From the NCBI GenBank assembly GCA_023266845.1, contig JAHFPH010000003.1, positions 1-59,617 of the forward strand: a DNA stretch of 59,617 bases, in the 5' to 3' direction. Both the position numbers and the translations under genes were made by a program. The notes beneath the pieces were generated by a model. The model worked only from the letters and a program-made list of their open reading frames with translations, made no database searches and was not told the DNA's origin. Position 1 is the first letter of the stretch, and each line of letters begins with the position of its first letter. This document shows positions 1-59,617 of the stretch, piece after piece. The DNA comes from Rhodospirillaceae bacterium (lineage in GTDB: Bacteria > Pseudomonadota > Alphaproteobacteria > JAEULC01).

Positions 1-184
1 TAGTCAGAATGTTTCGGTGCGCGCCGCCGGATGGGATCATGGCCGAGGCTCCGCTATGTTGGCTGCGGCAACCGTATCAGACCGGCCGCCATTTAACCAA
101 ACAGCCTTCGCCAAGCGGATGGTTTTTTCGCTGGTGGCGGCCCAGCGATTGCCCGCCGCCAGAATTGCAGCGTAACCTTTCGCG

Positions 185-1273
185 ATGCGCGGCATCGAAC
201 GCAAGGAATTCGGGCGCCTAGCGGACGGGACGCCGATCGAGTCCGTCACGCTCGCCAACGGCAGGGGCCTCGCCGCCACGATCCTGACCTATGGCGGCGC
301 CGTTGCCGCGTTGCAGACGCCCGACCGCGCCGGCAGGCCCGCGAATATCGTACTGGGCTTCGACACGCTCGACGGCTATTGCCGATCCAAAGCCTTCATC
401 GGCGCGCTGGTCGGCCGGTACGCCAACCGGATCGCCGGCGGCAGGTTCGTGCTCGATGGCGCGGAATGCCGCGTCAGCGTGAACGAGCCGCCCAACACGA
501 CGCTGCATGGCGGCGCGCGCGGATTCGACAAGGCGGCGTGGCGCATCGTCAGCACGGCTGCGACGCCCGAACCGTCGCTGTCGTTGACGCATTCCAGCCC
601 CGACGGCGACCAGGGATTTCCGGGACAGCTAGATATTGGCGTGCGATACACCCTGTTGGGTGACGCGCTGCAGATCGACTACGCGGCCGCCACCGACCGC
701 CCAACCGTCGTCAACCTCACCAATCACAGCTATTTCAATCTCGCAGGTCCGAGCGGCGGCGACATCCTGGGCCACGAGCTTCTGATCGACGCCGACCGGT
801 TCACGCCAGTGGATCGCGCGCTGATCCCGACCGGCGAGCAGCGGCCGGTGGCCGGCACACCGTTCGATTTCCGGTCGCCAACAGCGATCGGCGCACGCAT
901 CGGCGCCGCCGACGAGCAGCTTTCTATCGGCCGCGGCTACGACCACAATTTCGTCTTGCACGGCGCGGCCGAGGGCGGCCTGGCCCGGGCGGCGTGGGTT
1001 CGCGATGCGGGCACAGGCCGCGTCATGGAGGCGTGGACCACCGAGCCGGGGCTTCAGTTCTATAGCGGCAACTTCCTCGACGGCTCCGAGGCCGGCTTCG
1101 GCGGCCGGCGCCATGACCGCCATGCCGGCTTCTGCCTCGAGACGCAGCATTTTCCCGATTCACCGAACCGGCCAGGGTTTCCCTCGACCGTGCTGCGGCC
1201 CGGGCAAACATTCAGCTCCACCACCCTGTTCCGATTTTCGATCGACCGGCCCACGAATGGAGAACGACCATGA
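185..1273 (+). CDS. galM: aldose 1-epimerase (galactose mutarotase family)
   Basis: 362-aa ORF with an ATG start. Mutarotase-like blocks: GRYANRIAGGRF, TLHGG..GFDK..W, FCLETQHFPDSPN. Its stop overlaps the next gene's start (ATGA at 1270-1273). Confidence 0.85.
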   Translation: MRGIERKEFGRLADGTPIESVTLANGRGLAATILTYGGAVAALQTPDRAGRPANIVLGFDTLDGYCRSKAFIGALVGRYANRIAGGRFVLDGAECRVSVNEPPNTTLHGGARGFDKAAWRIVSTAATPEPSLSLTHSSPDGDQGFPGQLDIGVRYTLLGDALQIDYAAATDRPTVVNLTNHSYFNLAGPSGGDILGHELLIDADRFTPVDRALIPTGEQRPVAGTPFDFRSPTAIGARIGAADEQLSIGRGYDHNFVLHGAAEGGLARAAWVRDAGTGRVMEAWTTEPGLQFYSGNFLDGSEAGFGGRRHDRHAGFCLETQHFPDSPNRPGFPSTVLRPGQTFSSTTLFRFSIDRPTNGERP

Positions 1274-2028
1274 CGATCGCCAGTTACCCCAGCCTGAAGG
1301 GCCGCGTCGTGCTAGTGACCGGTGGCGGCAGCGGCATCGGCGAGGCGATCGTGCGCAATTTCGCTGCCCAGGGCAGCCGCGTCGGGTTTCTCGACGTCGA
1401 TGAGGCGGCGTCGAAAAAACTCGCGGCCGGCGTCGGCGGCAAGGAGCAGGTGCATTTCGAGAAATGCGACCTGCGCGACATCGCCTGGCTCAAGCGCGCG
1501 ATCGCGGCGCTGCGCGAACGGCTGGGGCCGGTCACCATCCTGGTCAACAACGCGGCGCATGACGAGCGCCACAAGATCGAGGACGTGACGTCGGAATACT
1601 GGGACGACCGGATGGCCGTGAACCTGAAGCACCAGTTCTTCTGCGCCCAGGCCGTCTACAAGGACATGCAGGCGGCGGGCGGCGGCGCGATCGTCAACAT
1701 GGGATCGGTCTCGTGGGTGGTGGGGCAAGGTGGCATGCCCGGCTACACCACCGCCAAGTCGGCGATCCAAGGGCTGACGCGCGCGCTGGCCCGCGATTTC
1801 GGGCCGCTCAATATCCGCGTCAACTCGATCCTGCCGGGCTGGATCATGACCGAACGGCAGATCAGCCTGTGGCTGACGCCGGAAGGCGAGGAAGAGCTGA
1901 TGCGCCGCCAATGCCTGAAGCGCAAGCTCTATCCCGACGACATCGCCCGCGTGGTGCTGTTCCTCGCGTCGGACGAGGCCGGCGCCTGCACCAACCAGAA
2001 CTACATCGTCGATGGCGGCTGGGTCTGA
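1270..2028 (+). CDS. SDR-family NAD(P)-dependent oxidoreductase
   Basis: 252 aa. Cofactor motif TGGGSGIGEAI, NNAA block, Y-x3-K (YTTAK). Translationally coupled to the mutarotase. Confidence 0.85.
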   Translation: MTIASYPSLKGRVVLVTGGGSGIGEAIVRNFAAQGSRVGFLDVDEAASKKLAAGVGGKEQVHFEKCDLRDIAWLKRAIAALRERLGPVTILVNNAAHDERHKIEDVTSEYWDDRMAVNLKHQFFCAQAVYKDMQAAGGGAIVNMGSVSWVVGQGGMPGYTTAKSAIQGLTRALARDFGPLNIRVNSILPGWIMTERQISLWLTPEGEEELMRRQCLKRKLYPDDIARVVLFLASDEAGACTNQNYIVDGGWV

Positions 2029-2056
2029 GCCGTTCGGCGTAGCACCACCGCGGCCT

Positions 2057-2443
2057 TTAGGCCGCCGGCATGCGCGTGGCATGGCGATGGACCAGCTTCC
2101 AATCCCCTGCCCGTTTCGCCCATACCAAGACGAACAGCAGATGGATCAAGTCCTTCCTCTGCCCCCTGGCGCCGACCGACATATCGACGGTGCCGTTCAT
2201 CACCGCGACGTCGCCGCAAAGCCGTATGCCCACGCCGCGGCTTTCGATGCGCTCGTAATCGTAAAGGCCTTTTCTGACGCCCGCGAAATACTCCGCCTTC
2301 GACTCCGCGACCGCGGTCGAGTGCACATAGACCACATCGTCGGCCAGCAGCCTGTCCAGGACCGCGAAATCCTGCGCGATCATCGCTTGATAGAGCCTGG
2401 CTTCCAATTCGCGTAGCTCACTTTCGGTCGCCGCATCGCCCAT
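2057..2443 (-). CDS. NTF2-fold protein (DUF4440/SnoaL-like)
   Basis: C-terminal 128 codons of the 264-aa track ORF; the upstream part is R/A/G-rich shadow sequence. Internal ATG at 2443 is preceded by AAGGA. The sequence MGDAATESELRELEARLYQAMIAQDFAVLDRLLADDVVYVHS.. is typical of small NTF2-like proteins. It lies 2 nt after the stop of the preceding gene. Confidence 0.6.
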   Translation of the reverse strand: MGDAATESELRELEARLYQAMIAQDFAVLDRLLADDVVYVHSTAVAESKAEYFAGVRKGLYDYERIESRGVGIRLCGDVAVMNGTVDMSVGARGQRKDLIHLLFVLVWAKRAGDWKLVHRHATRMPAA

Positions 2444-2445
2444 GA

Positions 2446-2874
2446 CTAAAGATCCTTGATCTTGAACGGCAGGTCCATGACCACCAGCCGGCGCTCGAAT
2501 TTCCACTCGCCTCCGATCTTCACCAGCCGGCAGTCGTATTCGCCGGGCGACAGCAGCCGGGTCTTGCCGTTGCGCGTCAGAAAATCGAGCAGGTAACAGA
2601 ACGCCCGCGCCCGGTTGCCGCGCACTTCGACGCGCAGGTTCGACACGACATGGCGCAGTTGCGCGCGCTGCTGTTTCTGGAAGCGCGCGTTGCGCTCGGC
2701 GAATGCGCGAATGCCCTTGACGCCCGAAAACCTGCCGATCGCCGGGCTTTCGATCGTGGCGTCGGCGGTAAAGCAGCCGACCAGCCCCTCCACGTCGCCG
2801 CGATCGAGCGACGTGGCGTAACGGATGAACAGGTCGTTGATCGCCAGCCAATCCTTGGCCGATGCCGCGCCCAT
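2446..2874 (-). CDS. NTF2-fold protein (SnoaL-like family)
   Basis: The track ORF starts at GTG 2895. ATG 2874 has a GGAAGG Shine-Dalgarno 6 nt upstream. The sequence DWLAINDLFIRYATSLDRGDVEGLVGCFTADA.. resembles the SnoaL_4/NTF2 family. Confidence 0.7.
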   Translation of the reverse strand: MGAASAKDWLAINDLFIRYATSLDRGDVEGLVGCFTADATIESPAIGRFSGVKGIRAFAERNARFQKQQRAQLRHVVSNLRVEVRGNRARAFCYLLDFLTRNGKTRLLSPGEYDCRLVKIGGEWKFERRLVVMDLPFKIKDL

Positions 2875-2914
2875 GCGCCGCCTTCCATCCGCCACGCCGT
2901 GCCGCGACTAAGAG

Positions 2915-3949
2915 CTATCCCAACTCCTTCATGACAAGGGCGAGGAAGTCCTTGCCGATCGAGGCCTCGAACTGCTGGTATATCGACCGCGTCTGCTTGA
3001 CGAACAGCTCCTTGTTCGCGGGCGCGATGTCGTTGACCGTCATCAGCGTCCTAAGCTTCGCCAGCGCATTGGCGATCTCCTCGGGCTGCGCCTTCCACTG
3101 CCACTCCATCGCCGTCTTCATCGCCTTGGCGATCATGCCCTGCTCCTCGGCCGAAAGCCCGGCCCAGGTCTTGGTGCTGGTCGAGATGATGAAGAAATCC
3201 GTGGTGTGCTGGTCGAGCGACAGGTACTTCGCCACCTCGTAGAGCTTGTAGGACACGAGGTCCGGCAGCGGGTATTCGAATCCGTCCACCACGCCCTGTT
3301 GCAGGGCCAGGTACAGCTCGGACGGGTCCATCGCCACGGGATTTGCGCCCAGCGCCCGGAACGCTTGCATATAGACCTGGCTGTTGATGACGCGGATTTT
3401 CAGGCCCTGACAGTCCGCAGGCGTGTTGACCGGACGGACCTTGTTGACGATGTGCCGCCCGCCCATCAGCCAATAGCCGATGACCTTGAAGCCCGCGCCT
3501 TCGCCGAACTTCGAAATCTCGGCGCCGATCTTGCCTTCCAGCGCCGGGCGCAGCTTGTCGACCGAGCTCACCATATAGGGCAGCGTGAACGCGTCGATCG
3601 GCTTGATGAAGTTCGAGTACCAGGCCGGAACCGCCATCGACATACTGAGCGAGCCGGCCTGCACCGACTGCATCATCTCGGCGATGTTGCCGAGCTGCGA
3701 GCTTGGGAAAATCTCGAGCTTCATCTTGCCGGAAGAAACCTTGCCCAGCTCGTCGCCGAACAGCACCAGCGCCTTGTGATAGACGTTGTCGGCCGGCAGC
3801 ATGTGGCCGAACTTGAGCGTGCGCACCTGCTGGCCGATCGCCGGCGCGCTGAGGCCGATGCTCGCCGCCGCGCCCGCGCCGAGCGACAGCTTCACGAAGT
3901 TGCGCCGGCCGATCCCGGCGGGGTTTTTCGTCGATAGTCTGCGTCTCAT
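2915..3949 (-). CDS. dctP: TRAP transporter substrate-binding subunit (DctP family)
   Basis: 344 aa. Twin-arginine-like leader (RRNFVKLSLGAGAAA). DctP-type blocks: LKFGHMLP, FPSSQLG. GGAGAGG RBS upstream of ATG 3949. Confidence 0.9.
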   Translation of the reverse strand: MRRRLSTKNPAGIGRRNFVKLSLGAGAAASIGLSAPAIGQQVRTLKFGHMLPADNVYHKALVLFGDELGKVSSGKMKLEIFPSSQLGNIAEMMQSVQAGSLSMSMAVPAWYSNFIKPIDAFTLPYMVSSVDKLRPALEGKIGAEISKFGEGAGFKVIGYWLMGGRHIVNKVRPVNTPADCQGLKIRVINSQVYMQAFRALGANPVAMDPSELYLALQQGVVDGFEYPLPDLVSYKLYEVAKYLSLDQHTTDFFIISTSTKTWAGLSAEEQGMIAKAMKTAMEWQWKAQPEEIANALAKLRTLMTVNDIAPANKELFVKQTRSIYQQFEASIGKDFLALVMKELG

Positions 3950-3997
3950 GTTTCCTCTCCTATGTGCGTGTTTCGATGCGGATTGGACGCCGGGCCG

Positions 3998-5284
3998 TCA
4001 AAAGCCCACCGCCTTTGGCAGCCACAGCGTCAGGGGCGGAAAGAAAATCATCAGGATGACGACGATGATCATCCATACGACGAATGGAAACACCGCGATC
4101 GACAGCTTTTCCAAAGTCACGTTGGCGATGCTCGACGTCATGAACAGGATGATGCCGACCGGCGGCGTCACCAACCCGATCAGGCAGGTGACCACGAACA
4201 CCAGCCCGAACTGGATGTCGGGAACGCCGTATTGCTTGGCGATCGGGGCCATGAGCGGCGCCAGCGCGATCATGATCGGCACGGCGTCCATCAACATGCC
4301 CAGTACCAGCAACGCCGCGGTAACCAACAGCATGAGAACGCTGGGGCTGGCCGTCAGCGCGATCAGGAAATCGGCCAGGGACTGCGTCACGCGATTGAAC
4401 GTGAAGATCCATGACACGATCGCGCCCGCGCCCAGCAGCATGCCGGCGACCGAGCTGATCACCGCGCTGTAAACCGTGGCGTCGTAGATGTCCTTCAATC
4501 GCAAGCGCGGCCTGGAAAGAAATCCGATCAATACGGTATAAGCGACGCCGATCGCGGCGGATTCGGTGACGGTGAACACACCACTGATGATGCCGCCAAT
4601 GATGATGACCGGCAAAACCAGCAGCGGAACAACGCGCAGCGTCTGGCGCAGCAGAACGCCAAGGCTGGGCCATTCCAGCAACAACCCGTATTTGCCGCGC
4701 CGCGTGGTGTACCAAGCCATCACGAGAAAGCCGAGGCCGAACAGAACGCCGGGAATGGCACCGCCGATAAACATCGCGCCGATCGACACGTTGCCCACCG
4801 CCAGCGCGTAGATGATCATGGCCACGCTGGGCGGGATGATCGGCCCGATGATCGAGGTCGCGGCGGTCAACGCGGCCGCGTAGGTCACCGGGTAGCCCGC
4901 GCGTGTCATCAATTGGATCAGCACGCGCCCCAGGCTTGCGATATCGGACACCGCCGTGCCGCTGATACCCGCAAACAGCATGGCGGCGACCACGTTGATA
5001 TAGGCCATGCCGCCGCGCGTTCGGCCAAGCAGCATCTGTAGCCAAACCACCATCTGCGGCAGCATGCGCGTGCGGTCGGCCAGCACGCCCAGCATGATGA
5101 ACAACGGGATCGCCAGCAGCGGGAACGAGCCGAGCGCATGATAGAAGCGCCGCGCCAGGATCGTCGGCTCGATGCCCTCGAAGAAAAGGATCCATGTCGA
5201 TCCGGCCAGCCCCATGCCGAACGCCACCGGCACTCCAATTAGGATCGTGCCGAAGAAAATCAGACCTATGACGGCCAGCATCAT
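3998..5284 (-). CDS. dctM: TRAP transporter large permease (DctM family)
   Basis: 428 aa and highly hydrophobic, with DctM-like blocks (GISGSAVAD-like GISGTAVSD). Its ATG overlaps the dctQ stop (ATGA). Confidence 0.92.
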   Translation of the reverse strand: MMLAVIGLIFFGTILIGVPVAFGMGLAGSTWILFFEGIEPTILARRFYHALGSFPLLAIPLFIMLGVLADRTRMLPQMVVWLQMLLGRTRGGMAYINVVAAMLFAGISGTAVSDIASLGRVLIQLMTRAGYPVTYAAALTAATSIIGPIIPPSVAMIIYALAVGNVSIGAMFIGGAIPGVLFGLGFLVMAWYTTRRGKYGLLLEWPSLGVLLRQTLRVVPLLVLPVIIIGGIISGVFTVTESAAIGVAYTVLIGFLSRPRLRLKDIYDATVYSAVISSVAGMLLGAGAIVSWIFTFNRVTQSLADFLIALTASPSVLMLLVTAALLVLGMLMDAVPIMIALAPLMAPIAKQYGVPDIQFGLVFVVTCLIGLVTPPVGIILFMTSSIANVTLEKLSIAVFPFVVWMIIVVILMIFFPPLTLWLPKAVGF

Positions 5285-5844
5285 GGTCGCGTCTCATGTG
5301 CCACCGGACGCCGCAGCTCCACCAGCATCAGCACGATCATGTGATAGATCAGCAGCGCGAAGCCCACAGGAATCGCCAGGAATGCCCAAACCAGGCGGAT
5401 CTCCAGCCCCGGTTCGGTCTGGTTCATCGCCGGACCCAGCGAATAGAGCCCGCCCCACACCATCTCGGCGAAAAAGATCAGCGCCAGCGCCTGGGCTATG
5501 ATCACGATGTGCCGCCGCCAGCGGCCGGGCAGCAGGGCCACAACAAGCTCGAATCCCACATGCGCGCCGTAGCGCAGCGCCAGGCCGGCGCCCACCAGAA
5601 AGAACCAAACCAGCAGAAACCGCGCGGCAGCATTGACGAAGAAAATCGAAAAACTGAACACGTAGCGCGACACGACCTCGAGCGTGATCATGGCCGTGAA
5701 CAGCGTGCCGATCGCAAAGAGGCTCCACTGCGTCAGGCGTAGGATCGCGTGATCGACGCTGCGCCATTGCGATGGAAGGAATCGGTGCTGGTCGTCGATT
5801 TTCGCGGCGTTCGAAACGTCCGCATCGACAGCAGGTTCAGACAT
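5281..5844 (-). CDS. dctQ: TRAP transporter small permease (DctQ family)
   Basis: The track ORF begins at TTG 5889; the first ATG is at 5844. About 4 TM segments and a DctQ-like size. The Q-M-P gene order is tightly packed. Confidence 0.8.
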   Translation of the reverse strand: MSEPAVDADVSNAAKIDDQHRFLPSQWRSVDHAILRLTQWSLFAIGTLFTAMITLEVVSRYVFSFSIFFVNAAARFLLVWFFLVGAGLALRYGAHVGFELVVALLPGRWRRHIVIIAQALALIFFAEMVWGGLYSLGPAMNQTEPGLEIRLVWAFLAIPVGFALLIYHMIVLMLVELRRPVAHETRP

Positions 5845-6125
5845 CGGATGATCCCGCCCCGGTCCGAATTCGGCTACCCCGACGCCCAATGAAAATTGCC
5901 GGCAACGGCGGTCGGGCGGCCTTTCACAGAGTCGGCCATATCGAAGTTACAGGCCAGAAAAAAACGTCGTCCAGTAAACAATTGCGGCGGCGCAACCGTT
6001 GCGTCCAGCGTGGAAATTGATCAAGGTGAAGCGACGCAAGCCGCGCGTTTTCAAGCTCCTGCTCGGGTTGTGAGTTTTTGGCGTGATCAAATCGCATGGG
6101 ATGATGCGTAATCGAGGTCGGCCGG

Positions 6126-6875
6126 ATGCCGGTGCTTGAGCTGAAAGCCAGCCAAATCCGCTACGAGGTCCACGGCGCGGGCTATCCGGTGCTGCTGTTC
6201 GCGCCGGGTTTCTTGAGCTCGCGGATGGAGCGCTGGCGCACCAACCCGGCCAAGCCCGGCGTGCCGCAGGATTTTCTGGACCCGGTGGCGGCGCTATCTC
6301 CGCGGTTCCAAATGATAGAGCTGGATATCCGCAACGCCGGGCAGTCGCGCGGCAAGGTCGATCGCGACAGCGCCTGGCACAGCTATACGGCGGATCATCT
6401 GGCGCTGCTCGATCACCTGAAAGTTCGGCGCTGCCATGTCATGGGCGCGTGCATCGGCGTATCGTTCGCCCTGGCTTTGGCCGAGGCACGGCCGGGCCTG
6501 GTCACGGCCATGGTGCTGCAGAACCCGATCGGGCTTTCCACGAAGAACCGCGAGGCGTTGGACAAGGAATTCGCCGTCTGGGTCGATCAGGTGAAGGGAT
6601 TTCCGGGCATCGACTCCGCAGCGCTGCCCGATTTCGGCCGGCGCATGTTCGGCAACGATTTTCTGTTCGCCGTGTCGCGCGATTTCGTCGCGGCCTGCGA
6701 CGCGCCGATGCTGCTGATGCCTGGCGACGATTTGATCCACGCCGAAGAAATTTCCGCCGATATCGCGCGGCTCGCGCGGCGGTGCGAGGTGGTGGCGCCG
6801 TGGAAAGGCGACCGGCACAAAGAAACGGCGATGCGCCGGGTACGGGACTTTTTCGTCGCGCACGAGCCCCGGTAG
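6126..6875 (+). CDS. alpha/beta-fold hydrolase with Cys in the nucleophile elbow
   Basis: 249 aa. N-terminal YPVLLFAPGF oxyanion-type block. Elbow is HVMGACIGVSFAL, i.e. G-A-C-I-G instead of G-x-S-x-G. Confidence 0.8.
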   Translation: MPVLELKASQIRYEVHGAGYPVLLFAPGFLSSRMERWRTNPAKPGVPQDFLDPVAALSPRFQMIELDIRNAGQSRGKVDRDSAWHSYTADHLALLDHLKVRRCHVMGACIGVSFALALAEARPGLVTAMVLQNPIGLSTKNREALDKEFAVWVDQVKGFPGIDSAALPDFGRRMFGNDFLFAVSRDFVAACDAPMLLMPGDDLIHAEEISADIARLARRCEVVAPWKGDRHKETAMRRVRDFFVAHEPR

Positions 6876-6891
6876 CCGGGACACAGAGCGG

Positions 6892-7812
6892 TCAATCCTC
6901 GGATTCGAAATTCCTGCCGAAATCCTCGGGCGGCTTGGGACCCCAGACATACAGCGAATCTTCCGCGGCGTAGTTCGTCGGCTTCCAGTCCATGCCGGCG
7001 GGAATGTGGTCGATGTCGCAGGAATACTCGGCCAGGCTGTTCCACGGGTCGCGGATATAGTGGAAAAAATTCGACCCGATGACGTGCCGGCCGAAGCCCC
7101 AGCCGTCGCGGTAGCCTTTGTCCAGCAGCCGGCAGGCGCCCATGCCCAGCTCGTCGATATTGCCGACCTCGAAACTGGCGTGGTGGTAGCCCGGCTTGTC
7201 GCTGGTGATGAAGCCGAAGATGTGGTGATCGCTCGGGCCCTCGCCGCTGTGCATGAAGGCCACGATGTTCTGCGCCCGGTCCGATAGCTTCAGGCCGACG
7301 ATCCGCGTGTAGAAATCGATCTGCTTCTCGAAATTCGGCGTGAAGCGCAGCGTATGGCTGAGCCGGCGTGGCCGCACCTGCGTGTCGCGCGGCGGATAGC
7401 CGGGCTGGCCGGGTCGACCGATGCGATGGGGATAGTTGAAGCTCAGTTCCTGCCCGTCGAGCCAGGGTGCCGCCTCGGCCTCGCGCACGTTCACCAGAAG
7501 GCCATCGTGATCGCGGAACCACAGGCCCGGACCCGGCGCTTCGTTGGGCGGATCGAGCAGCCTGACGGCGTTCTGCTGCAAGCGCGCCTTCAGCGCGGCA
7601 AGGCCCTTGGCGCTGGCGCCGAAGCACACATGGTGCATGCGCTTCTTCGGCCCCTCCACCAGAATCACCTGGTCCTGGTCGCGCCCGTGGCAGCGCATGA
7701 TCGCGCGATTGCCGTCGTCGCGGCCTTCCAAACCGAAATCGGTGTAGAATTTCTTGCCGATCGCGGCGTCCGGCACCGCCAGGGCGACATGCTGCAGGGA
7801 ACGAACGGTCAT
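6892..7812 (-). CDS. two-domain VOC-superfamily protein, type I extradiol dioxygenase-like
   Basis: Start moved to ATG 7812 (GGGAGAAG RBS); upstream GTG 7875 and ATG 7869 add an R/G-rich extension. Motifs: LQHVALAV, HHVCFGA, HHASFEV, and FHYIRDPWNSLAEY (matching the H..Y..DP.G...E metal-ligand block). Confidence 0.8.
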   Translation of the reverse strand: MTVRSLQHVALAVPDAAIGKKFYTDFGLEGRDDGNRAIMRCHGRDQDQVILVEGPKKRMHHVCFGASAKGLAALKARLQQNAVRLLDPPNEAPGPGLWFRDHDGLLVNVREAEAAPWLDGQELSFNYPHRIGRPGQPGYPPRDTQVRPRRLSHTLRFTPNFEKQIDFYTRIVGLKLSDRAQNIVAFMHSGEGPSDHHIFGFITSDKPGYHHASFEVGNIDELGMGACRLLDKGYRDGWGFGRHVIGSNFFHYIRDPWNSLAEYSCDIDHIPAGMDWKPTNYAAEDSLYVWGPKPPEDFGRNFESED

Positions 7813-7955
7813 TGATCTTCTCCCATGGCGCCGCCCACTCCTGCCCACGAATACGGCGGCGTTCGTCATTGACACACAATATTATAAGGATGGATGCTGG
7901 CATATAAGCAAGAATTCGGCAAAGCGACGAAGCTTTTGCCATGGGGAGGATCACG

Positions 7956-9173
7956 ATGACGATCGAAATCGGTTCGCGGCGCGGTTTTGTCGCCATGCTG
8001 CTGGGCGGCGCGATGGGCCTTGCGCTGACCGGCGCGGCGATCGCGCAAACCTCGGGACAGCCCGTGCGCGTCGGCGGCACGCTGGCGCTGACCGGCCCGC
8101 TGGCGGCCACCGGCATGGTCCACAAGATCGTGGGCGAAATCTACGTCGAGCAGTTGAATAAGAAGAAGGGTTTGCTCGGACGGCCGGTCGAATGGGTGCT
8201 GCTGGACGACCAATCCAAGCCCGATCTAGCCCGCACGCTGTATGAAAAGTTGGTCACGGTGGACAAGGTGGACCTGTTGATCGGCCCCTACGCCACCGGC
8301 GCGATCCTGTCGGCCATGGCGGTGGCCGAGCGCCAGGGTAAGCTTTTGGTGCACCACACCTTTGGCATTCCGAACCTGGCGAAATACGACGCGCAGTTTC
8401 CGGCCTGGCATATGGGGCCGGTGCCGGAAAAGACCGTGGCGGGGCTGCTGATCGACGCCTTGGCGGCCAGCGAAAAGCCGCCCAAGACCATCGCCATCGT
8501 CACCAGCAAGTTTCCCTCGGTGCATTTCTTGGCGGTCGGCGCGCGCGACGTGGCGAAAGCGAAGGGCTTGACCGAGGTGCTGTACCTGGAGTTCGAGTTC
8601 GGCACCAAGGATTTCGGGCCGATCGCCGCGCGCGTGCGCGAGGCAAACGCCGATTTCCTGTACATGGGCTCGATCGGGCTCGAGGGCGTCCAGCTGCTGG
8701 AAGCGCTGAAGAAGCTGGGCTACTCGCCGCGCCACCACTACTACACCTATCCCGCGCCGGGACCGATGGCGCTGTCGCCGGACGCCGCCGGCGCGCTGTC
8801 GACCACCGTGTTCGAGGACCAGCCGCCCTTCACCAACAACCCCGGGGCCGCCGCGTTCGCCAAGGCCTATAAGGAGCGCGCGGAAAAAGCCGGCCTGCCC
8901 TATACGCTGGCCGACGTGCAGGGCGGCGCGTCCTATGCCGCGTGGCAGATCCTCGAAGCCGCGGTCAACGCGACCAAGAGCCTGGACGACAAGAAGCTCG
9001 CGGCGTGGATCCACGCCAACAAGGTGGACACGATCACCGGCAAGCTGCGCTTCAACGAGATGGGCAATTATGGCGACGACCTGTCCAAGGTGAAGCAAGT
9101 GCAGAACGGCAAATGGGTCGTGGTGTGGCCCAAGGAAGCCGCCGCGCCCGGCGCCAAGCTGATCGCGCGCTGA
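7956..9173 (+). CDS. ABC transporter substrate-binding protein (Leu/Ile/Val-binding, type I PBP family)
   Basis: The GGGGAGGA RBS sits just before ATG 7956; the track start at 7941 would contain the RBS. Leader is SRRGFVAMLLGGAMGLALTGAAIAQ. LivK-family blocks are present. Confidence 0.88.
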   Translation: MTIEIGSRRGFVAMLLGGAMGLALTGAAIAQTSGQPVRVGGTLALTGPLAATGMVHKIVGEIYVEQLNKKKGLLGRPVEWVLLDDQSKPDLARTLYEKLVTVDKVDLLIGPYATGAILSAMAVAERQGKLLVHHTFGIPNLAKYDAQFPAWHMGPVPEKTVAGLLIDALAASEKPPKTIAIVTSKFPSVHFLAVGARDVAKAKGLTEVLYLEFEFGTKDFGPIAARVREANADFLYMGSIGLEGVQLLEALKKLGYSPRHHYYTYPAPGPMALSPDAAGALSTTVFEDQPPFTNNPGAAAFAKAYKERAEKAGLPYTLADVQGGASYAAWQILEAAVNATKSLDDKKLAAWIHANKVDTITGKLRFNEMGNYGDDLSKVKQVQNGKWVVVWPKEAAAPGAKLIAR

Positions 9174-9205
9174 CCGGCCTGGGTTAAGCGCCGGCCGGCC
9201 CGGCC

Positions 9206-10057
9206 ATGCCGAGCGCCACGCTCCTCGGCCAGTCGGTGCTGTCCGGAATCTTCGCCGGCGGGCTCTACGCGCTTCTGGGGCTCGGCCTCAGTCTGTCGTG
9301 GCGATTTCTGCGCGTCATCAACCTGGCGCATTTCGGGTTCATCTTCCTCGCGGCCTACATGATCTACCAGCTTGCCGGGGTGTGGGGGCTAAGCCCCTTC
9401 GCCGCGATGCTGCTGGTGGTGCCGTGCCTGTTCCTTCTGGGCGTGGCGCTGCAGGCGCTGTTCCTGCGCTTCTCGATCAACGAGTTCGGATCGCTGCTGG
9501 TCACGTTCGGCATTCTGACCATCACCGAGGCCGCGATCCAATGGATTTGGACGGCCGACTTCCGGCGGCTGGAAACCCCATACGGCACCGCGTCCTATCG
9601 CGTCGGCGAGCTGTTCGTTCCGGTCGCCGAGGCGCTGACCTTCGCCGTGGCGGTGACGTTGTCGATCAGCGTCTGGGCCCTGCTGCGCTTCACTTATATA
9701 GGCAAGGCGATCCGCGCCAGCGCGGACGATCCCGACATGGCCGCCGCGTTCGGAGTGCGTGGCCACGGCTTGGCGCTGCTGCTGTCGGGCGCGGTGGCGG
9801 CGACGGCCGGAATCGCCGGCACCTTCATCGCGCTGATCGCCACCCTGGCGCCGGCGCAGATATTTTCCTGGATCGGCGTGATCTTCGCCGTGGTGATTCT
9901 CGGCGGGCTCGGCAATCCGTTCGGTATTCTGGCGGCGGGGTTGCTGATCGGCGTAAGCGAGGCGGTGACCATGGCGCTGACCGCGCCGTCATGGGCGCCG
10001 CTCGTGTCCTTCAGCCTGCTGATCCTGATCCTCGTCCTGCGGCCGGGCCGGATCTGA
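9206..10057 (+). CDS. branched-chain-amino-acid-type ABC permease (LivH family)
   Basis: 283 aa, polytopic, LivH-like (INLAHFGFIFLAAY, GGLGNPFG). Confidence 0.9.
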   Translation: MPSATLLGQSVLSGIFAGGLYALLGLGLSLSWRFLRVINLAHFGFIFLAAYMIYQLAGVWGLSPFAAMLLVVPCLFLLGVALQALFLRFSINEFGSLLVTFGILTITEAAIQWIWTADFRRLETPYGTASYRVGELFVPVAEALTFAVAVTLSISVWALLRFTYIGKAIRASADDPDMAAAFGVRGHGLALLLSGAVAATAGIAGTFIALIATLAPAQIFSWIGVIFAVVILGGLGNPFGILAAGLLIGVSEAVTMALTAPSWAPLVSFSLLILILVLRPGRI

Positions 10058-10058
10058 C

Positions 10059-11798
10059 ATGCGCCGCTATCTGCCGGCCGGAGTATTGACCGGCGTCGCG
10101 CTCGCGTTGGCCGGGTTGCCCCTGGCGCATCCGCCCGCTTTCGTCGAATCCATCCTGTACCTGGTGTTCTTCTGGATCGCGCTCGCCACCTCCTGGACCA
10201 TTCTCTCGGGTTACTCGGGATATTTCTCGTTCGGGCACGGCGCGTTCTTCGGCGCCGGCATGTACACCACGGCGAACCTGGCGGGTCCGCTGGGCGTACC
10301 GTTCCTGTGGACCGTGCCGGCGGCGGGATGCGCCGCCTTGCTTTTGGGCCTGAGCATCGGGGCGGTGGTGTTCCGCGTGCGCCGCCTGCGCGGCGAGCTG
10401 TTCGCCTTGCTGTCACTGGCCGTGACGTTCGTGCTGGCGACAATCGTGCTGAACACTCGGCTGGACGGCGGCCCGGGCGTGTATCTGAGCGGCGTCAAGC
10501 TGCCGAAGCTCTATGCCTCGCCCGCCTCCACCATCTATTTGCTGGGCCTCAGCGTCGCGTTCGCGTCGCTCATCGCGGCCTGGCTGATGCGGCGTTCGAA
10601 GCTGGGGCGGGGATTGTTCGCGATCAGCGACGACGAGGACGTCGCCGAGGTGATGGGCGTGCCGACGTTCGGCTACAAGCTCGCGGCCTTCGGCCTGTCC
10701 TGCTTCCTCGCTGGCGCTGCCGGCGGCGTGCACGCGATCTTCGTTTTCTACGTCACCGTGGCCGAAACATTCTCGATTACCGTGCCGCTGTACGTCGTGC
10801 TGATGGGCGTTTTGGGCGGCGCGCGGCATTGGATCGGCCCGGCGATCGGCGCGGTGTTCATCATCGGCGTCACCTATTCCTTCGTGGGCGGCGACTGGGC
10901 GCTGGCCGGGCGCGCGGCGGTGGGGCTTATCTTCATCCTGGCGATCCTGTTCTTGCCGCAGGGCGTGATGGGTTTGGTGGCCACGAAATGCCGCCGCAGA
11001 CGTGCGCCGCCCGAAGCTGCCGCGACGACAGCACCTGCCCTCCCCGTCGTCCGCACCCTACTACCCCCAGGCCCCGTGTTGCTGAGCTGCGAGGACGTTC
11101 AATTGGCGTTTCGCGGCGTGCGCGCCTTGGCTGGCGTGAGCCTTGACGTGCGCGAGGGCGAAATCCTGGGCCTGGTGGGACCGAACGGCTCGGGCAAATC
11201 GACCCTCACCAACGTCATCAGCGGTTATTACCGGCCCGACGCCGGACGCATCCTGTTCCGCGGCAAGGATTTGGCGCGCGAGCCGGGCCACCGCATCGCG
11301 CGCCTAGGCGTGGCGCGCACCTACCAGATCCCGCGCCCCTTCGCGCGCCTCAGCGTAGGCGAGAACGTGGCCCTGTCCGCCATGTTCGGCGCGGCCGGGC
11401 TGGACCGCGAGGCCGCCGAGCGCCGCGCGCGCGAGTGCCTGGATTTCGTCGGCCTTGGCGATCGCGCGGACGCGCTGCCCACCGCGCTCAACCTGCATCA
11501 GCGCAAATTCCTGGAGCTGGCGCGGGTGCTGGCCTCGGGCGCGCGGCTGATCCTGCTGGACGAGGTGCTGGCGGGCCTGGCCCCGTCCGAGATCGACAAC
11601 GCTCTGGACCTAGTACGGCGGATCAGGGCGAACGGCGCCACGATCGTGTTCATCGAGCACAATATGCGCGCGGTGCTGGCCTTGGCCGACCGCGTGGTGG
11701 TGCTGAACTACGGGCAGTTGATTGCCGCCGGCCTGCCGCACGAGGTCATGCGCCAGCCGGAAGTCGTGGCCGCCTATCTAGGGGGCGCCCATGCTTAG
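10059..11798 (+). CDS. fused LivM-type permease / LivG-type ATPase
   Basis: Single 579-aa frame. The N-terminal ~320 aa is a polytopic LivM-like permease. A P/A/R-rich linker follows, then an ABC ATPase with Walker A GPNGSGKST, a signature-like region and Walker B LILLDE. Confidence 0.88.
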   Translation: MRRYLPAGVLTGVALALAGLPLAHPPAFVESILYLVFFWIALATSWTILSGYSGYFSFGHGAFFGAGMYTTANLAGPLGVPFLWTVPAAGCAALLLGLSIGAVVFRVRRLRGELFALLSLAVTFVLATIVLNTRLDGGPGVYLSGVKLPKLYASPASTIYLLGLSVAFASLIAAWLMRRSKLGRGLFAISDDEDVAEVMGVPTFGYKLAAFGLSCFLAGAAGGVHAIFVFYVTVAETFSITVPLYVVLMGVLGGARHWIGPAIGAVFIIGVTYSFVGGDWALAGRAAVGLIFILAILFLPQGVMGLVATKCRRRRAPPEAAATTAPALPVVRTLLPPGPVLLSCEDVQLAFRGVRALAGVSLDVREGEILGLVGPNGSGKSTLTNVISGYYRPDAGRILFRGKDLAREPGHRIARLGVARTYQIPRPFARLSVGENVALSAMFGAAGLDREAAERRARECLDFVGLGDRADALPTALNLHQRKFLELARVLASGARLILLDEVLAGLAPSEIDNALDLVRRIRANGATIVFIEHNMRAVLALADRVVVLNYGQLIAAGLPHEVMRQPEVVAAYLGGAHA

Positions 11799-12507
11799 CG
11801 TCGCGGGACTCGAGGTCGCGTACGGCGACGCGCCGGCGCTGTGGGACGCGAGCCTGGAAATCGGCGAAGGCGAGCTGGTGTCGGTGGTCGGACCGAACGG
11901 CGCGGGCAAGACCACGCTGGTCAACGCCATTGCACGGCTGTTGCCGGTGCGCCGAGGAAAACTGCTGCTCGACGGCGCGGACGCGGCGCCCCTCACCCCG
12001 CGCGAGATGTGCGAACGGGGCGTGGCGATCATCCCGGAAGGCCGCCGACTGTTCGTATCGATGACCGTCGAAGAAAACATCGACATGGGCTGCTACCGAA
12101 GCCAGGCGCGGCGCTTCCGCGCGCAAGGGCTGGAGCGCGTCTATGCGATGTTTCCGCGGCTCAACCAGCGGCGGCGGCAGCAGGCCGGCACGCTGTCCGG
12201 CGGCGAGCAGCAGATGCTGGCCATCGCGCGCGCGTTGATGGCGCGGCCGCGATTGCTGCTGATCGACGAGCCCTCGCTTGGCCTGGCGCCGGCGATCGTG
12301 CAACAAGTGTTCGAAACCATCCGCGGCATCCATGCTGAGGGCGTCTCGATCCTGCTGATCGAGCAGAACGCCGCCCAGGCGCTGGCGATCGCCGAGCGCG
12401 CCTATGTGCTGGAAGGCGGGCGCACCATCGCCTCGGGCAAGCCCAAGGAGTTGCTGGCCGAGCCGCATATCCGCGATGCTTATCTGGGCGGAAACAAGGA
12501 GAAATGA
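11791..12507 (+). CDS. ABC transporter ATP-binding protein (LivF family)
   Basis: 238 aa. Walker A GPNGAGKTT, signature LSGGEQQMLAIARAL, Walker B LLLIDEPS. 8-nt overlap with the previous gene. Confidence 0.9.
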   Translation: MLSVAGLEVAYGDAPALWDASLEIGEGELVSVVGPNGAGKTTLVNAIARLLPVRRGKLLLDGADAAPLTPREMCERGVAIIPEGRRLFVSMTVEENIDMGCYRSQARRFRAQGLERVYAMFPRLNQRRRQQAGTLSGGEQQMLAIARALMARPRLLLIDEPSLGLAPAIVQQVFETIRGIHAEGVSILLIEQNAAQALAIAERAYVLEGGRTIASGKPKELLAEPHIRDAYLGGNKEK

Positions 12508-13655
12508 CCATGCTTCGCAGCACCACGCGTTTCCTGACCACCCACACCGGCAGCCTGCCGCGCCCGGAAGACCTGATCCGCACGATGTACGCCAAGGAAG
12601 AGGGCGTACCGGTGGATCGCGCGGGGCTCGCCCAGCGCGTGCGCTCGGCGGTGGCCGAGGTGGTGCAGAAACAAGCCAAAGCCGGCGTCGACTGGATCAA
12701 CGACGGCGAGATGTCGAAGCCCAGCTACGCGACCTATGTGAAGGACCGCCTGAAAGGCTTCGGCGGCACCGGCAACACGTTCGTGTACGGCGACCTGGTG
12801 GAGTTTCCCAACCTGGGCAAGCGCGTGTTCGGCGACCCCGGACGCTCGCGGCGCAAGACCCCGGCCTGCAACGCGCCGATCGGCGTCGCCGACGCCCAGG
12901 CGGCGCGAACCGACGTGGACAATCTGAAGGCGGCGCTGAAGGACGTTAAGTCGGAAGGCGCGTTCATGAGCGCGGCTTCGCCCGGCGTGGTGTCGCTGTT
13001 TTTCCGCAACGACCACTATCCGAGCTTCGAGAAATACATCTTCGCCATCGCCGACGCGATGCGCCACGAATACGAAACCGTGGCGAAGGCGGGCATCACC
13101 CTGCAGATCGACTGCCCCGACTTGGCGATGGGTCGGCACATCCAGTATTACGACCTGAGCGTGCCCGAGTTCCGCAAGCGCGCCCAGATGCATGTCGAGG
13201 CGCTGAACCACGCCACCGCCAACATTCCGGCCGAGCAGCTGCGCATGCATGTCTGCTGGGGCAACTATGAAGGACCGCATCACTGCGACGTGCCGCTGGC
13301 CGATATCGTCGATATCGTGTTCAAAGCGCGGCCCAGTGCGATTTCGTTCGAAGCCGCCAACCCGCGCCACGCCCATGAGTGGACGCTGTTCGAAAGCATC
13401 AAGCTGCCAGACGGCAAGATGTTGATCCCGGGCGTGCTCGAATCCAAGTCGAACTTCATCGAGCATCCCGACCTGGTGGCCCAGCGAATCGCGCGCTACG
13501 CCAACCTGGTGGGCCGCGAGAACGTGATCGCGGGCAGCGATTGCGGCTACGGCACCTGGGTGGGCCAGGCGGCGGTCGATCCCGACGTGGTATGGGCCAA
13601 GCTGGCGGCGATGGCCGAGGGCGCGCGCATCGCCTCGCGCAAGTTCTGGAAATAG
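12504..13655 (+). CDS. cobalamin-independent methionine synthase (MetE) catalytic-domain-like Zn enzyme
   Basis: 383 aa. N-terminal TTHTGSLPRPEDL block. H-x-C (MHVCWGN) and a later SDCGYG cysteine match the MetE-type Zn site. ATGA overlap with the LivF stop. An alternative ATG at 12510 has better spacing to AAGGAG. Confidence 0.85.
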   Translation: MTMLRSTTRFLTTHTGSLPRPEDLIRTMYAKEEGVPVDRAGLAQRVRSAVAEVVQKQAKAGVDWINDGEMSKPSYATYVKDRLKGFGGTGNTFVYGDLVEFPNLGKRVFGDPGRSRRKTPACNAPIGVADAQAARTDVDNLKAALKDVKSEGAFMSAASPGVVSLFFRNDHYPSFEKYIFAIADAMRHEYETVAKAGITLQIDCPDLAMGRHIQYYDLSVPEFRKRAQMHVEALNHATANIPAEQLRMHVCWGNYEGPHHCDVPLADIVDIVFKARPSAISFEAANPRHAHEWTLFESIKLPDGKMLIPGVLESKSNFIEHPDLVAQRIARYANLVGRENVIAGSDCGYGTWVGQAAVDPDVVWAKLAAMAEGARIASRKFWK

Positions 13656-13774
13656 CCCCGGGGCGGACGCCATAGGCCCAGAGAAATCTCACACGGTATG
13701 TGAGAAGAAATCGCGGGCGCGACCGCGCCTTGGATTGCTAGGGTAACGGGGCCAAGCGACCTCGGGGGACCCAA

Positions 13775-14755
13775 ATGCCCGTCATCGTGGGAAGCGGCGA
13801 GTACACCTATCGGGTCGTCGAAAACTGGGCGAAGCTGCCCGCGAGCATGACGTTCGGCGACGTGGCGGCGATCGGCGTGGATTCGAAGGATCGCGTGTAT
13901 TGCTTCAACCGCGGCCGGCATCCGATGATCGTGTTCGACCGCGACGGCAAATTCCTGAAATCCTGGGGCGAGAAAACCTTCAAGCACGCCCACGGCGTCC
14001 ACATGGGGCCGGACGACACGATCTATTGCACCGACGACGGCGACCATACCGTGCGCAAATGCACGCTGGACGGCAAGGTGCTGCTGAAAATCGGCCTGCC
14101 GGGCAAGCCCGCGCCCAAGCTGAGCGGCAAGCCGTTCAACCGCTGCACCCACACGGCGCTGTCGCCGAATGGCGAGATCTATGTGTCCGACGGTTACGGC
14201 AATGCCTGCGTCCACAAATACACGGCCCACGGCAAGCTGGTAAAATCTTGGGGCGGGCCGGGCGCGGACACCGGCCAGTTCAACATTCCGCACAACATCA
14301 CCTGCGACGCGGACGGCTGGGTGTATGTCGCGGACCGCGAGAACCATCGGGTGCAGATTTTCGACGGCAACGGCAAGTACGAGACGCAGTGGAACAACAT
14401 GCACCGGCCGAGCGGCCTGTTCATGACCGCGGGCAAGTGCCCGATCTGCTATATCGGCGAGATCGGTCCCTATCTGCCGGTCAACCGCGACATGCCCAAT
14501 TTGGGGCCGCGCGTCAGCATCGTCGACCACACGGGCAAGCTGCTGGGCCGGCTCGACCGCGTTCCGCCCGCCGGCACCAGCCCCGGGCAGTTCCTGTCGC
14601 CGCACGGCATCGCGGTCGATTCGCAGGGCGATCTTTACGTCGGCGAGGTGGCCGAGGCGGCCTGGCCTTCGCTGTTCCCCGGCAAAAAAATGCCCGATCC
14701 GCTGCGGCGAATGCAGAAATTCATCAGGGTTACGAACAGGACGGAAAAGAAATAG
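13775..14755 (+). CDS. NHL-repeat six-bladed beta-propeller, peptidyl-alpha-hydroxyglycine lyase (PAL)-like
   Basis: 326 aa. Repeated blades (VDSKDRVYCFNRG.., TDDGDHTVRK, YVSDGYGNACVHKY, YVADRENHRVQIFD, PHGIAVDSQGDLYVGE). No N-terminal signal peptide. Confidence 0.8.
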   Translation: MPVIVGSGEYTYRVVENWAKLPASMTFGDVAAIGVDSKDRVYCFNRGRHPMIVFDRDGKFLKSWGEKTFKHAHGVHMGPDDTIYCTDDGDHTVRKCTLDGKVLLKIGLPGKPAPKLSGKPFNRCTHTALSPNGEIYVSDGYGNACVHKYTAHGKLVKSWGGPGADTGQFNIPHNITCDADGWVYVADRENHRVQIFDGNGKYETQWNNMHRPSGLFMTAGKCPICYIGEIGPYLPVNRDMPNLGPRVSIVDHTGKLLGRLDRVPPAGTSPGQFLSPHGIAVDSQGDLYVGEVAEAAWPSLFPGKKMPDPLRRMQKFIRVTNRTEKK

Positions 14756-14762
14756 CCGCCTT

Positions 14763-15686
14763 CTATTGCGCCGCCAGCGCCGGGCGGCGCTGCAGCTCGG
14801 CCACCTCGCCTTTCAGCCAGTTGGCGAAGTTCTGCACCTTGGGCTGCCCGGCGCTTGCTTCCGAATAGACGATGTAATAGGCCTGCCCGGTTCTGAGCTT
14901 CTTGTCGAACAGCGGCACCAGCCGGCCGTTATTGACGTCGTCGTGGATGAACATGGTCTGCGCCATGGCGATTCCCAGGCCGTCGACGGCGCCCTGATAG
15001 ACCAACCCCGAATATTCCAGCCGCAACCCGCTCTGCGGATCGACCTTGGTGGCGCCAGCGGCCTCGAGCCACAATTTCCAGTCGTCGGGCCGGCGCAGCG
15101 CGTGCAGCAGCAGGAACGGCGCTAAATCGTCCGCCGTACGCAAGGAATGGCCCGCGATCAGGGCGGGGCTGCCCACCGGCACCAGCTCTTCATAGAACAG
15201 CGGCTCGCACACCAGGTTGGGCCAGTCGCCATGGCCGATCCAGACGGCGATATCGACATCGACGTCCGGGTCGTTCGGGCGCGGTGAGCTGTAGGTGTCG
15301 ACTTGGAGCTGCAGGTCGGGAAAACGCTGCTTGAACCGCGCCAGGCGCGGCACCAGCAGCCGCATGGCGAAGGTGGGCAGCACGCCGATGCGCAGCAGCC
15401 CACGCTCGGAATGCGCGTCGAAATTCGCGACCGTGGCCTCTTGGATCTGGTCGAACAGCACCTGCAGGCTGGCCGCATAGGCCGCGCCCTTCTTGGTCAA
15501 GATCACCTGCTGGTGCTTGCGCTCGAACAGCTTGGCGTTGAGGAATTCCTCGAGCTTGGCCACTTGGCGGCTGACCGCGCCATGCGTCACCGCCAGCTCC
15601 TGCGCCGCGCGCGACAGGCTGTGATGTCGCGCCGCGGCCTCGAACGCGCGCAACGAATTCAACGGTGGCAGGCGGCGGCCGGGCAT
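14763..15686 (-). CDS. LysR-family transcriptional regulator (GcvA-like)
   Basis: Start placed at ATG 15686 (MPGRRLPPLNSLRAFEAAARHHSLSRAAQELAVTHGAVSRQVAKLE). wHTH plus a LysR substrate-binding domain. Confidence 0.88.
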   Translation of the reverse strand: MPGRRLPPLNSLRAFEAAARHHSLSRAAQELAVTHGAVSRQVAKLEEFLNAKLFERKHQQVILTKKGAAYAASLQVLFDQIQEATVANFDAHSERGLLRIGVLPTFAMRLLVPRLARFKQRFPDLQLQVDTYSSPRPNDPDVDVDIAVWIGHGDWPNLVCEPLFYEELVPVGSPALIAGHSLRTADDLAPFLLLHALRRPDDWKLWLEAAGATKVDPQSGLRLEYSGLVYQGAVDGLGIAMAQTMFIHDDVNNGRLVPLFDKKLRTGQAYYIVYSEASAGQPKVQNFANWLKGEVAELQRRPALAAQ

Positions 15687-15941
15687 CTCTTTTTGTTCCG
15701 TTCGCTCGAACGCGCTGTGAAAAGCACGTGTTCGCAATCCGCGTGTCGATCACGATGGAATTATTCTAAGCCAGGTTCAGCCGCTCAGCTATGCCGGAAC
15801 TTTATGCAATTTCAGCTAGTTACACTCCAGGCGTGAGTTTTTTTGACTCATACTGGGAAATTTATACCGGACGCAATGCACGCGCCTTACCTCTGCGTTC
15901 AGCCGTGAGAATGCGCCATGACGTTGATCGGCGTGAGCAAG

Positions 15942-16808
15942 TCACGCACCTGAAAGGAACCGCTTCGCGTAACCGTCGTAGTCGGCGGCGCGTGTAACCC
16001 AGTCCATCAGCTCCTTGGCGGCAACGTTCGGCAGCTTCGACGCGGGCACGCCTTCCTGCGCCGCCTTCATAGTGTCGTGCACCGCCTTGACCGCGGCGTT
16101 GAAGGCCTGGTGGCCGGGACTCCATACCCGCACCTTGCGGTTCGCCAGATAAGCCGGATCGGCCAGCGCCTCGCCACTGCCGCCGGTCACCAGCGGCAGC
16201 TTCACCGCTGCCGCGATGCGGTCCAGCTCATCGCGGGTCTTGATGCCCGGCACCATCAGCGCGTCCACGCCCGCCGCTTCGTAGGCTTTCAGGCGCGCGA
16301 TGGCGTCGTCCACGCCGTTGACCTGCGCGGCGCTGGTGCGGCCAAGGATCACGAGCGTCGGATCGCGCCGCGCCGCCAACGCCGCCTTCATCTTGCCCAC
16401 ACCTTCGTCGATCGAAATGAATTGCGCGGCGGACGACGAGCCATGCTCGCGCGGCAGCTTGGTGTCTTCGATGGTAAGGCCGGCGACGCCCGCGGTCTCC
16501 AGCTCTTCCGCCGTGCGCATCACGTTCAACGCATTTCCGTAGCCGTGATCGGCGTCCACCAGTAGCGCCACGTCGCTGGCGCGGCAGGCGCGCCTGGCCT
16601 GATCGGCGAATTCCGTTAGCGTCAGCAGGATCACGTCGGGCGCGCCCAGCACCGCGAACGAGGCGAGCGAGCCGCCCATAAGCCCCACCTCGACGCCCAG
16701 CTTGTCGGCGATGCGGGCCGAGATCGGATCCCACACCGAGCCGGCGGTGACGCAACGCTGCCCCGCCAGGATTTTTCGCAGCCGGGTTCTTTTCTCCGTG
16801 GACTGCAT
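15942..16808 (-). CDS. isocitrate lyase/PEP mutase superfamily protein (oxaloacetate decarboxylase / oxo-acid lyase-like)
   Basis: Internal ATG 16808 (MQSTEKRTRLRKIL..) avoids overlap with the upstream gene. Motifs: DADHGYGNALNV, GLTIEDTKLP. Confidence 0.85.
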   Translation of the reverse strand: MQSTEKRTRLRKILAGQRCVTAGSVWDPISARIADKLGVEVGLMGGSLASFAVLGAPDVILLTLTEFADQARRACRASDVALLVDADHGYGNALNVMRTAEELETAGVAGLTIEDTKLPREHGSSSAAQFISIDEGVGKMKAALAARRDPTLVILGRTSAAQVNGVDDAIARLKAYEAAGVDALMVPGIKTRDELDRIAAAVKLPLVTGGSGEALADPAYLANRKVRVWSPGHQAFNAAVKAVHDTMKAAQEGVPASKLPNVAAKELMDWVTRAADYDGYAKRFLSGA

Positions 16809-16890
16809 CGGTCGTTCCCCCATGCCTAGCGCCGCGCGACGCCTGCGTTCCGGCGGGCGCGACGCCATAGCATACGGCAAAGCCGCCCGA

Positions 16891-17862
16891 TTATCGCTTC
16901 GGCGCTTCCAGCACGCGCACCGGCTTGCCATCGAGGAACGCCAGCACGTTCTCGACGCATTGGCCGTAGAACTCGCGGAACGTCTCGACCGTGCCGTAGC
17001 CCAGATGCGGCGTCAGCACCGTGTTGGGCGCGCTGCGCAGCGGATGGCCTGCCGGCAGCGGCTCGCGGTCGAACACGTCCAGTGCCGCGATCAACCGCCC
17101 CGACCGCAGCTCCTTCAGCAGCGCCGCCTCGTCCACCAGCGGCCCGCGCGAGGTGTTCACCAGCACCGCGCCGCGCTTCATCTTCGCCAGGTCGCCGGCG
17201 CCGATGATGCCGCGCGAACGGTCGGACAGCACGAGATGCAGGGTGACCACATCTGATTGCGAAAGCAATTCGTCCTTGGACGCCAGCGCCGCACCGCCCG
17301 CAGTCGCGGCTTCGGCCGTGAGGTTCTGGCTCCAAGCGATCACGTGCATCTCCAGCGCCTTGCCAAAGCGCGCCATCAGCTTTCCGATCCGCCCCAGGCC
17401 GACGATGCCCAGCGTTTTGCCGGTGAGATCGAACCCGGCGGCGACGCCTTCCTGGAATCTTCCGGCGCGGATTGCCGCATCGGCCGCCGGAATGTGCCGC
17501 GCCGCCGCCAACATCACACCCAGCGTCAGCTCGGCGGTGTTGGTGCCGGACCGGCCGCCGCCGGTGTAGCAGACCGTGACGCCGTGCGAGATCATTTCGG
17601 CGGTGTTGACGGAAGCGGCGCGCGCACCGGTCAGACTGAACATCTTCAGTTTCGGCAGGCGGCGCACCAGCGTGGCGGGAAAGGCAGTGCGTTCGCGCAT
17701 CGACAGCACGATGTCGAAATCGGCGAGCTGCTTCGCCGCGTCGTCCTCGCTGCCGAACGCCTCGTGGAAGAACCGCACCTCGGCGCGCTTCATCAGCGCC
17801 GACCAGTCCGCGCTGCCCAGCGCCAGCTTCTGCCAATCGTCGATCACCGCGACCCTGGTCAT
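16891..17862 (-). CDS. D-isomer-specific 2-hydroxyacid dehydrogenase family protein
   Basis: 323 aa. NAD fold GIVGLGRIGKLMA. Catalytic-type blocks: NTSRGPLVDE, TPHLGY. Confidence 0.88.
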   Translation of the reverse strand: MTRVAVIDDWQKLALGSADWSALMKRAEVRFFHEAFGSEDDAAKQLADFDIVLSMRERTAFPATLVRRLPKLKMFSLTGARAASVNTAEMISHGVTVCYTGGGRSGTNTAELTLGVMLAAARHIPAADAAIRAGRFQEGVAAGFDLTGKTLGIVGLGRIGKLMARFGKALEMHVIAWSQNLTAEAATAGGAALASKDELLSQSDVVTLHLVLSDRSRGIIGAGDLAKMKRGAVLVNTSRGPLVDEAALLKELRSGRLIAALDVFDREPLPAGHPLRSAPNTVLTPHLGYGTVETFREFYGQCVENVLAFLDGKPVRVLEAPKR

Positions 17863-17872
17863 TCCCCGCCCC

Positions 17873-18676
17873 TCAGCGCTTCAATCCGTGGACGAATTTC
17901 GCCTTTTCCGCCGCCGCGCCCAGAAGAAACGACAGGTCCGAACCGATCGACACGTAGCGCGCGCCTTGGGCCACCAGGTCCGCCACCAGGTCCGGGCGCG
18001 AGCCCAGGCCGCCGATGCCCGCGTGCTTGCCGTGCTTGCGGCAGGCGGCGATGACGCGCGTATAGGCGGCGCGCGCCAGTTTATGGTCGTACTGGCCGGG
18101 AATGCCCAACTCGCCGCATAAATCGTTGCTGCCGATCAGCAGTACGTCGACGCCCGGCACGGCTGCGATCTCTTCAACATGTTCCAGGCCGTCCTTGGTT
18201 TCGAGCATGGGAACCACCAGCGTGGCGTCGTTGGCCGCCGCGTTGGCTTCGGGCACCGGAAAATCTCGGAACTGGTACTGCGCCAGCGGTCCGCCGGCCG
18301 ACCGCGTGCCCGCCGGCGGGTATTTGACGCAGCGCACAACTTCTTTCGCCTCGGCTGCGGATTGGACATGCGGCGCGATCACGCCCAGCGCGCCGCCGTC
18401 CAGCGCGCGCGCGATGTAGTCGGGCGTGTTGGCGGGCACCCGCACCAGCGGCGTAATCCCGGCGTCGAGCGCGGCGACGCAAATTTGACTCGCGGTGTCG
18501 AGCGAGAAGCTGCTGTGCTCCAGGTCCACGTACAGCGTGTCGAAGCCGCTGCTGGCGGCGATGCGCGCGATCTCGACGCCGCGCGCCAGCCGCACCACCA
18601 TCGAGGCCACCACCTCGTCGCGCCCAAGCTTTTCCTTGACGTTGTTGCGCAGAATCTGCCGCAGGGTTTGGGGCAT
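17873..18676 (-). CDS. HpcH/HpaI-family class II 2-oxo-acid aldolase
   Basis: 267 aa. Motifs: FDTLYVDLEHSSF, VRVP, GVDVLLIGSNDL, as in HpcH/YfaU/GarL-type aldolases. Confidence 0.88.
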   Translation of the reverse strand: MPQTLRQILRNNVKEKLGRDEVVASMVVRLARGVEIARIAASSGFDTLYVDLEHSSFSLDTASQICVAALDAGITPLVRVPANTPDYIARALDGGALGVIAPHVQSAAEAKEVVRCVKYPPAGTRSAGGPLAQYQFRDFPVPEANAAANDATLVVPMLETKDGLEHVEEIAAVPGVDVLLIGSNDLCGELGIPGQYDHKLARAAYTRVIAACRKHGKHAGIGGLGSRPDLVADLVAQGARYVSIGSDLSFLLGAAAEKAKFVHGLKR

Positions 18677-18695
18677 GCCCGGTTCCTTTGTTTCT

Positions 18696-19427
18696 CTATT
18701 TAAGGTTTCGGTTCCACAGCGCGAACAGTTTCGTCCAGGTCTCCTCGGCGGCGGCGGCGTTGTAGTCCTTGCGCGCGGGGAAGCAATAGCCGTGATGCGT
18801 GCCTTTCACGATCTCGCAGGTGTATTCGACCTTGGCTTTGTCCAGGGCCTGCTTCAGCGTCGGGATCACGGGCGCCGGCACGTCGGGATCGACCTCGGCG
18901 AAGCCCAGATACAACTCGGCCTTGATGCGGTCGGCCAGGAGATGCGGCGAATCCTCCTTGTCGGTGACGATGCCGATGCCGTAGAGCGACGCGGCCGCGG
19001 CGATGCGCTGCGGAAATTTTCCGGCCGCGGTCACGACATAGCGCCCGCTCATGCAATAGCCGACGCAGCCCACCGGCCCGGGTTTCACCTTTTCCTGCGC
19101 GTCGAGGAACAGCAGCATTCCGCCCGTGTCGTCGGCCACCAGCGTGTTGTTCAGCGTGTTCATCGCGGCGCGGATCACCGTCGACATGGCCTCGTCGCGG
19201 CGCGGGATGTCGAAGCGCAGCATGCCGTTGCGATAGTACATGTCGGGCAGCAGGCAGAAATATCCATGCTTGGCGACGCGACGCGCGAAGTTGCGCAATT
19301 CCTCGCGGATGCCCGGCGCGTCCATGTAGATGATGACGGGCGGAAAGCGCCCCGGCCCTTCGGGGCAAGCGGCGAAGGCCGGCATGCCGCCGTGCTTGGT
19401 ACCGACGATGACATCCTGTTCGATCAT
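18696..19427 (-). CDS. dienelactone hydrolase family protein
   Basis: 243 aa. Cys nucleophile elbow VGYCMSGRY and a C-terminal GTHHGY block, as in the DLH family. Confidence 0.85.
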   Translation of the reverse strand: MIEQDVIVGTKHGGMPAFAACPEGPGRFPPVIIYMDAPGIREELRNFARRVAKHGYFCLLPDMYYRNGMLRFDIPRRDEAMSTVIRAAMNTLNNTLVADDTGGMLLFLDAQEKVKPGPVGCVGYCMSGRYVVTAAGKFPQRIAAAASLYGIGIVTDKEDSPHLLADRIKAELYLGFAEVDPDVPAPVIPTLKQALDKAKVEYTCEIVKGTHHGYCFPARKDYNAAAAEETWTKLFALWNRNLK

Positions 19428-19508
19428 GGCGAAGCGTCCTTGCGGGTTCGATAAAGGCGCGGCCCCGGGACGCGAACGCCCCAGGACAGCGCAACGAGAT
19501 AACGCGAC

Positions 19509-20528
19509 TTATGCAGACGTTGCCCGCGCGATCTTCACCAGCTCGGGCAGGAACAGTTCGGGGAATTTCTCGATCACCGGCGCCGTCGCGACGCGGAACG
19601 ATTCCACGTCCACGTTCAGATTCACCTCCATGCCCTTTTCTTTCAGGAAGGCATACACTTCTTGCTCGTCCTTTTCGGTGTAGTTGCGCAGATAGGTATC
19701 CGCCTCCTTGGCCGCTGCCAGGAACGCCTTTTGCTCGTCGGCAGAAAGGTCGTCGAACGCCTTCGGATTCACCACTGTATAGGCGATGGTCAAGACATGG
19801 TCGGTCTTGGAAACGTATTTCTGCACTTCGTAGTATTTGTTCGATTTGGCGACCGCAGCCGGCGTTTCCTGCCCGTCGGCGACGCCCTGGCTAAGCGCCA
19901 AATACAGCTCGCTCAGGTCCACCGCCACGGTGGATGATCCCAATTGCTGCATCAAGGCGATATACGACTTCGAATTGGGCACGCGCATCTTCAGGCCGAC
20001 CATGTCCTTGGCCGAGTTGATCGGCCGCTTGTTGTTGGTGACGCAGCGGAAGCCAAGGTCGGTCCAACCCACCAGCTTGAAGCCCTTTTCCAGCGAGCGC
20101 TTGCGCAGTTCGTCGCCGAATGCGCCTTCGATCGCCCGGTGCGCCTGGGCGCGGCTTTTCCAAAGGAACGGTGCGTCGGTGACCGACATCTCGGGCACCC
20201 AGTTCATCAATCCCACGCCGATCGCGCCCATTTCGAGCGATCCGATGCGCACTGCCTGGGCCGTGTCGCGCTCGTTGCCCATCTGCGCGTTGGGGAAGAG
20301 CTGCACCTCGATTTTGCCGCCGGTCTTGGCCTCGATCGATTTCTTGAACTGCTCGGCCCAGATCTGCCAGCCATGCGCCGTGGGCGCGGGATGGGCAAGA
20401 CGGATGCGCTTGGGCGCGGCTTGGGCCCTGACGCCGACCAGGGGCAGCGCCGTCAGCGCGGCGGCGGCGCCTGCCAGCTTAAGGACGTCGCGACGCGACG
20501 CCCGCGATTTGCGATGGAATGAATTCAT
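19509..20528 (-). CDS. dctP: TRAP transporter substrate-binding subunit (DctP family)
   Basis: 339 aa. Leader is SRRDVLKLAGAAAALTALPL. Blocks: IRLAHPAP, FPNAQMG. Confidence 0.9.
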   Translation of the reverse strand: MNSFHRKSRASRRDVLKLAGAAAALTALPLVGVRAQAAPKRIRLAHPAPTAHGWQIWAEQFKKSIEAKTGGKIEVQLFPNAQMGNERDTAQAVRIGSLEMGAIGVGLMNWVPEMSVTDAPFLWKSRAQAHRAIEGAFGDELRKRSLEKGFKLVGWTDLGFRCVTNNKRPINSAKDMVGLKMRVPNSKSYIALMQQLGSSTVAVDLSELYLALSQGVADGQETPAAVAKSNKYYEVQKYVSKTDHVLTIAYTVVNPKAFDDLSADEQKAFLAAAKEADTYLRNYTEKDEQEVYAFLKEKGMEVNLNVDVESFRVATAPVIEKFPELFLPELVKIARATSA

Positions 20529-20552
20529 GTGTTTCCTCCTGTTGCGTATCGC

Positions 20553-22445
20553 TTAGTACTTGAAGTTGAACAGCCTGGGCAGCACGGTCGTGATCCAGGG
20601 CACATAGGCCACGAACAGCAGACCCACGAACATGACCGCGAGATACCAGAGCAGCGGCCGCGTGGCGCGTTCGACTGTCGCGCCGCAGATCGAGCAGGCG
20701 ACGTAAAGGGCGATGCCGATCGGCGGCAGAATCGAGCCGATGCCGAACGCCTCGACCATCAGGATGCCGTATTGCAGCGGGTTGATGCCGAGCAGCAGTG
20801 CTGCGGGCAAAAGCAGCGGCGCCAGGATGATGATGGTGACGAAGCTTTCCAGCATCGCGCCGACCAGCACGGTGATCACGATCACCGCCGGCAGGAACGC
20901 GGCATAGCCGAGGCTGCCCATCGCCTGGGCGATGGCGACGGCCATGCCCTGCAGCGTCATGGCCCACGAGAACACCGTGGCCGCGCTGACGGTGAAGAAG
21001 ATCATGCCGTTCAGCAGCGTCGCCTCGGTCAGGATCTGCCAGATATTGCCCCGGCCAATCTCGCGGTAGATCAGCCCCAGGGCCAGGCCATAGACCACGG
21101 CGAAGGTCGACACTTCGGTCGGCGTGCCGACGCCTGCGACGATGCCGCCGATCAGCACCACCGGCATCAGCAACGGCAGCACGGCGCGCCGCCCGGTGCG
21201 CAGCACCTCGGCGCGCGGCGCGCGCGCGCTCGACGGCCAGCCGGCGATCCTGGCGCGGATATACACCAGCAGCATCAGGCAGGCCGCGACCACCGCCGCC
21301 GGCAGAAAGCCGCCGATGAACAGCGCGCCGGTGGATACCGACGTGACCGACCCCAGCAGGATGATTGCGATGCTCGGCGGCACCGATTCGCCCATCGCCG
21401 CCGAGGCGGCCAGCAGCGCCGCCTGCTCGTGCGGCGCGTAGCCGCGCTTGCCCAGCATCTTTTTCATCGGGATGCCGATCGTGGCCATGTCGGCGGCCTT
21501 CGATCCGGAAATGCCCGACGAGATGTACACGCCCACGATCATCACCTGCATCAACCCGCCGCGGACATGGCCGATCAGCGAGGCGACGAATTCGACGATG
21601 CGCGCGCCGATATCGCCGCGGTCGGTGATGAAGCCGGCGAGGATGAAGAACGGCAGCGCCAGGAAGATGAACCCGCCCGAGCCGCGCTGCGCGTTCATCA
21701 CCACGGCCATCATATTGGCCGATCCGGTGGCATAGACGCAGGCGACGCCCACCGCCCCCAGAACGAAGCCGATGGGAACGCCGATCGCGAGCTGCGCCAG
21801 AAACAACGCGGCCAGCATCAGATACAGCGCGTTGCTGTGGATCCAGGCCGCGTCGCGCGACAGCGCGATCAGCAGCAGCACGGCGGCGACGCCGGCCGCC
21901 GAGCCCAGGGCCGCGCGCAACGGGCGCCGCCACAGCGACAACCCGGCGTGAAGGACGAACAGCGCCGCGCCCAGGGTGATCGGAATCGTCATCCATACAT
22001 AGCCGATACCCAGCAGAATGGTCTTTTCTTCGTAATTGGCGAGCAACAGCGGCACCGAATAGGCGCCGAAAATCAGCGAAATGGCGATCACCGTCCATTC
22101 CACCGCCGCCGCGAAGAATTCGCGCCACGGCTTCGGCAGCCGGTCCACCACCAGCATGATCGCCAGGAACTGCCCGCGGCTATAGGCGACCGCGCCGCCC
22201 ATGAACGACAGGAAAACCAGATAGAGCCACGAGGTCTCGTCGAAGCCCATCAGCAGCGAGGTGTTGAACAACCAGCGCAGCATGGTGTTGCTGAACACCA
22301 GCGCGACCTCGACCACCAGCCCGACATTGAGCAGCGCCAGCACCGCCCCGTCGATCCGCTTCAGCCATTGCGGCACATCGGGCGCGTAGCCCGGGGTCTC
22401 GGCGACGCCGATATCCACCAGGGAAGCCGGCGCGTCGGCTGGCAC
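20553..22445 (-). CDS. fused TRAP small/large permease (DctQ-DctM, SiaQM-like)
   Basis: C-terminal ~630 codons of the 929-aa track ORF. A DctQ-like 4-TM region (WLKRIDGAVLALLNVG..) is followed by a full DctM. There is no in-frame ATG before the first TM; GTG 22445, 2 nt after the hydratase stop, is the proposed start. Confidence 0.85.
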   Translation of the reverse strand: MPADAPASLVDIGVAETPGYAPDVPQWLKRIDGAVLALLNVGLVVEVALVFSNTMLRWLFNTSLLMGFDETSWLYLVFLSFMGGAVAYSRGQFLAIMLVVDRLPKPWREFFAAAVEWTVIAISLIFGAYSVPLLLANYEEKTILLGIGYVWMTIPITLGAALFVLHAGLSLWRRPLRAALGSAAGVAAVLLLIALSRDAAWIHSNALYLMLAALFLAQLAIGVPIGFVLGAVGVACVYATGSANMMAVVMNAQRGSGGFIFLALPFFILAGFITDRGDIGARIVEFVASLIGHVRGGLMQVMIVGVYISSGISGSKAADMATIGIPMKKMLGKRGYAPHEQAALLAASAAMGESVPPSIAIILLGSVTSVSTGALFIGGFLPAAVVAACLMLLVYIRARIAGWPSSARAPRAEVLRTGRRAVLPLLMPVVLIGGIVAGVGTPTEVSTFAVVYGLALGLIYREIGRGNIWQILTEATLLNGMIFFTVSAATVFSWAMTLQGMAVAIAQAMGSLGYAAFLPAVIVITVLVGAMLESFVTIIILAPLLLPAALLLGINPLQYGILMVEAFGIGSILPPIGIALYVACSICGATVERATRPLLWYLAVMFVGLLFVAYVPWITTVLPRLFNFKY

Positions 22446-22447
22446 GG

Positions 22448-23203
22448 CTATGCTTCGAACCGGACTTCGGCGGCGCCGAAGCCCGTGAAGGAAGCGGCCA
22501 CGGTCTGCCCGGGCTTGGCGAAATTGAGACCCGTGTAGGTGCCGGTGGTGACCACCGCGCCCAGCGGAATGCCGCCGCCGGAGCGCAAATCGTTCGCCAG
22601 CGCCAGCAACGGCAACAGCGGATCGCCGGTCGGATGGCCGCCGGTCTTGCGCGCGATTTCCCGGCCGCCGATGGCGAGCGTCACTTCGATCTTCGCAAGG
22701 TCGAAGTTGCGCCAATCCGGCCGTAGCGCGCCGCGCACGAAACCGCCATTGGAAACGAAATCGGCGCTGCGATCCAGCAGCGATGCGTCCTTGTAGCTCT
22801 TGAAACGCGAATCCACGATCTCGATCGCGGCAAAGGCCGTAACCGAGCCCGCCACCTCGTCGCGCGAATAGTCCCGCGCGCGCGGCCCCAGGGCGCGGTC
22901 GACCTGGAAAGCGATCTCGGCCTCGACTCCCAACATTCCCATGTCGGCGGCTTTGACGCGCGCCGGGCTGTTGAAAATGCGCGAGCGCAAAATCGCACCG
23001 CGCACCAGTTTGCCGTCGATCGGCGCGGCGACTTTCCACCCGCCCACGGATTCGCCCAGGGCCGCTACGACCGCGGTTTGGATCGCGTGCGCGTCGTCCG
23101 CGCTCGCCGGGCTGCAATCCGCCGGCAGCGCATCGATCAGCCTCCCCGTGCGCCGGGCGTCGATCAACGACCCGGCGGCCTTCTCGATCGCGCGTCGATC
23201 CAT
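22448..23203 (-). CDS. FAH-superfamily 2-oxo-enoate hydratase (MhpD/HpcG-like)
   Basis: The track ORF starts at TTG 23269; ATGs are at 23242 and 23203. The sequence DAHAIQTAVVAALGESVGGWKVA.., GVEAEIAF and a C-terminal TTGT block resemble 2-keto-4-pentenoate / 2-oxohepta-3-ene-1,7-dioate hydratases. Confidence 0.82.
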   Translation of the reverse strand: MDRRAIEKAAGSLIDARRTGRLIDALPADCSPASADDAHAIQTAVVAALGESVGGWKVAAPIDGKLVRGAILRSRIFNSPARVKAADMGMLGVEAEIAFQVDRALGPRARDYSRDEVAGSVTAFAAIEIVDSRFKSYKDASLLDRSADFVSNGGFVRGALRPDWRNFDLAKIEVTLAIGGREIARKTGGHPTGDPLLPLLALANDLRSGGGIPLGAVVTTGTYTGLNFAKPGQTVAASFTGFGAAEVRFEA

Positions 23204-23439
23204 GGCTTCGCGTTTCGCTTCCCGGCGTGATTTTTTTTGCATGAGAGAACGGCCAATCGCGTTGGCCAATGTTATATCGACTTACGATAGGGGTGAAGAG
23301 CCGGATGCAAACCGGCCGCGATGTGAACGGCGATAAACTCACACAAAAATCTCATGCCGGCTTCGGCATGCGCCGGTACCCGCGCGGGATGTTTCCCGGC
23401 GAAGCTACGCCCCGATCTTTTGCCCTATGCGCCGATCGC

Positions 23440-24008
23440 GCCCATCTGCCTGTTGCTGCTCGCCATCGGCGTCTATCCTTCAGGGCGGCGGCGATCGCGA
23501 CAGTGACTCGGCCGAGCTTGGCGGCGAACGCCTTCAGCGCGATGTCCATTTCGCCGTCCGGCGCGTTGTGGCGCAGCGCATGCTCCAGCCGCGCGGCGGA
23601 GTCCTGCGCCTCGTCGGCTCCGATAGGCGCGCAGCGCCGACACCAGCCAGTCGCCTGGCTGCGACGAATTCTGGATCAGCTTCCCGATCCGGTCCTAGTT
23701 GCCGGTCAGCAACTGCCTGAACGTGACCGTCAACACGCGCAGCTCGAACCACGCTCCATCGCGGCGCGGTAGGGCGCGGACAGCAGTGTGTCCACGTCGC
23801 CGAGTACGCCGTCGAAGGCGACGGTAACGGCCTCGGCGATCGGCGGGCTTTGACGGCGGCTGCCCGCGGTGGTCTCCAGCAGCAGCACGAAATTCGCGGT
23901 GTCGATCTTGGTCTGCCCGATGGCCGAAGCCAAATCGGTGCGCGCTTCGATTTTGCTCAGCTTGTATTCTTCAGTGACTTCGACGAGCGCGAGGATCGCC
24001 AGCTCCAC
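23440..24008 (-). pseudogene. possible decayed gene remnant (unknown family)
   Basis: Protein-like (not R/G/P-rich) minus-strand translation is split over three frames: ..ERLLVELAILALVEVTEEYKLSKIEARTDLASAIGQTKIDTANFVLLLETT.., then ..DRIGKLIQNSSQPGDWLVSALRA.., then ..PIGADEAQDSAARLEHALRHNAPDGEMDIALKAFAAKLGRVTVAIAAALKD. No ATG start, and a stop lies immediately upstream. Confidence 0.25.
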
Positions 24009-24064
24009 CAGCAGGCGTTCGGGGGTATGGAGCCGACAATTCTTCGCGTATCCAATAACCGATC

Positions 24065-24101
24065 ACGCCCCGGCCGCGCCACCGGCTTCGCGGGGCGTTT
24101 T
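24065..24101 (+). terminator. GC-rich hairpin with T-run (terminator-like)
   Basis: ACGCCCCG (24065-24072) pairs with CGGGGCGT (24091-24098), followed by TTTT on the plus strand. It lies 51-87 nt beyond the stop of the minus-strand dehydrogenase gene, where it would be read as A-run plus hairpin. Confidence 0.35.
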
Positions 24102-24151
24102 AACCAATGCGATCCGAGATTCAGCCGGGAAAACCGGGGAAAATCGAGGGG

Positions 24152-25045
24152 TTAGCCCCGGATTTCGACGCCCGCGCGCTCCTCGACCACCCGCGCGAGC
24201 GAGGTGAAATCCGAGGCCGCGCCGTATTTATCCTGCGTCGCCTGCAATAGCGCGTGCACCGCCGCTCCCAAGGTCATCGGCACGCCCAGCGCCTTGGCCT
24301 CGGCCATGCACAGCCCGATGTCCTTGTAGGCAAGGCCGGTGGCAAAACCGAAATCGAAGCTGCGCGGCAGGATCGATTTGGGAAACTTGTCCTGCGTGGC
24401 GCTGTTGCGGCCCGTGCCGGCGTTGAAGATATCGACCAGCACCTTCGCGTCGAGCCCGGCCTTCACGCCCATCGCCACCGCCTCGGACGTCGCCGCCAGG
24501 GCCGCGACTGACAAAAGATTGTTGGCGAGCTTCGCGGTCTGCGCCAGGCCCGGCTTTTCGCCGGCGAAGAACGTGCGGCCGAAATTCTTCAGGATCGGCT
24601 CGACCGCCGCGTAGGTTTCCTTGGGGCAGGACACCATGACCGCGAGCGTGCCTTTTTCAGCGCCGGCAACGCCGCCGCTGACCGGCGCGTCCACCCAGCC
24701 GATCTTGCGCTCCTTGAGACCCCCGGCGATCGCGCTCGCCATGCCCTGCCCGGTGGTCGACAGATCGATCAGCGTGCGCACCGAATTCCCTTGCGCCACG
24801 CCGCGCTCGCCCAGCGCCACGCCACGTACGATGTCCGGCGTCGGCAGGCTCATCAGCACGATCTCGGTCCCGGACGCCACCTCGGCGGCCGAGCCGGCCG
24901 ACTTGGCGCCGCGCGCCGTGAGCTTCTTGACCGCCTCGGCGTTGCTGTCGAACACGACCAGCGCATAGCCCGCGTCGATCAGGCGCCGTGCCATCGGCCC
25001 GCCCATGCGCCCCACGCCGATGAAACCGAGCGTCTTTTCCGCCAT
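24152..25045 (-). CDS. NAD(P)-dependent beta-hydroxyacid dehydrogenase (3-hydroxyisobutyrate dehydrogenase family)
   Basis: Start at ATG 25045 (MAEKTLGFIGVGRMGGPMARRL, Rossmann G-x-G-x-x-G). C-terminal 6PGDH-like helical domain. Confidence 0.88.
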   Translation of the reverse strand: MAEKTLGFIGVGRMGGPMARRLIDAGYALVVFDSNAEAVKKLTARGAKSAGSAAEVASGTEIVLMSLPTPDIVRGVALGERGVAQGNSVRTLIDLSTTGQGMASAIAGGLKERKIGWVDAPVSGGVAGAEKGTLAVMVSCPKETYAAVEPILKNFGRTFFAGEKPGLAQTAKLANNLLSVAALAATSEAVAMGVKAGLDAKVLVDIFNAGTGRNSATQDKFPKSILPRSFDFGFATGLAYKDIGLCMAEAKALGVPMTLGAAVHALLQATQDKYGAASDFTSLARVVEERAGVEIRG

Positions 25046-25122
25046 GGCCGCTTCCCCCGCTGCAAGGCTTTGCGCCCAGTATATCGTGGCGGTTGGCGCC
25101 CAATTGGAATAGTTTTCAGCCA

Positions 25123-25929
25123 ATGACCGGCCTTCCCGAATACGCGGTGCACGCGATCAAATACGCGACGCGCGAGGCGCGCCGGGCCGACAATTTCATC
25201 GGCGGCGACCCGCACGACGCGCCGATGCCGATGGATTATTTCATCTGGGTGATCCAGGGCGGCGGCCGCGCCTGGGTGGTCGATACCGGCTTCAGCGCCG
25301 CGATCGCGGCTGAGCGCAAGCGCACGCATCTGCGCTGCCCGGCCGAGTCGCTGGGCCTGCTGGGCTTGAAGGCCGACGCGGTGACCGACGTGATCCTGAC
25401 CCACATGCATTACGACCATGTAGGCAATTTCCATAAATTCCCTAAGGCGCGGTTCCATCTGCAGGAACGCGAGATGTCGTTCGTCACGGGGCGCAACATG
25501 CGCTACCCGTATTTCAGCCACAGCTTCGAGGTGGACGAGGTGGTCGGCCTGGTGAAGCTCAACTTCAAGGGCCGCGTCGAGTTCCACGACGGCGACGACG
25601 AGCTGGCGCCGGGCCTTTGGCTGCATCACACGGGCGGGCACACCGCGGGTATCCAGGTGGTGCGCGTCAACACCAAGCGCGGCTGGGTGGTGCTGGCCTC
25701 GGACACCAGCCACTACTACGAACACATCCGCGCCAACCGGCCGTTCACCGTCGCCTATCGCATCGACGACATGATGCAGGCCTTCCGGCGCATCGAGAAG
25801 CTGGCGGACTCGCCCGATCACATCGTCCCGGGCCACGATCCGCTGGTCATGAAGTATTACCCCGCGCCCAGGCCCGAGCTCGACGGCGTGGTGGTGCGCC
25901 TGGACGTGCCGCCGAAACCTTCCAACTAG
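25123..25929 (+). CDS. MBL-fold metallo-hydrolase, N-acyl-homoserine-lactonase-like
   Basis: The track start at 25093 is TTG; ATG is at 25123 (MTGLPEYAVHAIKYATRE..). Metal motif THMHYDHVGN (HxHxDH), later HTGGHT and GHD blocks. Confidence 0.85.
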   Translation: MTGLPEYAVHAIKYATREARRADNFIGGDPHDAPMPMDYFIWVIQGGGRAWVVDTGFSAAIAAERKRTHLRCPAESLGLLGLKADAVTDVILTHMHYDHVGNFHKFPKARFHLQEREMSFVTGRNMRYPYFSHSFEVDEVVGLVKLNFKGRVEFHDGDDELAPGLWLHHTGGHTAGIQVVRVNTKRGWVVLASDTSHYYEHIRANRPFTVAYRIDDMMQAFRRIEKLADSPDHIVPGHDPLVMKYYPAPRPELDGVVVRLDVPPKPSN

Positions 25930-27524
25930 CGCGCGTCTTCCAAAATCATGTCGGCGGCTTTTTCGCCGATCATGATGATCGGCGCGTTGGTGTTGCCCGA
26001 CACCACCGTGGGCATGACGGAGCCGTCCACCACGCGCAACCGGCCGATTCCGCGTACGCGCAGGCGCGCATCGACCACGGCGCGGCGGTCCTGGCCCATG
26101 CGACAGGTCGAGGTGGGATGGAAGATCGTGAGTCCCGCCGCACGGGCATAGTCCAGCACCTCATCGTCGCTGGCGACCGCGGGCCCCGGCGCGGTTTCGG
26201 CGGCGATCAAGGGAAGCATCGCCGGAGCCTGCATGATCTGGCGCAGGCGCTTGAAGCCCTGAACGATGGCCCGCCGGTCGGACTCGGTCGAGAGATAGCG
26301 CGGCTGGATCGCCGCCGCCGCCGCCGGGTCGGGCGACTTGATCCTGATCCAGCCGCGGCTTTCCGGCCGCAGCTGACATATCGACGCGGTGAATCCCGGC
26401 CAGGGATGTAAGCCCTCGCCCGGCCGGTCGGCGCTGAACAGAATCAGATGCACCTGGATGTCGGGCGTGGCGTGGCGCGGATCGCTGCGAAAGAAAGCGG
26501 CGCCATAGCCGGCGGCGAGGGTCATCGGCCCCTTGCCCTGCAGGATATAGCGCAGGCCGATGCCGAGCTTGCCGATGAGCGAGTTGTACTGGTCGTTGAC
26601 GGTGATCGGCTTGGTGCAGCGATAGAGCGCGCGTACCTGGAAATGGTCTTGCAAATCCTCGCCCACCCCTGCGAGGTCGGCGACGACCGGAATGCCGTGC
26701 GCGCGCAGCAAATCGGCCGGCCCCACGCCTGAGAGCTGCAGCAACTGCGGCGAATTGAACGTGCCGCCCGACAGGATCACTTCGCTGCGCGCGCAGGCGG
26801 TGTGCCGCTCGCCGCCCCGGACATATTCGACACCCACCGCCGCGCCGCCCTCGAACAGCACGCGCGCCGCAAGGGCCTCGGTGACGATCTTCAGGTTGGA
26901 CCGCTTACGCGCCGGGCGCAGATAGCCCACCGCCGTGCTCCAACGCCGACGGCCACGTGAGGTGGTCTGGAAATATCCCGCGCCTTCCTGCGTTGCGCCG
27001 TTGAAATCGGCGTTGCGCGGAATGCCGACCTGCCCGGCGGCGGCGATGAACGCTTCGCATAATTCGTGAGGCTCCGTGGGATCGGACACGCGGATCGGCC
27101 CGCCCGCGCCATGGAATTCGCTTTCACCGTGCTGCTGGTCCTCGGCTCTCTTGAAATACGGCAGCACGTCGCCGAACCCCCAGCCCGTGTTGCCCAGCTG
27201 CCGCCAATGGTCGTAATCCTCGCGCTGGCCGCGCATATAGACCAAGCCGTTGATCGAGGACGTGCCGCCGAGCGTCTTGCCGCGCGGCTGGAAGATGCGC
27301 CGGTTGTTGAGCTCGGGCTCGGGCTCGGTTTCGTACAGCCAGTTGATGCGCGGCTTCTTGAACAGCTTGGCGTAGCCGATCGGAATATGGATCCACGGAT
27401 CGCGGTCCGGCGGCCCGGCTTCCAGCAGCAGCACGCTGTGCCGGCCCGACGCCGTCAGGCGGTTGGCGAGCACGCAGCCGGCCGAGCCGGCGCCGACGAC
27501 GATGTAATCGGCTTGTTCGATCAT
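25926..27524 (-). CDS. GMC-family FAD oxidoreductase (choline/alcohol dehydrogenase-like)
   Basis: 532 aa. DYIVVGAGSAGCVLANRL FAD fold, GGTSSINGLVY, C-terminal HPTSTCRMG active-site block. Confidence 0.9.
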   Translation of the reverse strand: MIEQADYIVVGAGSAGCVLANRLTASGRHSVLLLEAGPPDRDPWIHIPIGYAKLFKKPRINWLYETEPEPELNNRRIFQPRGKTLGGTSSINGLVYMRGQREDYDHWRQLGNTGWGFGDVLPYFKRAEDQQHGESEFHGAGGPIRVSDPTEPHELCEAFIAAAGQVGIPRNADFNGATQEGAGYFQTTSRGRRRWSTAVGYLRPARKRSNLKIVTEALAARVLFEGGAAVGVEYVRGGERHTACARSEVILSGGTFNSPQLLQLSGVGPADLLRAHGIPVVADLAGVGEDLQDHFQVRALYRCTKPITVNDQYNSLIGKLGIGLRYILQGKGPMTLAAGYGAAFFRSDPRHATPDIQVHLILFSADRPGEGLHPWPGFTASICQLRPESRGWIRIKSPDPAAAAAIQPRYLSTESDRRAIVQGFKRLRQIMQAPAMLPLIAAETAPGPAVASDDEVLDYARAAGLTIFHPTSTCRMGQDRRAVVDARLRVRGIGRLRVVDGSVMPTVVSGNTNAPIIMIGEKAADMILEDAR

Positions 27525-27548
27525 GGCGGGGATTCGACTGGGAATTGC

Positions 27549-28196
27549 CTACAGGTCGCGAGTGCGGCGGGCCATGGCGCTGTCCCAGACCTTGTCGCGG
27601 TCCTCGTCGAAAATCAACTTGTTCTCCGCCGGCGCGGTGAACCAGTCGCCGCGCGACATTTCGTTTTCCAACTGCCCCGGCCCCCAGCCCGAATAGCCGA
27701 AAATCACGAGCTTGCGTTTCGGGCCCTTGCCCTGCGCGATGTCCTGCATGATCTCGCGGCTGGCGGTCATGGCGACATGCCCGGCGCCGATGGCGACGGT
27801 CTCGGGGCGGCGATACTCGGCGCTGTGCACGACGAAGCCGAGCTTGGGCTGCACCGGCCCGCCGACATAAAGCTGCACGCTGCCCGGGACGTCGGCGTCC
27901 GGCTCGCCAATCGACTTCAGCAGCTCCGACAGCGACCGCTCCTCGGAGGGCCGGTTGATGATCAGGCCGAACGCGCCGCTCTTGTCGTGCTTCACCATCA
28001 GAATCACGGATTGGGAAAAGCGCGGGTCGCCCATCGTCGGCGCGGCGATCAGGAATTGGCCGGCCAGCGATTTGTCGTCGTGCGCGGCATCGGGCTGCTG
28101 CACCGCCGCCACAGGCAAGGCCGCCAAAAGCGACAGCGCGATGGCCGCGCAGACCCGGCGCTTCGATCCGGTCGACAAGATCATGTGGTTCAGCAT
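27549..28196 (-). CDS. YqgE/AlgH-family protein (UPF0301) with signal-peptide-like N-terminus
   Basis: 215 aa. Family blocks: GQFLIAAPTMGDPRFSQSVILM, GLIINRP, GYSGWGPGQLENE. The N-terminus KRRVCAAIALSLLAALPVAAV looks like a Sec leader. Confidence 0.85.
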   Translation of the reverse strand: MLNHMILSTGSKRRVCAAIALSLLAALPVAAVQQPDAAHDDKSLAGQFLIAAPTMGDPRFSQSVILMVKHDKSGAFGLIINRPSEERSLSELLKSIGEPDADVPGSVQLYVGGPVQPKLGFVVHSAEYRRPETVAIGAGHVAMTASREIMQDIAQGKGPKRKLVIFGYSGWGPGQLENEMSRGDWFTAPAENKLIFDEDRDKVWDSAMARRTRDL

Positions 28197-28309
28197 AGCA
28201 CGGCCGCGCCGGGGAGCGCCTTGTTCCGCGATGCAAAACTAAATTCCGCAAGCGTTGACCCGGGCGCCGCGCCCTGCCACAGTCCGCAACGGGGAAACGA
28301 GCCAAGACC

Positions 28310-29212
28310 ATGCGACGACGCGCGACCGCCAGGCGGGCCGAGGCGCCGGCCGGCTCCATTTTCGACCTGAGCCGCCTGCGCGGCGACGCCGCGGCGTTGG
28401 CCGCGATCGCCGCCGAGGTGCAGGACGAGCCGCCGGACAGCGAGGTTTTCGGCGGCGACCGGCAATTCGTTACCGCCCTTGCTCGCGGCCTGGAAATCCT
28501 GCGCGCGTTCCGGCCGGGCGACGGGGCGCTGGGCAACCAGGACATCGCGCGCCGCACCGGCCTGCCCAAGCCGACCGTCTCGCGCCTCACCTATACGCTG
28601 ATGAAGCTGGGGCATCTGGTCTATCTCGAGCGCCTGGGCAAATACCAGGTCGGTCCCGCGGTGCTGTCGCTCGGCTATCTGGCGCTCAGCAACATGGCGG
28701 TGCGCCAGGTGGCGCGTCCGCATCTGCAGGCGCTCGCCGATTACGCCAACCTGCCGGTGGCGCTGGGCAGCCGCGACCGGCTCAGCATGATCTATCTGGA
28801 AACCGGGCGCGGCAAGGACACCATGACGCTGAGCCTGGATATCGGCACGCGCATTCCGCTGGCGACCACCGCGATGGGCCGCGCCTTCATCGCCGGCCTG
28901 CCGGAGCGCGAACGCGACTATCTGCTCGATCTTTTGAGCCGCCGCTACAAGACGCGCTGGCGGGCGTTGAAGCGCGGCATCGAACAAGCGATCCGCGAGG
29001 TCGAGGAGCGTGGTTTCTGCGCCTCGTTCGGCGATTGGCAAAGCGATATCTTCGCGGTAGGCGCGCCGCTATGGCTGCCGGACGGCGCGGGGCTGATGGC
29101 GCTGAACTGCGGCGCGGCGCATTTCCTGATCACGCGCGACAGGCTGGAGAGCGAGCTGGGTCCGCGGCTGGTGCGCATCGCGGCGTCGATCAGGTCGGGT
29201 CTCGGCGGCTAG
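28310..29212 (+). CDS. IclR-family transcriptional regulator
   Basis: 300 aa. wHTH region (ALARGLEILRAF..LGNQDIARRTGLPKPTVSRLTYTL) plus an IclR effector domain. Confidence 0.88.
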   Translation: MRRRATARRAEAPAGSIFDLSRLRGDAAALAAIAAEVQDEPPDSEVFGGDRQFVTALARGLEILRAFRPGDGALGNQDIARRTGLPKPTVSRLTYTLMKLGHLVYLERLGKYQVGPAVLSLGYLALSNMAVRQVARPHLQALADYANLPVALGSRDRLSMIYLETGRGKDTMTLSLDIGTRIPLATTAMGRAFIAGLPERERDYLLDLLSRRYKTRWRALKRGIEQAIREVEERGFCASFGDWQSDIFAVGAPLWLPDGAGLMALNCGAAHFLITRDRLESELGPRLVRIAASIRSGLGG

Positions 29213-29242
29213 AGTTGCGTTGAAACCGAAAGCGAGCGGGTC

Positions 29243-30454
29243 ATGGATTTCAGCTTTTCCCCTAAGGTCGAGGAGCTGTCGAAAAAGCTCACCGCCTTCA
29301 TGGACGAGAAGATCTATCCGAACGAAAAGCGCTTCCACGACGAGGTGGAAGCGGCGAAGGACCGCTGGGCCAATCCGCCGATCCTGGAGCAACTGAAGAA
29401 AGAAGCGCGTGCGGCGAGGTTGTGGAACCTGTTCCTGCCGGAATCGGATTACGGGGCGGGCCTGACCAACCTGGAATACGCACCGCTGTGCGAGATCATG
29501 GGCCGCTCGCATTTCGCGCCGGAAGTGTTCAACTGCTCGGCGCCGGACACCGGCAACATGGAGGTGCTGGCGCGCTACGGCGCCAAGGAACATCAGGAGC
29601 GTTGGTTGAGGCCGCTGCTAGAGGGCCGCATCCGTTCGGCTTTCGCCATGACCGAGCCGCATGTCGCCTCGTCCGACGCCACCAACATCTCGGCAAGAAT
29701 CGAACGCCAGGGCGACAGCTATGTGATCAATGGCCATAAATGGTGGTGCACCGGCGCCGGCGCCAGGGCTTGCGAAATCCTGATCGTCATGGGCAAGACC
29801 GACCTGAACGCCGCGCGCCACAAGCAGCAATCCATGGTGCTGGTGCCGCGCGACACGCCAGGCGTCAGGCTGGTGCGGCCCTTGAGCGTGTTCGGCTACG
29901 ACCACGCGCCGCACGGCCATTGGGAAGTGAAGTTCGAGAACGTGCGCGTGCCGGCCACGAACATCCTGCTGGGCGAGGGGCGCGGCTTCGAGATCGCGCA
30001 GGGGCGGCTGGGACCGGGCCGCATCCATCATTGCATGCGCGCGATCGGCGTGGCGCAGCGCTCGCTCGAGGCGATGGCCGCGCGCGCCAAGTCGCGAGTC
30101 GCCTTCGGCAAGCCGATCGCCGAGCACGGCGTGGCCGCCGACATGATCGCGCGCTCGCGCATCGAGATCGAGCAGGCGCGGCTTTTGGTGCTGAAGGCGG
30201 CCTATATGATGGACACGGTCGGCAACAAGGTCGCCAAGTCCGAAATCGCGATGATCAAGGTGGCGGTGCCGGAAATGGCATTGAAGGTGATCGACCGCGC
30301 GATCCAGCTGCACGGCGCGGGCGGCGTGGGGCCGGATTTCGGCCTGCCCGAGGCCTGGGCCAACGCCCGCACGCTGCGCCTGGTGGACGGACCGGACGAG
30401 GTGCACATCGCCCAGATCGCGCGGTTTGAGCTGCAAAAGTCGCCGCGGAATTGA
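29243..30454 (+). CDS. acyl-CoA dehydrogenase (FadE2 / ACAD10-11-like)
   Basis: 403 aa. Motifs: [22 protein letters not shown]-terminal [11 protein letters not shown] block. Confidence 0.9.
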
Positions 30455-30645
30455 GCCCTGCGCCGGCCCAAATTCCGCTTGTCGAAACAGTATTTCGCTT
30501 TCGTTGACGCCCGGCTTGCCCCCATGCAACCGTCGCTTGGAACCCGCGCTTAAAAGCCAAAAAATCAACGCGGGCCAGGGAGGGAAGCGGCGATGGATTC
30601 GCCCAGGATTGAGCCGCTTCGGCGCGCAGGGAACGCGCGCCGCCG

Positions 30646-31436
30646 ATGACCGCCGCGCTGAAGATCGCAACCGACGCGCTGCTCGAGGTGCGCGGCGTCA
30701 CCGTGCGCTTCGGCGGCATCGTCGCGCTGGACAACATCTCGTTCACCGTTGCCGAAGGCCAGATCGCCGGGCTGATCGGCCCGAACGGCGCGGGCAAGAC
30801 CACCGCCTTCAACGTGCTGTCGCGGCTGTACAAGCCGAGCGAAGGCGCCGTGCGCTTCGCTGGGCGCTCGCTGCTGGCCTTGGGCGCGCACCAGATCGCG
30901 GGCGCGGGCATCGGCCGCACCTTCCAGAACCTGGCCCTGTTCCGGTCGATGAGCGTGCTGGACAACGTGATCGTCGGCGCGCACGCGCGCGGCAAGAGCG
31001 GCTTTTTGGGCAACGCTTTCCGTGCGTCGCTCGGCCGGCGCGAGGAAAGGGAATTGAGCGAGACCGCCCGCGCCATGCTCACTTTCGTCGGGCTCGACCA
31101 TCTGGCCGAGCGCCCGATCGCGAGCCTGCCCTTCGGCACGCAGAAGCGCGTGGAGCTGGCGCGCGCGCTCGCGAGCAAGCCGCGCCTGCTGCTGCTGGAC
31201 GAACCCGCGGGCGGGCTGAACCACGAGGAAGTCGCCGAGCTCAGCGGCCTGGTGCGGCGCGTGCGCGACGGCCTGGGCATCACGGTCCTGCTGGTCGAGC
31301 ATCACATGGCGTTCGTGATGGGAATTTCCGACAAAGTGGTGGCGTTGGATTTCGGCCGCGTGATCGCCGAGGGCCCGCCCGCCGAGGTGCGTTGCGACGA
31401 GCGGGTGATCCGCGCCTATCTTGGAAAGGCTGAGGG

Positions 31437-31440
<4 letters not shown>
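30646..31440 (+). CDS. ABC transporter ATP-binding protein (LivG family)
   Basis: 264 aa. Walker A GPNGAGKTT, Walker B LLLLDEPAGG. ATGA overlap with the next gene. Confidence 0.9.
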
Positions 31441-32150
<710 letters not shown>

Positions 32151-32154
32151 CGCC

Positions 32155-33024
32155 ATGACCCAGCTCACGCAGCAAATCCTGTCGGGCGTCGCCACCGGCG
32201 CGGTCTACGCGAGCCTCGCCCTGGCGTTGGTGATGATCTATCAGGCGACCGAATCGGTGAACTTCGCGCAAGGCGAGATGGCGATGTTCTCGACCTATAT
32301 CGCCTGGACGCTGGTGCAGGCCGGCTTGCCGTTCTGGGCCGCGTTCCTTTTGACCGTGCTGATCTCGTTCATCGGCGGAGTGCTGATCGAGCGCGTCATC
32401 GTGCGGCCGGTGCACGACGCGCCGGTGCTGACCCATGTCATCGTGTTCATCGGCTTGCTGGTCATCCTGAACGCCGTGGCGGGCTGGATCTACACCTATA
32501 CCGTCAAGGAATTTCCCAGTCCCTTCCCGTCCAAGCCGCTGTTCGGCGGCGCCATCACCGGCCACGACCTGGGCGTGATCTGCGTGACCTTGGCGATGCT
32601 GATGCTGCTGTTCGCGTTCTTCCGCTTCACGCCGCTGGGTCTGGCGATGCGCGCGGCGGCGCAGAACCCCGAGTCGGCGAAGCTCGCGGGTATCCGCGTG
32701 GGCTGGATGCTGGCGATGGGCTGGGGCCTGGCCGCGGCAGTGGGCGCGGTCGCGGGCGTGATGGTCGCGCCGGTGCTGTTCCTCGACCCCAACATGATGA
32801 GCGGCGTGCTGCTGTATGCCTTCGCCGGCGCGCTGCTGGGCGGCATCTCCAGCCCCGGCGGCGCGGTGCTGGGCGGATTGATCGTGGGCGTGCTGGAAAA
32901 CCTGGTCGGCACATACCTGATCGCGAGCGAACTGAAGCTGTCGACCGCGCTCGCCTTCATCATCCTCGTGCTGGTGATAAAGCCCAGTGGCTTGTTCGGC
33001 CGCGTCGCGATCAAGCGGGTGTAG
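32155..33024 (+). CDS. branched-chain-amino-acid-type ABC permease (LivH family)
   Basis: 289 aa, polytopic. Motifs: VNFAQGEMAMF, GGISSPGGAVLGG. Confidence 0.9.
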   Translation: MTQLTQQILSGVATGAVYASLALALVMIYQATESVNFAQGEMAMFSTYIAWTLVQAGLPFWAAFLLTVLISFIGGVLIERVIVRPVHDAPVLTHVIVFIGLLVILNAVAGWIYTYTVKEFPSPFPSKPLFGGAITGHDLGVICVTLAMLMLLFAFFRFTPLGLAMRAAAQNPESAKLAGIRVGWMLAMGWGLAAAVGAVAGVMVAPVLFLDPNMMSGVLLYAFAGALLGGISSPGGAVLGGLIVGVLENLVGTYLIASELKLSTALAFIILVLVIKPSGLFGRVAIKRV

Positions 33025-33028
33025 CCGG

Positions 33029-34060
33029 ATGAGCGCGCCCGGCACCATCGTTTCCGCCCTGCCCGCCCAGCGCATCGCGGGCCTCGACGCCGATTTTTGG
33101 CGCCGCGTGCTGATCGCGCTGGCGGTCATGATCGCGGTGCTGCTGCCTTGGGCGGTCAGCGACTATCGCGTGTTCCAATTCACCCAGGCCGCGATCTATG
33201 CCGTGGCGCTGCTGGGCTTGAACATCCTCACGGGCTACAACGGACAGATTTCGCTGGGCCACGGCGCGTTCTTCGCGATCGGCGGCTACGCCGCCGCGAT
33301 CCTGATGCACAAGCTGGGCGTGCCCTATTACCTGACCATCGTGCCGGCCGGCCTTGCCGCTTTCGCCGTCGGCGTGCTGTTCGGCCTGCCGGCCCTCAGG
33401 CTCGAAGGCCTGTACCTGGCGCTGGTCACCCTGTCGATGGCGGTGGCGACGCCGCAATTCCTGAAATACTTCGACCATTGGACCGGCGGGTCGCAGGGCA
33501 TTCTGCTGCGCAAGCCAGCAGCACCGCTATGGCTGCCGATCGGCCGCGACCGCTGGCTTTACTACCAGGTGCTGATCGTGCTGCTGATCGCCTTTTGGGC
33601 GGGCAGCAATCTGCTGAAAAGCCGCACCGGCCGCGCGCTGGTGGCGATCCGCGACCATCCGATCTCGGCCGCCGCCATGGGCATCAACCTGCCGCTCTAC
33701 AAGACCTGCGCGTTCGGGGTCAGCGCGCTGTTCACCGGCATCGCCGGCGCGATGGCGGCGATCGTCACCGGATTCGTGGCGCCCGACAGCTTCAACGTGT
33801 TCCTGTCGATCTCGTTCATCGTCGGCTCGGTGGTCGGCGGCATCGCCACGGTCAGCGGCGCGATTTTCGGCGGCATCTTCATCCAGTTCATCCCGAACAT
33901 CGCCAACCAGATTTCCGACGCCGCGCCCTGGGCGATCTACGGCATGTTCCTTCTGGGATTCATGTACGTCATGCCCAAGGGCGTGGCCGGGTTCATCAAG
34001 GAACGCGCGATCAGATACCGCCAGGCGCGCGAAAGCGCCGACGCGGACGAAGCGAGGTAA
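33029..34060 (+). CDS. branched-chain-amino-acid-type ABC permease (LivM family)
   Basis: ATG 33029 lies 5 nt after the LivH stop; the track start at 32987 overlaps LivH. Polytopic, with a GQISLGHGAFFAIGGY block. Confidence 0.88.
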   Translation: MSAPGTIVSALPAQRIAGLDADFWRRVLIALAVMIAVLLPWAVSDYRVFQFTQAAIYAVALLGLNILTGYNGQISLGHGAFFAIGGYAAAILMHKLGVPYYLTIVPAGLAAFAVGVLFGLPALRLEGLYLALVTLSMAVATPQFLKYFDHWTGGSQGILLRKPAAPLWLPIGRDRWLYYQVLIVLLIAFWAGSNLLKSRTGRALVAIRDHPISAAAMGINLPLYKTCAFGVSALFTGIAGAMAAIVTGFVAPDSFNVFLSISFIVGSVVGGIATVSGAIFGGIFIQFIPNIANQISDAAPWAIYGMFLLGFMYVMPKGVAGFIKERAIRYRQARESADADEAR

Positions 34061-34101
34061 GGCGGAGAGTTTCTTGGCATGACAAAAGACGGAGGAAACC
34101 C

Positions 34102-35355
34102 ATGAACTTCGATCGACGTATCCTGCTGATCGCGGCCTGCGTGGTTGCGGTGGGCGCCGTTGCATTCGTGTTGCTCGGACCGCAAAAGCAGCCCGGGCCG
34201 CCGGTCGTCCAGAAAAAGTACGGGCCGGGCGCCAGCGACACCGAGATCAAGATCGGCAACATCAACCCCTATAGCGGCCCGGCCTCGGCCTATGGCGCGA
34301 TCGGCAAGGCGATCGGCGCGTATTTCGACAAGGTGAACGACGAGGGCGGCATCAATGGCCGCAAGATCAAGTACGTCACGCTGGACGACGCCTACAGCCC
34401 GCCCAAGGCGGTCGAGCAGGTGCGCCGGCTGGTCGAGCAGGACCAGGTGCTGCTGGTGTTCCAGAGCCTGGGCACCCCGTCGAACTCGGCGATCCAGCCC
34501 TATATGAACGAGAACAAGGTGCCGCAGCTTTTCGTCGCCACCGGCGCCACCAAATGGAACGACCCGAAGAACTTCCCCTGGACCATGGGCTGGCAGCCGA
34601 ACTACCAGACCGAGGCCCAGATCTACGCCAGGTACATCGTCAGCAACGTCAAGGAGCCGAAGATCGCGGTTCTTTTCCAGAACGACGACTACGGCAAGGA
34701 CTATCTTGACGGGCTGAAGCAGGGCCTTGGCAATGACGCAGCCAAGCTGATCGTGGCGACCAAGTCGTACGAAACCTCGGACCCCACGGTCGACTCGCAG
34801 GTCGTGGCGCTGATGAACAGCGGCGCCAACGTGTTCGTCAATGTCGCCACGCCGAAATTCGCGTCGCAGGCGATCCGCAAGGTGGCCGATCTGGGCTGGA
34901 AGCCGCTGCACATCCTGAACAACGTCTCGACCTCGGTCAGCGCGGTGCTGAAACCCGCCGGTCTCGAAAAGGCGGTCGACATCGTCACCTCCGCCTACCA
35001 CAAGGACCCGACCGACCCGCAATGGCAGAACGCCAAGGAGTACAAGGACTGGCTGGCCTGGATGCAGAAGTACAATCCGAATGCCGACCTGGCGAGCACC
35101 TTCAACGTCTATGCCTACAGCGTGGCGCAGACCCTGGTGCAGGTGCTGAAGCAGTGCGGTAACGACCTGACGCGCGAGAACGTGATGAAGCAGGCCGCCA
35201 ATCTGAAGAACCTCGAGATGCCGATGTTGCTGCCGGGCATCAAGATCAACACGGGGCCGAACGATTTTGCGCCGATCAAGCAGATGCAGTTGCAAAAGTT
35301 CGACGGTACGACCTGGCGCCTGTTCGGCACGGCGCTGTCGGTCGAAGGAAGCTGA
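34102..35355 (+). CDS. ABC transporter substrate-binding protein (Leu/Ile/Val-binding, type I PBP family)
   Basis: C-terminal 417 codons of the 752-aa track ORF. ATG 34102 follows a GGAGGA RBS. Hydrophobic N-terminal anchor. Blocks: IKIGNINPYSGPAS, YVTLDDAYSP. Confidence 0.88.
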   Translation: MNFDRRILLIAACVVAVGAVAFVLLGPQKQPGPPVVQKKYGPGASDTEIKIGNINPYSGPASAYGAIGKAIGAYFDKVNDEGGINGRKIKYVTLDDAYSPPKAVEQVRRLVEQDQVLLVFQSLGTPSNSAIQPYMNENKVPQLFVATGATKWNDPKNFPWTMGWQPNYQTEAQIYARYIVSNVKEPKIAVLFQNDDYGKDYLDGLKQGLGNDAAKLIVATKSYETSDPTVDSQVVALMNSGANVFVNVATPKFASQAIRKVADLGWKPLHILNNVSTSVSAVLKPAGLEKAVDIVTSAYHKDPTDPQWQNAKEYKDWLAWMQKYNPNADLASTFNVYAYSVAQTLVQVLKQCGNDLTRENVMKQAANLKNLEMPMLLPGIKINTGPNDFAPIKQMQLQKFDGTTWRLFGTALSVEGS

Positions 35356-35419
35356 GAGGGCGGCGATACCGGCGGGCCTTTCACGCGAAGGTCCGACGGC
35401 CGCCAAGGGGAAAAGAATC

Positions 35420-37063
35420 ATGCCGGCGCTCAATGGCCTGATGATGGAAACGCCGCTGCTGGTGATATCGCTGCTGGAATACGCGGCGCGATACCACGGC
35501 GACACCGAGATCGTGTCGCGCACGATCGAAGGGCCGATCCACCGCTACGACTATGCGCGCTGCCTGAAGCGCACGGCGCAGCTGGCCCATGCGCTGCGGT
35601 CGCTGGGCATCGGCCAGGGCGACCGCGTCGCCACCGTGGCCTGGAACGGCTATCGCCACATGGAGCTTTACTATGCCGCGCCCGGCATCGGCGCGGTGTG
35701 CCATACCATTAACCCGCGCCTGCATCCCGACCAGATCGATTACATCGTCAATCACGCCGAGGACCGGCTGCTGTTCGTTGATCTCACGTTCGTGCCGCTG
35801 ATCGAGCGTGTGGCCCAGCGCCTCAAATCGGTCGAACATTTCGTGGTAATGACCGACGCGGCCCACATGCCCAAGACAGTGCTACCCAACGCGCTTTGTT
35901 TTGAAGACCTGGTCGCCGGCCGGCCCGAGACGTATGAGTGGCCCGAGCTCGACGAGCGCGCGGCCGCGCTGCTCTGCTACACCTCGGGCACCACGGGTAA
36001 TCCCAAGGGCGTGCTGTACAGCCACCGCTCGATGATGATCTACGCGATGAACATCTGCCTGGGGAAATCCTTCGGCTATGGCCCGACCGACGTGGTGCTG
36101 CCGGTCGTACCGATGTTCCACGTCAACGCCTGGGGCATTCCGTTCGGCGCGCCGCTGGGCGGATCGAAGCTGGTTTACCCGGGCGCCAAGCTGGACGCAG
36201 AAAACCTATTCGAGTTGCTGGACAACGAGAAGGTCACCGTCACCGCGGGCGTGCCCACGGTGTGGGCCGCGCTGATCGACTACATGCGCCGCACCAACCG
36301 GCGGCTCAACAGCATCCGCATGCTGGCGATCGGCGGGGCGGCGGCGTCGCGCGCCATGGTCGACACATTCGAGCGCGAATTCGGCATCCATGTGGTGCAT
36401 GGCTGGGGCATGACCGAGACCTCGGCCTCCGCCACCGACACGCGCCTGGCGCCGCAAGAGGCCGCCCTGCCCTACGACGACCGGCTGTTGTTCAAGACCA
36501 AGCAGGGGCGCGGGCGCTGCTTCGTCGACATAAAGGTGATCGGCGAGGACGGCACCGAGCTGCCGCGCGACGGCAAGAGCGCCGGCGAACTGTGCGTGCG
36601 CGGGCCCTGGATCGCGCGCGGCTATTACAACGACGAGGCCGCCACGCGCGCGGCGGTTGATGCCGAGGGCTGGTTGCACACCGGGGACGTCGCGACCATC
36701 GACGCGCGCGGCTATATCCAGATCGTCGACCGCAAGAAGGACATGATCAAATCGGGCGGAGAATGGATCAGCTCGATCGACCTGGAAAACGCGGCCTGCG
36801 GCTTTCCCGGCGTGGCCGAGGCCGCGGTGATCGCGCGGCCCGATCCGCGCTGGGGCGAACGGCCGCTGCTGGTGGTGCGCCCCGCCCAGGGCGCCAAAAT
36901 ACCGCCCAAGGAGATCCTGAAATACCTCGCCGACAGGGTGGCGCGCTACGCCGTGCCGGACGAGGTTGTGTTCCTGGACGAGATACCGCATACAGCCACC
37001 GGCAAGATCGCCAAGCGCGTGCTGCGCCAGCAGCTCATCGCCGATAAAAAGGGCGCCGCCTAG
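35420..37063 (+). CDS. AMP-dependent acyl-CoA synthetase (medium/long-chain fatty-acid--CoA ligase-like)
   Basis: ATG 35420. AMP motif YTSGTTGNPKGV, GWGMTE, TGD..DARGY..DRKKD, C-terminal GKI.KR. Confidence 0.9.
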   Translation: MPALNGLMMETPLLVISLLEYAARYHGDTEIVSRTIEGPIHRYDYARCLKRTAQLAHALRSLGIGQGDRVATVAWNGYRHMELYYAAPGIGAVCHTINPRLHPDQIDYIVNHAEDRLLFVDLTFVPLIERVAQRLKSVEHFVVMTDAAHMPKTVLPNALCFEDLVAGRPETYEWPELDERAAALLCYTSGTTGNPKGVLYSHRSMMIYAMNICLGKSFGYGPTDVVLPVVPMFHVNAWGIPFGAPLGGSKLVYPGAKLDAENLFELLDNEKVTVTAGVPTVWAALIDYMRRTNRRLNSIRMLAIGGAAASRAMVDTFEREFGIHVVHGWGMTETSASATDTRLAPQEAALPYDDRLLFKTKQGRGRCFVDIKVIGEDGTELPRDGKSAGELCVRGPWIARGYYNDEAATRAAVDAEGWLHTGDVATIDARGYIQIVDRKKDMIKSGGEWISSIDLENAACGFPGVAEAAVIARPDPRWGERPLLVVRPAQGAKIPPKEILKYLADRVARYAVPDEVVFLDEIPHTATGKIAKRVLRQQLIADKKGAA

Positions 37064-37089
37064 AGGATCGAAGGAAAGCAAGGCAGGTC

Positions 37090-39195
37090 ATGGCTGAAGT
37101 TCGCATCGAAAAGCGCGGCGATATCGCGGTGCTGACCCTGGATAACCCGCCGGTCAACGCGCTGGGCGTGCCGATGCTGCGCGCGCTGGCGGCGCGGCTG
37201 GACGAGGCCGTCAAGGACGCGGGCGTGAAGGCCGTGGTGATCACCGGCACCGGGCGCGTCTATGTCGGTGGCGCCGACATCCGCGAATTCGGCAAGCCGC
37301 GCCCGGCCGACGCGCCCAGTTTACGCGACGTGATTGCGACGATCGAGAACTCGCCCAAGCCCTTCGTCGCCGCGATCAACGGCCCCTGCGCCGGCGGTGG
37401 ACTGGAATTGTCGCTGGCCTGCCACGGCCGCGTTGCCGTATCCAAGGCGCGCATCGGCCTGCCCGAGGTGAAGCTGGGCCTGGTGCCCGGCGCAGGCGGC
37501 ACACAGCGCCTGCCGCGGCTGATCGGCGTCGAGCCGGCGCTGGAGATGATCGTGAACGGCGAGCTGGCTCCGGCCGACAAAGCGCTGAAACTGGGCATCG
37601 TTTCAGCGGTGAACGACGCGGACGTAGTGGGCGCGGCGATCGCCGAGGCGCGCAAGATGATCGGCAAGAAACCGGTGAAGACGAGCGCACTCGACGGCAA
37701 GATCACAGCCGCCAAGACCAAGCCCGACCTGTTCGCCAATGCGCGCAAGGAGACAGCGCGGCGCGCGCGCAACCTGGAGGCGCCGCAACGCTGCATCGAC
37801 GCGGTCGAGGCCGCCGTCACCCTGCCCTTTACAGAGGGCCTCAAGAAAGAACGCGAGATGTTCACGGCCTGCGTCGCCTCGGACCAGAGCAGGGCGCAAC
37901 GCCATGTGTTCTTCGCCGAGCGCGAGGTGGCGAAGATCCCCGACGTGCCGGCCGACACACCCACCCTGCCGATCAAGCAGGCGGGCGTGGTGGGTTGCGG
38001 CACGATGGGCGGCGGCATCGCCATGAACTTCGCCAATGCCGGGATTCCGGTGACCGTGGTCGAATCCTCGCAGGAATTGCTGGATAAGGGCCTGGGCGTC
38101 ATCCGCAAGAACTACGCCGCCACCGCCGCCAAGGGGCGCCTCACCGAGGCCGAGATGCAGAAGCGCGTGGGCCTGATTAGAGGCGCCACGTCGTTCGACG
38201 CGCTCAAGGACGCCGACGTGGTGATCGAGGCGGTGTTCGAGGAAATGGACCTGAAGAAAGAGGTGATGCGCAAGTTGGACGCGGCCTGCAAGCCGGCGGC
38301 GATCCTCGCCACCAACACCTCGACGCTGGACGTCGACGCCATCGCCGCCGTCACCAAGCGCCCGGACAAGGTGATCGGCACGCATTTCTTTAGCCCCGCC
38401 AACGTCATGCGCCTGCTGGAAAACGTGCGCGGCAAGAAATCGTCCAAGGAGACGATCGCCACGGTAATGAGCCTGGCCAAGACCATCGGCAAGGTGGGCG
38501 TGCTGGTGGGGGTGTGCGACGGCTTTGTCGGCAACCGCATGCTCTATGCCTACACACGCCAATCCAACGCGCTGATCCTGGAAGGCGCGCTGCCGCACGA
38601 AGTGGACAGGGTGATCTACGATTTCGGCTTCCCGATGGGGCCGTTCGCGATGAACGACCTGGCGGGCATCGACGTGGGCTGGCGCATTCGCAAGCGTCGC
38701 GCCGCCGAGGGGCGCGAGAACTACCGGGGCTACATCGTCGCCGACAAACTGGCGGAGATGGGCAAGTTCGGCCAGAAGACCGGCGGGGGCTGGTACAAAT
38801 ACGAGGCGGGCAACCGCACGCCGATCCCCGACCCGTTCGTCGAGGAGCTGATCCTGAAGACCGCGGCCGAGATGGGCATCAAGCGCCGCAAGATCGACGC
38901 ACAGGAAATTCTCGAACGCTGCATGTATCCGCTGATCAACGAGGGCGCGAAGATTTTGGAAGAAGGCCTGGCGTTGCGCGCCAGCGACATCGACATCATC
39001 TGGATCAACGGCTACGGCTTTCCGATCTACCGCGGCGGGCCGATGTTCTATGCCGACCAGATGGGCCTGGACAAAATCGCCGCCGTCATGCGTCGGCTGC
39101 ACGAGCAGCAAGGCGACGCCCTGAAGCCCTCGGCGCTGCTGGAACGGCTGGCGAAGGAAGGCAAGGGCTTCGCCGATCTCAAGGGGAAAGCGTGA
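37090..39195 (+). CDS. bifunctional enoyl-CoA hydratase / 3-hydroxyacyl-CoA dehydrogenase (FadB/FadJ-like)
   Basis: 701 aa. N-terminal crotonase domain (NALG.., [18 protein letters not shown]) plus an NAD domain ([16 protein letters not shown]) and C-terminal HCDH repeats. Confidence 0.92.
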
Positions 39196-40379
39196 TGCGC
39201 GAGGCGGTGATCGTTTCGACCGCGCGCACGCCGATCGGCAAGGCCTATCGCGGCGGCTTCAACCTGACCCACGGCGCGGCCCTGGCGGGCCATGCCATCA
39301 AGCACGCGGTGGCGCGCGCGAAGGTGGAGCCGGCGGAGATCGAGGATTGCGTCATGGGCTGCGCCATGCCCGAGGGTGCCACCGGCCACAACATCGCGCG
39401 CCAGGCCGCGATTCGTGCCGGGCTGCCCGTCACCACGGCCGGCATGACGGTCAACCGGTTTTGCAGCTCGGGCCTTCAGACCATCGCTATCGCGGCGCAG
39501 CGCGTGGTGATGGAACAGACGCCGGTGGTGGTCGCGGGCGGCCTGGAGTCGATCTCGCTGGTGCAGACCGAGCACCAGAACAAGTTCTACGGCCAGGACG
39601 ATTGGATCAAGCAGACCAAGCCCGACCTTTACATGACGATGATCGAAACGGCCGACATTGTCGCCAAACGCTACAAGGTCGGCCGCGAGAAACAGGACGA
39701 ATACGCGCTGCAAAGCCAGTTGCGCTACGCCGCCGCGCAGCAGGCCGGACGCCTGGACGACGAGATCGTGCCGATGGCCACCACCAAGCTGATGGCCGAC
39801 AAGGACAGCGGCAAAACCTGGACCGAACAGGTGACGGTGGAGCGCGACGAAGGCAACCGGCCCGACACCAACCTGCCGGGCCTAGCCAAACTGAAGCCAG
39901 TGCGCGGCGACGACCAGTTCATCACCGCCGGCAACGCCAGCCAACTATCCGACGGCGCATCGGCTTGCGTCGTTATGGAACGCAAGGAAGCCGAAAAGCG
40001 CGGCCTGCACCCCCTGGGTATTTTCCGCGGCTTCACCGTCGCGGGCTGCGAGCCAGACGAGATGGGCATCGGCCCGGTGTTCGCCGTGCCGCGCCTGCTG
40101 CAGCGCCACGGGTTGAAGATCGGCGACATCGATTTGTGGGAATTGAACGAGGCCTTCGCGGTGCAGGTGATCTATTGCCGCGATCGCCTGGGCATTCCCA
40201 ACGATAAGCTGAACGTCGATGGCGGCTCGATCGCCATCGGCCACCCCTACGGCATGTCGGGCGCCAGGCTTACCGGCCATGCGCTGATCGAAGGCAAGCG
40301 GCGCGGCGCCAAGTACTGCGTCGTCACGATGTGCATCGGCGGCGGCATGGGCGCGGCCGGACTGTTCGAGGTCGCGTGA
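39195..40379 (+). CDS. acetyl-CoA C-acyltransferase (thiolase)
   Basis: ATG 39195 overlaps the FadB-like stop (TGATG). Motifs: RTPIGKA, active-site [31 protein letters not shown]. Confidence 0.92.
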
Positions 40380-40387
40380 ACCCGGCG

Positions 40388-41179
40388 TCAGCTATACCGG
40401 CCGCCGGAGATCGTGGCCCCGCCGTCCACGGTGAACACCTGGCCGGTGATGAAATTGCCGGCGCGCGCGGCCAGCATCACCGCTACGCCCGCGACCTCGT
40501 CGGGCTCGCCGATGCGGCCCAGCGGATAGGTCTCGACCGCCTGCTTGTAGGTCTCGGGATTTTCCCACAGGGCGCGCGCGAAATCCGTGCGCACGATGCC
40601 CGGGGCGATGCAGTTGGTGCGGATATTGTGCCCGCCCCACTCCACCGCCAGGTTGCGCGCGAGCTGGAAGTCCGCCGCCTTGCTGAGGCCGTAGATGCCC
40701 AGCTTGTTGTGCCCCTTCATGCCGCCGATCGACGAGACGATGATCACCACGCCGTCCTTGCGCTCGGCCATGCCGGGCAGCACCTTGTTGCAGAGCCACA
40801 GGTTGCTTTTGACGTTGGTGTCCATGATCTTGTCGTAGGCGTCCTCGGTGATCGTGGACATCGGCCCGTAATGCGGATTGACCGCGGCGTTGCACACCAG
40901 AACGTCGATCTTGCCCCAATGCTTGATCGTGGCGTCGACCAGTTGGTCGAGCTCGGGCAGGCGCGAGATGTTGCAGGCCAGCGCGTGGGCGTGGCCGCCG
41001 CCGGCGCGGATTTTGGCCGCGACTTCCTCGCACGGGCCGATCTTGCGGCTGGAGATCACGACCTTGGCGCCATGCGCGGCCATGGCCTCGGCGATCGCCT
41101 TGCCGATGCCGCGCGACGAGCCGGTGATAAGGGCGACCTTGCCGGAAAGATCGAACAGGGTGGAACTCATGCGGCCCAT
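40388..41179 (-). CDS. SDR-family oxidoreductase
   Basis: 263 aa. Motifs: GKVALITGSSRGIGKAIA, NAAV, Y-x3-K (YGLSK). Alternative ATG at 41170. Converges on the thiolase gene with an 8-nt gap. Confidence 0.88.
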   Translation of the reverse strand: MGRMSSTLFDLSGKVALITGSSRGIGKAIAEAMAAHGAKVVISSRKIGPCEEVAAKIRAGGGHAHALACNISRLPELDQLVDATIKHWGKIDVLVCNAAVNPHYGPMSTITEDAYDKIMDTNVKSNLWLCNKVLPGMAERKDGVVIIVSSIGGMKGHNKLGIYGLSKAADFQLARNLAVEWGGHNIRTNCIAPGIVRTDFARALWENPETYKQAVETYPLGRIGEPDEVAGVAVMLAARAGNFITGQVFTVDGGATISGGRYS

Positions 41180-41214
41180 GATAGCCGAACGCCGGCCGGG
41201 CCGGGAGGTGCGAC

Positions 41215-42411
41215 ATGCGGATGAAACTTGACGCGGCGCATAGCAGGTTCCGCGACGAGGTGCGGCAGTTCCTCGATACCGGCGTTCCGCTCGATCTGCG
41301 CGACAAATGCGAGGCGGGCAAACGGCCGTCGAAGGACGATCACGTGCGCTGGCAGCGCGTTCTTTATGAGAAGGGCTGGATGGCCCCGGGCTGGCCGGTC
41401 GAGCATGGCGGCACGGGCTGGACGCCCCTGCAACGCGTGATCTTCGACACCGAGTTGGGCGCCACGCCCGCGCCGCCGGTCATCGCCTTCGGCGTCACCA
41501 TGGTGGCGCCGGTGATCATCGCCTTCGGCAGCGACGCGCAGAAGAAGAAATACCTGCCGCGCATCCTGAAAAGCGAGGATTGGTGGTGCCAGGGTTATTC
41601 CGAATCCGAGGCGGGATCGGATCTCGCCTCGCTCAAGACCCGCGCGATGGCGGATGGCGACCACTATATCGTCAACGGTTCCAAGACCTGGACCACCTAC
41701 GCGCAATACGCCGACATGATGTTCTTCCTGGTGCGCACCGGCGGCGACGGCAAGAAACAGGACGGCATCTCGTTCCTGCTGATGGACATGCATCAACCCG
41801 GCGTGACGGTGCACCCGATCATAACGATGGACGGCGGCGACGAGATCAACTCCGTGTTCTTCGACAACGTGCGCGTGCCCAAGGCCAATCTGATCGGCGA
41901 GGAAGGCAAAGGCTGGACCTATGCCAAATACCTGCTGGCGCATGAACGCACGAACATCGCGCGGGTCGGCCTGTCGACGCGCCTGCTGGCGAAGCTGAAG
42001 CGCATCGCCGCCGAGGAACAGATGAAAGGCAGACCGTTGCTCGACGACCCCGCGTTCCGCGCCAGGATCGCGGCGGTCGAGATCGATCTACTGGCGCTGG
42101 AATCGGCGGTCGTGCGCGCCGTGTCGGGCGACAAGACGGGTAAGCCGCCCGGCCCCGAATCCTCGATGCTCAAGATCAAGGGCTCGCTGATCCAGCAGGA
42201 TCTAACCGAACTTTTGACCGAGGCGGTAGGCGCCTATGCGCTGCCCTATCAGCCCGAATGGTTCGAGCCGGGCTGGAACGGCGAGCCGGTGGGGCCGGAC
42301 TACGCGCTCGGGTTGGCCTCGACTTACATCAACTGGCGCAAAGTTTCGATCTACGGCGGCTCGAACGAAATCCAGCGCAACATCATCGCCAAGCAGATTT
42401 TGGGATTCTAG
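41215..42411 (+). CDS. acyl-CoA dehydrogenase family protein (larger partner of an adjacent pair)
   Basis: 398 aa. GGGAGG RBS. Motifs: GYSESEAGSDLASL, NGSKTWTT, LLAHERTN, C-terminal IYGGSNEIQRNIIA. Confidence 0.9.
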   Translation: MRMKLDAAHSRFRDEVRQFLDTGVPLDLRDKCEAGKRPSKDDHVRWQRVLYEKGWMAPGWPVEHGGTGWTPLQRVIFDTELGATPAPPVIAFGVTMVAPVIIAFGSDAQKKKYLPRILKSEDWWCQGYSESEAGSDLASLKTRAMADGDHYIVNGSKTWTTYAQYADMMFFLVRTGGDGKKQDGISFLLMDMHQPGVTVHPIITMDGGDEINSVFFDNVRVPKANLIGEEGKGWTYAKYLLAHERTNIARVGLSTRLLAKLKRIAAEEQMKGRPLLDDPAFRARIAAVEIDLLALESAVVRAVSGDKTGKPPGPESSMLKIKGSLIQQDLTELLTEAVGAYALPYQPEWFEPGWNGEPVGPDYALGLASTYINWRKVSIYGGSNEIQRNIIAKQILGF

Positions 42412-42426
42412 AGCGGGCGCCCGGCG

Positions 42427-43554
42427 ATGGATTTGTCCCTCAACGACGAGCAACAGCTTCTCGCCGACAGCGTCGCCCGCTTCTTCGCCAAGACCTATAC
42501 CGTCGAGCGCAGGCGCGCGCTGGTGGCGAGCGAGCTGGGCTATGCCCGCGAGAACTGGAAGCAGTTCGCCGAGCTTGGGTGGCTCGGCATCGGTATACCG
42601 GAGGATCTGGGCGGGATCGGCGGCGGGCCGGTCGAAACCATGATCGTGATGGAGGGCATCGGCCGCCATTTGGTGGCCGAGCCTTATTTGGCCAGCGCGG
42701 TGATCGGCGGCGCGTTACTGAGCCGGGGCGGCAACGGTGCCGCCGATCTGCTGGTCGATCTCGCCGCCGGCAATTTGACCCTGGCGCTGGCACATGGCGA
42801 GCCCAAATCGCGCTTCGACCTGGCGCATGTGGAAACGCGCGCCGCACGCGAGGGCAACGGATTCAAGCTTACCGGGCACAAGGCCGTCGTGCAGCACGCG
42901 CCAAGCGCGGATCGGCTGATCGTCTCGGCGCGGACCTCCGGCAACGTCGCCACCGCCGACGGCATCACCTTGTTCCTGCTCCCCGCCAAGACCCCGGGGA
43001 TGACGCTCGCGCCCTATCGCACGGTCGACGGGTTGCGCGCGGCGGACGTGAAGCTGGATGGCGTCGTGGTGGGCGCGGACCAAGTGCTGGGACCGGTCGA
43101 TGGCGGCCACGCGCTGGTCGAAAGCGCGGTCGAGAAAGCCATCGTCGCGCTTTCAGCCGAGGCGGTGGGCGCGATGGAAGCGCTGCTGGCGCTGACCAAG
43201 GAATACCTCAAGACGCGCAAGCAGTTCGGCGTGCCGATTGGCAGCTTCCAGGTTCTGCAGCATCGCCTCGTCGATATGTTCATGGCGCTGGAACTGGCGC
43301 GTTCGACCGCCGAGACGGCTTCGCGCGCGCTTTCCGATCCCGACCCGCGCTATCGCGCCCGCGCCGCGGCGGCGGCCAAGGTGCAGGCCGGGCGCGCCGG
43401 ACGCCTGGTGGCGCAGGAAGCCGTGCAGTTGCACGGCGGCATGGGCATGACCGACGAGCTGGCGGTCGGCCATTACTTCAAGCGCCTGATGGCGATCGAC
43501 GTCTGCTTCGGCAACGCCGACTGGCACCAGCGCCGTTTCGCCGACCTCGCTTAA
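42427..43554 (+). CDS. acyl-CoA dehydrogenase family protein (smaller, more divergent partner)
   Basis: 375 aa, ACAD fold throughout (LGWLGIGIPEDLGG, FQVLQHRLVDM, LHGGMGMTDE). The usual E-P-x-AGSD and terminal Y-E-G-T-type blocks are degenerate (HGEPKSRFD, CFGNADWHQ). Confidence 0.88.
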   Translation: MDLSLNDEQQLLADSVARFFAKTYTVERRRALVASELGYARENWKQFAELGWLGIGIPEDLGGIGGGPVETMIVMEGIGRHLVAEPYLASAVIGGALLSRGGNGAADLLVDLAAGNLTLALAHGEPKSRFDLAHVETRAAREGNGFKLTGHKAVVQHAPSADRLIVSARTSGNVATADGITLFLLPAKTPGMTLAPYRTVDGLRAADVKLDGVVVGADQVLGPVDGGHALVESAVEKAIVALSAEAVGAMEALLALTKEYLKTRKQFGVPIGSFQVLQHRLVDMFMALELARSTAETASRALSDPDPRYRARAAAAAKVQAGRAGRLVAQEAVQLHGGMGMTDELAVGHYFKRLMAIDVCFGNADWHQRRFADLA

Positions 43555-43582
43555 GCAGTGTGATCCGCGTTAGGATCGGCGC

Positions 43583-45031
43583 ATGAACGCCCCGCTGATG
43601 CTGCACAATTGCCTTCTGGTTTTGCCCGAGACCGATGCGCGCGCGCCCCTTAGCCGGGGCGCGGTGCTGATCGAGGACGGGCGTATCGCGGCGGTCGCCA
43701 CCGGCGGCGGCACAGCCGCGCTCGCTTCCCGCGCGGCCGAAAAGATCGATCTCGGCGGCCAGGTGCTGATGCCGGGCCTGGTCAACGCGCACTGCCATTC
43801 CTACGCCAACGCGATGCGCGGCACCGAGAACAGTCTGCCGCTGGAGCAATGGGCGCTCTATACCTCGGCCTATGGGCGCAGCCTCAGCGAGGAAGCGATC
43901 CGCGTCTCGATCCTTTTGGGCGCGGCCGAGATGCTGCGCGCGGGCGTGACCGCCGTGCTGGATCATTTTCCGCATGTCGCGCGCAGCGACACCGCGCTTC
44001 AGGCGCATCACGATACCGGCATGCGCGTGGGCTTCGCGCCGTTCATGCACGATCTGCACGATCACACGATCCTGGATGTCGAGCTGCCCGAGGAGCTGCG
44101 CCGGCGCGTGGAAGGCGCGCGCCGCCCGACCGGCGAGGAATACGGCGCGCTGTTCCGCCGGCTGAAAAAGGATTGGCACGGCAAGGATAGGCGCATTTCC
44201 ATCTTCCTTGGCCCCAACGCGCCGCAGCGCTGCTCTAACCCGCTGTGGCGGGCCTGGCGCGACCTGGCGGCGGAGCTGGATCTGGGGGCGCATACGCATC
44301 TCTTGGAGACGCGACCGCAGTCGCGCGCAGGCAAGAGCAAATACCAGGGCGGCATCGTGCCCGAGATGAAGCGTCGCGGCGTGCTGAACGACCGCCTGTC
44401 CGTGGCGCACGGCATCTGGCCCACGGCCGACGAGCGCGCGCTCTTGGCCGACCACGGCGTGGCCGTGGTGCACAACCCGGCCAGCAACCTGATGCTGGGC
44501 AGCGGCCACATGCCGCTCGAGGATTACCGCAAGCGCGGCGTGACCATCGCGCTCGGCAGCGATTCGGCCAATACCGGCGGCAGGCAGGACATATTCGAGA
44601 TCATGCGCCTGGCCATGATGCTGCACCGGCCGGCGATCACCGACCCGGTCCGCTGGCCCGACGCGCGCGAGGCGCTGGGCTGGGCGACCCAGGGCGGCGC
44701 GCGCGTGCTGTGCATGGCGCACGAGCTCGGCCGCATCGAACAGGGCTGCCGCGCCGATTTGGCGGTGATCGACCTCGGCGGCGCCGGCATGGCGGCGCTG
44801 ATCCCCAATCTCACCGCCCTGGTGCAGCAGGGCGGGCCCGAAGCCGTGACCGGGACGATGGTGGATGGTCGCTGGCTTTATCGCGACGGCAAGGTGCTGG
44901 CGTTCGACGAGGGCGCGGCGCTTACGCGCTTCGCCGCCTTGCGCGCGGAGATCGTTGCCCGCGCGCGCGACGAAGTGGCCACGGCCGACCAAGCGGTGGG
45001 CTATTTCGCCGGATTGGCGGCCCGCGCCTAG
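43583..45031 (+). CDS. amidohydrolase-superfamily protein (aminohydrolase/deaminase/chlorohydrolase-like)
   Basis: 482 aa. Metal motif PGLVNAHCHS, later HLLE, VAHG and GSD blocks, as in the TrzA/AtzA/guanine-deaminase-type subgroup. Confidence 0.85.
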   Translation: MNAPLMLHNCLLVLPETDARAPLSRGAVLIEDGRIAAVATGGGTAALASRAAEKIDLGGQVLMPGLVNAHCHSYANAMRGTENSLPLEQWALYTSAYGRSLSEEAIRVSILLGAAEMLRAGVTAVLDHFPHVARSDTALQAHHDTGMRVGFAPFMHDLHDHTILDVELPEELRRRVEGARRPTGEEYGALFRRLKKDWHGKDRRISIFLGPNAPQRCSNPLWRAWRDLAAELDLGAHTHLLETRPQSRAGKSKYQGGIVPEMKRRGVLNDRLSVAHGIWPTADERALLADHGVAVVHNPASNLMLGSGHMPLEDYRKRGVTIALGSDSANTGGRQDIFEIMRLAMMLHRPAITDPVRWPDAREALGWATQGGARVLCMAHELGRIEQGCRADLAVIDLGGAGMAALIPNLTALVQQGGPEAVTGTMVDGRWLYRDGKVLAFDEGAALTRFAALRAEIVARARDEVATADQAVGYFAGLAARA

Positions 45032-45363
45032 GCTTTCGGGCGTTGCGCCGTCGCTGCGACGATGGGATGATCCTTGCCGGTGGCGTATTTCGGCCCCGCT
45101 CCTCCCGGCGCGCCCCAGCCCGTGACCTGGGGCCCGAAGAATTCGGCGTTGGCGGCGATGAACCGTTTCTGGTTTTCCGGCACGTCGATATCGCCGTAGA
45201 TCGCCTGCACCGGGCAGACCGACAGGCACAGCGCGCAGTTGATGCATTCGTCGGGCTGGATATAGAGCATCCGCCCGCCCTCGTAGATGCATTCCACCGG
45301 GCAGACCTTGACGCAGGTCCCGTCCTTCACGTCGATGCATGTCTCGGTGATGACATAGGCCAT
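45028..45363 (-). CDS. fdxA: 7Fe ferredoxin (FdxA type, [3Fe-4S][4Fe-4S])
   Basis: 111 aa. MAYVITETCIDVKDGTCVKVCPVECIY..PDECINCALCLSVCPVQAI matches the cysteine pattern of Azotobacter-type ferredoxin I. Confidence 0.9.
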   Translation of the reverse strand: MAYVITETCIDVKDGTCVKVCPVECIYEGGRMLYIQPDECINCALCLSVCPVQAIYGDIDVPENQKRFIAANAEFFGPQVTGWGAPGGAGPKYATGKDHPIVAATAQRPKA

Positions 45364-45370
45364 GGGCGGC

Positions 45371-46144
45371 CTATTCGCCGCGCCAGCGCGGCGGGCGTTT
45401 TTCGCGGAAGGCCTGAACGCCTTCGTCCTGGTCCTTGCTGTGCAGCGCCGCGATCAGCGCCGGCAGCTTGGCGTTGCGCGCCTCGGCGGCCGTGAGATGC
45501 GCGGTGCGGCGCACGGTCTGCTTGACGGCGCGGATCGACAGCGGCGCACAGGCCAGAATCTCGGTGAGCCACCGTCCGACCGCCGCGTCGAGCTCGGCGC
45601 GCGGCACAACCTCGTTGACGATGCCGAGCTCGAGCGCCTCGCGCGCCTTGACGCGCCGCCCGGTCATCAGCACACCCATCGCCGCGCGGAACGGGATTTG
45701 CCGCTGCAGCAGCACCATGCCGCCGTCCAGCGGAATGCGGCCGAGCCGCGGTTCGGGAAAGGCGAAGGTCGCCTCTTCCGCCGCCACCACGATGTCGCAG
45801 CCCAGCACGGTTTCGAACCCGCCGCCCAGCGCGTGGCCGTTGACCCGCGCGATCACCGGCACGTCGAGGGTCTGGCGCAGCGCGATGCCGGCGAAACCGT
45901 TGGGCCGCGAATCGGCCCAGTATTCCAGGCCGGTCTTCGAGGCGTTCTTGACGTCGGCCCCGGCGCAGAACGCGCGGTCGCCCGCGCCGGTCAGCACCAC
46001 GGCGCGCACTTCGTTGTCGCCCTCGATCTTCTGCCAGATGCGCTCGAGCTCGGCTTCGGTTGCCGCGTCGATCGCGTTCATCACCTCGGGTCGATCGATG
46101 GTGACGCGCGCGACGTGGTCCTTGACCTCGAAGCGGACGGTCAC
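45371..46144 (-). CDS. enoyl-CoA hydratase/isomerase (crotonase) family protein
   Basis: C-terminal ~257 codons of the 439-aa track ORF. Proposed start is GTG 46144, overlapping the CoA-transferase stop (GTGA). Motifs: VARVTIDRPEVMNAI, VLTGAGDRAFCAGADV, GHALGGGFE. Confidence 0.85.
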   Translation of the reverse strand: MTVRFEVKDHVARVTIDRPEVMNAIDAATEAELERIWQKIEGDNEVRAVVLTGAGDRAFCAGADVKNASKTGLEYWADSRPNGFAGIALRQTLDVPVIARVNGHALGGGFETVLGCDIVVAAEEATFAFPEPRLGRIPLDGGMVLLQRQIPFRAAMGVLMTGRRVKAREALELGIVNEVVPRAELDAAVGRWLTEILACAPLSIRAVKQTVRRTAHLTAAEARNAKLPALIAALHSKDQDEGVQAFREKRPPRWRGE

Positions 46145-47346
46145 GTCGACGTTCCCTGGGCCACCACGCCTTCCTTGACCAGTGCCTCGATCTTGGCGGG
46201 CGCGTAGCCCAATTCGCGCAGCACATCGCGCCCATGCTCGCCCAATCTGGGCGGGCGGGTCAGGCGGATCTCCGCACCGGACATGGAGATCGGCGAGGCT
46301 ACGAGCTTGATCGGGTCGTTGCCCGCGTTGGGCACCTCGACCACCATCTTGTTCACGGCGGTTTGCGGATCGTTGAGCGCCTCGGCCAGGGACTTGACCG
46401 GCGCGCAGAGCAGGTCCTGCGCCTCCAGGCGCTTCAGCCAATGGGCGGTGGTGTTCGCGACGAAACGATCGCGGAAGATTTTCTGCAAATCGGCGCGGTT
46501 CTTCACCTGGTCGGGGAAACTGTCGTAGCGCGGATCGGCCGACAGGTCGGCGATCTCGAGCGCCGCGCAAATGTCGCGCAAGGGGTGCTGCTTGAACGCG
46601 CCGACCAGCACCAACGCGCCGTCCTTGGTGGCGAACACGCCCGACAGCGGCATGGCGCCCCAGTTGAGGTCGCGCGAACGCATCAGCCACATCGCCGCTT
46701 CCTGCATCTGCATCGCCAGCATCGAGTTGTAGAGCGATACGTTGATCTCCTGCCCCTCGCCCGTGCGCTCGCGCTGGTAAAGGGCCAGCAGAATGCCCTG
46801 GACCAGGTGCATGCCCGCCGAATAATCGGCCAGCGCCGTGGCGTAGATCGACATCGGCTCCGCCATGTCCGAACGGCGGTGCATGACGCCCGTGAGCGCC
46901 TGGGCAAGCACGTCCTGCCCGCCCTTATGCGCATTGGGGCCCGCGGGACCGAAGCCCGAGCCCACGGCGTTGATGATGCGCGGGTTGATTTTTTTCAGCT
47001 CGGCATAGCCGAAGCCGAGCTTGTCGAGCACGCCGGGGCGAAAATTGTTGACCACCACATCGGCGGTCTTGACCAGGTCGCGCACCACCTGCTTGCCCTT
47101 TTCGCCGCGCAGGTCGAGCGCGATGCTGCGCTTGTTGCGGTTGAGGCTGTGGAACACCGGATTGTCCAGCCCGCCCGGATCGTCGGGGATCGAGCTGCGC
47201 GACAGGTCGCCGGCGCCCGGACGCTCGATCTTGATCACGTCCGCCCCGTAATCGCCCAGCATCTGCGTGGCGCAAGGGCCCATCATCACCTGCGTGAAGT
47301 CGATGACCCTGACGCCGTCGAGCGGCAGCCTGCCGTTCTTCGCCAT
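46141..47346 (-). CDS. family III CoA-transferase (CaiB/BaiF family)
   Basis: 401 aa. VRVIDFTQVMMGPCATQMLGDYGADVIKIERPGAGD.. and later family blocks. Could alternatively be an alpha-methylacyl-CoA racemase-type member. Confidence 0.9.
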   Translation of the reverse strand: MAKNGRLPLDGVRVIDFTQVMMGPCATQMLGDYGADVIKIERPGAGDLSRSSIPDDPGGLDNPVFHSLNRNKRSIALDLRGEKGKQVVRDLVKTADVVVNNFRPGVLDKLGFGYAELKKINPRIINAVGSGFGPAGPNAHKGGQDVLAQALTGVMHRRSDMAEPMSIYATALADYSAGMHLVQGILLALYQRERTGEGQEINVSLYNSMLAMQMQEAAMWLMRSRDLNWGAMPLSGVFATKDGALVLVGAFKQHPLRDICAALEIADLSADPRYDSFPDQVKNRADLQKIFRDRFVANTTAHWLKRLEAQDLLCAPVKSLAEALNDPQTAVNKMVVEVPNAGNDPIKLVASPISMSGAEIRLTRPPRLGEHGRDVLRELGYAPAKIEALVKEGVVAQGTST

Positions 47347-47350
47347 CGCC

Positions 47351-48709
47351 CTACTCCGCCGCTTGCAGGATTTTCGCGTTCGCCGCGGGTATGTCGCCCG
47401 GATCGCCGCCAGCCGCGCGGATTTTCTTTTGCAGCGCCGTCACGTCGATCTGGCGCACCGCGGTGTTGCCTTGAAGCGCCATCGAAGCGGCGATACCGCA
47501 AGCCTCGCCCATCGCCATGCAGGGCGGAATCTCGCGCGAGACTTTCTGCGCGGCGGGCGTGGCCGAATAATGCCGGCCGGCCACCAGCAACTGCTCGACT
47601 TTCTTGGGCAGAAGCGCGCGATAGGGCGTGTAGTAGTCGCGCCCGCGCGCCACGCTGTCGCGGAAATGCACGCGCTCGGTCACGTCCTCCTTGCTGACGA
47701 CGTAGTCGCCGTCGAGCAGGCGCGTTTGGCGCACGCCGGTCTGCGGCGCGACATCGACCACGAAGCATTTCTCGAAGCCGGGCAGCGGCGCCTTGCGCAA
47801 CCAATCGACCATCGCGTAGATGCGCGTGCGACCCTCGAACTCGGCCTTGGTCAAATCCTCGACCTTGACGCCGTCATAGCCCGTCATGTGCGGGCAGTTG
47901 CACCACACCACGCCGGGCAGCGGCGTCTTCAGCCACCACATCTCCCACGACCCGCCGATGACGCGCTTGACCTCGCGATCCAGGCGCAGGAATTTCTCCG
48001 GCTCCTCGAACTGGAATTTCTCGGCCGCGTCCGTATCCACGCCGCCTAGGCGGAACACGGTGGTCAGGATGTACGAGCCGTGCGTGAAGGCAGCACCCGC
48101 GCTGGCCGCCACGTCCAGGTCGCCGGTGGCGTCGATCACCACCTTGCCCATCAGCGCCTGGCGGCCGGCCTTGGTCTCGCACACCACGCCCGTGATGCGC
48201 CCGTCCGCGACGATCGCGCGCGAGAACCAGCTATGCAGACGCAGATCGATCTTGTTTTCGCGGATCATGTCGCAGGACACGCGCTTCCACCCGTCGGGAT
48301 CGAAGGCCGCGGCATAGGTGATGGGCTGCGGGCGGGTGTGGGAATGGAAATCGTGCACGCCCCAGCGCGACCATTTCTTCCACATCTCGATGTGCTGGCG
48401 GCGGTCTTCCGCGGGCGGATAGACGGCCATGCCGTGCGCGGCCATGCGGTCGATAAATTCCTGGCAAATGCCCTTGACCGTGATCTCAGGCCCGTTGGTC
48501 ATGTCGTCGAGCACCAGCACCATGCCGCCCGAGGCGAGCCCGCCGAGATAGGGGTAGCGTTCGACCAACGTCACCTTGGCGCCGTTGCGCGCGGCGGCGA
48601 TGGCGGCGGCCGTACCGGCAGGGCCGCCGCCCACCACCAGCACGTCGGCATCGGCCACGACCGGCGCGCGTCCGGCGGAATCGGCAATGAAGCTCTGGTC
48701 CATAGTCAT
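47351..48709 (-). CDS. FAD-dependent oxidoreductase (FAD_oxidored/GidA-like fold, unknown substrate)
   Basis: 452 aa. AGGAG RBS. DVLVVGGGPAGTAAAIAAARNGAKVTLVER dinucleotide fold followed by YLGGLASGG. Confidence 0.85.
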   Translation of the reverse strand: MTMDQSFIADSAGRAPVVADADVLVVGGGPAGTAAAIAAARNGAKVTLVERYPYLGGLASGGMVLVLDDMTNGPEITVKGICQEFIDRMAAHGMAVYPPAEDRRQHIEMWKKWSRWGVHDFHSHTRPQPITYAAAFDPDGWKRVSCDMIRENKIDLRLHSWFSRAIVADGRITGVVCETKAGRQALMGKVVIDATGDLDVAASAGAAFTHGSYILTTVFRLGGVDTDAAEKFQFEEPEKFLRLDREVKRVIGGSWEMWWLKTPLPGVVWCNCPHMTGYDGVKVEDLTKAEFEGRTRIYAMVDWLRKAPLPGFEKCFVVDVAPQTGVRQTRLLDGDYVVSKEDVTERVHFRDSVARGRDYYTPYRALLPKKVEQLLVAGRHYSATPAAQKVSREIPPCMAMGEACGIAASMALQGNTAVRQIDVTALQKKIRAAGGDPGDIPAANAKILQAAE

Positions 48710-48749
48710 AGCTAAACTCCTGGGCGTTCGACGGACTCCAGACTCAGGC

Positions 48750-49592
48750 TCAGCCCGCGCGGTCCGATTTCCATTTGACGACGTGGCGCTCGATCAGGCC
48801 GATGACGCCGAAAAAGCAGGCCGAGAAGGTGGAGCCGACGGCGATGGTCGCGTAGAGCAGCGGCGTGTCGAACGCGTAGGTCGCCTGGATGATCAGCGCG
48901 CCGATGCCTTTGACGCTGCCGATCCACTCGCCGACGATAGCGCCGATCACCGAGGTGCTGGCGGCGATCTTGAGCGCCGAGAACAGATAGGGTAGCGAGT
49001 TCTGCACGCGGATTTTCAGGAATATCTCGCGCGGACTGGCCGACAGCACGCGCATCAGCTCCAAGGCCTGCGGGTTCACGTCCTGGAGCCCGCGCACCAT
49101 GTTGACCAGCGTGGGAAAGAAGCAGATCAGCGCGGCGATGGCGATTTTCGGCTCCATGCCGTTGCCCAGTAGCAAGACGAGGATCGGCGCTTTCGCCACC
49201 ACCGGGATGGTGTTGACCATAACCGCGATCGGGAAGAATGCCTCTTCCGCCGCGCGGTTGTGCACGAACGCGGTGGCGAGCGCGATGGCGGCGAAATTGC
49301 CCAGCAGAAACCCGCACACCGCCTCGATCGCGGTCGGCATCAGGTTTGCCATCAATATGTCGAAGCGCTGGATCAGCACGCGAAATACGGCCGTGGGCGT
49401 GGGCGCGATGAACGGCTTGATGTCGAACGCCACAACGGCCCAATGCCACAGCACCAGCAGCAGGATCACCGCGCCCACGGGCAGCAGGCGCTTGCGCCAC
49501 AACAGGCGCCGCTTGGCGGCCATGAACCGCGCCTGCTCTGCTTGGTCGACGACGAAGCCGCCGCTTACGGTCGCGCTGGCGTCGCTGGCCAT
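48750..49592 (-). CDS. ABC transporter permease (NitT/TauT family)
   Basis: ATG 49592 (MASDASATV..) overlaps the ATPase stop by 1 nt; the upstream part of the track ORF is shadow sequence. It has 6 TM segments and an EAA-like loop. Confidence 0.88.
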   Translation of the reverse strand: MASDASATVSGGFVVDQAEQARFMAAKRRLLWRKRLLPVGAVILLLVLWHWAVVAFDIKPFIAPTPTAVFRVLIQRFDILMANLMPTAIEAVCGFLLGNFAAIALATAFVHNRAAEEAFFPIAVMVNTIPVVAKAPILVLLLGNGMEPKIAIAALICFFPTLVNMVRGLQDVNPQALELMRVLSASPREIFLKIRVQNSLPYLFSALKIAASTSVIGAIVGEWIGSVKGIGALIIQATYAFDTPLLYATIAVGSTFSACFFGVIGLIERHVVKWKSDRAG

Positions 49593-50422
49593 CAGCAATT
49601 CTCCAGTTCGCGGCGCAGCAGGCCCGCGAGCGCCACGAACTCGGCCGTCTCGCGCACCGGCAGACGGCGCGGCGAGGGCAGCGTGATCGGCACCAGCGCG
49701 CGCACGCGGCCCGGGCGCGCCGCCAGCATCAGCACCTGTTGGCTCAGGAACACGGCCTCGTAGATGCTGTGCGTGACGAACACGATGGTGGTGCCGGTCG
49801 ATTCCCACACGTCAAGCAGCTCTTCGTTGAGGCGGTCGCGCGTGATCTCGTCGAGCGCCCCGAACGGCTCGTCCATCAAAAGCAGCTTGGGCCCGCTGAC
49901 CAAGGCGCGGGCGATCGACACGCGCTGGCGCATGCCGCCCGAAAGCTCGTGCGGATAGGCGTTCTCCCAGCCCGCCAGTCCGACCAGCTTCAGCAATTCC
50001 TCGGGCGGGCGCGTGCCGGGCCGCTGCTGCGCGCCGCCCACTTCGAACGGCAGTTGGACATTCTGCAACGCGGTGCGCCAGGGCAAAAGCGCCGCATCCT
50101 GGAACACGAAGCCGATATCGCGGTTGCGCCGCGCCACCTCGGGCTTGGCGCCCAAAACCGCGACCTTACCCGCGCTCGGCGGCACCAGATCGGCGATCAC
50201 GCGCAGCAGCGTGGACTTGCCGCAGCCCGACGGTCCCAGCAAAGTCAGGAAGCTGCCGGCGTGAATTGCCAGCGAGACGCCGTCGAGCGCCGTGACCGTG
50301 CCGCGCTCGGTCGTGAAGCGAACGGTCACGCCCTCGCAGCGCACGGCCTCGGCGGCGCCGGATTTCGCCGGCGCCGCCGTTCCCGCTGGGATCGCTCCCG
50401 AAACCGCTACTGCCGCGGTCAT
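49592..50422 (-). CDS. ABC transporter ATP-binding protein (NitT/TauT family)
   Basis: 276 aa. Walker A GPSGCGKST, signature LSGGMRQRVSIARAL, Walker B LLLMDEPF. Confidence 0.9.
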   Translation of the reverse strand: MTAAVAVSGAIPAGTAAPAKSGAAEAVRCEGVTVRFTTERGTVTALDGVSLAIHAGSFLTLLGPSGCGKSTLLRVIADLVPPSAGKVAVLGAKPEVARRNRDIGFVFQDAALLPWRTALQNVQLPFEVGGAQQRPGTRPPEELLKLVGLAGWENAYPHELSGGMRQRVSIARALVSGPKLLLMDEPFGALDEITRDRLNEELLDVWESTGTTIVFVTHSIYEAVFLSQQVLMLAARPGRVRALVPITLPSPRRLPVRETAEFVALAGLLRRELENC

Positions 50423-50425
50423 GCG

Positions 50426-51469
50426 TCAGCCGATCTTCGGCCGCTTGTCCTTGGTGGCGTCGAGGATCGCCGTGGTGGCGACGGCCTCGACCTTGGGTGC
50501 GCCGGCCGAGAACTGCTTCAACTCGTCGTAAACCTTGATCTGCTCGGCCCAGTTCGCCATTTCCATCTGGCCCCAGCCATTGGCCTTGGTCGCGGCCGTG
50601 AACTCGAATTTCAGCATCACGTCGGCGGCCTCGACCTCGTCGGCCTTCACCAGGTTGGGGTACTCCTTGACCAGCAGGTCCACCGCTTTTTCGCGGTTGG
50701 AATTGGCCCATTCCCAGCCCTTGGCGGTGGCGCGGGTGAACGCGGCCACCATCTCGGCCTTCTTGGTCAGCGTGTCGTTGGTGGCGTAGTACGGCAGCGC
50801 GTAGAGCTTGATGCCCGAATCCCACAGCCGCAGATCGACGCGATCCTTGCCCAGCGGCTTGATTGCCGTGGTGTTGGTGAGCCACCCGGTGAACACATCC
50901 ACCTGGCCGGTCAGCAGCGGCGTCATGTCGGCGCCGGCAACCACCACCTCGACCTTGTCTTCGGGGATGTTGTTCTTCTTCAAAAGCGCGGTCAGCAGAA
51001 TCTTGCCCGTCGCCTGGATGCCGACCTTTTTGCCCACCAAGTCCTGCGGCGTCTTCACCGGCTTCTTGCCCAGCGAGAAGAAGGTGTAGGGATGCTCCTG
51101 CGCGCCGACCGCGAAACACTTGATCGGTAGGCTTTGCGAAGCTGCGAGCATCAGCGAGGGGCTGGACGAGACCTGGCCGATCTCGAACTTGCCCGAGGCG
51201 ACGATCGCCACGCCGTCGATCGACGGGCCGCCCGGCTGGATGGCGATGTTCAGCTTTTCCTGCTCGTAGAAACCCATCGCCTTGGCGACGACCTCGCCCA
51301 GCTGGTTGCCGCCGGTGATCCAGCCGAGCTGGAAATTGACGGTTTGCGTGGCGGCCTGCTGTGCATAGCCGCGGCCTGGCACCAGCCCGGTCGCCAGAAG
51401 CCCCACGGTGCCGGCGCCGTAGCCCAGCACTTTGCGGCGTGTAATCAAGGATTTGCGCGATTTCGCCAT
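50426..51469 (-). CDS. ABC transporter substrate-binding protein (NMT1/THI5-like, NitT/TauT family)
   Basis: ATG 51469 (MAKSRKSLITRRKVLGYGAGTVGLLATG.., Tat-like leader). The mature part is NMT1/SsuA-like (NFQLGWI, GKKVGIQ). Confidence 0.85.
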   Translation of the reverse strand: MAKSRKSLITRRKVLGYGAGTVGLLATGLVPGRGYAQQAATQTVNFQLGWITGGNQLGEVVAKAMGFYEQEKLNIAIQPGGPSIDGVAIVASGKFEIGQVSSSPSLMLAASQSLPIKCFAVGAQEHPYTFFSLGKKPVKTPQDLVGKKVGIQATGKILLTALLKKNNIPEDKVEVVVAGADMTPLLTGQVDVFTGWLTNTTAIKPLGKDRVDLRLWDSGIKLYALPYYATNDTLTKKAEMVAAFTRATAKGWEWANSNREKAVDLLVKEYPNLVKADEVEAADVMLKFEFTAATKANGWGQMEMANWAEQIKVYDELKQFSAGAPKVEAVATTAILDATKDKRPKIG

Positions 51470-51578
51470 GGTTTGACCCCTTTTCCCCAGGCGTTCATGG
51501 GACGCCCTTGCCCAATAACCCACGCAAACTCTATGCCCCTTTCGGTGCGCTAGAAAAGAACAGTTTTTCGCCCAAGGA

Positions 51579-51595
51579 GATGCCAAAATGGCATC
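51579..51595. promoter_or_regulatory. LysR-type T-N11-A dyad (GATGCCA-AAA-TGGCATC)
   Basis: Perfect 7-3-7 inverted repeat containing T-N11-A. It sits in the divergent intergenic region between the NitT/TauT operon (start 51469) and the LysR gene (likely start 51621). Confidence 0.4.
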
Positions 51596-51620
51596 GCCGA
51601 TTCTTCCATTGGGGGAACCA

Positions 51621-52535
51621 ATGCACGCCGCCGTTCTGCGCTATCTGGACCAGGTTGCGCGCCACGGGTCGATCCGCCGCGCGGCCGCGGCCACGAACGT
51701 GGCGTCCTCGGCCATCAACCGGCAGATTCTGCGCCTGGAGCGCGATCTGGGCGCGGCGCTATTCGTGCGCCGGCGCGACGGCGTGGTGCTGACGCCCGTG
51801 GGCGAGGCGATGCTGCGCCATGTGCGCGATACGCTGGCGGATTTCAAACGCGCCAAGGGCGAGATCGAGGGCTTGCGCGGCATCGTCAGCGGCGAGGTGC
51901 GCATCGCCGCGCTCGATTCGCTGCTGGTGCAGTTCGTGCCCGACACGCTTTCCGATCTGGCGCGGCGCTATCCACACCTCACCTTCTCGGTGACGGCGCA
52001 GGGTCCGGCCGATCTGGCCGAGGAGCTGCGCAGCGGCCGTGCCGACATCGCCCTCTCTTTCGTCGACCAGCGCTATCGCGACGTCGAGGTGGTCGCCGCG
52101 CAGAAGACGCCGCTGGGCGCGGTGGTGGCGCCGTCGCATCCCCTCGCCGGACGCAAGCGCGTGCCGGTGGGGGAGTGCGCCGACTATCCCGCGATCCTGG
52201 TGCATGACCGCATGCCGCTGACACCGACGCTCGAGGCCGAGTTCGCGCGGCACCGTACCGTGTTCCGCGCGCGCTTCACCTCGAACTCGCTGGAATTCAT
52301 GCGCGCGATGCTGCTGGCGGGCCTGGGCGTCGGATTCTTCACGCGCCTGGGCTTCATGCGCGAGATCGCGCAAGGCCGGCTGGTGCATGTGCCGCTGGCT
52401 GAGCCGGGCCTGCGCAACGTCGCCCTGGGCGTGCTGGTGATGCGCCGCCGGCCGATGTCGCCCGCCGTGGAGCTGACGCTCGAGGCGATCCGCCGCAACC
52501 TCGCCGCGCTGGGGCGAGGCGCGAAAGCAGCTTAG
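51621..52535 (+). CDS. LysR-family transcriptional regulator
   Basis: The track start at 51588 lies inside the dyad. ATG 51621 gives MHAAVLRYLDQVARHGSIRRAAAATNVASSAINRQILRLERDLG, a typical LysR wHTH, followed by an effector domain. Confidence 0.88.
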   Translation: MHAAVLRYLDQVARHGSIRRAAAATNVASSAINRQILRLERDLGAALFVRRRDGVVLTPVGEAMLRHVRDTLADFKRAKGEIEGLRGIVSGEVRIAALDSLLVQFVPDTLSDLARRYPHLTFSVTAQGPADLAEELRSGRADIALSFVDQRYRDVEVVAAQKTPLGAVVAPSHPLAGRKRVPVGECADYPAILVHDRMPLTPTLEAEFARHRTVFRARFTSNSLEFMRAMLLAGLGVGFFTRLGFMREIAQGRLVHVPLAEPGLRNVALGVLVMRRRPMSPAVELTLEAIRRNLAALGRGAKAA

Positions 52536-52556
52536 AACGCCACTTTCTTCGCACCC

Positions 52557-53168
52557 CTATTTCTTGACGCCTAGACCGCGCATGAAACGGTCGCGGATCT
52601 GCGCCGGATCGCGCTCGGTCTGCTCCACCGCCGGCTCGCCGTCGATGCGCGCAGCCACGAGCCATGGGCCCTCGCCCGCGAGTGCGCGGTCCATCAGCTT
52701 CTCGAACGCGGCTTCGTCGTCGGCCCAGGCGCTTTGGTCGATGCCGGCGCCGCGCGCCATCGCCACGATGTCCGCGCCCGCCGCCGTCGAGGTGGGCTGC
52801 GAGCCGGTGATCTGGTAGCTGCCGTTGTCCATCACCACGATCGCCAGGTTCCTGGGCCTGAGCATGGCGATGGTGGTAAGCGCACCCAGCTGCATTAGGA
52901 TCGATCCGTCGCCTTCCAGCGCGAACACCCGGCGCTTGGGCTGAGCCAGCGCCACCCCCAACGCGATGGGCACGGCCAGGCCCATCGACCCCAGCATGTA
53001 GAAATTCTGCGGCCGGCGGCCGGCGGCCCATAAATCGAAATTGGTGTTGCCGATGCCGCCGACCACCGCCTCTTCGTGCTTCAGCTTCGCCACTAGGCGT
53101 TTGGTGATGTCGAAGCGGTTCAGCACCTTGGCGTTGCCGCGGCCGCGCGATTCTAATTCTTGCGACAT
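52557..53168 (-). CDS. ThDP-dependent decarboxylase, beta (diphosphate-binding) subunit, sulfopyruvate/phosphonopyruvate decarboxylase-like (ComE-like)
   Basis: ATG 53168 (MSQELESRG..), 203 aa. ThDP motif GDGSILMQLGALTTIAMLRPRNLAIVVMDNGSY (GDG-X26-N). The upstream part of the 375-aa track ORF is out-of-frame shadow over the alpha subunit. Confidence 0.85.
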   Translation of the reverse strand: MSQELESRGRGNAKVLNRFDITKRLVAKLKHEEAVVGGIGNTNFDLWAAGRRPQNFYMLGSMGLAVPIALGVALAQPKRRVFALEGDGSILMQLGALTTIAMLRPRNLAIVVMDNGSYQITGSQPTSTAAGADIVAMARGAGIDQSAWADDEAAFEKLMDRALAGEGPWLVAARIDGEPAVEQTERDPAQIRDRFMRGLGVKK

Positions 53169-53176
53169 TTTGGGGC

Positions 53177-53698
53177 TCACTTCTTCAGCACTTTGCCGCC
53201 GGTCAAAAGCGGCGACAGGATCAGCGCGGCCGGGGCCTGGGTCTGCACGGCCTGCTTGATGGTTCGGTCGGCGATGAATTCGACCTGGTCCAAACGCTCG
53301 ATCGTGTGGTGCTCCATGGCCAGCGCATCCAGCACCGGGCGCATGGTGCGGCAAGTCATGGCCTGGCCGAGGTTGAATTCGCCCAACGTGCCGCGCTCGG
53401 AAATCATCATGACAACGGGGATCTGGAACGGCACGGCCAGCGAGGCGAGCGCGTTGGCGAGCGTGGCGAAGCCGCTGGTCTGCATCAGCACCACCCCGCG
53501 CATCCCCGCCATCCACGCGCCCGAGACCACGCCCACCGCCTCTTCCTCGCGCGCGCAGGCGAATGAGGTGAAGTCCTTGTCGGCGCGCACCGCGTCGATC
53601 AACGGCCGCAGCACGTTGTCCGGCACATAGGTGACCAGCTTCACCTGGTTCGCCTTGAAGACGTCGCGCACGATCTCGTGCCACGCGCGTTCGGCCAT
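53177..53698 (-). CDS. ThDP-dependent decarboxylase, alpha (pyrimidine-binding) subunit (ComD-like)
   Basis: 173 aa. TPP_enzyme_N-like (VTYVPDNVLRPL.., REEEAVGVVSGAWMAG.., LMQTSG). Ends 8 nt before the beta-subunit start. Confidence 0.85.
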   Translation of the reverse strand: MAERAWHEIVRDVFKANQVKLVTYVPDNVLRPLIDAVRADKDFTSFACAREEEAVGVVSGAWMAGMRGVVLMQTSGFATLANALASLAVPFQIPVVMMISERGTLGEFNLGQAMTCRTMRPVLDALAMEHHTIERLDQVEFIADRTIKQAVQTQAPAALILSPLLTGGKVLKK

Positions 53699-53727
53699 TG
53701 CCTAACCCCCGGTTTCCCTTCCCGTTC

Positions 53728-55383
53728 CTATAATAGCGCGACTTCGTGGCGCTTGAGCACGCGATAGATCAGCGCCAACGGCAGGATGGTCGCCAGGATC
53801 AGCACGGTCGCGGTCGCGGCCGCCGTGCCCGCGCCCGTGCCCTCGAGCGCGCGGAACATCTCGACCGTCATGGTGGACCACTGGCCGCTGTAGAGTACGA
53901 CAGTGGCGCTAAGCTCCGACGTGATGGTAACCCAGGTCAAGATCGTACCGCCGATCACGCCGCCCGCCATCAGCGGCACGGTGAGCTGGAAAAAGGTGCG
54001 CGCGGGCGAAACGCCGAGGTTGATCGACGCTTCTTCCAGGCTCGGATCGATCTGATGCAGGATCGCCGCGCTGGCGCGCACGTTGAACGGCAGCTTGCGG
54101 ATCATGTAGGCCAGCACCAGGATCAGCCAGCCGCCCGTGAGGATCAGAAAACCGCTGTTGAACGAGATCACCAAGCCGATGCCCAGAACCGTGCCGGCGA
54201 CGGCGAACGGCGCCATCGCCACCACGTCCAAGAGATCGGCCAGGCGCGAGCGATAACGCGTCAGCACATAGCCGATCGGCACGCCCAGCAGCGTCGCGCC
54301 GGCCGCCGCCCCGGTCGCCAGCATGAGGGTGTTGACCAGCGGCCGCTCGCCGCGCTGCCACAGCAGAACGAAGTTGCCGATGCTGGGCTCCAGATGCATC
54401 ACCGGCCCGCGGAATTTCAGGAACGAGATCGCGACGACCGCCGCGAACGGCACCAGGGCCAGCAGCACCACGCCCCAGGCGAAGCACGCGCCGAGGCGCC
54501 GGAGCCATGGCGCCACGACAAGCTCGGGCGGGACTGAGCGTGCACCGGTGGCGAAACGCCGCTTGGACAAATAGTACCGCTGCAGCAGCAGCGCCGCCGT
54601 GGTGCAGCAGATCAGGAGCACGCCCAGCACCCCGGCCGAGGCCGGATTGGCGCCCATCTCGCCGACGAACAGCTTATAGGCCTGGATCGACAGGATCGGC
54701 ATGTCCTCGGCCAGCACGAAGGGTACGCCGAAATTCTCCAGCGTCTCCATGAACACCAAAAGCCCGCCCGACAGCACCGAGGGCAGCACGACAGGCAGGA
54801 TCACCGTGCGGAACACGCGCCAGCGCGTCGCGCCCAGGTTCTGCCCCGCCTCCTCGATCGACACGTCCACCGCCTTGAACGCGGCCAGCGTGGGCAGCAG
54901 CACGTACGGGAAAGTCTGCAGCGTATAGACCAGCACCAGCCCCTGCTTGCCGTAGATCGAGATGCCATCGAGGCCGATCTCGCGCAAGCCCTGGGTGACG
55001 AGGCCTGCGCGGCCCAGCAATAGCACCCAAGCATAGGCCCCGACGAAGGACGGCAGCACCAGCGGCAAGGCGGCGAGCGCCAGCAGCGCGGGCTTCGCCG
55101 GTACCGGCAGGCGCGCGACGCAAAACGCCATCGGCACGCCAATCGCGATCGTCATGAGGGTGGCCAGCGAGCCGACGGTCAGGCTGTTGATCAGGCCCGC
55201 GCGATAGAACGGCGTACCGAGAATCTTGACGTAGTTGGCGAGGGTAAGGGCCTTGCCGCTCGGATCGAAGAAGCTGGCCTGGAATACGTTGTAGAGCGGA
55301 TAGACCAGGAATAGGCCGAGGAACGCCAGGGCCACCGCCGCCACGGCCAGCGGAAAACCGGAGCGCGCGGGGATCAGTCGCAT
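53728..55383 (-). CDS. ABC transporter permease, duplicated two-domain type (FbpB/AfuB/ThiP-like)
   Basis: 551 aa with about 12 TM segments in two homologous halves. Confidence 0.9.
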   Translation of the reverse strand: MRLIPARSGFPLAVAAVALAFLGLFLVYPLYNVFQASFFDPSGKALTLANYVKILGTPFYRAGLINSLTVGSLATLMTIAIGVPMAFCVARLPVPAKPALLALAALPLVLPSFVGAYAWVLLLGRAGLVTQGLREIGLDGISIYGKQGLVLVYTLQTFPYVLLPTLAAFKAVDVSIEEAGQNLGATRWRVFRTVILPVVLPSVLSGGLLVFMETLENFGVPFVLAEDMPILSIQAYKLFVGEMGANPASAGVLGVLLICCTTAALLLQRYYLSKRRFATGARSVPPELVVAPWLRRLGACFAWGVVLLALVPFAAVVAISFLKFRGPVMHLEPSIGNFVLLWQRGERPLVNTLMLATGAAAGATLLGVPIGYVLTRYRSRLADLLDVVAMAPFAVAGTVLGIGLVISFNSGFLILTGGWLILVLAYMIRKLPFNVRASAAILHQIDPSLEEASINLGVSPARTFFQLTVPLMAGGVIGGTILTWVTITSELSATVVLYSGQWSTMTVEMFRALEGTGAGTAAATATVLILATILPLALIYRVLKRHEVALL

Positions 55384-56459
55384 GGGCCGGGAAACGCGGT
55401 GACGCGCGCCGGATCGTAGGAAAGCGCAACCGGACCTTCGGCCAGCGCGCGCGGCATATCAACCGCCGCGGCGTGCAGCACCAGCCCGCTGTCGAGCGCA
55501 AGCTCGATGCGCGTCAACGCGCCAAGGAACTCGATGCGGACGACGCGCGCCTCGAGGCTGGCCCAGCCCGGCGGCGGCTTGGCGCCGGGTGCTGTGATCG
55601 TCAGCGCCTCGGGCCTGAGCGAGAAACCGATCGCCTTGCCCGGCTCCGCCTCTGCGATTCCCGGGGCGCCGACCAGGAAGTCGTGGCCGCCCGCGCGCAC
55701 CACGGCGCGATCACCCTCATGCCTTATCACGCTGCCGCTGAGCAAATTGGTCGTTCCCATGAACCGCGCAACGAACGGCGTGGCGGGGCGCTGGTAGATG
55801 TCCACGGGCTGGCCGATTTGCTCCACGGACCCTGCGTTCATCACGGCGATGCGGTCGGAGATCGCCATCGCCTCTTCCTGGTCGTGCGTGACGTAGAGCG
55901 CGGTGATGCCAAGGCGTTTCTGCAGCTGGCGGATCTCGCCGCGCATCTCGACGCGCAGCTTGGCGTCGAGATTCGACAGCGGCTCGTCCAGCAGGATGAC
56001 CTCGGGCTCGATCACCAGGCAGCGCGCGAGCGCCACGCGCTGCAACTGCCCGCCCGAGAGCTGATGCGGCCAGCGCGCGCCGTAGCCATCGAGATGCACG
56101 AGCTTCAGCGCCTTCGCTGCGCGATCGTCGATTTGATCCGGGACGATGCCGCGCGCCTTCAGGCCATACGCAACGTTCCCGTTCACGGTCAGGTTGGGAA
56201 AGATCGCGTAGTTCTGGAACACCATGCCGGCGTTGCGCTTATGCGGCGGCACGGTGTCGATGCGTCGCTCGCCGAAATGGATCGTGCCCGAATCCAGGTC
56301 GCAGAATCCCGCCACCATGCGCAACAGCGTGGTCTTGCCGCAACCCGAGGGGCCGAGCAGGGTGAAAAACTCGCCGTCGCGGATGTCGAGCGTGACGCCG
56401 CGCACCGCGGCGACCGCGCCGAACGCGCGCGCGACGCCGTCGATCCGGATCGCGGTCAA
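55374..56459 (-). CDS. ABC transporter ATP-binding protein with C-terminal TOBE-like domain (FbpC/PotA/AfuC-like)
   Basis: 361 aa. Walker A GPSGCGKTT, signature LSGGQLQRVALARCL, Walker B ILLDEPLS. The only in-frame start before the conserved N-terminus is TTG 56459 (GAGGG upstream). 10-nt overlap with the permease gene. Confidence 0.9.
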   Translation of the reverse strand: MTAIRIDGVARAFGAVAAVRGVTLDIRDGEFFTLLGPSGCGKTTLLRMVAGFCDLDSGTIHFGERRIDTVPPHKRNAGMVFQNYAIFPNLTVNGNVAYGLKARGIVPDQIDDRAAKALKLVHLDGYGARWPHQLSGGQLQRVALARCLVIEPEVILLDEPLSNLDAKLRVEMRGEIRQLQKRLGITALYVTHDQEEAMAISDRIAVMNAGSVEQIGQPVDIYQRPATPFVARFMGTTNLLSGSVIRHEGDRAVVRAGGHDFLVGAPGIAEAEPGKAIGFSLRPEALTITAPGAKPPPGWASLEARVVRIEFLGALTRIELALDSGLVLHAAAVDMPRALAEGPVALSYDPARVTAFPGPCD

Positions 56460-56487
56460 CGATTCCGGCCCTCGGCGGCGGCGCGGA

Positions 56488-57486
56488 TCAGCGCGTCTTG
56501 GCGATGATGTCCTGCAGCTTCTGCATGGTCTCGGGCCGCGCCTTGGTCCAGGCCGCTTCGTCGTACGGCGCGATCTTGATCGCCGCGAGGGCCGGCATGT
56601 TGCCCGGCAGCTTGGACAGATCGAGGTCCTGGCGCGTGGGCCGGCGGAAGGTCTTCGACAGGATCAGCTCGCGCGTATCCTTCTGGTTGATGAAATCGAC
56701 GAACGCCTTGGCGGATTCGGTGTTCGGCCCGCCCTTGATGATGGCGCAGCCCTCCATCTGGGCGGCAGTGCCATCGCTGGGGTAGATCACCTTCACCGGC
56801 GCTCCGTTGCTGGCCCACAGATACCCGGCATATTCCAGCGACACGCCGAGGGGGTATTCGCCGTTGCCCACGCCCTGGAACACCAGGGACGAGCGGTTCA
56901 GCACTTTCGTGTTGGCGAAGAACTGCTCGACCTTCTTCCAGGCCGCGTCGTTGTTGCCCCACATCTGCGCGAGGAGCGTGGCGTTGGTATAGGCCGATCC
57001 CGAATTGGCCGGGTCGGTGAAGGCGATCTTGCCCTTCCATTTCGGGTCGAGCAGGTCGTTCCAGCTCTTCGGGCCTTGACCTTCCGGCAGCGCCTTGGTG
57101 TTCTGCAGGATCACCAGCATGTGCAGGTTGTTGCCGATCCACAGATCGTTCGGGTCGCGGAATTCGGCCGGTATCGCGCCCACGTTCTTCGATTTATAGG
57201 GCGTGAAGAATTCCTTGTTGGATTCCAACAGCGACCGGCTGACGCCCCAGATGATGTCGCCGCCCGGGCGGTCCTTTTCGGTCTGAATGCGCTTGACCAA
57301 CACGCCCGAGCCGCCCGACACGCCGTTGACCTTGATCGAGGTCGCCTTCTCGAACGCCTCGTACACCAGCGAATCCAGCGTATTCTCGTTGGCGGAATAG
57401 ACCACGACCTGCTTTTGCGCCAGCGCCGGCGAGACGGCGAACAGCGCCGCTATCACGGTCGCGCAGCGGAATCCCATGAATTTCAT
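56488..57486 (-). CDS. ABC transporter periplasmic substrate-binding protein (Fe3+/AfuA/PhnS-type class)
   Basis: ATG 57486 (MKFMGFRCATVIAALFAVSPALAQ Sec leader). Mature part VVVYSANENTLDS.., GGDIIWG, typical of this SBP class. The upstream 70 codons of the track ORF are not protein-like. Confidence 0.88.
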   Translation of the reverse strand: MKFMGFRCATVIAALFAVSPALAQKQVVVYSANENTLDSLVYEAFEKATSIKVNGVSGGSGVLVKRIQTEKDRPGGDIIWGVSRSLLESNKEFFTPYKSKNVGAIPAEFRDPNDLWIGNNLHMLVILQNTKALPEGQGPKSWNDLLDPKWKGKIAFTDPANSGSAYTNATLLAQMWGNNDAAWKKVEQFFANTKVLNRSSLVFQGVGNGEYPLGVSLEYAGYLWASNGAPVKVIYPSDGTAAQMEGCAIIKGGPNTESAKAFVDFINQKDTRELILSKTFRRPTRQDLDLSKLPGNMPALAAIKIAPYDEAAWTKARPETMQKLQDIIAKTR

Positions 57487-57616
57487 GGCTGGATGCTCCC
57501 CTACCCCGGATCGTTGATTGTTCAACATTACAGCGCCACCCCGAAGGGTCAAGGCGAGGCGGTTTAGCCGTAATGCCTCGGTCAAAATCGCTGCAATGGG
57601 TGGAAAAGGGGACATT

Positions 57617-57648
57617 GTCATTTCCATTAGCCGCCTTCCGGAAATGAC
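57617..57648. promoter_or_regulatory. 9-bp perfect inverted repeat (GTCATTTCC-N14-GGAAATGAC)
   Basis: Read directly from the sequence. Located in the 249-bp divergent intergenic region between the SBP gene (start 57486, minus) and the cyclase gene (start 57736, plus). Confidence 0.3.
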
Positions 57649-57735
57649 CCGGCTCGGACATCGTTGCCTCGATAGACATACCCCGCCCCCAATCATAAAC
57701 TCAGTTCGAAATCACACCCGGGCGGGGCGACTTTA

Positions 57736-59478
57736 ATGGCAGAAGCGCGTGTCGAACGGCGGCTAGCAGCCATCCTCGCAATCGACGTTGCCGGATATAG
57801 CCGCCTGATGGGCATCGATGAAGAAGGTACTCTTGCGGCGCTCAAGGTGCATCGAAGCGAACTTATCGACCCTAAGATTGCCGAGCATCACGGCCGAATC
57901 GTCAAGACCACGGGTGACGGCGCCTTGGTCGAATTTTCGAGCGCGGTCGATGGAGTGCGCTGCGCCATGGAAATCCAGCGCGTTATGGCTGAACGCAACG
58001 CGGCCATCTCCGAAGATCACCGGATCGAATTCCGCATCGGCATCAACGTGGGCGATATCATTATCGACGAGGGCGATCTCTACGGCGACGGGGTAAATAT
58101 CGCGGCTCGGGTCGAGACATTTGCCGACCCAGGTGGGATTTGTATCGCGGAGAACGCTTACCGACAGGTCGATGGCAAGTTGACACTTAATGTTAGCAAT
58201 ATGGGAGAACAGCAGCTCAAAAATATCGCGCGGCCCGTGCGGATCTATCAAGTGCAGTTGGACGGAACAGCACGCCCGGCACTCGCCTTGCCAGACAAGC
58301 CCTCGATTGCTGTGTTGCCGTTCACCAATATGAGCGGCGATGCGGATCAGGACTATTTCGCAGACGGCATCTCGGAAGATATCATCACTACGCTGTCCCG
58401 TTTTCGACATCTATTCGTGATCGCACGCAATTCAACTTTCACCTACAAGGGCCGGGCAGTGGACATGAAGCAGGTCGGACGAGAGCTCGGCGTGCGCTAC
58501 GTGCTCGAAGGCAGCGTGCGGAAGGTGGGCAACCGCGTTCGCATTACGGCGCAGCTAATTGACGCAATTTCCAGCCACCACGTATGGGCCGAACGTTACG
58601 ACCGGGATTTAGTCGACATTTTTTCTCTACAAGACGAGATAACAGACCGCGTTGCCGGGGCAATCGAACCCGAACTGCTCAAAATTGAAAGCGGGCGCGC
58701 GGCGACGCGTAGCACCTCAAGTCTGAATGCCTGGGATTTGGTTCGTCAGGGTACGTGGCATTTCCATCAAATAACACCCGCAGGCCACGCAAGGGCGCGG
58801 GAGTTGTTCCGAGAAGCAATCAAACTCGATGCCAAGCTTCCCGATTCGCACATTTGGCTTGCTCGAGTCAGCGCGGGCATTGTCGCGTTCGGTTGGAGCG
58901 GCAATCCGCAGCGCGATCTTTGCGAGGGATTGCACGCAGCTCACGTCGCTCTTCAGCTTGATGAAAAAGACCCTTATTCTCACTACGCACTGGCGATCAT
59001 TAGCGTGTTTTCCGACGCGCTGGAACAGGCTATCCGGGCTGGTGAAGAGGCGGTTGAGATCAGTCCAAGCTTTGCCCTCGGTTATTTCGTGCTGGGCTTG
59101 GGCCGTTTATTTTCCGGAAATGCGGCCGATGCAATCGGCTCCATTGAACGCGGGATTCGACTTAATCCCTACGATCCCCAAAACTTTGTCTGGCTTCAGA
59201 TGTTGGCGCTCGCCTTTTATTTCGTGGACCAGAAAGACAAGGCGCTGCAGATCGCCATTCGGGCATTAAAAATCCGGCCGGATTGGTTGCCCACGCTCGA
59301 AACGCTGGCGCTTTGCTACGCAACGCTCGACCGCGTAGAAGACGCTCGCGAATGCATCAAAAAAATGAGTGCATTGGAGCAGCCAAAGGGCGATCTTCTC
59401 GCGCTACTGAAAACCCACAATCCTCAATGGACCGATCTTATGGCGACGATGTTGCGCAAGGCTGGGGGGCAAGGGTGA
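57736..59478 (+). CDS. class III adenylate/guanylate cyclase with TolB-N-like and TPR domains
   Basis: 580 aa. Cyclase homology domain (LAILAIDVAGYSRLM, KTTGDGALVEF, YGDGVNIAARVE), then PSIAVLPFTNMSGDADQDYFADGISEDIIT, then C-terminal TPR-like helices. Confidence 0.88.
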   Translation: MAEARVERRLAAILAIDVAGYSRLMGIDEEGTLAALKVHRSELIDPKIAEHHGRIVKTTGDGALVEFSSAVDGVRCAMEIQRVMAERNAAISEDHRIEFRIGINVGDIIIDEGDLYGDGVNIAARVETFADPGGICIAENAYRQVDGKLTLNVSNMGEQQLKNIARPVRIYQVQLDGTARPALALPDKPSIAVLPFTNMSGDADQDYFADGISEDIITTLSRFRHLFVIARNSTFTYKGRAVDMKQVGRELGVRYVLEGSVRKVGNRVRITAQLIDAISSHHVWAERYDRDLVDIFSLQDEITDRVAGAIEPELLKIESGRAATRSTSSLNAWDLVRQGTWHFHQITPAGHARARELFREAIKLDAKLPDSHIWLARVSAGIVAFGWSGNPQRDLCEGLHAAHVALQLDEKDPYSHYALAIISVFSDALEQAIRAGEEAVEISPSFALGYFVLGLGRLFSGNAADAIGSIERGIRLNPYDPQNFVWLQMLALAFYFVDQKDKALQIAIRALKIRPDWLPTLETLALCYATLDRVEDARECIKKMSALEQPKGDLLALLKTHNPQWTDLMATMLRKAGGQG

Positions 59479-59617
59479 ATGGGATCGAATGACCGCTTTT
59501 TTGCACATTTCGGACGACCGACTCGGCGCAGCGATTGTTTGCTACAGGTCGAAAGCCGAAATTCAAACCGAGACTCTAACCAGCTTGGCTAATGCAACGT
59601 CGCACAGGCCCGCTGGA

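Follow-up and report, generated by a model that had tools for sequence, protein, structure and literature searches.

A conserved TRAP-linked gene cluster of a Rhodospirillaceae bacterium that may import acidic lactones or esters and degrade them to pyruvate

The lower pathways of protocatechuate 4,5-cleavage and gallate degradation (lig/gal) use LigI, LigU/GalD, LigJ/GalB and LigK/GalC for lactone hydrolysis, isomerisation, hydration and retro-aldol cleavage to pyruvate (and oxaloacetate), with a LysR regulator and dedicated uptake. A hydratase paired with an aldolase is also the logic of HpcG/HpaH and HpcH/HpaI in the homoprotocatechuate pathway and of ThnE and ThnF in the tetralin pathway, routes which furthermore have succinic or pimelic semialdehyde dehydrogenases. 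In syringate degradation, the ring-fission ester CHMOD (CHMOD/CHMA) is processed by DesC/DesD in Novosphingobium aromaticivorans and MgaC/MgaD in Pseudomonas sp. NGC7, which represent alpha/beta esterase, GST and SnoaL_4 (PF13577) families; these organisms have canonical LigU/J/K or GalD/B/C downstream and encode a ring-cleaving dioxygenase alongside. PDC (2-pyrone-4,6-dicarboxylate) is a real environmental growth substrate, and PDC-assimilating soil bacteria exist.

The DNA analysed here is a stretch of 59,617 nucleotides (the window) from contig JAHFPH010000003.1 of a Rhodospirillaceae bacterium. According to the ORF listing and translations, eight co-directional minus-strand genes lie at 14763-23269, with intergenic gaps, from the hydratase to the LysR gene, of 2, 24, 81, 19, 10, 82 and 255 nt. 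The coordinates, spacings and family calls given previously in a sequence-only reading all hold against the ORF listing, Pfam and NCBIfam. The features are the following:

23251-23370, minus strand: 5' boundary of the operon, a hairpin and then a dyad (pattern scan and sequence)
22448-23203, minus strand: MhpD/HpcG/4-OD-type metal-dependent hydratase of the FAH superfamily, operon gene 1, predicted start ATG 23203
20553-22445, minus strand: fused DctQ-DctM TRAP permease (TRAP1; Pfam DctQ and DctM, TIGR00786)
19509-20528, minus strand: DctP-type TRAP solute-binding protein (DctP1) with Tat-type signal (Pfam DctP, TIGR00787)
18696-19427, minus strand: dienelactone-hydrolase-family Cys hydrolase (DLH), lactonase or esterase (Pfam DLH)
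17873-18676, minus strand: HpcH/HpaI-family class II pyruvate aldolase (Pfam, 119 bits)
16891-17862, minus strand: D-isomer-specific 2-hydroxyacid dehydrogenase (HADH; Pfam 2-Hacid_dh_C)
15942-16808, minus strand: PEP-mutase/ICL-superfamily enzyme, PA4872-like (Pfam PEP_mutase; PDB 3b8i)
14763-15686, minus strand: LysR-family regulator, GcvA subfamily (NF008352)
13775-14755, plus strand: NHL-repeat six-bladed beta-propeller protein (Pfam NHL)
6892-7875: two-domain extradiol-dioxygenase-like (VOC) gene, outside the operon
6126-6875, plus strand: small alpha/beta-fold hydrolase (ABH; Pfam Abhydrolase_1), divergent from the TRAP2 operon
2915-5889, minus strand: second TRAP system (TRAP2), with DctQ2 at 5281-5889, DctM2 at 3998-5284 and DctP2 at 2915-3949 (Pfam DctQ, DctP)
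2057-2874, minus strand: two NTF2-like genes, SnoaL_4 at 2446-2874 and SnoaL_3/DUF4440 at 2057-2443 (Pfam SnoaL_3/DUF4440)

On balance, the first seven genes appear to form one operon that encodes a TRAP-dependent catabolic module, four enzymes of which are conserved. Pattern scans found a terminator-like hairpin at 23353-23370, which closes an upstream remnant, followed by the dyad GGCCAA-N5-TTGGCC at 23251-23267; no Rfam families were found in 13500-24500. The 255-nt gap before the LysR gene is AT-richer, no strong terminator was found in it, and LysR probably has its own promoter there. LysR matches NF008352 with 310 bits (cut-off 288), and an orthologue of 83% identity follows the dehydrogenase gene in a same-genus locus (L017/L103).

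The hydratase ORF spans 22448-23269 with alternative upstream starts at ATG 23242 and TTG 23269; ATG 23203 is the likely start because homologues have 250-256 amino acids. Its best NCBIfam matches are DmpE, DmpH, HpaH and MhpD, with E values of 7e-17 to 2e-11 and far under the equivalog cut-offs, its PDB sequence matches are NahK and MhpD only, and its identity to any characterised member is below 30%. E94, E96 and E128, which align with the metal glutamates of MhpD, are invariant in 31 homologues, and K57 is listed with them among the invariant catalytic residues. The DLH (Pfam DLH, 129.8 bits) has the previously quoted motif GYCMSG at residues 123-128, and 21 orthologues all keep C125, D180 and H211/H212. 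It shares Pfam family and Cys-Asp-His arrangement with ClcD/TfdE of chlorocatechol degradation but is very distant from ClcD-type enzymes (PDB E value of about 1e-4), and its closest structures are the uncharacterised proteins 3f67 and 4zv9; unlike chlorocatechol pathways, the cluster has no maleylacetate reductase. The HpcH aldolase scores 136 bits with the NCBIfam model of HpaI and 121 bits with that of GarL, both under the equivalog cut-offs; residues D51, E53, H54, R79, E159 and D185 are conserved in 29 homologues, and its lineage differs from that of the HpcH proteins of betaproteobacterial loci (31-39% identity). The HADH (2-Hacid_dh_C, 191 bits) finds its best PDB matches in the uncharacterised PGDH-like 3gg9 and 4s1v, with R239, E267 and H286 conserved in 30 homologues. 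No enzyme of the cluster reaches an NCBIfam equivalog cut-off, and therefore the cluster does not correspond to any known hpc, gar or lig operon; for the same reason, and given the low identity of the hydratase, the activities named here are predictions at superfamily level only.

Related genes are found together well beyond this genome. In 26 of 49 related loci of Alpha- and Betaproteobacteria, the hydratase orthologue has at least three of TRAP, DLH, HADH and HpcH within 10 kb, and because the same families recur in this way, the arrangement exceeds chance. The cluster is real and widely conserved in bacteria, with cultured carriers such as Paraburkholderia graminis C4D1M, Paraburkholderia sp. 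NMBU_R16 and Variovorax sp. dw_308, and a compact six-gene version (DctP-ABH2-DctQM-HADH-HpcH-FAH, locus L063) shows 4-nt gene overlaps. The hydrolase slot is occupied by a DLH in 21 loci, by a PcaD-like alpha/beta hydrolase in L037, L056, L057 and L063, and by a LigI/4-sulfomuconolactone-hydrolase-like amidohydrolase in L035; all three families are lactonase-type, which supports lactone opening as the predicted step. In six loci, the gene after that of the hydratase encodes an oxidoreductase of the Gfo/Idh/MocA family, to which LigC belongs. An aldehyde dehydrogenase gene (ALDH) follows the hydratase gene in Paraburkholderia and Variovorax, which would fit the aldolase co-product and parallels the semialdehyde dehydrogenases of the homoprotocatechuate and tetralin routes, and in L019 and L034 the operon itself includes Dak1/Dak2 kinase genes. 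The ALDH or Dak genes of these loci suggest that the co-product is an aldehyde or ketol and not oxaloacetate.

The proposed reactions of the cluster are of the same types as those of the lig/gal lower pathway, and LysR regulation and dedicated uptake are common to both. As previously noticed, each step belongs to another protein family: a DLH instead of an amidohydrolase, an FAH fold instead of an amidohydrolase or PIG-L protein, and an HpcH TIM barrel instead of the RraA fold. LigAB/GalA is absent from the operon, in agreement with the earlier remark that it has no ring-cleavage dioxygenase, though the VOC gene lies nearby. Furthermore, an obligatory HADH is added, which adjoins the hydratase gene in 27 related loci, is the most constant partner of hydratase and aldolase, and is a core member without counterpart in lig/gal pathways. 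As chemistry, the opening of a lactone followed by hydration of a 2-oxo-enoate and a retro-aldol split agrees with the protein families, and none of their catalytic residues is lost or varies between orthologues; this part of the analogy with LigI, LigJ and LigK is supported. The rest is weakened by the HADH and by the coexistence of canonical LigK with the cluster in three of the five carrier genomes tested (Variovorax and two betaproteobacterial MAGs, all above cut-off); therefore, the cluster is not simply a replacement.

Read strictly, the analogy would make the cluster a complete non-orthologous replacement of LigI-LigU-LigJ-LigK (and DesC/DesD) that scavenges PDC and/or CHMOD/CHMA/oxalomesaconate to give pyruvate and oxaloacetate, with the PA4872-like enzyme supplying the oxaloacetate decarboxylase side-activity of LigK. 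This is unlikely. The DLH, hydratase and HpcH aldolase do parallel LigI, LigJ/GalB and LigK/GalC, an oxaloacetate-decarboxylase-like gene lies within the operon, growth on PDC occurs in the environment, no LigK above the TIGR02798 cut-off was found in genome G000 or a same-genus relative, and a gene of the LigM/DesA family is found in G000 (see below). The parallels of alpha/beta hydrolase with DesC/MgaC, GST with DesD and SnoaL_4 with MgaD are of Pfam family only. Against it, the HADH would be left without a step, LigK is found alongside the cluster, no other locus has the PEP-mutase gene, and the accessory genes imply another co-product.

The homoprotocatechuate and tetralin routes share the same two families and the same two-step logic with the cluster, which differs in the absence of HpaD/E/F/G genes, in its additional TRAP uptake, DLH and HADH, and in scores of 49 bits with HpaH (cut-off 351) and 136 with HpaI (cut-off 369).

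In Betaproteobacteria, related genes are held in one operon of about 14 genes, which also contains an alpha/beta hydrolase, SnoaL_4, GST, a second TRAP system, SnoaL_3 and an NHL propeller. Nearly all members of this larger set have homologues of 52-84% identity in the window; the extras lie at 2057-6875 and 13775-14755, except GST, which is encoded elsewhere in the source genome. NHL orthologues (62-76%) directly follow the hydratase gene in nine betaproteobacterial or Hyphomicrobiales loci, and ABH orthologues (59-66%) lie between the DLH and dehydrogenase genes in 13 related loci, the weak best NCBIfam match of ABH being the enol-lactonase PcaD. Identities with the second TRAP system of related operons are 80-84% for DctM2, 64-79% for DctP2 and 52-67% for DctQ2, and the NTF2-like genes, in different frames and 2 nt apart, show 52-64% with betaproteobacterial proteins by tblastn. 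The functional unit reaches well past 14763-23269: about 14 genes make up the full set, and the operon accounts for half of it. In the extended cluster, as in the syringate route, a hydratase and an aldolase come with alpha/beta hydrolase, GST and SnoaL_4 proteins, the families to which DesC/DesD and MgaC/MgaD belong.

The window could also offer an ordinary meta-cleavage route for an aromatic acid imported intact, with the operon as its lower half, in which the VOC dioxygenase would cleave the ring, ABH would act as C-C hydrolase, and hydratase and aldolase would finish as in mhp/hpa. Both genes belong to the same gene patch, at a distance of 7-9 kb, locus L044 has, 4 kb from its hydratase gene, a 41% dioxygenase homologue together with an FAD aromatic hydroxylase, and the hydratase-aldolase pair matches HpcG/HpcH and ThnE/ThnF. 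We consider this very improbable: the dioxygenase is associated in one of 53 related loci and the surrounding Liv/MetE-like genes in none, the minimal clusters of Paraburkholderia, Variovorax and L063 have no dioxygenase, and DLH and HADH would be superfluous. That the cluster is a chance mosaic of adjacent, unrelated catabolic genes is already disfavoured and has next to no probability. The Liv/MetE-like and extradiol genes interrupt the conserved set in the source genome only, the PEP-mutase gene was clearly added locally and recently, and hydratase orthologues also stand alone elsewhere, for example beside IclR and hydantoinase genes (L016); but members of two proteobacterial classes have the same families together, in various gene orders and often overlapping or nearly abutting, and the operon gaps here are 2-82 nt.

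The PEP-mutase-family protein (Pfam PEP_mutase, 133.6 bits) has its best solved relative in PA4872, the oxaloacetate decarboxylase of Pseudomonas aeruginosa (PDB 3b8i, E value of 2.6e-65 over residues 5-285), and shares with it full length and the blocks DADHGYG (85-91) and IEDT (113-116), both as quoted before. Its activity here is predicted, and its gene lies outside the conserved module and changes context within the genus. A homologue was absent from all 80 related loci searched, same-genus ones included, and therefore the enzyme, previously proposed as a second C-C lyase of the pathway, falls outside the conserved pathway; the gene is a local, window-specific addition to the operon. Same-genus orthologues (67-74%) have other locations, in one case immediately behind another HpcH paralogue, a pairing that favours the lactone/ester reading set out below.

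The fused permease shows DctQ at residues 47-174 and DctM at 214-618 (Pfam), 296 bits with TIGR00786 (cut-off 268) and 57-76% identity with orthologues in related loci. DctP1 (Pfam DctP, 257 bits; TIGR00787, 218 bits, cut-off 175) is the best-conserved protein of the set (62-88%). Its best solved relatives, PDB 4pdh, 4p9k/4pak, 4nq8 and 4pdd (E values of 1e-51 to 1e-54), hold D-erythronate or pantoate, small aliphatic 2,4-dihydroxy acids, which weakens the case for the pyrone or oxo-diacid ligand suggested previously. DctP1 keeps their carboxylate-binding Arg pair (R161, R182) and hydroxyl-binding acidic residue (E86), but T222 replaces Asn213 and L205 the pocket-closing aromatic residue, both conserved in 18 of 18 orthologues.

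An unlikely alternative is the degradation of a compound derived from a hydroxy or sugar acid. It could be an aldonic/aldaric acid of the 2,4-dihydroxy or 3-deoxy type or the carboxylated lactone of such an acid, or else an ester of the ascorbate/threonate type. HADH would then give the 4-hydroxy-2-oxo acid directly, DLH would open lactone forms, the hydratase would be a dehydratase or salvage enzyme, and the aldolase would release pyruvate and glyceraldehyde, glycolaldehyde or tartronate semialdehyde. The D-erythronate or pantoate bound by the nearest structures of DctP1 and the kept Arg/Arg/acidic triad for an alpha-hydroxy carboxylate are consistent with this, as are HpcH scores with GarL and RhmA that nearly equal that with HpaI, the likeness of HADH to glyoxylate/hydroxypyruvate and 2-ketogluconate reductases, the Dak and ALDH genes, and Gfo/Idh/MocA as also a sugar dehydrogenase family. 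Moreover, acid-sugar dehydratase genes of the enolase superfamily adjoin more distant hydratase homologues, such as a rhamnonate-dehydratase-like gene beside a 49% homologue in Pollutimonas. On the other side, the core has no aldonate/aldarate dehydratase, two NTF2-like proteins and GST are foreign to known sugar-acid routes, the DctP1 pocket differs at T222 and L205 and, to our knowledge, MhpD-type hydratases have been reported from aromatic and steroid meta-cleavage pathways only.

We regard as somewhat more probable than its negation that the cluster is a TRAP-fed module for import of an acidic lactone or ester and its breakdown to pyruvate, for which we infer the following order of steps; gene order, families, intact catalytic residues and conserved synteny are observed. 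An anionic lactone or ester would be bound by DctP, imported via the fused DctQM and opened by the Cys-type DLH. HADH may then oxidise the (R)-2-hydroxy acid so released to its 2-oxo counterpart, the dehydrogenase direction being a guess. The MhpD/HpcG-type Mg/Mn hydratase would add water to the 2-oxo-enoate, and the resulting 4-hydroxy-2-oxo acid would be cleaved by the HpcH class II aldolase to pyruvate and a carbonyl co-product. In the source genome only, the PA4872-type decarboxylase could yield further pyruvate from an oxaloacetate-type beta-keto diacid, and the two NTF2-like proteins of the larger set are putative isomerases. As substrate class, carboxylated lactones of the enol, diene or pyrone type or methyl esters that arise by aromatic ring fission (PDC/CHMOD-like) and are taken up pre-cleaved are the most likely. 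This reading is favoured by the invariant catalytic residues, the synteny, the three lactonase-type families in the hydrolase slot, the larger operon of Betaproteobacteria, the accessory families shared with DesC/DesD and MgaC/MgaD, the Gfo/Idh/MocA and ALDH genes and the existence of PDC-assimilating soil bacteria. Points against this lactone/ester reading are that the dehydrogenase step is without precedent in ring-fission lower pathways, that the closest solved DctP relatives bind aliphatic acids, that Dak1/Dak2 in two loci and the acid-sugar dehydratase neighbours point towards sugar or hydroxy acids, and that LigK coexistence and lone hydratase orthologues occur.

In genome G000, a GcvT-family gene (the LigM/DesA family) adjoins a third TRAP-hydrolase unit on contig C59.

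The operon that the sequence-only reading described at 14763-23269 makes up half of a conserved set comprising about 14 genes, which in the window's own genome (G000) forms three transcription units interrupted by unrelated genes. According to the ORF list and the translated sequences, eight genes run in the same direction on the minus strand at these coordinates, with gaps of 2, 24, 81, 19, 10, 82 and 255 nt, as that reading stated. Pfam and NCBIfam profile searches gave the same families for all eight, and the quoted motifs GYCMSG, DADHGYG and IEDT were present. From the 5' end of the operon, the genes are:

22448-23269, minus strand, FAH-superfamily protein (hydratase), whose family-model matches are only 2-oxopent-4-enoate hydratase, 4-oxalocrotonate decarboxylase and HpaH
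20553-22445, minus strand, fused DctQ-DctM permease (Pfam/NCBIfam)
19509-20528, minus strand, DctP binding protein (DctP1) with a Tat-type signal (Pfam/NCBIfam)
18696-19427, minus strand, dienelactone hydrolase (DLH) family protein, 129.8 bits
17873-18676, minus strand, HpcH/HpaI aldolase, 119 bits
16891-17862, minus strand, D-isomer 2-hydroxyacid dehydrogenase (HADH), 191 bits
15942-16808, minus strand, PEP-mutase-family protein, 133.6 bits
14763-15686, minus strand, LysR regulator of the GcvA subfamily, 310 bits vs a cut-off of 288

The region 5' of the operon (23204-24151) contains no intact gene; it shows a terminator-like hairpin (23353-23370) at its end, followed by the dyad GGCCAA-N5-TTGGCC at 23251-23267. 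No Rfam family was found in 13500-24500, the sigma-70 promoter scan gave no site, and terminator-like sites were no more frequent than in shuffled sequence. The regulator shows HTH_1 and LysR_substrate domains and was assigned to the GcvA subfamily by NF008352. Since the 255-nt gap before its gene is AT-richer and without a strong terminator, the LysR gene is probably transcribed from a promoter of its own.

One genome per prokaryotic species was scanned with the hydratase, which gave 80 loci, and the 49 loci with closer hydratase orthologues were searched by tblastn with the window proteins. At least three of HADH, HpcH, DLH, DctP and DctQM were found within 10 kb of the hydratase in 26 of the 49 loci (HADH in 27, HpcH in 27, DLH in 21 and DctP/DctQM in about 25). 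The steadiest trio is hydratase, HADH and HpcH, to which the minimal unit adds a hydrolase and a TRAP system. Further partners in related loci are an NHL six-bladed beta-propeller protein (9), a small alpha/beta hydrolase, ABH (13), SnoaL_3 (14), SnoaL_4 (9) and a second binding protein, DctP2 (16). Alphaproteobacterial carriers are two same-genus MAGs, Hyphomicrobiales, Acetobacteraceae and a Rhizobium plasmid, and betaproteobacterial carriers are Casimicrobiaceae, Comamonadaceae, Variovorax sp. dw_308, Paraburkholderia graminis C4D1M and Paraburkholderia sp. NMBU_R16. In P. graminis a divergent LysR gene is followed by DctQM-DctP-HpcH-DLH-HADH-hydratase-ALDH (aldehyde dehydrogenase), while locus L063 shows a compact form with overlapping genes (DctP, alpha/beta hydrolase, DctQM, HADH, HpcH and hydratase). 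Many betaproteobacterial MAGs contain one co-linear operon, DctQM1-DctP1-HpcH-DLH-ABH-HADH-SnoaL_4-GST-DctQ2-DctM2-DctP2-SnoaL_3-hydratase-NHL. When G000 was searched with the proteins of this operon, nearly all best homologues were located inside the window, the GST being the sole member outside it (C164:4587-5207 of G000, 50-56%). Those found outside the eight-gene operon, with their identity to the betaproteobacterial operon protein, are:

2057-2443, SnoaL_3/DUF4440 protein, 52-60%
2446-2874, SnoaL_4 protein, about 60%
2915-3949, DctP2, 64-72%
3998-5284, DctM2, 83%
5281-5889, DctQ2, 52-65%
6126-6875, ABH, 65%
13775-14755, NHL propeller protein, 62-67%

A 264-aa ORF at 2057-2851 is a high-GC artefact; the region 2057-2895 contains a pair of NTF2-like genes, separated by 2 nt and read in different frames, and both SnoaL_4 and SnoaL_3/DUF4440 are kept with the cluster in other genomes. 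The Liv-type ABC, MetE-like and aldose-epimerase/SDR genes of the window were found in none of 53 related loci, and the VOC extradiol-dioxygenase-like gene (6892-7875) in one of the 53 (L044, a 41% homologue). Only in G000 do this divergently transcribed VOC gene and the Liv-type ABC and MetE-like Zn enzyme genes (7941-13655) lie amid the conserved set. G000 is an alphaproteobacterial MAG of 3.46 Mb in 200 contigs, 94.7% complete, and the stretch was found, as DNA, in four groundwater metagenome runs of a single study.

The ICL/PEP-mutase lyase, previously counted as a pathway step, did not survive this comparison. No homologue of the PEP-mutase gene (15942-16808) was found near the hydratase relatives in any of the 80 loci, the same-genus L017/L103 and L023/L104 included; in L017/L103 the regulator gene directly follows the HADH gene, with no PEP-mutase gene between. 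The gene is a local add-on outside the conserved pathway, and is thus unusable for defining it. Among PDB sequences, the protein matches the PA4872 oxaloacetate decarboxylase (3b8i) with an E value of 2.6e-65 over residues 5-285, the next-best match being 36 orders of magnitude weaker (2e-29), and it carries the metal-binding blocks of the superfamily, DADHGYG and IEDT. It is a putative PA4872-type protein with predicted oxaloacetate decarboxylase activity. All same-genus genomes contain orthologues (67-74%) on other contigs: in G006 the gene closes an Opp-type ABC/TauD operon, 22 nt after another HpcH paralogue, and in G005 and G002 its neighbours are a molybdenum hydroxylase gene on one side and a Rieske oxygenase gene on the other. 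Its placement twice after an HpcH aldolase suggests that the enzyme acts on an aldolase product, for example an oxaloacetate-type beta-keto diacid. The G006 operon (L126, C107, 537-9984) encodes two TauD-family dioxygenases, an Opp/Dpp-type ABC importer, the HpcH paralogue and, last, the PA4872-like protein, and the locus starts with an NHL-like fragment of 129 aa.

Hydratase homologues have 250-256 aa and begin with MD..AI, so the start of the window gene (22448-23203) is likely ATG 23203 and not TTG 23269. Its NCBIfam matches are only DmpE, DmpH, HpaH and MhpD (E 7e-17 to 2e-11), and a sequence search of PDB gave only NahK and MhpD-type hydratases. By similarity the protein groups with the MhpD/HpcG/4-oxalocrotonate-decarboxylase branch and not with FAH-type hydrolases; the Pfam FAA_hydrolase domain, recorded on many homologues, scores 23.5 bits here, just short of the 23.9 cut-off. 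Residues E94 and E96 align with the Glu pair of MhpD and E128 with the third metal Glu (MhpD E106/E108/E139); all three are conserved in 31 of 31 homologues, and K57 in 30 of 31. Its scores fall far short of the equivalog level for every characterised hydratase or decarboxylase, the best being 61.6 bits (DmpE) vs 408.8. Searched by tblastn, plasmid records gave six distant matches without informative annotation, and no TOL/NAH-type plasmid gene matched the hydratase at E 1e-20. In metagenomes, 677 related proteins were found at E ≤ 0.001; identity is 55% or more for each of the top 120. A 62% orthologue without cluster partners, adjoining an IclR regulator and hydantoinase A/B genes (L013/L016, MAG contig_66302, 10001-15640), shows that the family is not confined to the cluster.

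The DLH (PF01738, 129.8 bits) shows a Cys-Asp-His triad with the GYCMSG elbow at 123-128; C125, D180 and H211/H212 are unchanged in 21 of 21 orthologues, and the sequence is far from ClcD. In P. graminis C4D1M the DLH gene was called in two pieces of 125 and 141 aa (L096, 8236-8969), and a LigK-like gene (G041:C65:382837-383503) is likewise split in two and has an internal TGA; both splits may be frameshifts or sequencing errors of an old draft assembly. HADH shows PF02826 (191 bits) and PF00389 (38 bits) domains and GLGRIG at 155-160, with R239 and H286 in 30 of 30 homologues and E267 in 29 of 30, and reaches no NCBIfam equivalog cut-off.

The aldolase (PF03328, 119 bits vs a cut-off of 25) retains D51, H54, R79 and E159 in 29 of 29 homologues, and E53 and D185 in 28 of 29. 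PDB alignments give a 9-residue offset from HpaI numbering, and we take H54, R79, E159 and D185 to be HpaI H45, R70, E149 and D175. No specificity class could be assigned (HpaI 136 vs 369, GarL 121 vs 407 and RhmA 101 vs 441 bits). Two HpcH lineages occupy this slot: the window form has 267 aa and is 72-75% identical only within the genus, and the betaproteobacterial form (L018-L052) has 236-241 aa and is 31-39% identical to it; the other cluster partners are 57-88% identical across loci. From these identities, it looks like an in-place replacement by a paralogue between the window and betaproteobacterial lineages.

When a match to a characterised operon was sought, a result named in the sequence-only reading as refuting it, no enzyme came near an NCBIfam equivalog cut-off (in bits, HpaH 49 vs 351, HpaI 136 vs 369, GarL 121 vs 407 and DmpE 62 vs 409). 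These scores mean that the cluster is no known hpc/hpa, gar, mhp or lig operon. The hpc/hpa markers HpaD/HpcB dioxygenase, HpaE dehydrogenase and HpaF/HpaG isomerase-decarboxylase are all absent from the operon, and the VOC protein close by reaches 59.9 bits on the HpaD model vs a cut-off of 321. Among lig/pmd/gal markers, neither a LigK/GalC-type aldolase (TIGR02798) nor LigI/LigJ amidohydrolases were found in the window. In the whole of G000 no protein is above the TIGR02798 cut-off, and the single LigB-family match is on C41, a contig of only 6.5 kb, with an ambiguous strand call. Published full text gave no report joining DLH, HpcH/HpaI, 2-keto-4-pentenoate hydratase, 2-hydroxyacid dehydrogenase and TRAP, and no published literature on 3GG9 was found.

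The hydrolysis, hydration and aldolase logic of the sequence-only reading fits the enzyme families. MhpD/HpcG-type hydratases and HpcH aldolases are a known pair, which converts a 2-oxo-enoate to a 4-hydroxy-2-oxo acid and this to pyruvate and an aldehyde. The hydrolase slot is occupied by DLH (21 loci), by a PcaD-like alpha/beta hydrolase (L037, L056, L057 and L063) or by an Amidohydro_2 protein nearest to 4-sulfomuconolactone hydrolase at 182 bits (L035); this non-orthologous displacement among three lactonase families speaks for a genuine step that opens a lactone or ester. The analogy to LigI/LigJ/LigK is partly supported, with three findings against its strict form. That scheme has no role for HADH; Variovorax and two betaproteobacterial MAGs encode, in the same genome as the cluster, LigK proteins above the TIGR02798 cut-off; and the accessory genes ALDH or Dak1/Dak2 point to a co-product that is an aldehyde or ketol, the aldehyde dehydrogenase gene following the hydratase gene in Paraburkholderia and Variovorax. 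The cluster was also considered as a stand-in for an absent LigK, which holds in G000 and its genus but fails in three of five other carriers, and was rejected as a general argument. HADH would fit best between hydrolysis and hydration; there it would oxidize an (R)-2-hydroxy acid, once released, to the 2-oxo acid required by hydratase and aldolase, the two metal enzymes. We regard the cluster as an environmentally widespread variant of the hydratase-aldolase lower pathway, whose mechanism is not yet a surprise in itself; it differs from the known ones in its unusual enzyme set, the unexplained obligatory HADH and its two TRAP importers.

TRAP1, the operon-encoded system, is DctP-type (TIGR00787 218 vs a cut-off of 175; TIGR00786 296 vs 268), has its DctQ and DctM domains fused in a single 630-aa frame, and gives only 30 bits with the TAXI-type fused family TIGR02123. 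The second system (2915-5889) is unfused, and its DctP2 shows the pocket motifs GGRH, DPSE and DGFE[YF]P, unlike DctP1 and typical DGQENP binders. A twin-arginine signal, SRRDVLK, is found at residues 11-17 of DctP1 and a weaker one in DctP2, which suggests export of both via Tat rather than Sec. DctP1, 62-88% identical across two proteobacterial classes, has as nearest solved structures proteins that hold D-erythronate or pantoate (ligands of 4pdh, 4p9k, 4nq8 and 4pdd are from PMC11668362). It keeps R161, R182 and E86, the carboxylate and hydroxyl binders of this group, and these features favour a hydroxy-acid or sugar-acid derivative as substrate, as do the HpcH scores on the GarL and RhmA models, almost like that on HpaI, and a rhamnonate-dehydratase-like gene adjoining a 49% hydratase homologue in Pollutimonas. 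In 18 of 18 DctP1 orthologues, however, Thr222 and Leu205 replace the Asn and the aromatic residue of erythronate/pantoate binders, which indicates a different ligand. We consider a substrate of the hydroxy-acid or sugar-acid class rather unlikely.

A lactone or ester derived from ring fission is the substrate class to which we give most weight, at slightly less than even confidence; 2-pyrone-4,6-dicarboxylate (PDC) or the syringate ring-fission methyl ester (CHMOD) specifically is unlikely, and the rest of our estimate falls to other classes. In favour of a ring-fission origin are the protein families themselves: the MhpD type, DLH, PcaD-like and LigI-like lactonases, two NTF2-like proteins and GST. 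At family level only, the ABH/GST/SnoaL_4 trio parallels two systems of sinapate/syringate catabolism: the DesC methylesterase and DesD GST isomerase of Novosphingobium aromaticivorans (10.1101/160747), and the MgaC alpha/beta hydrolase and MgaD PF13577 tautomerase of Pseudomonas sp. NGC7 (PMC12314914). A Gfo/Idh/MocA oxidoreductase gene adjoins the hydratase gene in six loci, which we count in favour of a ring-fission origin, and aromatic genes near some of the loci encode a LigXa-like Rieske protein (L011), a FAD hydroxylase and an extradiol dioxygenase (L044), and the VOC dioxygenase of the window. Environmental isolates able to assimilate PDC are known (PMC13681972).

The hydratase family comprises more than 100 clusters at 90% identity across soil, peat and groundwater metagenomes, and among the cultured carriers are Paraburkholderia, Variovorax and Rhizobium, so that the gene cluster is a common part of carbon turnover. 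Knowing the ligand of the highly conserved DctP1 would give functions to some 14 gene families together. A ring-fission lactone or ester would be evidence of cross-feeding on cleaved aromatics and would offer a non-homologous enzyme set for lignin-valorisation strains; a hydroxy-acid lactone would make this the first MhpD-type hydratase beyond aromatic and steroid catabolism. It is improbable in our estimate that the 14 genes are a full, independently evolved route, with two TRAP importers, for scavenging already-cleaved aromatic products excreted by other microbes (for example pyrone dicarboxylate, or the methyl ester CHMOD and its isomers), in which unrelated folds replace LigI, LigU, LigJ, LigK, DesC and DesD and a new 2-hydroxyacid oxidation step is added. 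If so, this extra step would imply that lignin or tannin turnover includes a novel intermediate in reduced or lactonised form.

A third TRAP unit is found on contig C59 of G000 (L114, 1285-7036), with the alpha/beta hydrolase ABH2, DctQM3 and DctP3 58-61% identical to a unit in L037, and it adjoins a 464-aa GcvT-family gene; this family includes the tetrahydrofolate-dependent aryl O-demethylases LigM and DesA.

Follow-up and report, generated by a model that had tools for sequence, protein, structure and literature searches.

A Pal-type ABC importer in one operon with an unnamed split ThDP enzyme in a Rhodospirillaceae bacterium: a putative import and decarboxylation route

Introduction

Among annotated systems, the importer described here is most closely related to the transporters encoded in two phosphonoalanine (Pal) clusters. 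One belongs to V. paradoxus (CP063167.1), has the layout LysR / SBP-ATPase-permease-aminotransferase-PalA, and encodes a PalA scoring 644.7 on TIGR02321 (cut-off 374.4); the other belongs to Pseudosulfitobacter (CP069020.1). Three enzyme families have a known or predicted action on phosphonopyruvate, namely Aminotran_1_2 (PalB), 2-Hacid_dh (VlpB) and Ppd (PMC8942020). ComDE and Ppd, in turn, are the nearest named relatives of the thiamine diphosphate (ThDP) enzyme encoded beside this importer. We analyzed a window of 59,617 nt, the whole stretch of DNA considered here, from the forward strand of contig JAHFPH010000003.1 of Rhodospirillaceae bacterium (GCA_023266845.1), in which a first-pass annotation had linked the two systems.

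Results

Operon structure

Five minus-strand genes encode, in order, a periplasmic substrate-binding protein (SBP) of the Pal-/PhnS2-/AfuA-type (56488..57486; 332 aa, ATG start), an ABC ATPase with a C-terminal TOBE domain (55374..56459; 361 aa, TTG start), a fused two-domain ABC permease (53728..55383; 551 aa), and the alpha (PYR domain; 53177..53698; 173 aa) and beta (PP domain; 52557..53168; 203 aa) subunits of a ThDP enzyme. All five ORFs are free of internal stops and are spaced by 28, –10, 29 and 8 nt, the permease start overlapping the ATPase stop by 10 nt; coordinates and reading frames match those of the first-pass annotation. Further contigs from this organism, annotated by independent gene callers, show equal gene lengths, and the ATPase product is likewise 361 aa in relatives. 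Relatives whose beta subunits are 81–92% identical carry the identical five genes in the identical order within differing flanks, and because this order is kept despite the differing flanks, the arrangement is no chance juxtaposition. The five genes form a single operon. The 249 nt that separate the SBP gene from a divergent cyclase-TPR gene (57487..57735, strand not assigned) would, from their position, be the promoter/operator region. In this intergenic region, the minus strand yielded no sigma-70 consensus. A single weak sigma-70 match lies on its plus strand (57673–57701).

The split ThDP enzyme

As the first-pass annotation had recognized, a split ThDP enzyme is encoded by the two small ORFs, one for its PYR half and the other for its PP half: alpha matches Pfam TPP_enzyme_N (29.4 bits, cut-off 26.8) and beta matches TPP_enzyme_C (82.3 bits), with the GDG-X26-N motif GDGSILMQLGALTTIAMLRPRNLAIVVMDNG. 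The glutamates E51 and E53 of the alpha motif REEEAVG are invariant. In 79 of 80 related loci, alpha immediately precedes beta; the 80th begins inside beta, with alpha off the end. PDB matches are RhiE for alpha (9iz3_A, E = 3e-10) and RhiF for beta (9iz3_B, E = 3.8e-21). PDB 9u8q-s, another split ThDP pair whose function is unnamed, matches alpha/beta weakly.

The pair had also been called ComDE- or Ppd-like, which is correct for its nearest named relatives but not for its family. Alpha scored 108.9 bits on the ComD model TIGR03845 (cut-off 147.95), and beta scored 155.7 bits on the ComE model TIGR03846 (cut-off 221.5) and 128.9 bits on the Ppd model TIGR03297 (cut-off 312.5), whereas bona fide Leisingera ComD and ComE passed their own models (149.5 and 242 bits); assignment to ComDE or Ppd by the curated models was accordingly rejected. 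On the NCBIfam model NF004813/PRK06163, beta reached 346.8 bits (cut-off 240), and the Leisingera ComD/ComE only 144.8. Judged by these profiles, alpha/beta belongs to a third, unnamed family, NF004813/PRK06163, sister of ComDE and Ppd. This family is widespread and uncharacterised; soil Alphaproteobacteria, Bradyrhizobium among them, commonly carry it.

The importer

The SBP matches Pfam SBP_bac_6/8/11/1 and has a signal-peptide-like N-terminus ending in ALAQK. The ATPase (ABC_tran plus TOBE_2) carries a Walker A GPSGCGKT, LSGGQ and a Walker B VILLDE, and the permease (two BPD_transp_1 domains) has two EAA-like loops, at residues 177 and 450. The best NCBIfam matches were PhnS2 for the SBP (160 bits, cut-off 392.75), PhnT2 for the ATPase (374 bits, cut-off 457.7) and PhnU2 for the permease (225 bits, cut-off 593); the Pal-cluster transporters also fall under threshold on these three models. 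Identity to the two Pal clusters is 36% for the SBP, 46–54% for the ATPase and 36–38% for the permease, and the motifs W-x-G-[NT]-N-x-H, [LM]-E-Y-A and RRPxRxD are common to this SBP and the Pal SBPs but absent from AfuA.

The best PDB match of the SBP was AfuA (4r72, E = 1.4e-32), and the ligands of its nearest relatives of solved structure are sugar phosphates and PLP rather than iron. The anion-site residues G59-S60-G61, S83 and S162-G163-S164 are retained. The protein is not AfuA itself, since the phosphate site is retained and the sugar residues are replaced. Compared with FbpA (reference sequence verified as PDB 1d9y/1o7t), one of four iron ligands is conserved (H9→E, E57→V, Y195 kept, Y196→A), and an iron system was therefore rejected. 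These results bear out the earlier placement of the SBP in the Fe3+/AfuA/PhnS structural class without its being a classical iron binder.

Partner enzymes in relatives

The first-pass annotation found no partner enzymes near the operon, which holds within the 59.6 kb window but not for relatives. In relatives 81–92% identical, the operon is adjoined by a PalB-like aminotransferase, a PGDH-like D-2-hydroxyacid dehydrogenase and/or an FMN L-2-hydroxyacid dehydrogenase; where beta is 88–92% identical, the pair [2-Hacid_dh + Aminotran_1_2] lies upstream of the five genes. The aminotransferase is 49–53% identical to the PalBs of the two Pal clusters, whose mutual identity is 60%, and scores 569–582 on NF004769 (cut-off 617), where the PalBs score 524; identity at this level (about 50%) would fit a cysteate or aspartate transaminase just as well. 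The 2-hydroxyacid dehydrogenase is PGDH-like and retains the Arg-[Ser/Thr] anion motif (PMC6303947). Aldehyde dehydrogenases (ALDHs) beside some relatives were rejected as orthologues of PhnY, scoring 262 bits where the cut-off is 635. Because aminotransferases and 2-hydroxyacid dehydrogenases adjoin the relatives' operons, the imported compound is more likely an amino or hydroxy acid than a 2-oxo acid. The earlier proposal that import is coupled to decarboxylation of a 2-oxo acid thus stands as regards the shared operon, but probably not as regards the compound imported.

The 59.6 kb window contained no xsc, pta, suyAB, slcD, phnW/X or true PEP mutase. Neither the window nor about 100 related loci contained phnX, phnY, phnA, phnW or a Pho-type signal, and xsc, pta, suyAB, tauE and sulfite dehydrogenase were absent from the window and from every related locus examined. 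The sole PEP_mutase-superfamily gene in the window (15942–16931), 35 kb from alpha/beta, was rejected as a PEP mutase, being methylisocitrate-lyase-like (80 bits against 319.55).

Distribution of the link

The ABC link was absent from all 80 species-representative genomes with beta 67–83% identical. The association of importer and decarboxylase, whose conservation had been proposed as a check, is thus limited to one NF004813 clade, but there it is conserved, recurs in about five arrangements and has been re-invented with several gene orders. Orders other than that of the window are alpha-beta-Aminotran_5-SBP-ATPase-permease, FMN_dh-SBP-ATPase-permease-alpha-beta, and a divergent ATPase-permease-ALDH adjoining alpha-beta. 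The partner that stays constant across the NF004813 family is a 2-hydroxyacid dehydrogenase. Most members (Bradyrhizobium, Acetobacteraceae MAGs) are without such an importer and lie among genes that have no connection with phosphonates (gcl-hyi-glxR, oxc-frc, TcuAB, Bug SBPs), with active-site regions near-identical to those of the window's alpha/beta.

Discussion

We consider it probable (about 0.75) that the operon follows a generic scheme of precursor import, conversion to a 2-oxo acid and ThDP-dependent decarboxylation. The five genes would constitute one catabolic operon, in which the Pal-type (PhnS2T2U2-like) importer takes in a small C3 acid with a tetrahedral oxy-anion group at C3 and an amino group or hydroxyl at C2. 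Enzymes encoded elsewhere in this genome would turn the imported acid into the 2-oxo acid; in the closest relatives, the PalB-like aspartate-type aminotransferase, the PGDH-like D-2-hydroxyacid dehydrogenase and the FMN-dependent L-2-hydroxyacid dehydrogenase may do so. The heteromeric alpha/beta enzyme would then strip C1 as CO2, giving an aldehyde. The analysis shows the gene content, the operon structure, the family placement, the neighbourhood statistics and the patterns of pocket residues; which way the flux runs, what the substrate is and what becomes of the aldehyde are inferred.

The phosphonate-specific version, from phosphonoalanine or phosphonolactate through 3-phosphonopyruvate to phosphonoacetaldehyde, is tentative, its chances being somewhat less than even; 3-phosphonopyruvate is slightly favoured over 3-sulfopyruvate as the substrate, which itself is unproven. 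Several observations count against it: the lack of phn genes and of a Pho-type signal in the loci above, an SBP identity to Pal SBPs of just 36%, and SBP orthologues (66–70% identity) that are often solitary without any enzyme gene. Moreover, since the active sites of importer-less members are near-identical and their contexts diverse, one substrate must suit all contexts. Alpha/beta also fits the ComD/ComE models slightly better than the Ppd model, and its best annotated BLAST match is a genuine ComE (43% identity). The latter points lend weight to a sulfonate series, in which sulfolactate and/or cysteate would be imported, converted to 3-sulfopyruvate by an SlcC-like D-2-hydroxyacid dehydrogenase, an FMN L-2-hydroxyacid dehydrogenase or an aspartate-type aminotransferase, and decarboxylated to sulfoacetaldehyde by alpha/beta as a divergent bacterial ComDE, with Xsc or SafD encoded elsewhere; this is possible but on balance doubtful. 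ComD and ComE are the best named models for the subunits (108.9–120 and 154–165 bits), and roseobacter ComE proteins, encoded in an hps-comDE-alpha-hydroxyacid oxidase cluster, are the best annotated matches (42–43%). Bug/TctC SBPs, the class to which the sulfolactate SBP SlcH presumably belongs, flank alpha/beta in 17–22 loci, and environmental sulfolactate greatly exceeds phosphonolactate in abundance. The (S)-sulfolactate dehydrogenase SlcC is a PGDH-clade 2HADH (PMC6303947), the type of the relatives' partner dehydrogenase. In relatives, the operon also has an FMN alpha-hydroxyacid dehydrogenase at its flank; however, these enzymes are only 34–37% identical to the Leisingera one and hence are not orthologues. 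Further against the sulfonate series, true ComDE exceeds the equivalog cut-offs that alpha and beta miss, the sulfonate genes sought were absent from the window and the related loci examined, and no sulfonate transporter is known in the importer family, whose nearest described relatives lie in phosphonoalanine clusters.

We regard as unlikely that the importer feeds an amino or hydroxy acid into a central-metabolism hub and that the substrate is a carboxylate or phosphate ester such as oxaloacetate, 2-oxoglutarate, hydroxypyruvate or 3-phosphohydroxypyruvate. To our knowledge, the ThDP-dependent 2-oxoglutarate decarboxylase activity of Bradyrhizobium has never been assigned a gene, and alpha/beta could be this enzyme, whose activity is reported in a sucA mutant. 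PMC10418658 cites KGD activity in B. japonicum. Alpha/beta is 67–83% identical across TcuAB, Bug SBP, hydantoinase/oxoprolinase-type, ALDH, gcl-hyi-glxR and oxc-frc neighbourhoods, although the Bradyrhizobium synteny with glyoxylate/oxalate genes may be mere lineage inertia. The partner aminotransferases are aspartate-type (NF004769-like) or of the BhcA-like aspartate-glyoxylate type, the PGDH-like 2HADH carries the IMG name "phosphoglycerate dehydrogenase / 2-oxoglutarate reductase", and locus L107 pairs the same SBP type with ICL/PEP-mutase-superfamily and threonine-aldolase-like enzymes, a set that also suits (hydroxy)aspartate/oxaloacetate chemistry. However, the characterised split relatives (ComDE, Ppd, RhiEF) all use sulfonate or phosphonate C3 2-oxo acids, the SBP has kept a helix-dipole site of Ser/Gly/Thr, as is typical for tetrahedral oxy-anions, and the uptake of dicarboxylate amino acids is normally the task of other SBP families. 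ThDP chemistry beyond the simple decarboxylation of 2-oxo acids, for example carboligation or a LumK/LumL-type decarboxylation of a heterocyclic carboxylic acid, is quite improbable, although LumK/LumL of riboflavin catabolism indicate that split ThDP pairs can use non-classical substrates (PMC12746152), 9u8q-s is a further split pair, and a luciferase-like monooxygenase and a VOC dioxygenase adjoin some relatives (L002, L008, L009); the recurrent partners, namely three non-orthologous kinds of 2-hydroxyacid dehydrogenase, aminotransferases and ALDHs, are instead the signature of a route from hydroxy or amino acid through 2-oxo acid and aldehyde to acid. That an ordinary ferric-iron importer merely adjoins the ThDP genes, as the IMG and PGAP homologue names "iron(III) transport system substrate-binding protein" and "iron ABC transporter permease" would have it, is very improbable given the single FbpA ligand (Y195), the sugar phosphate- and PLP-binding structural relatives, and gaps of 8–29 nt plus one overlap in a linkage that survives several rearrangements with differing flanks. 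Equally remote is a biosynthetic role, in coenzyme M or in phosphonate natural-product or lipid synthesis: the sister families ComDE (CoM) and Ppd/RhiEF (phosphonates) were first found in biosynthesis, but PEP mutase and comABC are absent, the sole PEP_mutase-superfamily gene of the window is methylisocitrate-lyase-like, and alpha/beta is co-transcribed with an importer and flanked in relatives by dehydrogenases and aminotransferases typical of catabolism.

The generic import and decarboxylation scheme remains our preferred reading, and the combination of a phosphonate/sulfonate-type importer with an orphan decarboxylase points to an undescribed route by which small organophosphorus or organosulfur acids are broken down. 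Of the systems described so far, the phosphonoalanine (Pal) cluster comes closest; it was not among the candidates of the first-pass annotation. The Pal pathway employs the C–P hydrolase PalA; the route proposed here would be Pal-like, with the alpha/beta decarboxylase in the place of PalA and feeding PhnX or PhnY/PhnA routes.

Structure and genomic setting of the operon

We examined the minus-strand gene cluster at positions 52557–57486, which the first-pass annotation had described as five tightly packed genes, and found all five open reading frames intact, with spacings of 28, –10, 29 and 8 nt. The first gene (56488–57486) encodes a periplasmic binding protein (SBP) matching Pfam SBP_bac_6/8/11/1, and the second (55374–56459), which begins with TTG, encodes an ATPase with ABC_tran and TOBE_2 domains, whose Walker A, signature and Walker B motifs are all normal. 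The third (53728–55383) specifies a 551-aa permease with two BPD_transp_1 stretches and two EAA-like loops. The last two encode the halves of a split ThDP enzyme, namely a 173-aa alpha subunit with the PYR domain (53177–53698; TPP_enzyme_N) and a 203-aa beta subunit with the PP domain (52557–53168; TPP_enzyme_C). The GDG-X26-N motif noticed earlier was located in beta, starting at residue 86, and the PYR-domain glutamates of alpha (E51/E53) were invariant in an alignment of the NF004813 family described below, ComD and a Methylobacterium pair; both cofactor motifs of the ThDP superfamily (GDG-X24-27-N in PP and Glu in PYR) are therefore present in the pair.

Further groundwater-metagenome assemblies of this organism gave identical gene calls. 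Matches to the operon in sequencing runs came from DNA runs only, from groundwater, cave and air metagenomes, and scans of the operon for promoters and terminators yielded nothing exceeding the shuffled expectation. The upstream side is occupied by two paralogous adenylate-cyclase/TPR genes, 48% identical: one, divergent from the operon (57736–59478), combines an adenylate/guanylate cyclase with a TPR-rich region, and the other lies just past the end of the window. In a relative with 92% beta identity, this place upstream of the SBP gene is taken by a different PAS-GAF-cyclase gene (L095:4886–6646). On the downstream side, a convergent LysR gene (51588–52535, plus strand) heads a separate ABC/FAD-oxidoreductase/CoA-transferase operon on the minus strand, from which it is divergent (45028–52535 in all). 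Its transport genes specify an NMT1/SsuA-like SBP, an ABC ATPase and a permease; the others encode a family III CoA-transferase, an enoyl-CoA hydratase, a small ferredoxin and a FAD_oxidored-family protein of 452 aa that matches no NCBIfam model. It represents an uncharacterised NitT/TauT-type uptake and CoA-dependent catabolic module, whose adjacency to the ThDP operon is not kept in relatives.

Family placement of the split ThDP pair

The two small subunits had been likened to ComDE or Ppd. This likeness held for the split layout and for the nearest named models, but not for the curated cut-offs: beta scored 155.7 bits on the ComE model (TIGR03846; cut-off 221.5) and alpha 108.9 bits on the ComD model (TIGR03845; cut-off 147.95), while on the Ppd model (TIGR03297; cut-off 312.5) alpha and beta reached 74.7 and 128.9, the sum of which (203.6) was still too low. 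As a positive control, bona fide ComD and ComE from a Leisingera plasmid passed their own models at 149.5 and 242; their genes belong to a typical DHPS/sulfolactate cluster (TRAP, HpsN-like hisD, SDR, ADH, comD, comE, alpha-hydroxyacid oxidase). The only model passed in the operon was NF004813/PRK06163 (NCBIfam), on which beta scored 346.8 bits against a cut-off of 240. This is an equivalog model with the product name 'hypothetical protein'; it was also passed, at 350–376 bits, by the betas of Bradyrhizobium and of two related loci (L091 and L019), and it excludes Leisingera ComE (144.8 bits) and the Methylobacterium pair (129.7 bits). Since ComE, Ppd and NF004813 cross-score at approximately 130–165 bits, we regard them as three roughly equidistant sister families. 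Among solved structures, the best match of alpha/beta was RhiE/RhiF (PDB 9iz3), a split enzyme that decarboxylates phosphonopyruvate in rhizocticin synthesis.

The NF004813 family is large, comprising at least 7997 proteins (E ≤ 1e-10 in the beta search, among 8000 scored candidates) and at least 574 loci in species-representative genomes, and most of the Bradyrhizobium genomes examined carry a pair of this type. It is also tight, with only a few representatives remaining at 50% clustering. No member was found among the PLSDB plasmids, where every match was below 60% identity. Database names for its members include 'decarboxylase', 'sulfopyruvate decarboxylase alpha subunit' (IMG), 'thiamine pyrophosphate-dependent enzyme' and 'hypothetical protein', and our search of the literature on the family, on ComDE or Ppd with ABC transporters and on Bradyrhizobium found no characterised member.

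More distant split ThDP pairs in Variovorax and Sphingobium adjoin aldehyde dehydrogenases and 2-hydroxyacid oxidases, which suggests that the ancestral split lineage is used in catabolism far beyond its two characterised activities. Two such pairs, with betas about 40% identical, lie in operons of the order ALDH-alpha-beta-carbonic anhydrase (L111:5933–9303, V. paradoxus CP063167.1) and alpha-beta-ALDH (L112:6471–9126, Sphingobium AP027325.1); in these records the beta of about 200 aa is misannotated as 'aldehyde dehydrogenase'.

Conservation of the importer–decarboxylase link

We compared the best 80 of at least 574 species-representative loci (beta 67–83% identical), belonging to Bradyrhizobium, Pseudolabrys and MAGs of Acetobacteraceae, Stellaceae and Micropepsaceae. 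Alpha and beta were adjacent throughout this set, and a window-type SBP or permease was found in 0/80. Closer relatives carried the importer in several arrangements. The same five genes were present in the 92% beta relative, with a [2-Hacid_dh + Aminotran_1_2] pair four genes upstream, and in 88% relatives, where the dehydrogenase-aminotransferase pair is closer and an FMN-dependent 2-hydroxyacid dehydrogenase gene is convergent on beta. The order was alpha-beta-Aminotran_5-SBP-ATPase-permease in the 84% relative and FMN_dh-SBP-ATPase-permease-alpha-beta in the 81% relative, and at 71–73% a divergent ATPase-permease-ALDH-GntR set adjoins alpha-beta. A neighbour-joining tree of beta resolved three clades: one of Bradyrhizobium type, carrying 2-hydroxyacid dehydrogenase (2HADH) and sometimes a Bug SBP; one of Acetobacteraceae type, carrying TcuA/TcuB and 2HADH; and the window's own, which contains every ABC-linked form. 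The linkage between ABC importer and decarboxylase expected from the first-pass annotation was thus borne out across several gene orders in the window's clade but not in the 80 loci. Since it is kept despite changing flanks and orders, in one clade only, we consider the link real but lineage-restricted.

In the Acetobacteraceae-type MAGs, the TcuA/TcuB genes lie just upstream of the pair (loci L003, L006, L007, L010, L014, L020, L022, L028, L042 and L054) and pass the tricarballylate dehydrogenase models (TcuA, 584 bits, cut-off 369; TcuB, 424 bits, cut-off 247). They divergently adjoin alpha/beta throughout that clade, an arrangement that none of the readings offered here explains.

SBP orthologues at 66–70% identity often occurred in bare SBP-ATPase-permease operons; others had a BhcA-like aminotransferase with the importer, and in one locus a GntG-type aldolase and an ICL/PEP-mutase-superfamily enzyme stood in place of alpha/beta. 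That locus, on metagenome contig Ga0310810_10002845 (L107:5854–12890; SBP orthologue 67% identical), has an operon of BhcA-like aminotransferase, SBP, ATPase and permease, followed by the PLP aldolase, which scores 397.7 bits on the GntG-family model (cut-off 230), and the ICL/PEP-mutase-superfamily enzyme, so that the same importer type is joined to a different, equally undescribed enzyme set.

Partner enzymes near the operon and in its relatives

Known partner enzymes had been reported as missing near the operon. In the window this proved correct, as none adjoins it and xsc, pta, suyAB, phnW/X and a true PEP mutase are all absent, but in relatives (beta 81–92% identical) an aminotransferase or 2-hydroxyacid dehydrogenases adjoin the same genes. 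No PalA was found in or near the operon. Among the window's genes and the neighbours in approximately 100 related loci, there was no comABC, hps/slc, xsc-pta or suyAB, and PhnX, PhnY, PhnA, Xsc and SafD were likewise missing from the neighbourhoods of all family members examined.

Outside the operon, the window carries genes of TRAP, branched-chain ABC and beta-oxidation type. Its sole PEP_mutase-superfamily gene (15942–16931) lies 35 kb from the operon and scores 80.1 on TIGR02320 (cut-off 319.55) and 89.3 on the PalA model TIGR02321 (cut-off 374.4); being nearest to methylisocitrate lyase (NCBIfam) and part of a separate TRAP operon, it was rejected as a PEP mutase partner. That minus-strand operon follows a LysR gene (14763–22445 for the two together). 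Its TRAP components are a DctP SBP and a 630-aa permease in which DctQ and DctM are fused; its enzymes are this methylisocitrate-lyase-like protein of the ICL/PEP-mutase superfamily, which is under all cut-offs, an HpcH/HpaI aldolase, a D-2-hydroxyacid dehydrogenase and a dienelactone hydrolase. Elsewhere, a 579-aa fusion of a branched-chain-type permease domain (BPD_transp_2) with an ABC ATPase domain (10059–11798) sits inside a Peripla_BP_6 ABC operon whose last genes are Meth_synt_2-like and NHL-repeat.

The commonest neighbour of the NF004813 family was a D-isomer 2-hydroxyacid dehydrogenase, found at most six genes away in 41/77 loci with beta called. A single orthologous partner was rejected, because the cluster of neighbours concerned ('cluster 2') comprised two subfamilies only 42% identical, over the C-terminal part alone; with at least two subfamilies among these neighbours, the association is one of enzyme class and not of a single orthologue. 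The window's clade adds non-orthologous FMN-dependent L-2-hydroxyacid dehydrogenases, two classes of aminotransferase and aldehyde dehydrogenases. Orthology of the flanking FMN dehydrogenases to the neighbour of Leisingera comDE was unsupported (34–37% identity only). The repeated recruitment of non-orthologous enzymes for 2-oxo acids and aldehydes is strong evidence for a sequence hydroxy/amino acid → 2-oxo acid → aldehyde → acid, in which alpha/beta would form the aldehyde.

A PalB-type aminotransferase, absent from the window and from the 2.3 kb past its end, accompanies the same operon in 88–92% relatives. It is 49–53% identical to two PalBs, between which the identity is 60%, and like them falls just under the housekeeping aspartate-transaminase cut-off. 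The PGDH-like dehydrogenase of the relatives retains the anion-binding Arg. Action on phosphonopyruvate is known or predicted for three families, namely PalB-type aminotransferases, PGDH-type dehydrogenases (VlpB) and Ppd (PMC8942020).

Ligand class of the importer

All three importer components had PhnS2/T2/U2 (TIGR03261/03265/03262) as their best NCBIfam family, with scores below the cut-offs (160 vs 392.75, 374 vs 457.7 and 225.3 vs 593.25, respectively). The iron ligands of FbpA (His9, Glu57, Tyr195 and Tyr196 in Neisseria/Haemophilus numbering) align with E, V, Y and A of the SBP, so that 1/4 is retained (the FbpA sequence used was identical to PDB 1d9y/1o7t/1r1n). The nearest solved relatives of the SBP were AfuA (E = 1e-32) and P5PA (E = 1e-25), ahead of ferric-binding proteins. 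On ligand residues and nearest solved homologues a ferric-iron importer was rejected, and the automatic annotation of importers of this type as iron(III) transporters is a misnomer.

AfuA binds hexose and heptose phosphates, holding the phosphate with Ser37/Gly38, Thr60, Ser148-Gly149-Thr150 and Gly185 (PMC4546632, PMC8427247). The aligned SBP residues (S60/G61, S83, S162-G163-S164 and S197) are each conservative or identical, and the phosphate-holding residues shared by AfuA and P5PA (G-S-G, S83 and S-G-S) are kept. The essential sugar-binding residues His205, Asp206 and Glu229, and with them the ring residue Tyr103, are replaced by Y219, A220, Q243 and N120, respectively. With every sugar contact replaced, an AfuA-like sugar-phosphate importer was rejected, and the ligand is therefore not expected to be a hexose phosphate or PLP.

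Among annotated replicons, the best SBP matches included two Pal clusters (V. paradoxus CP063167.1 and Pseudosulfitobacter CP069020.1). The former has the order LysR / SBP-ATPase-fused permease-aminotransferase-phosphonopyruvate hydrolase, its PalA scoring 644.7 on TIGR02321 (cut-off 374.4), and the latter has the same content. Identities to the two importers were 36% for the SBP, 46–54% for the ATPase and 36–38% for the permease. As in the window, these importers are sub-threshold on the PhnS2/T2/U2 profiles, and their SBPs have motifs in common with ours that are absent from AfuA. Among plasmids, the SBP matched best (36% identity) in a Paracoccus pantotrophus cluster (L108:4336–11104, NZ_CP058691.1) encoding GntR, an inositol-monophosphatase-family protein, ATPase, permease, SBP, a proline-racemase-family protein and an Ldh_2-family oxidoreductase, a third, undescribed enzyme set joined to this importer type.

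Candidate substrates

A general scheme in which the importer feeds the conversion of a hydroxy or amino acid to a 2-oxo acid, followed by ThDP-dependent decarboxylation, is well supported. For the 2-oxo acid itself we rank 3-phosphonopyruvate first, tentatively and with a probability of roughly 0.38, because of the Pal-like importer, the PalB-like aminotransferase and the PGDH-like dehydrogenase with its anion-binding Arg. The route would then resemble that of Pal, with a decarboxylase in PalA's stead, and would join the phosphonoacetaldehyde pathways. Ranked second is 3-sulfopyruvate, a possible but doubtful substrate. ComDE is marginally the top-scoring named family for alpha/beta, and the Bug SBPs that flank family loci are of the class to which SlcH belongs. 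FMN dehydrogenases flank the operon in relatives, an arrangement also seen in the Leisingera cluster, and SlcC falls in the PGDH clade (PMC6303947). Against both compounds stands the lack, near any member seen, of an enzyme to receive the respective aldehyde.

The active-site regions are near-identical across the clades, so one substrate must also suit Bradyrhizobium contexts seemingly unrelated to phosphonates or sulfonates. This leaves room for a third reading, a central dicarboxylic or phosphorylated 2-oxo acid, which we judge unlikely. Arginines R67 and R102 of alpha and R18 and R194 of beta are invariant and are candidates for holding the C3 anion. A narrower form of the third reading, in which NF004813 would decarboxylate neither sulfo- nor phosphonopyruvate but would have gained, within the ancestral split ThDP lineage, a novel specificity for a central 2-oxo acid, notably 2-oxoglutarate, and in which the Bradyrhizobium orthologues would be the ThDP-dependent 2-oxoglutarate decarboxylase of the alternative TCA cycle, appears decidedly improbable. 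These orthologues do adjoin a D-2-hydroxyacid/2-oxoglutarate reductase-like gene. A ThDP-dependent 2-oxoglutarate decarboxylase activity was reportedly described in 2000 in a B. japonicum sucA mutant, and to our knowledge no gene has ever been assigned to it.

Implications and comparison with known systems

The alpha and beta subunits belong to a large family without a characterised member, and we consider the operon a good lead, though no categorical surprise. If 3-phosphonopyruvate is the substrate, the breakdown of phosphonoalanine-type compounds in soil and groundwater Alphaproteobacteria would need no PalA, since the 'biosynthetic' Ppd reaction would run catabolically and merge into the phosphonoacetaldehyde pathways; the way in which phosphonate-degradation potential is counted in metagenomes, in which palA looks rare, would change. 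If it is 3-sulfopyruvate, plant-associated bacteria would possess an unrecognised route for sulfolactate or cysteate. Because the operon pairs a matched SBP and enzyme, the question of the substrate is directly testable.

The operon passes only NF004813; for ComDE, Ppd, PalA-containing Pal clusters, FbpA, AfuA and PhnS2T2U2, it lacks features that define the group. PhnS2T2U2, a putative 2-aminoethylphosphonate transporter, is the best family for the importer, but no phnW, phnX or phnA is adjacent here. The AfuABC and P5PA (PLP) proteins offer the closest solved SBP fold and share the Ser/Gly/Thr phosphate residues, whereas the ring residues differ. Ppd/AepY and RhiEF are of the same ThDP lineage as alpha/beta, RhiEF being split too, and Ppd would yield the same product if phosphonopyruvate is the substrate; however, Ppd is biosynthetic and adjoins PEP mutase, while this operon has an importer, a catabolic context and no PEP mutase. 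LumK/LumL of riboflavin catabolism (PMC12746152), likened here by description only, are also a catabolic two-subunit ThDP decarboxylase whose halves must be co-expressed, although substrate class and gene context are unrelated.

ComDE, of archaeal CoM synthesis and roseobacter DHPS/sulfolactate catabolism, has the same split into PYR and PP without a middle domain. Its characteristic subunits of approximately 170 aa (PYR) and 185–200 aa (PP) from adjacent genes are matched by our pair (173 and 203 aa, 8 nt apart), and bacterial ComDE is likewise catabolic and next to 2-hydroxyacid dehydrogenases. In contrast, alpha and beta are only 29% and 42% identical to ComDE and below the equivalog cut-offs, the known sulfonate clusters use TRAP or TTT transporters instead of an ABC system, and no xsc, pta or hps lies near the operon. 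The Pal cluster of Variovorax sp. Pal2 (palR-palCDE-palB-palA) shares the importer's architecture (SBP, TOBE ATPase and a fused permease of about 550 aa) and has a LysR gene nearby; the LysR gene beside our operon converges on it and diverges from another operon. Where it has the C-P hydrolase PalA of the PEP-mutase superfamily, the operon has the split ThDP decarboxylase. A PalB-like, aspartate-type aminotransferase is missing from the window but accompanies the operon in close relatives, which add D- and L-2-hydroxyacid dehydrogenases that the Pal cluster lacks. In its workings the operon is thus closest to the Pal cluster, with a decarboxylase replacing PalA, and to the ComDE-dependent sulfolactate catabolism of bacteria.
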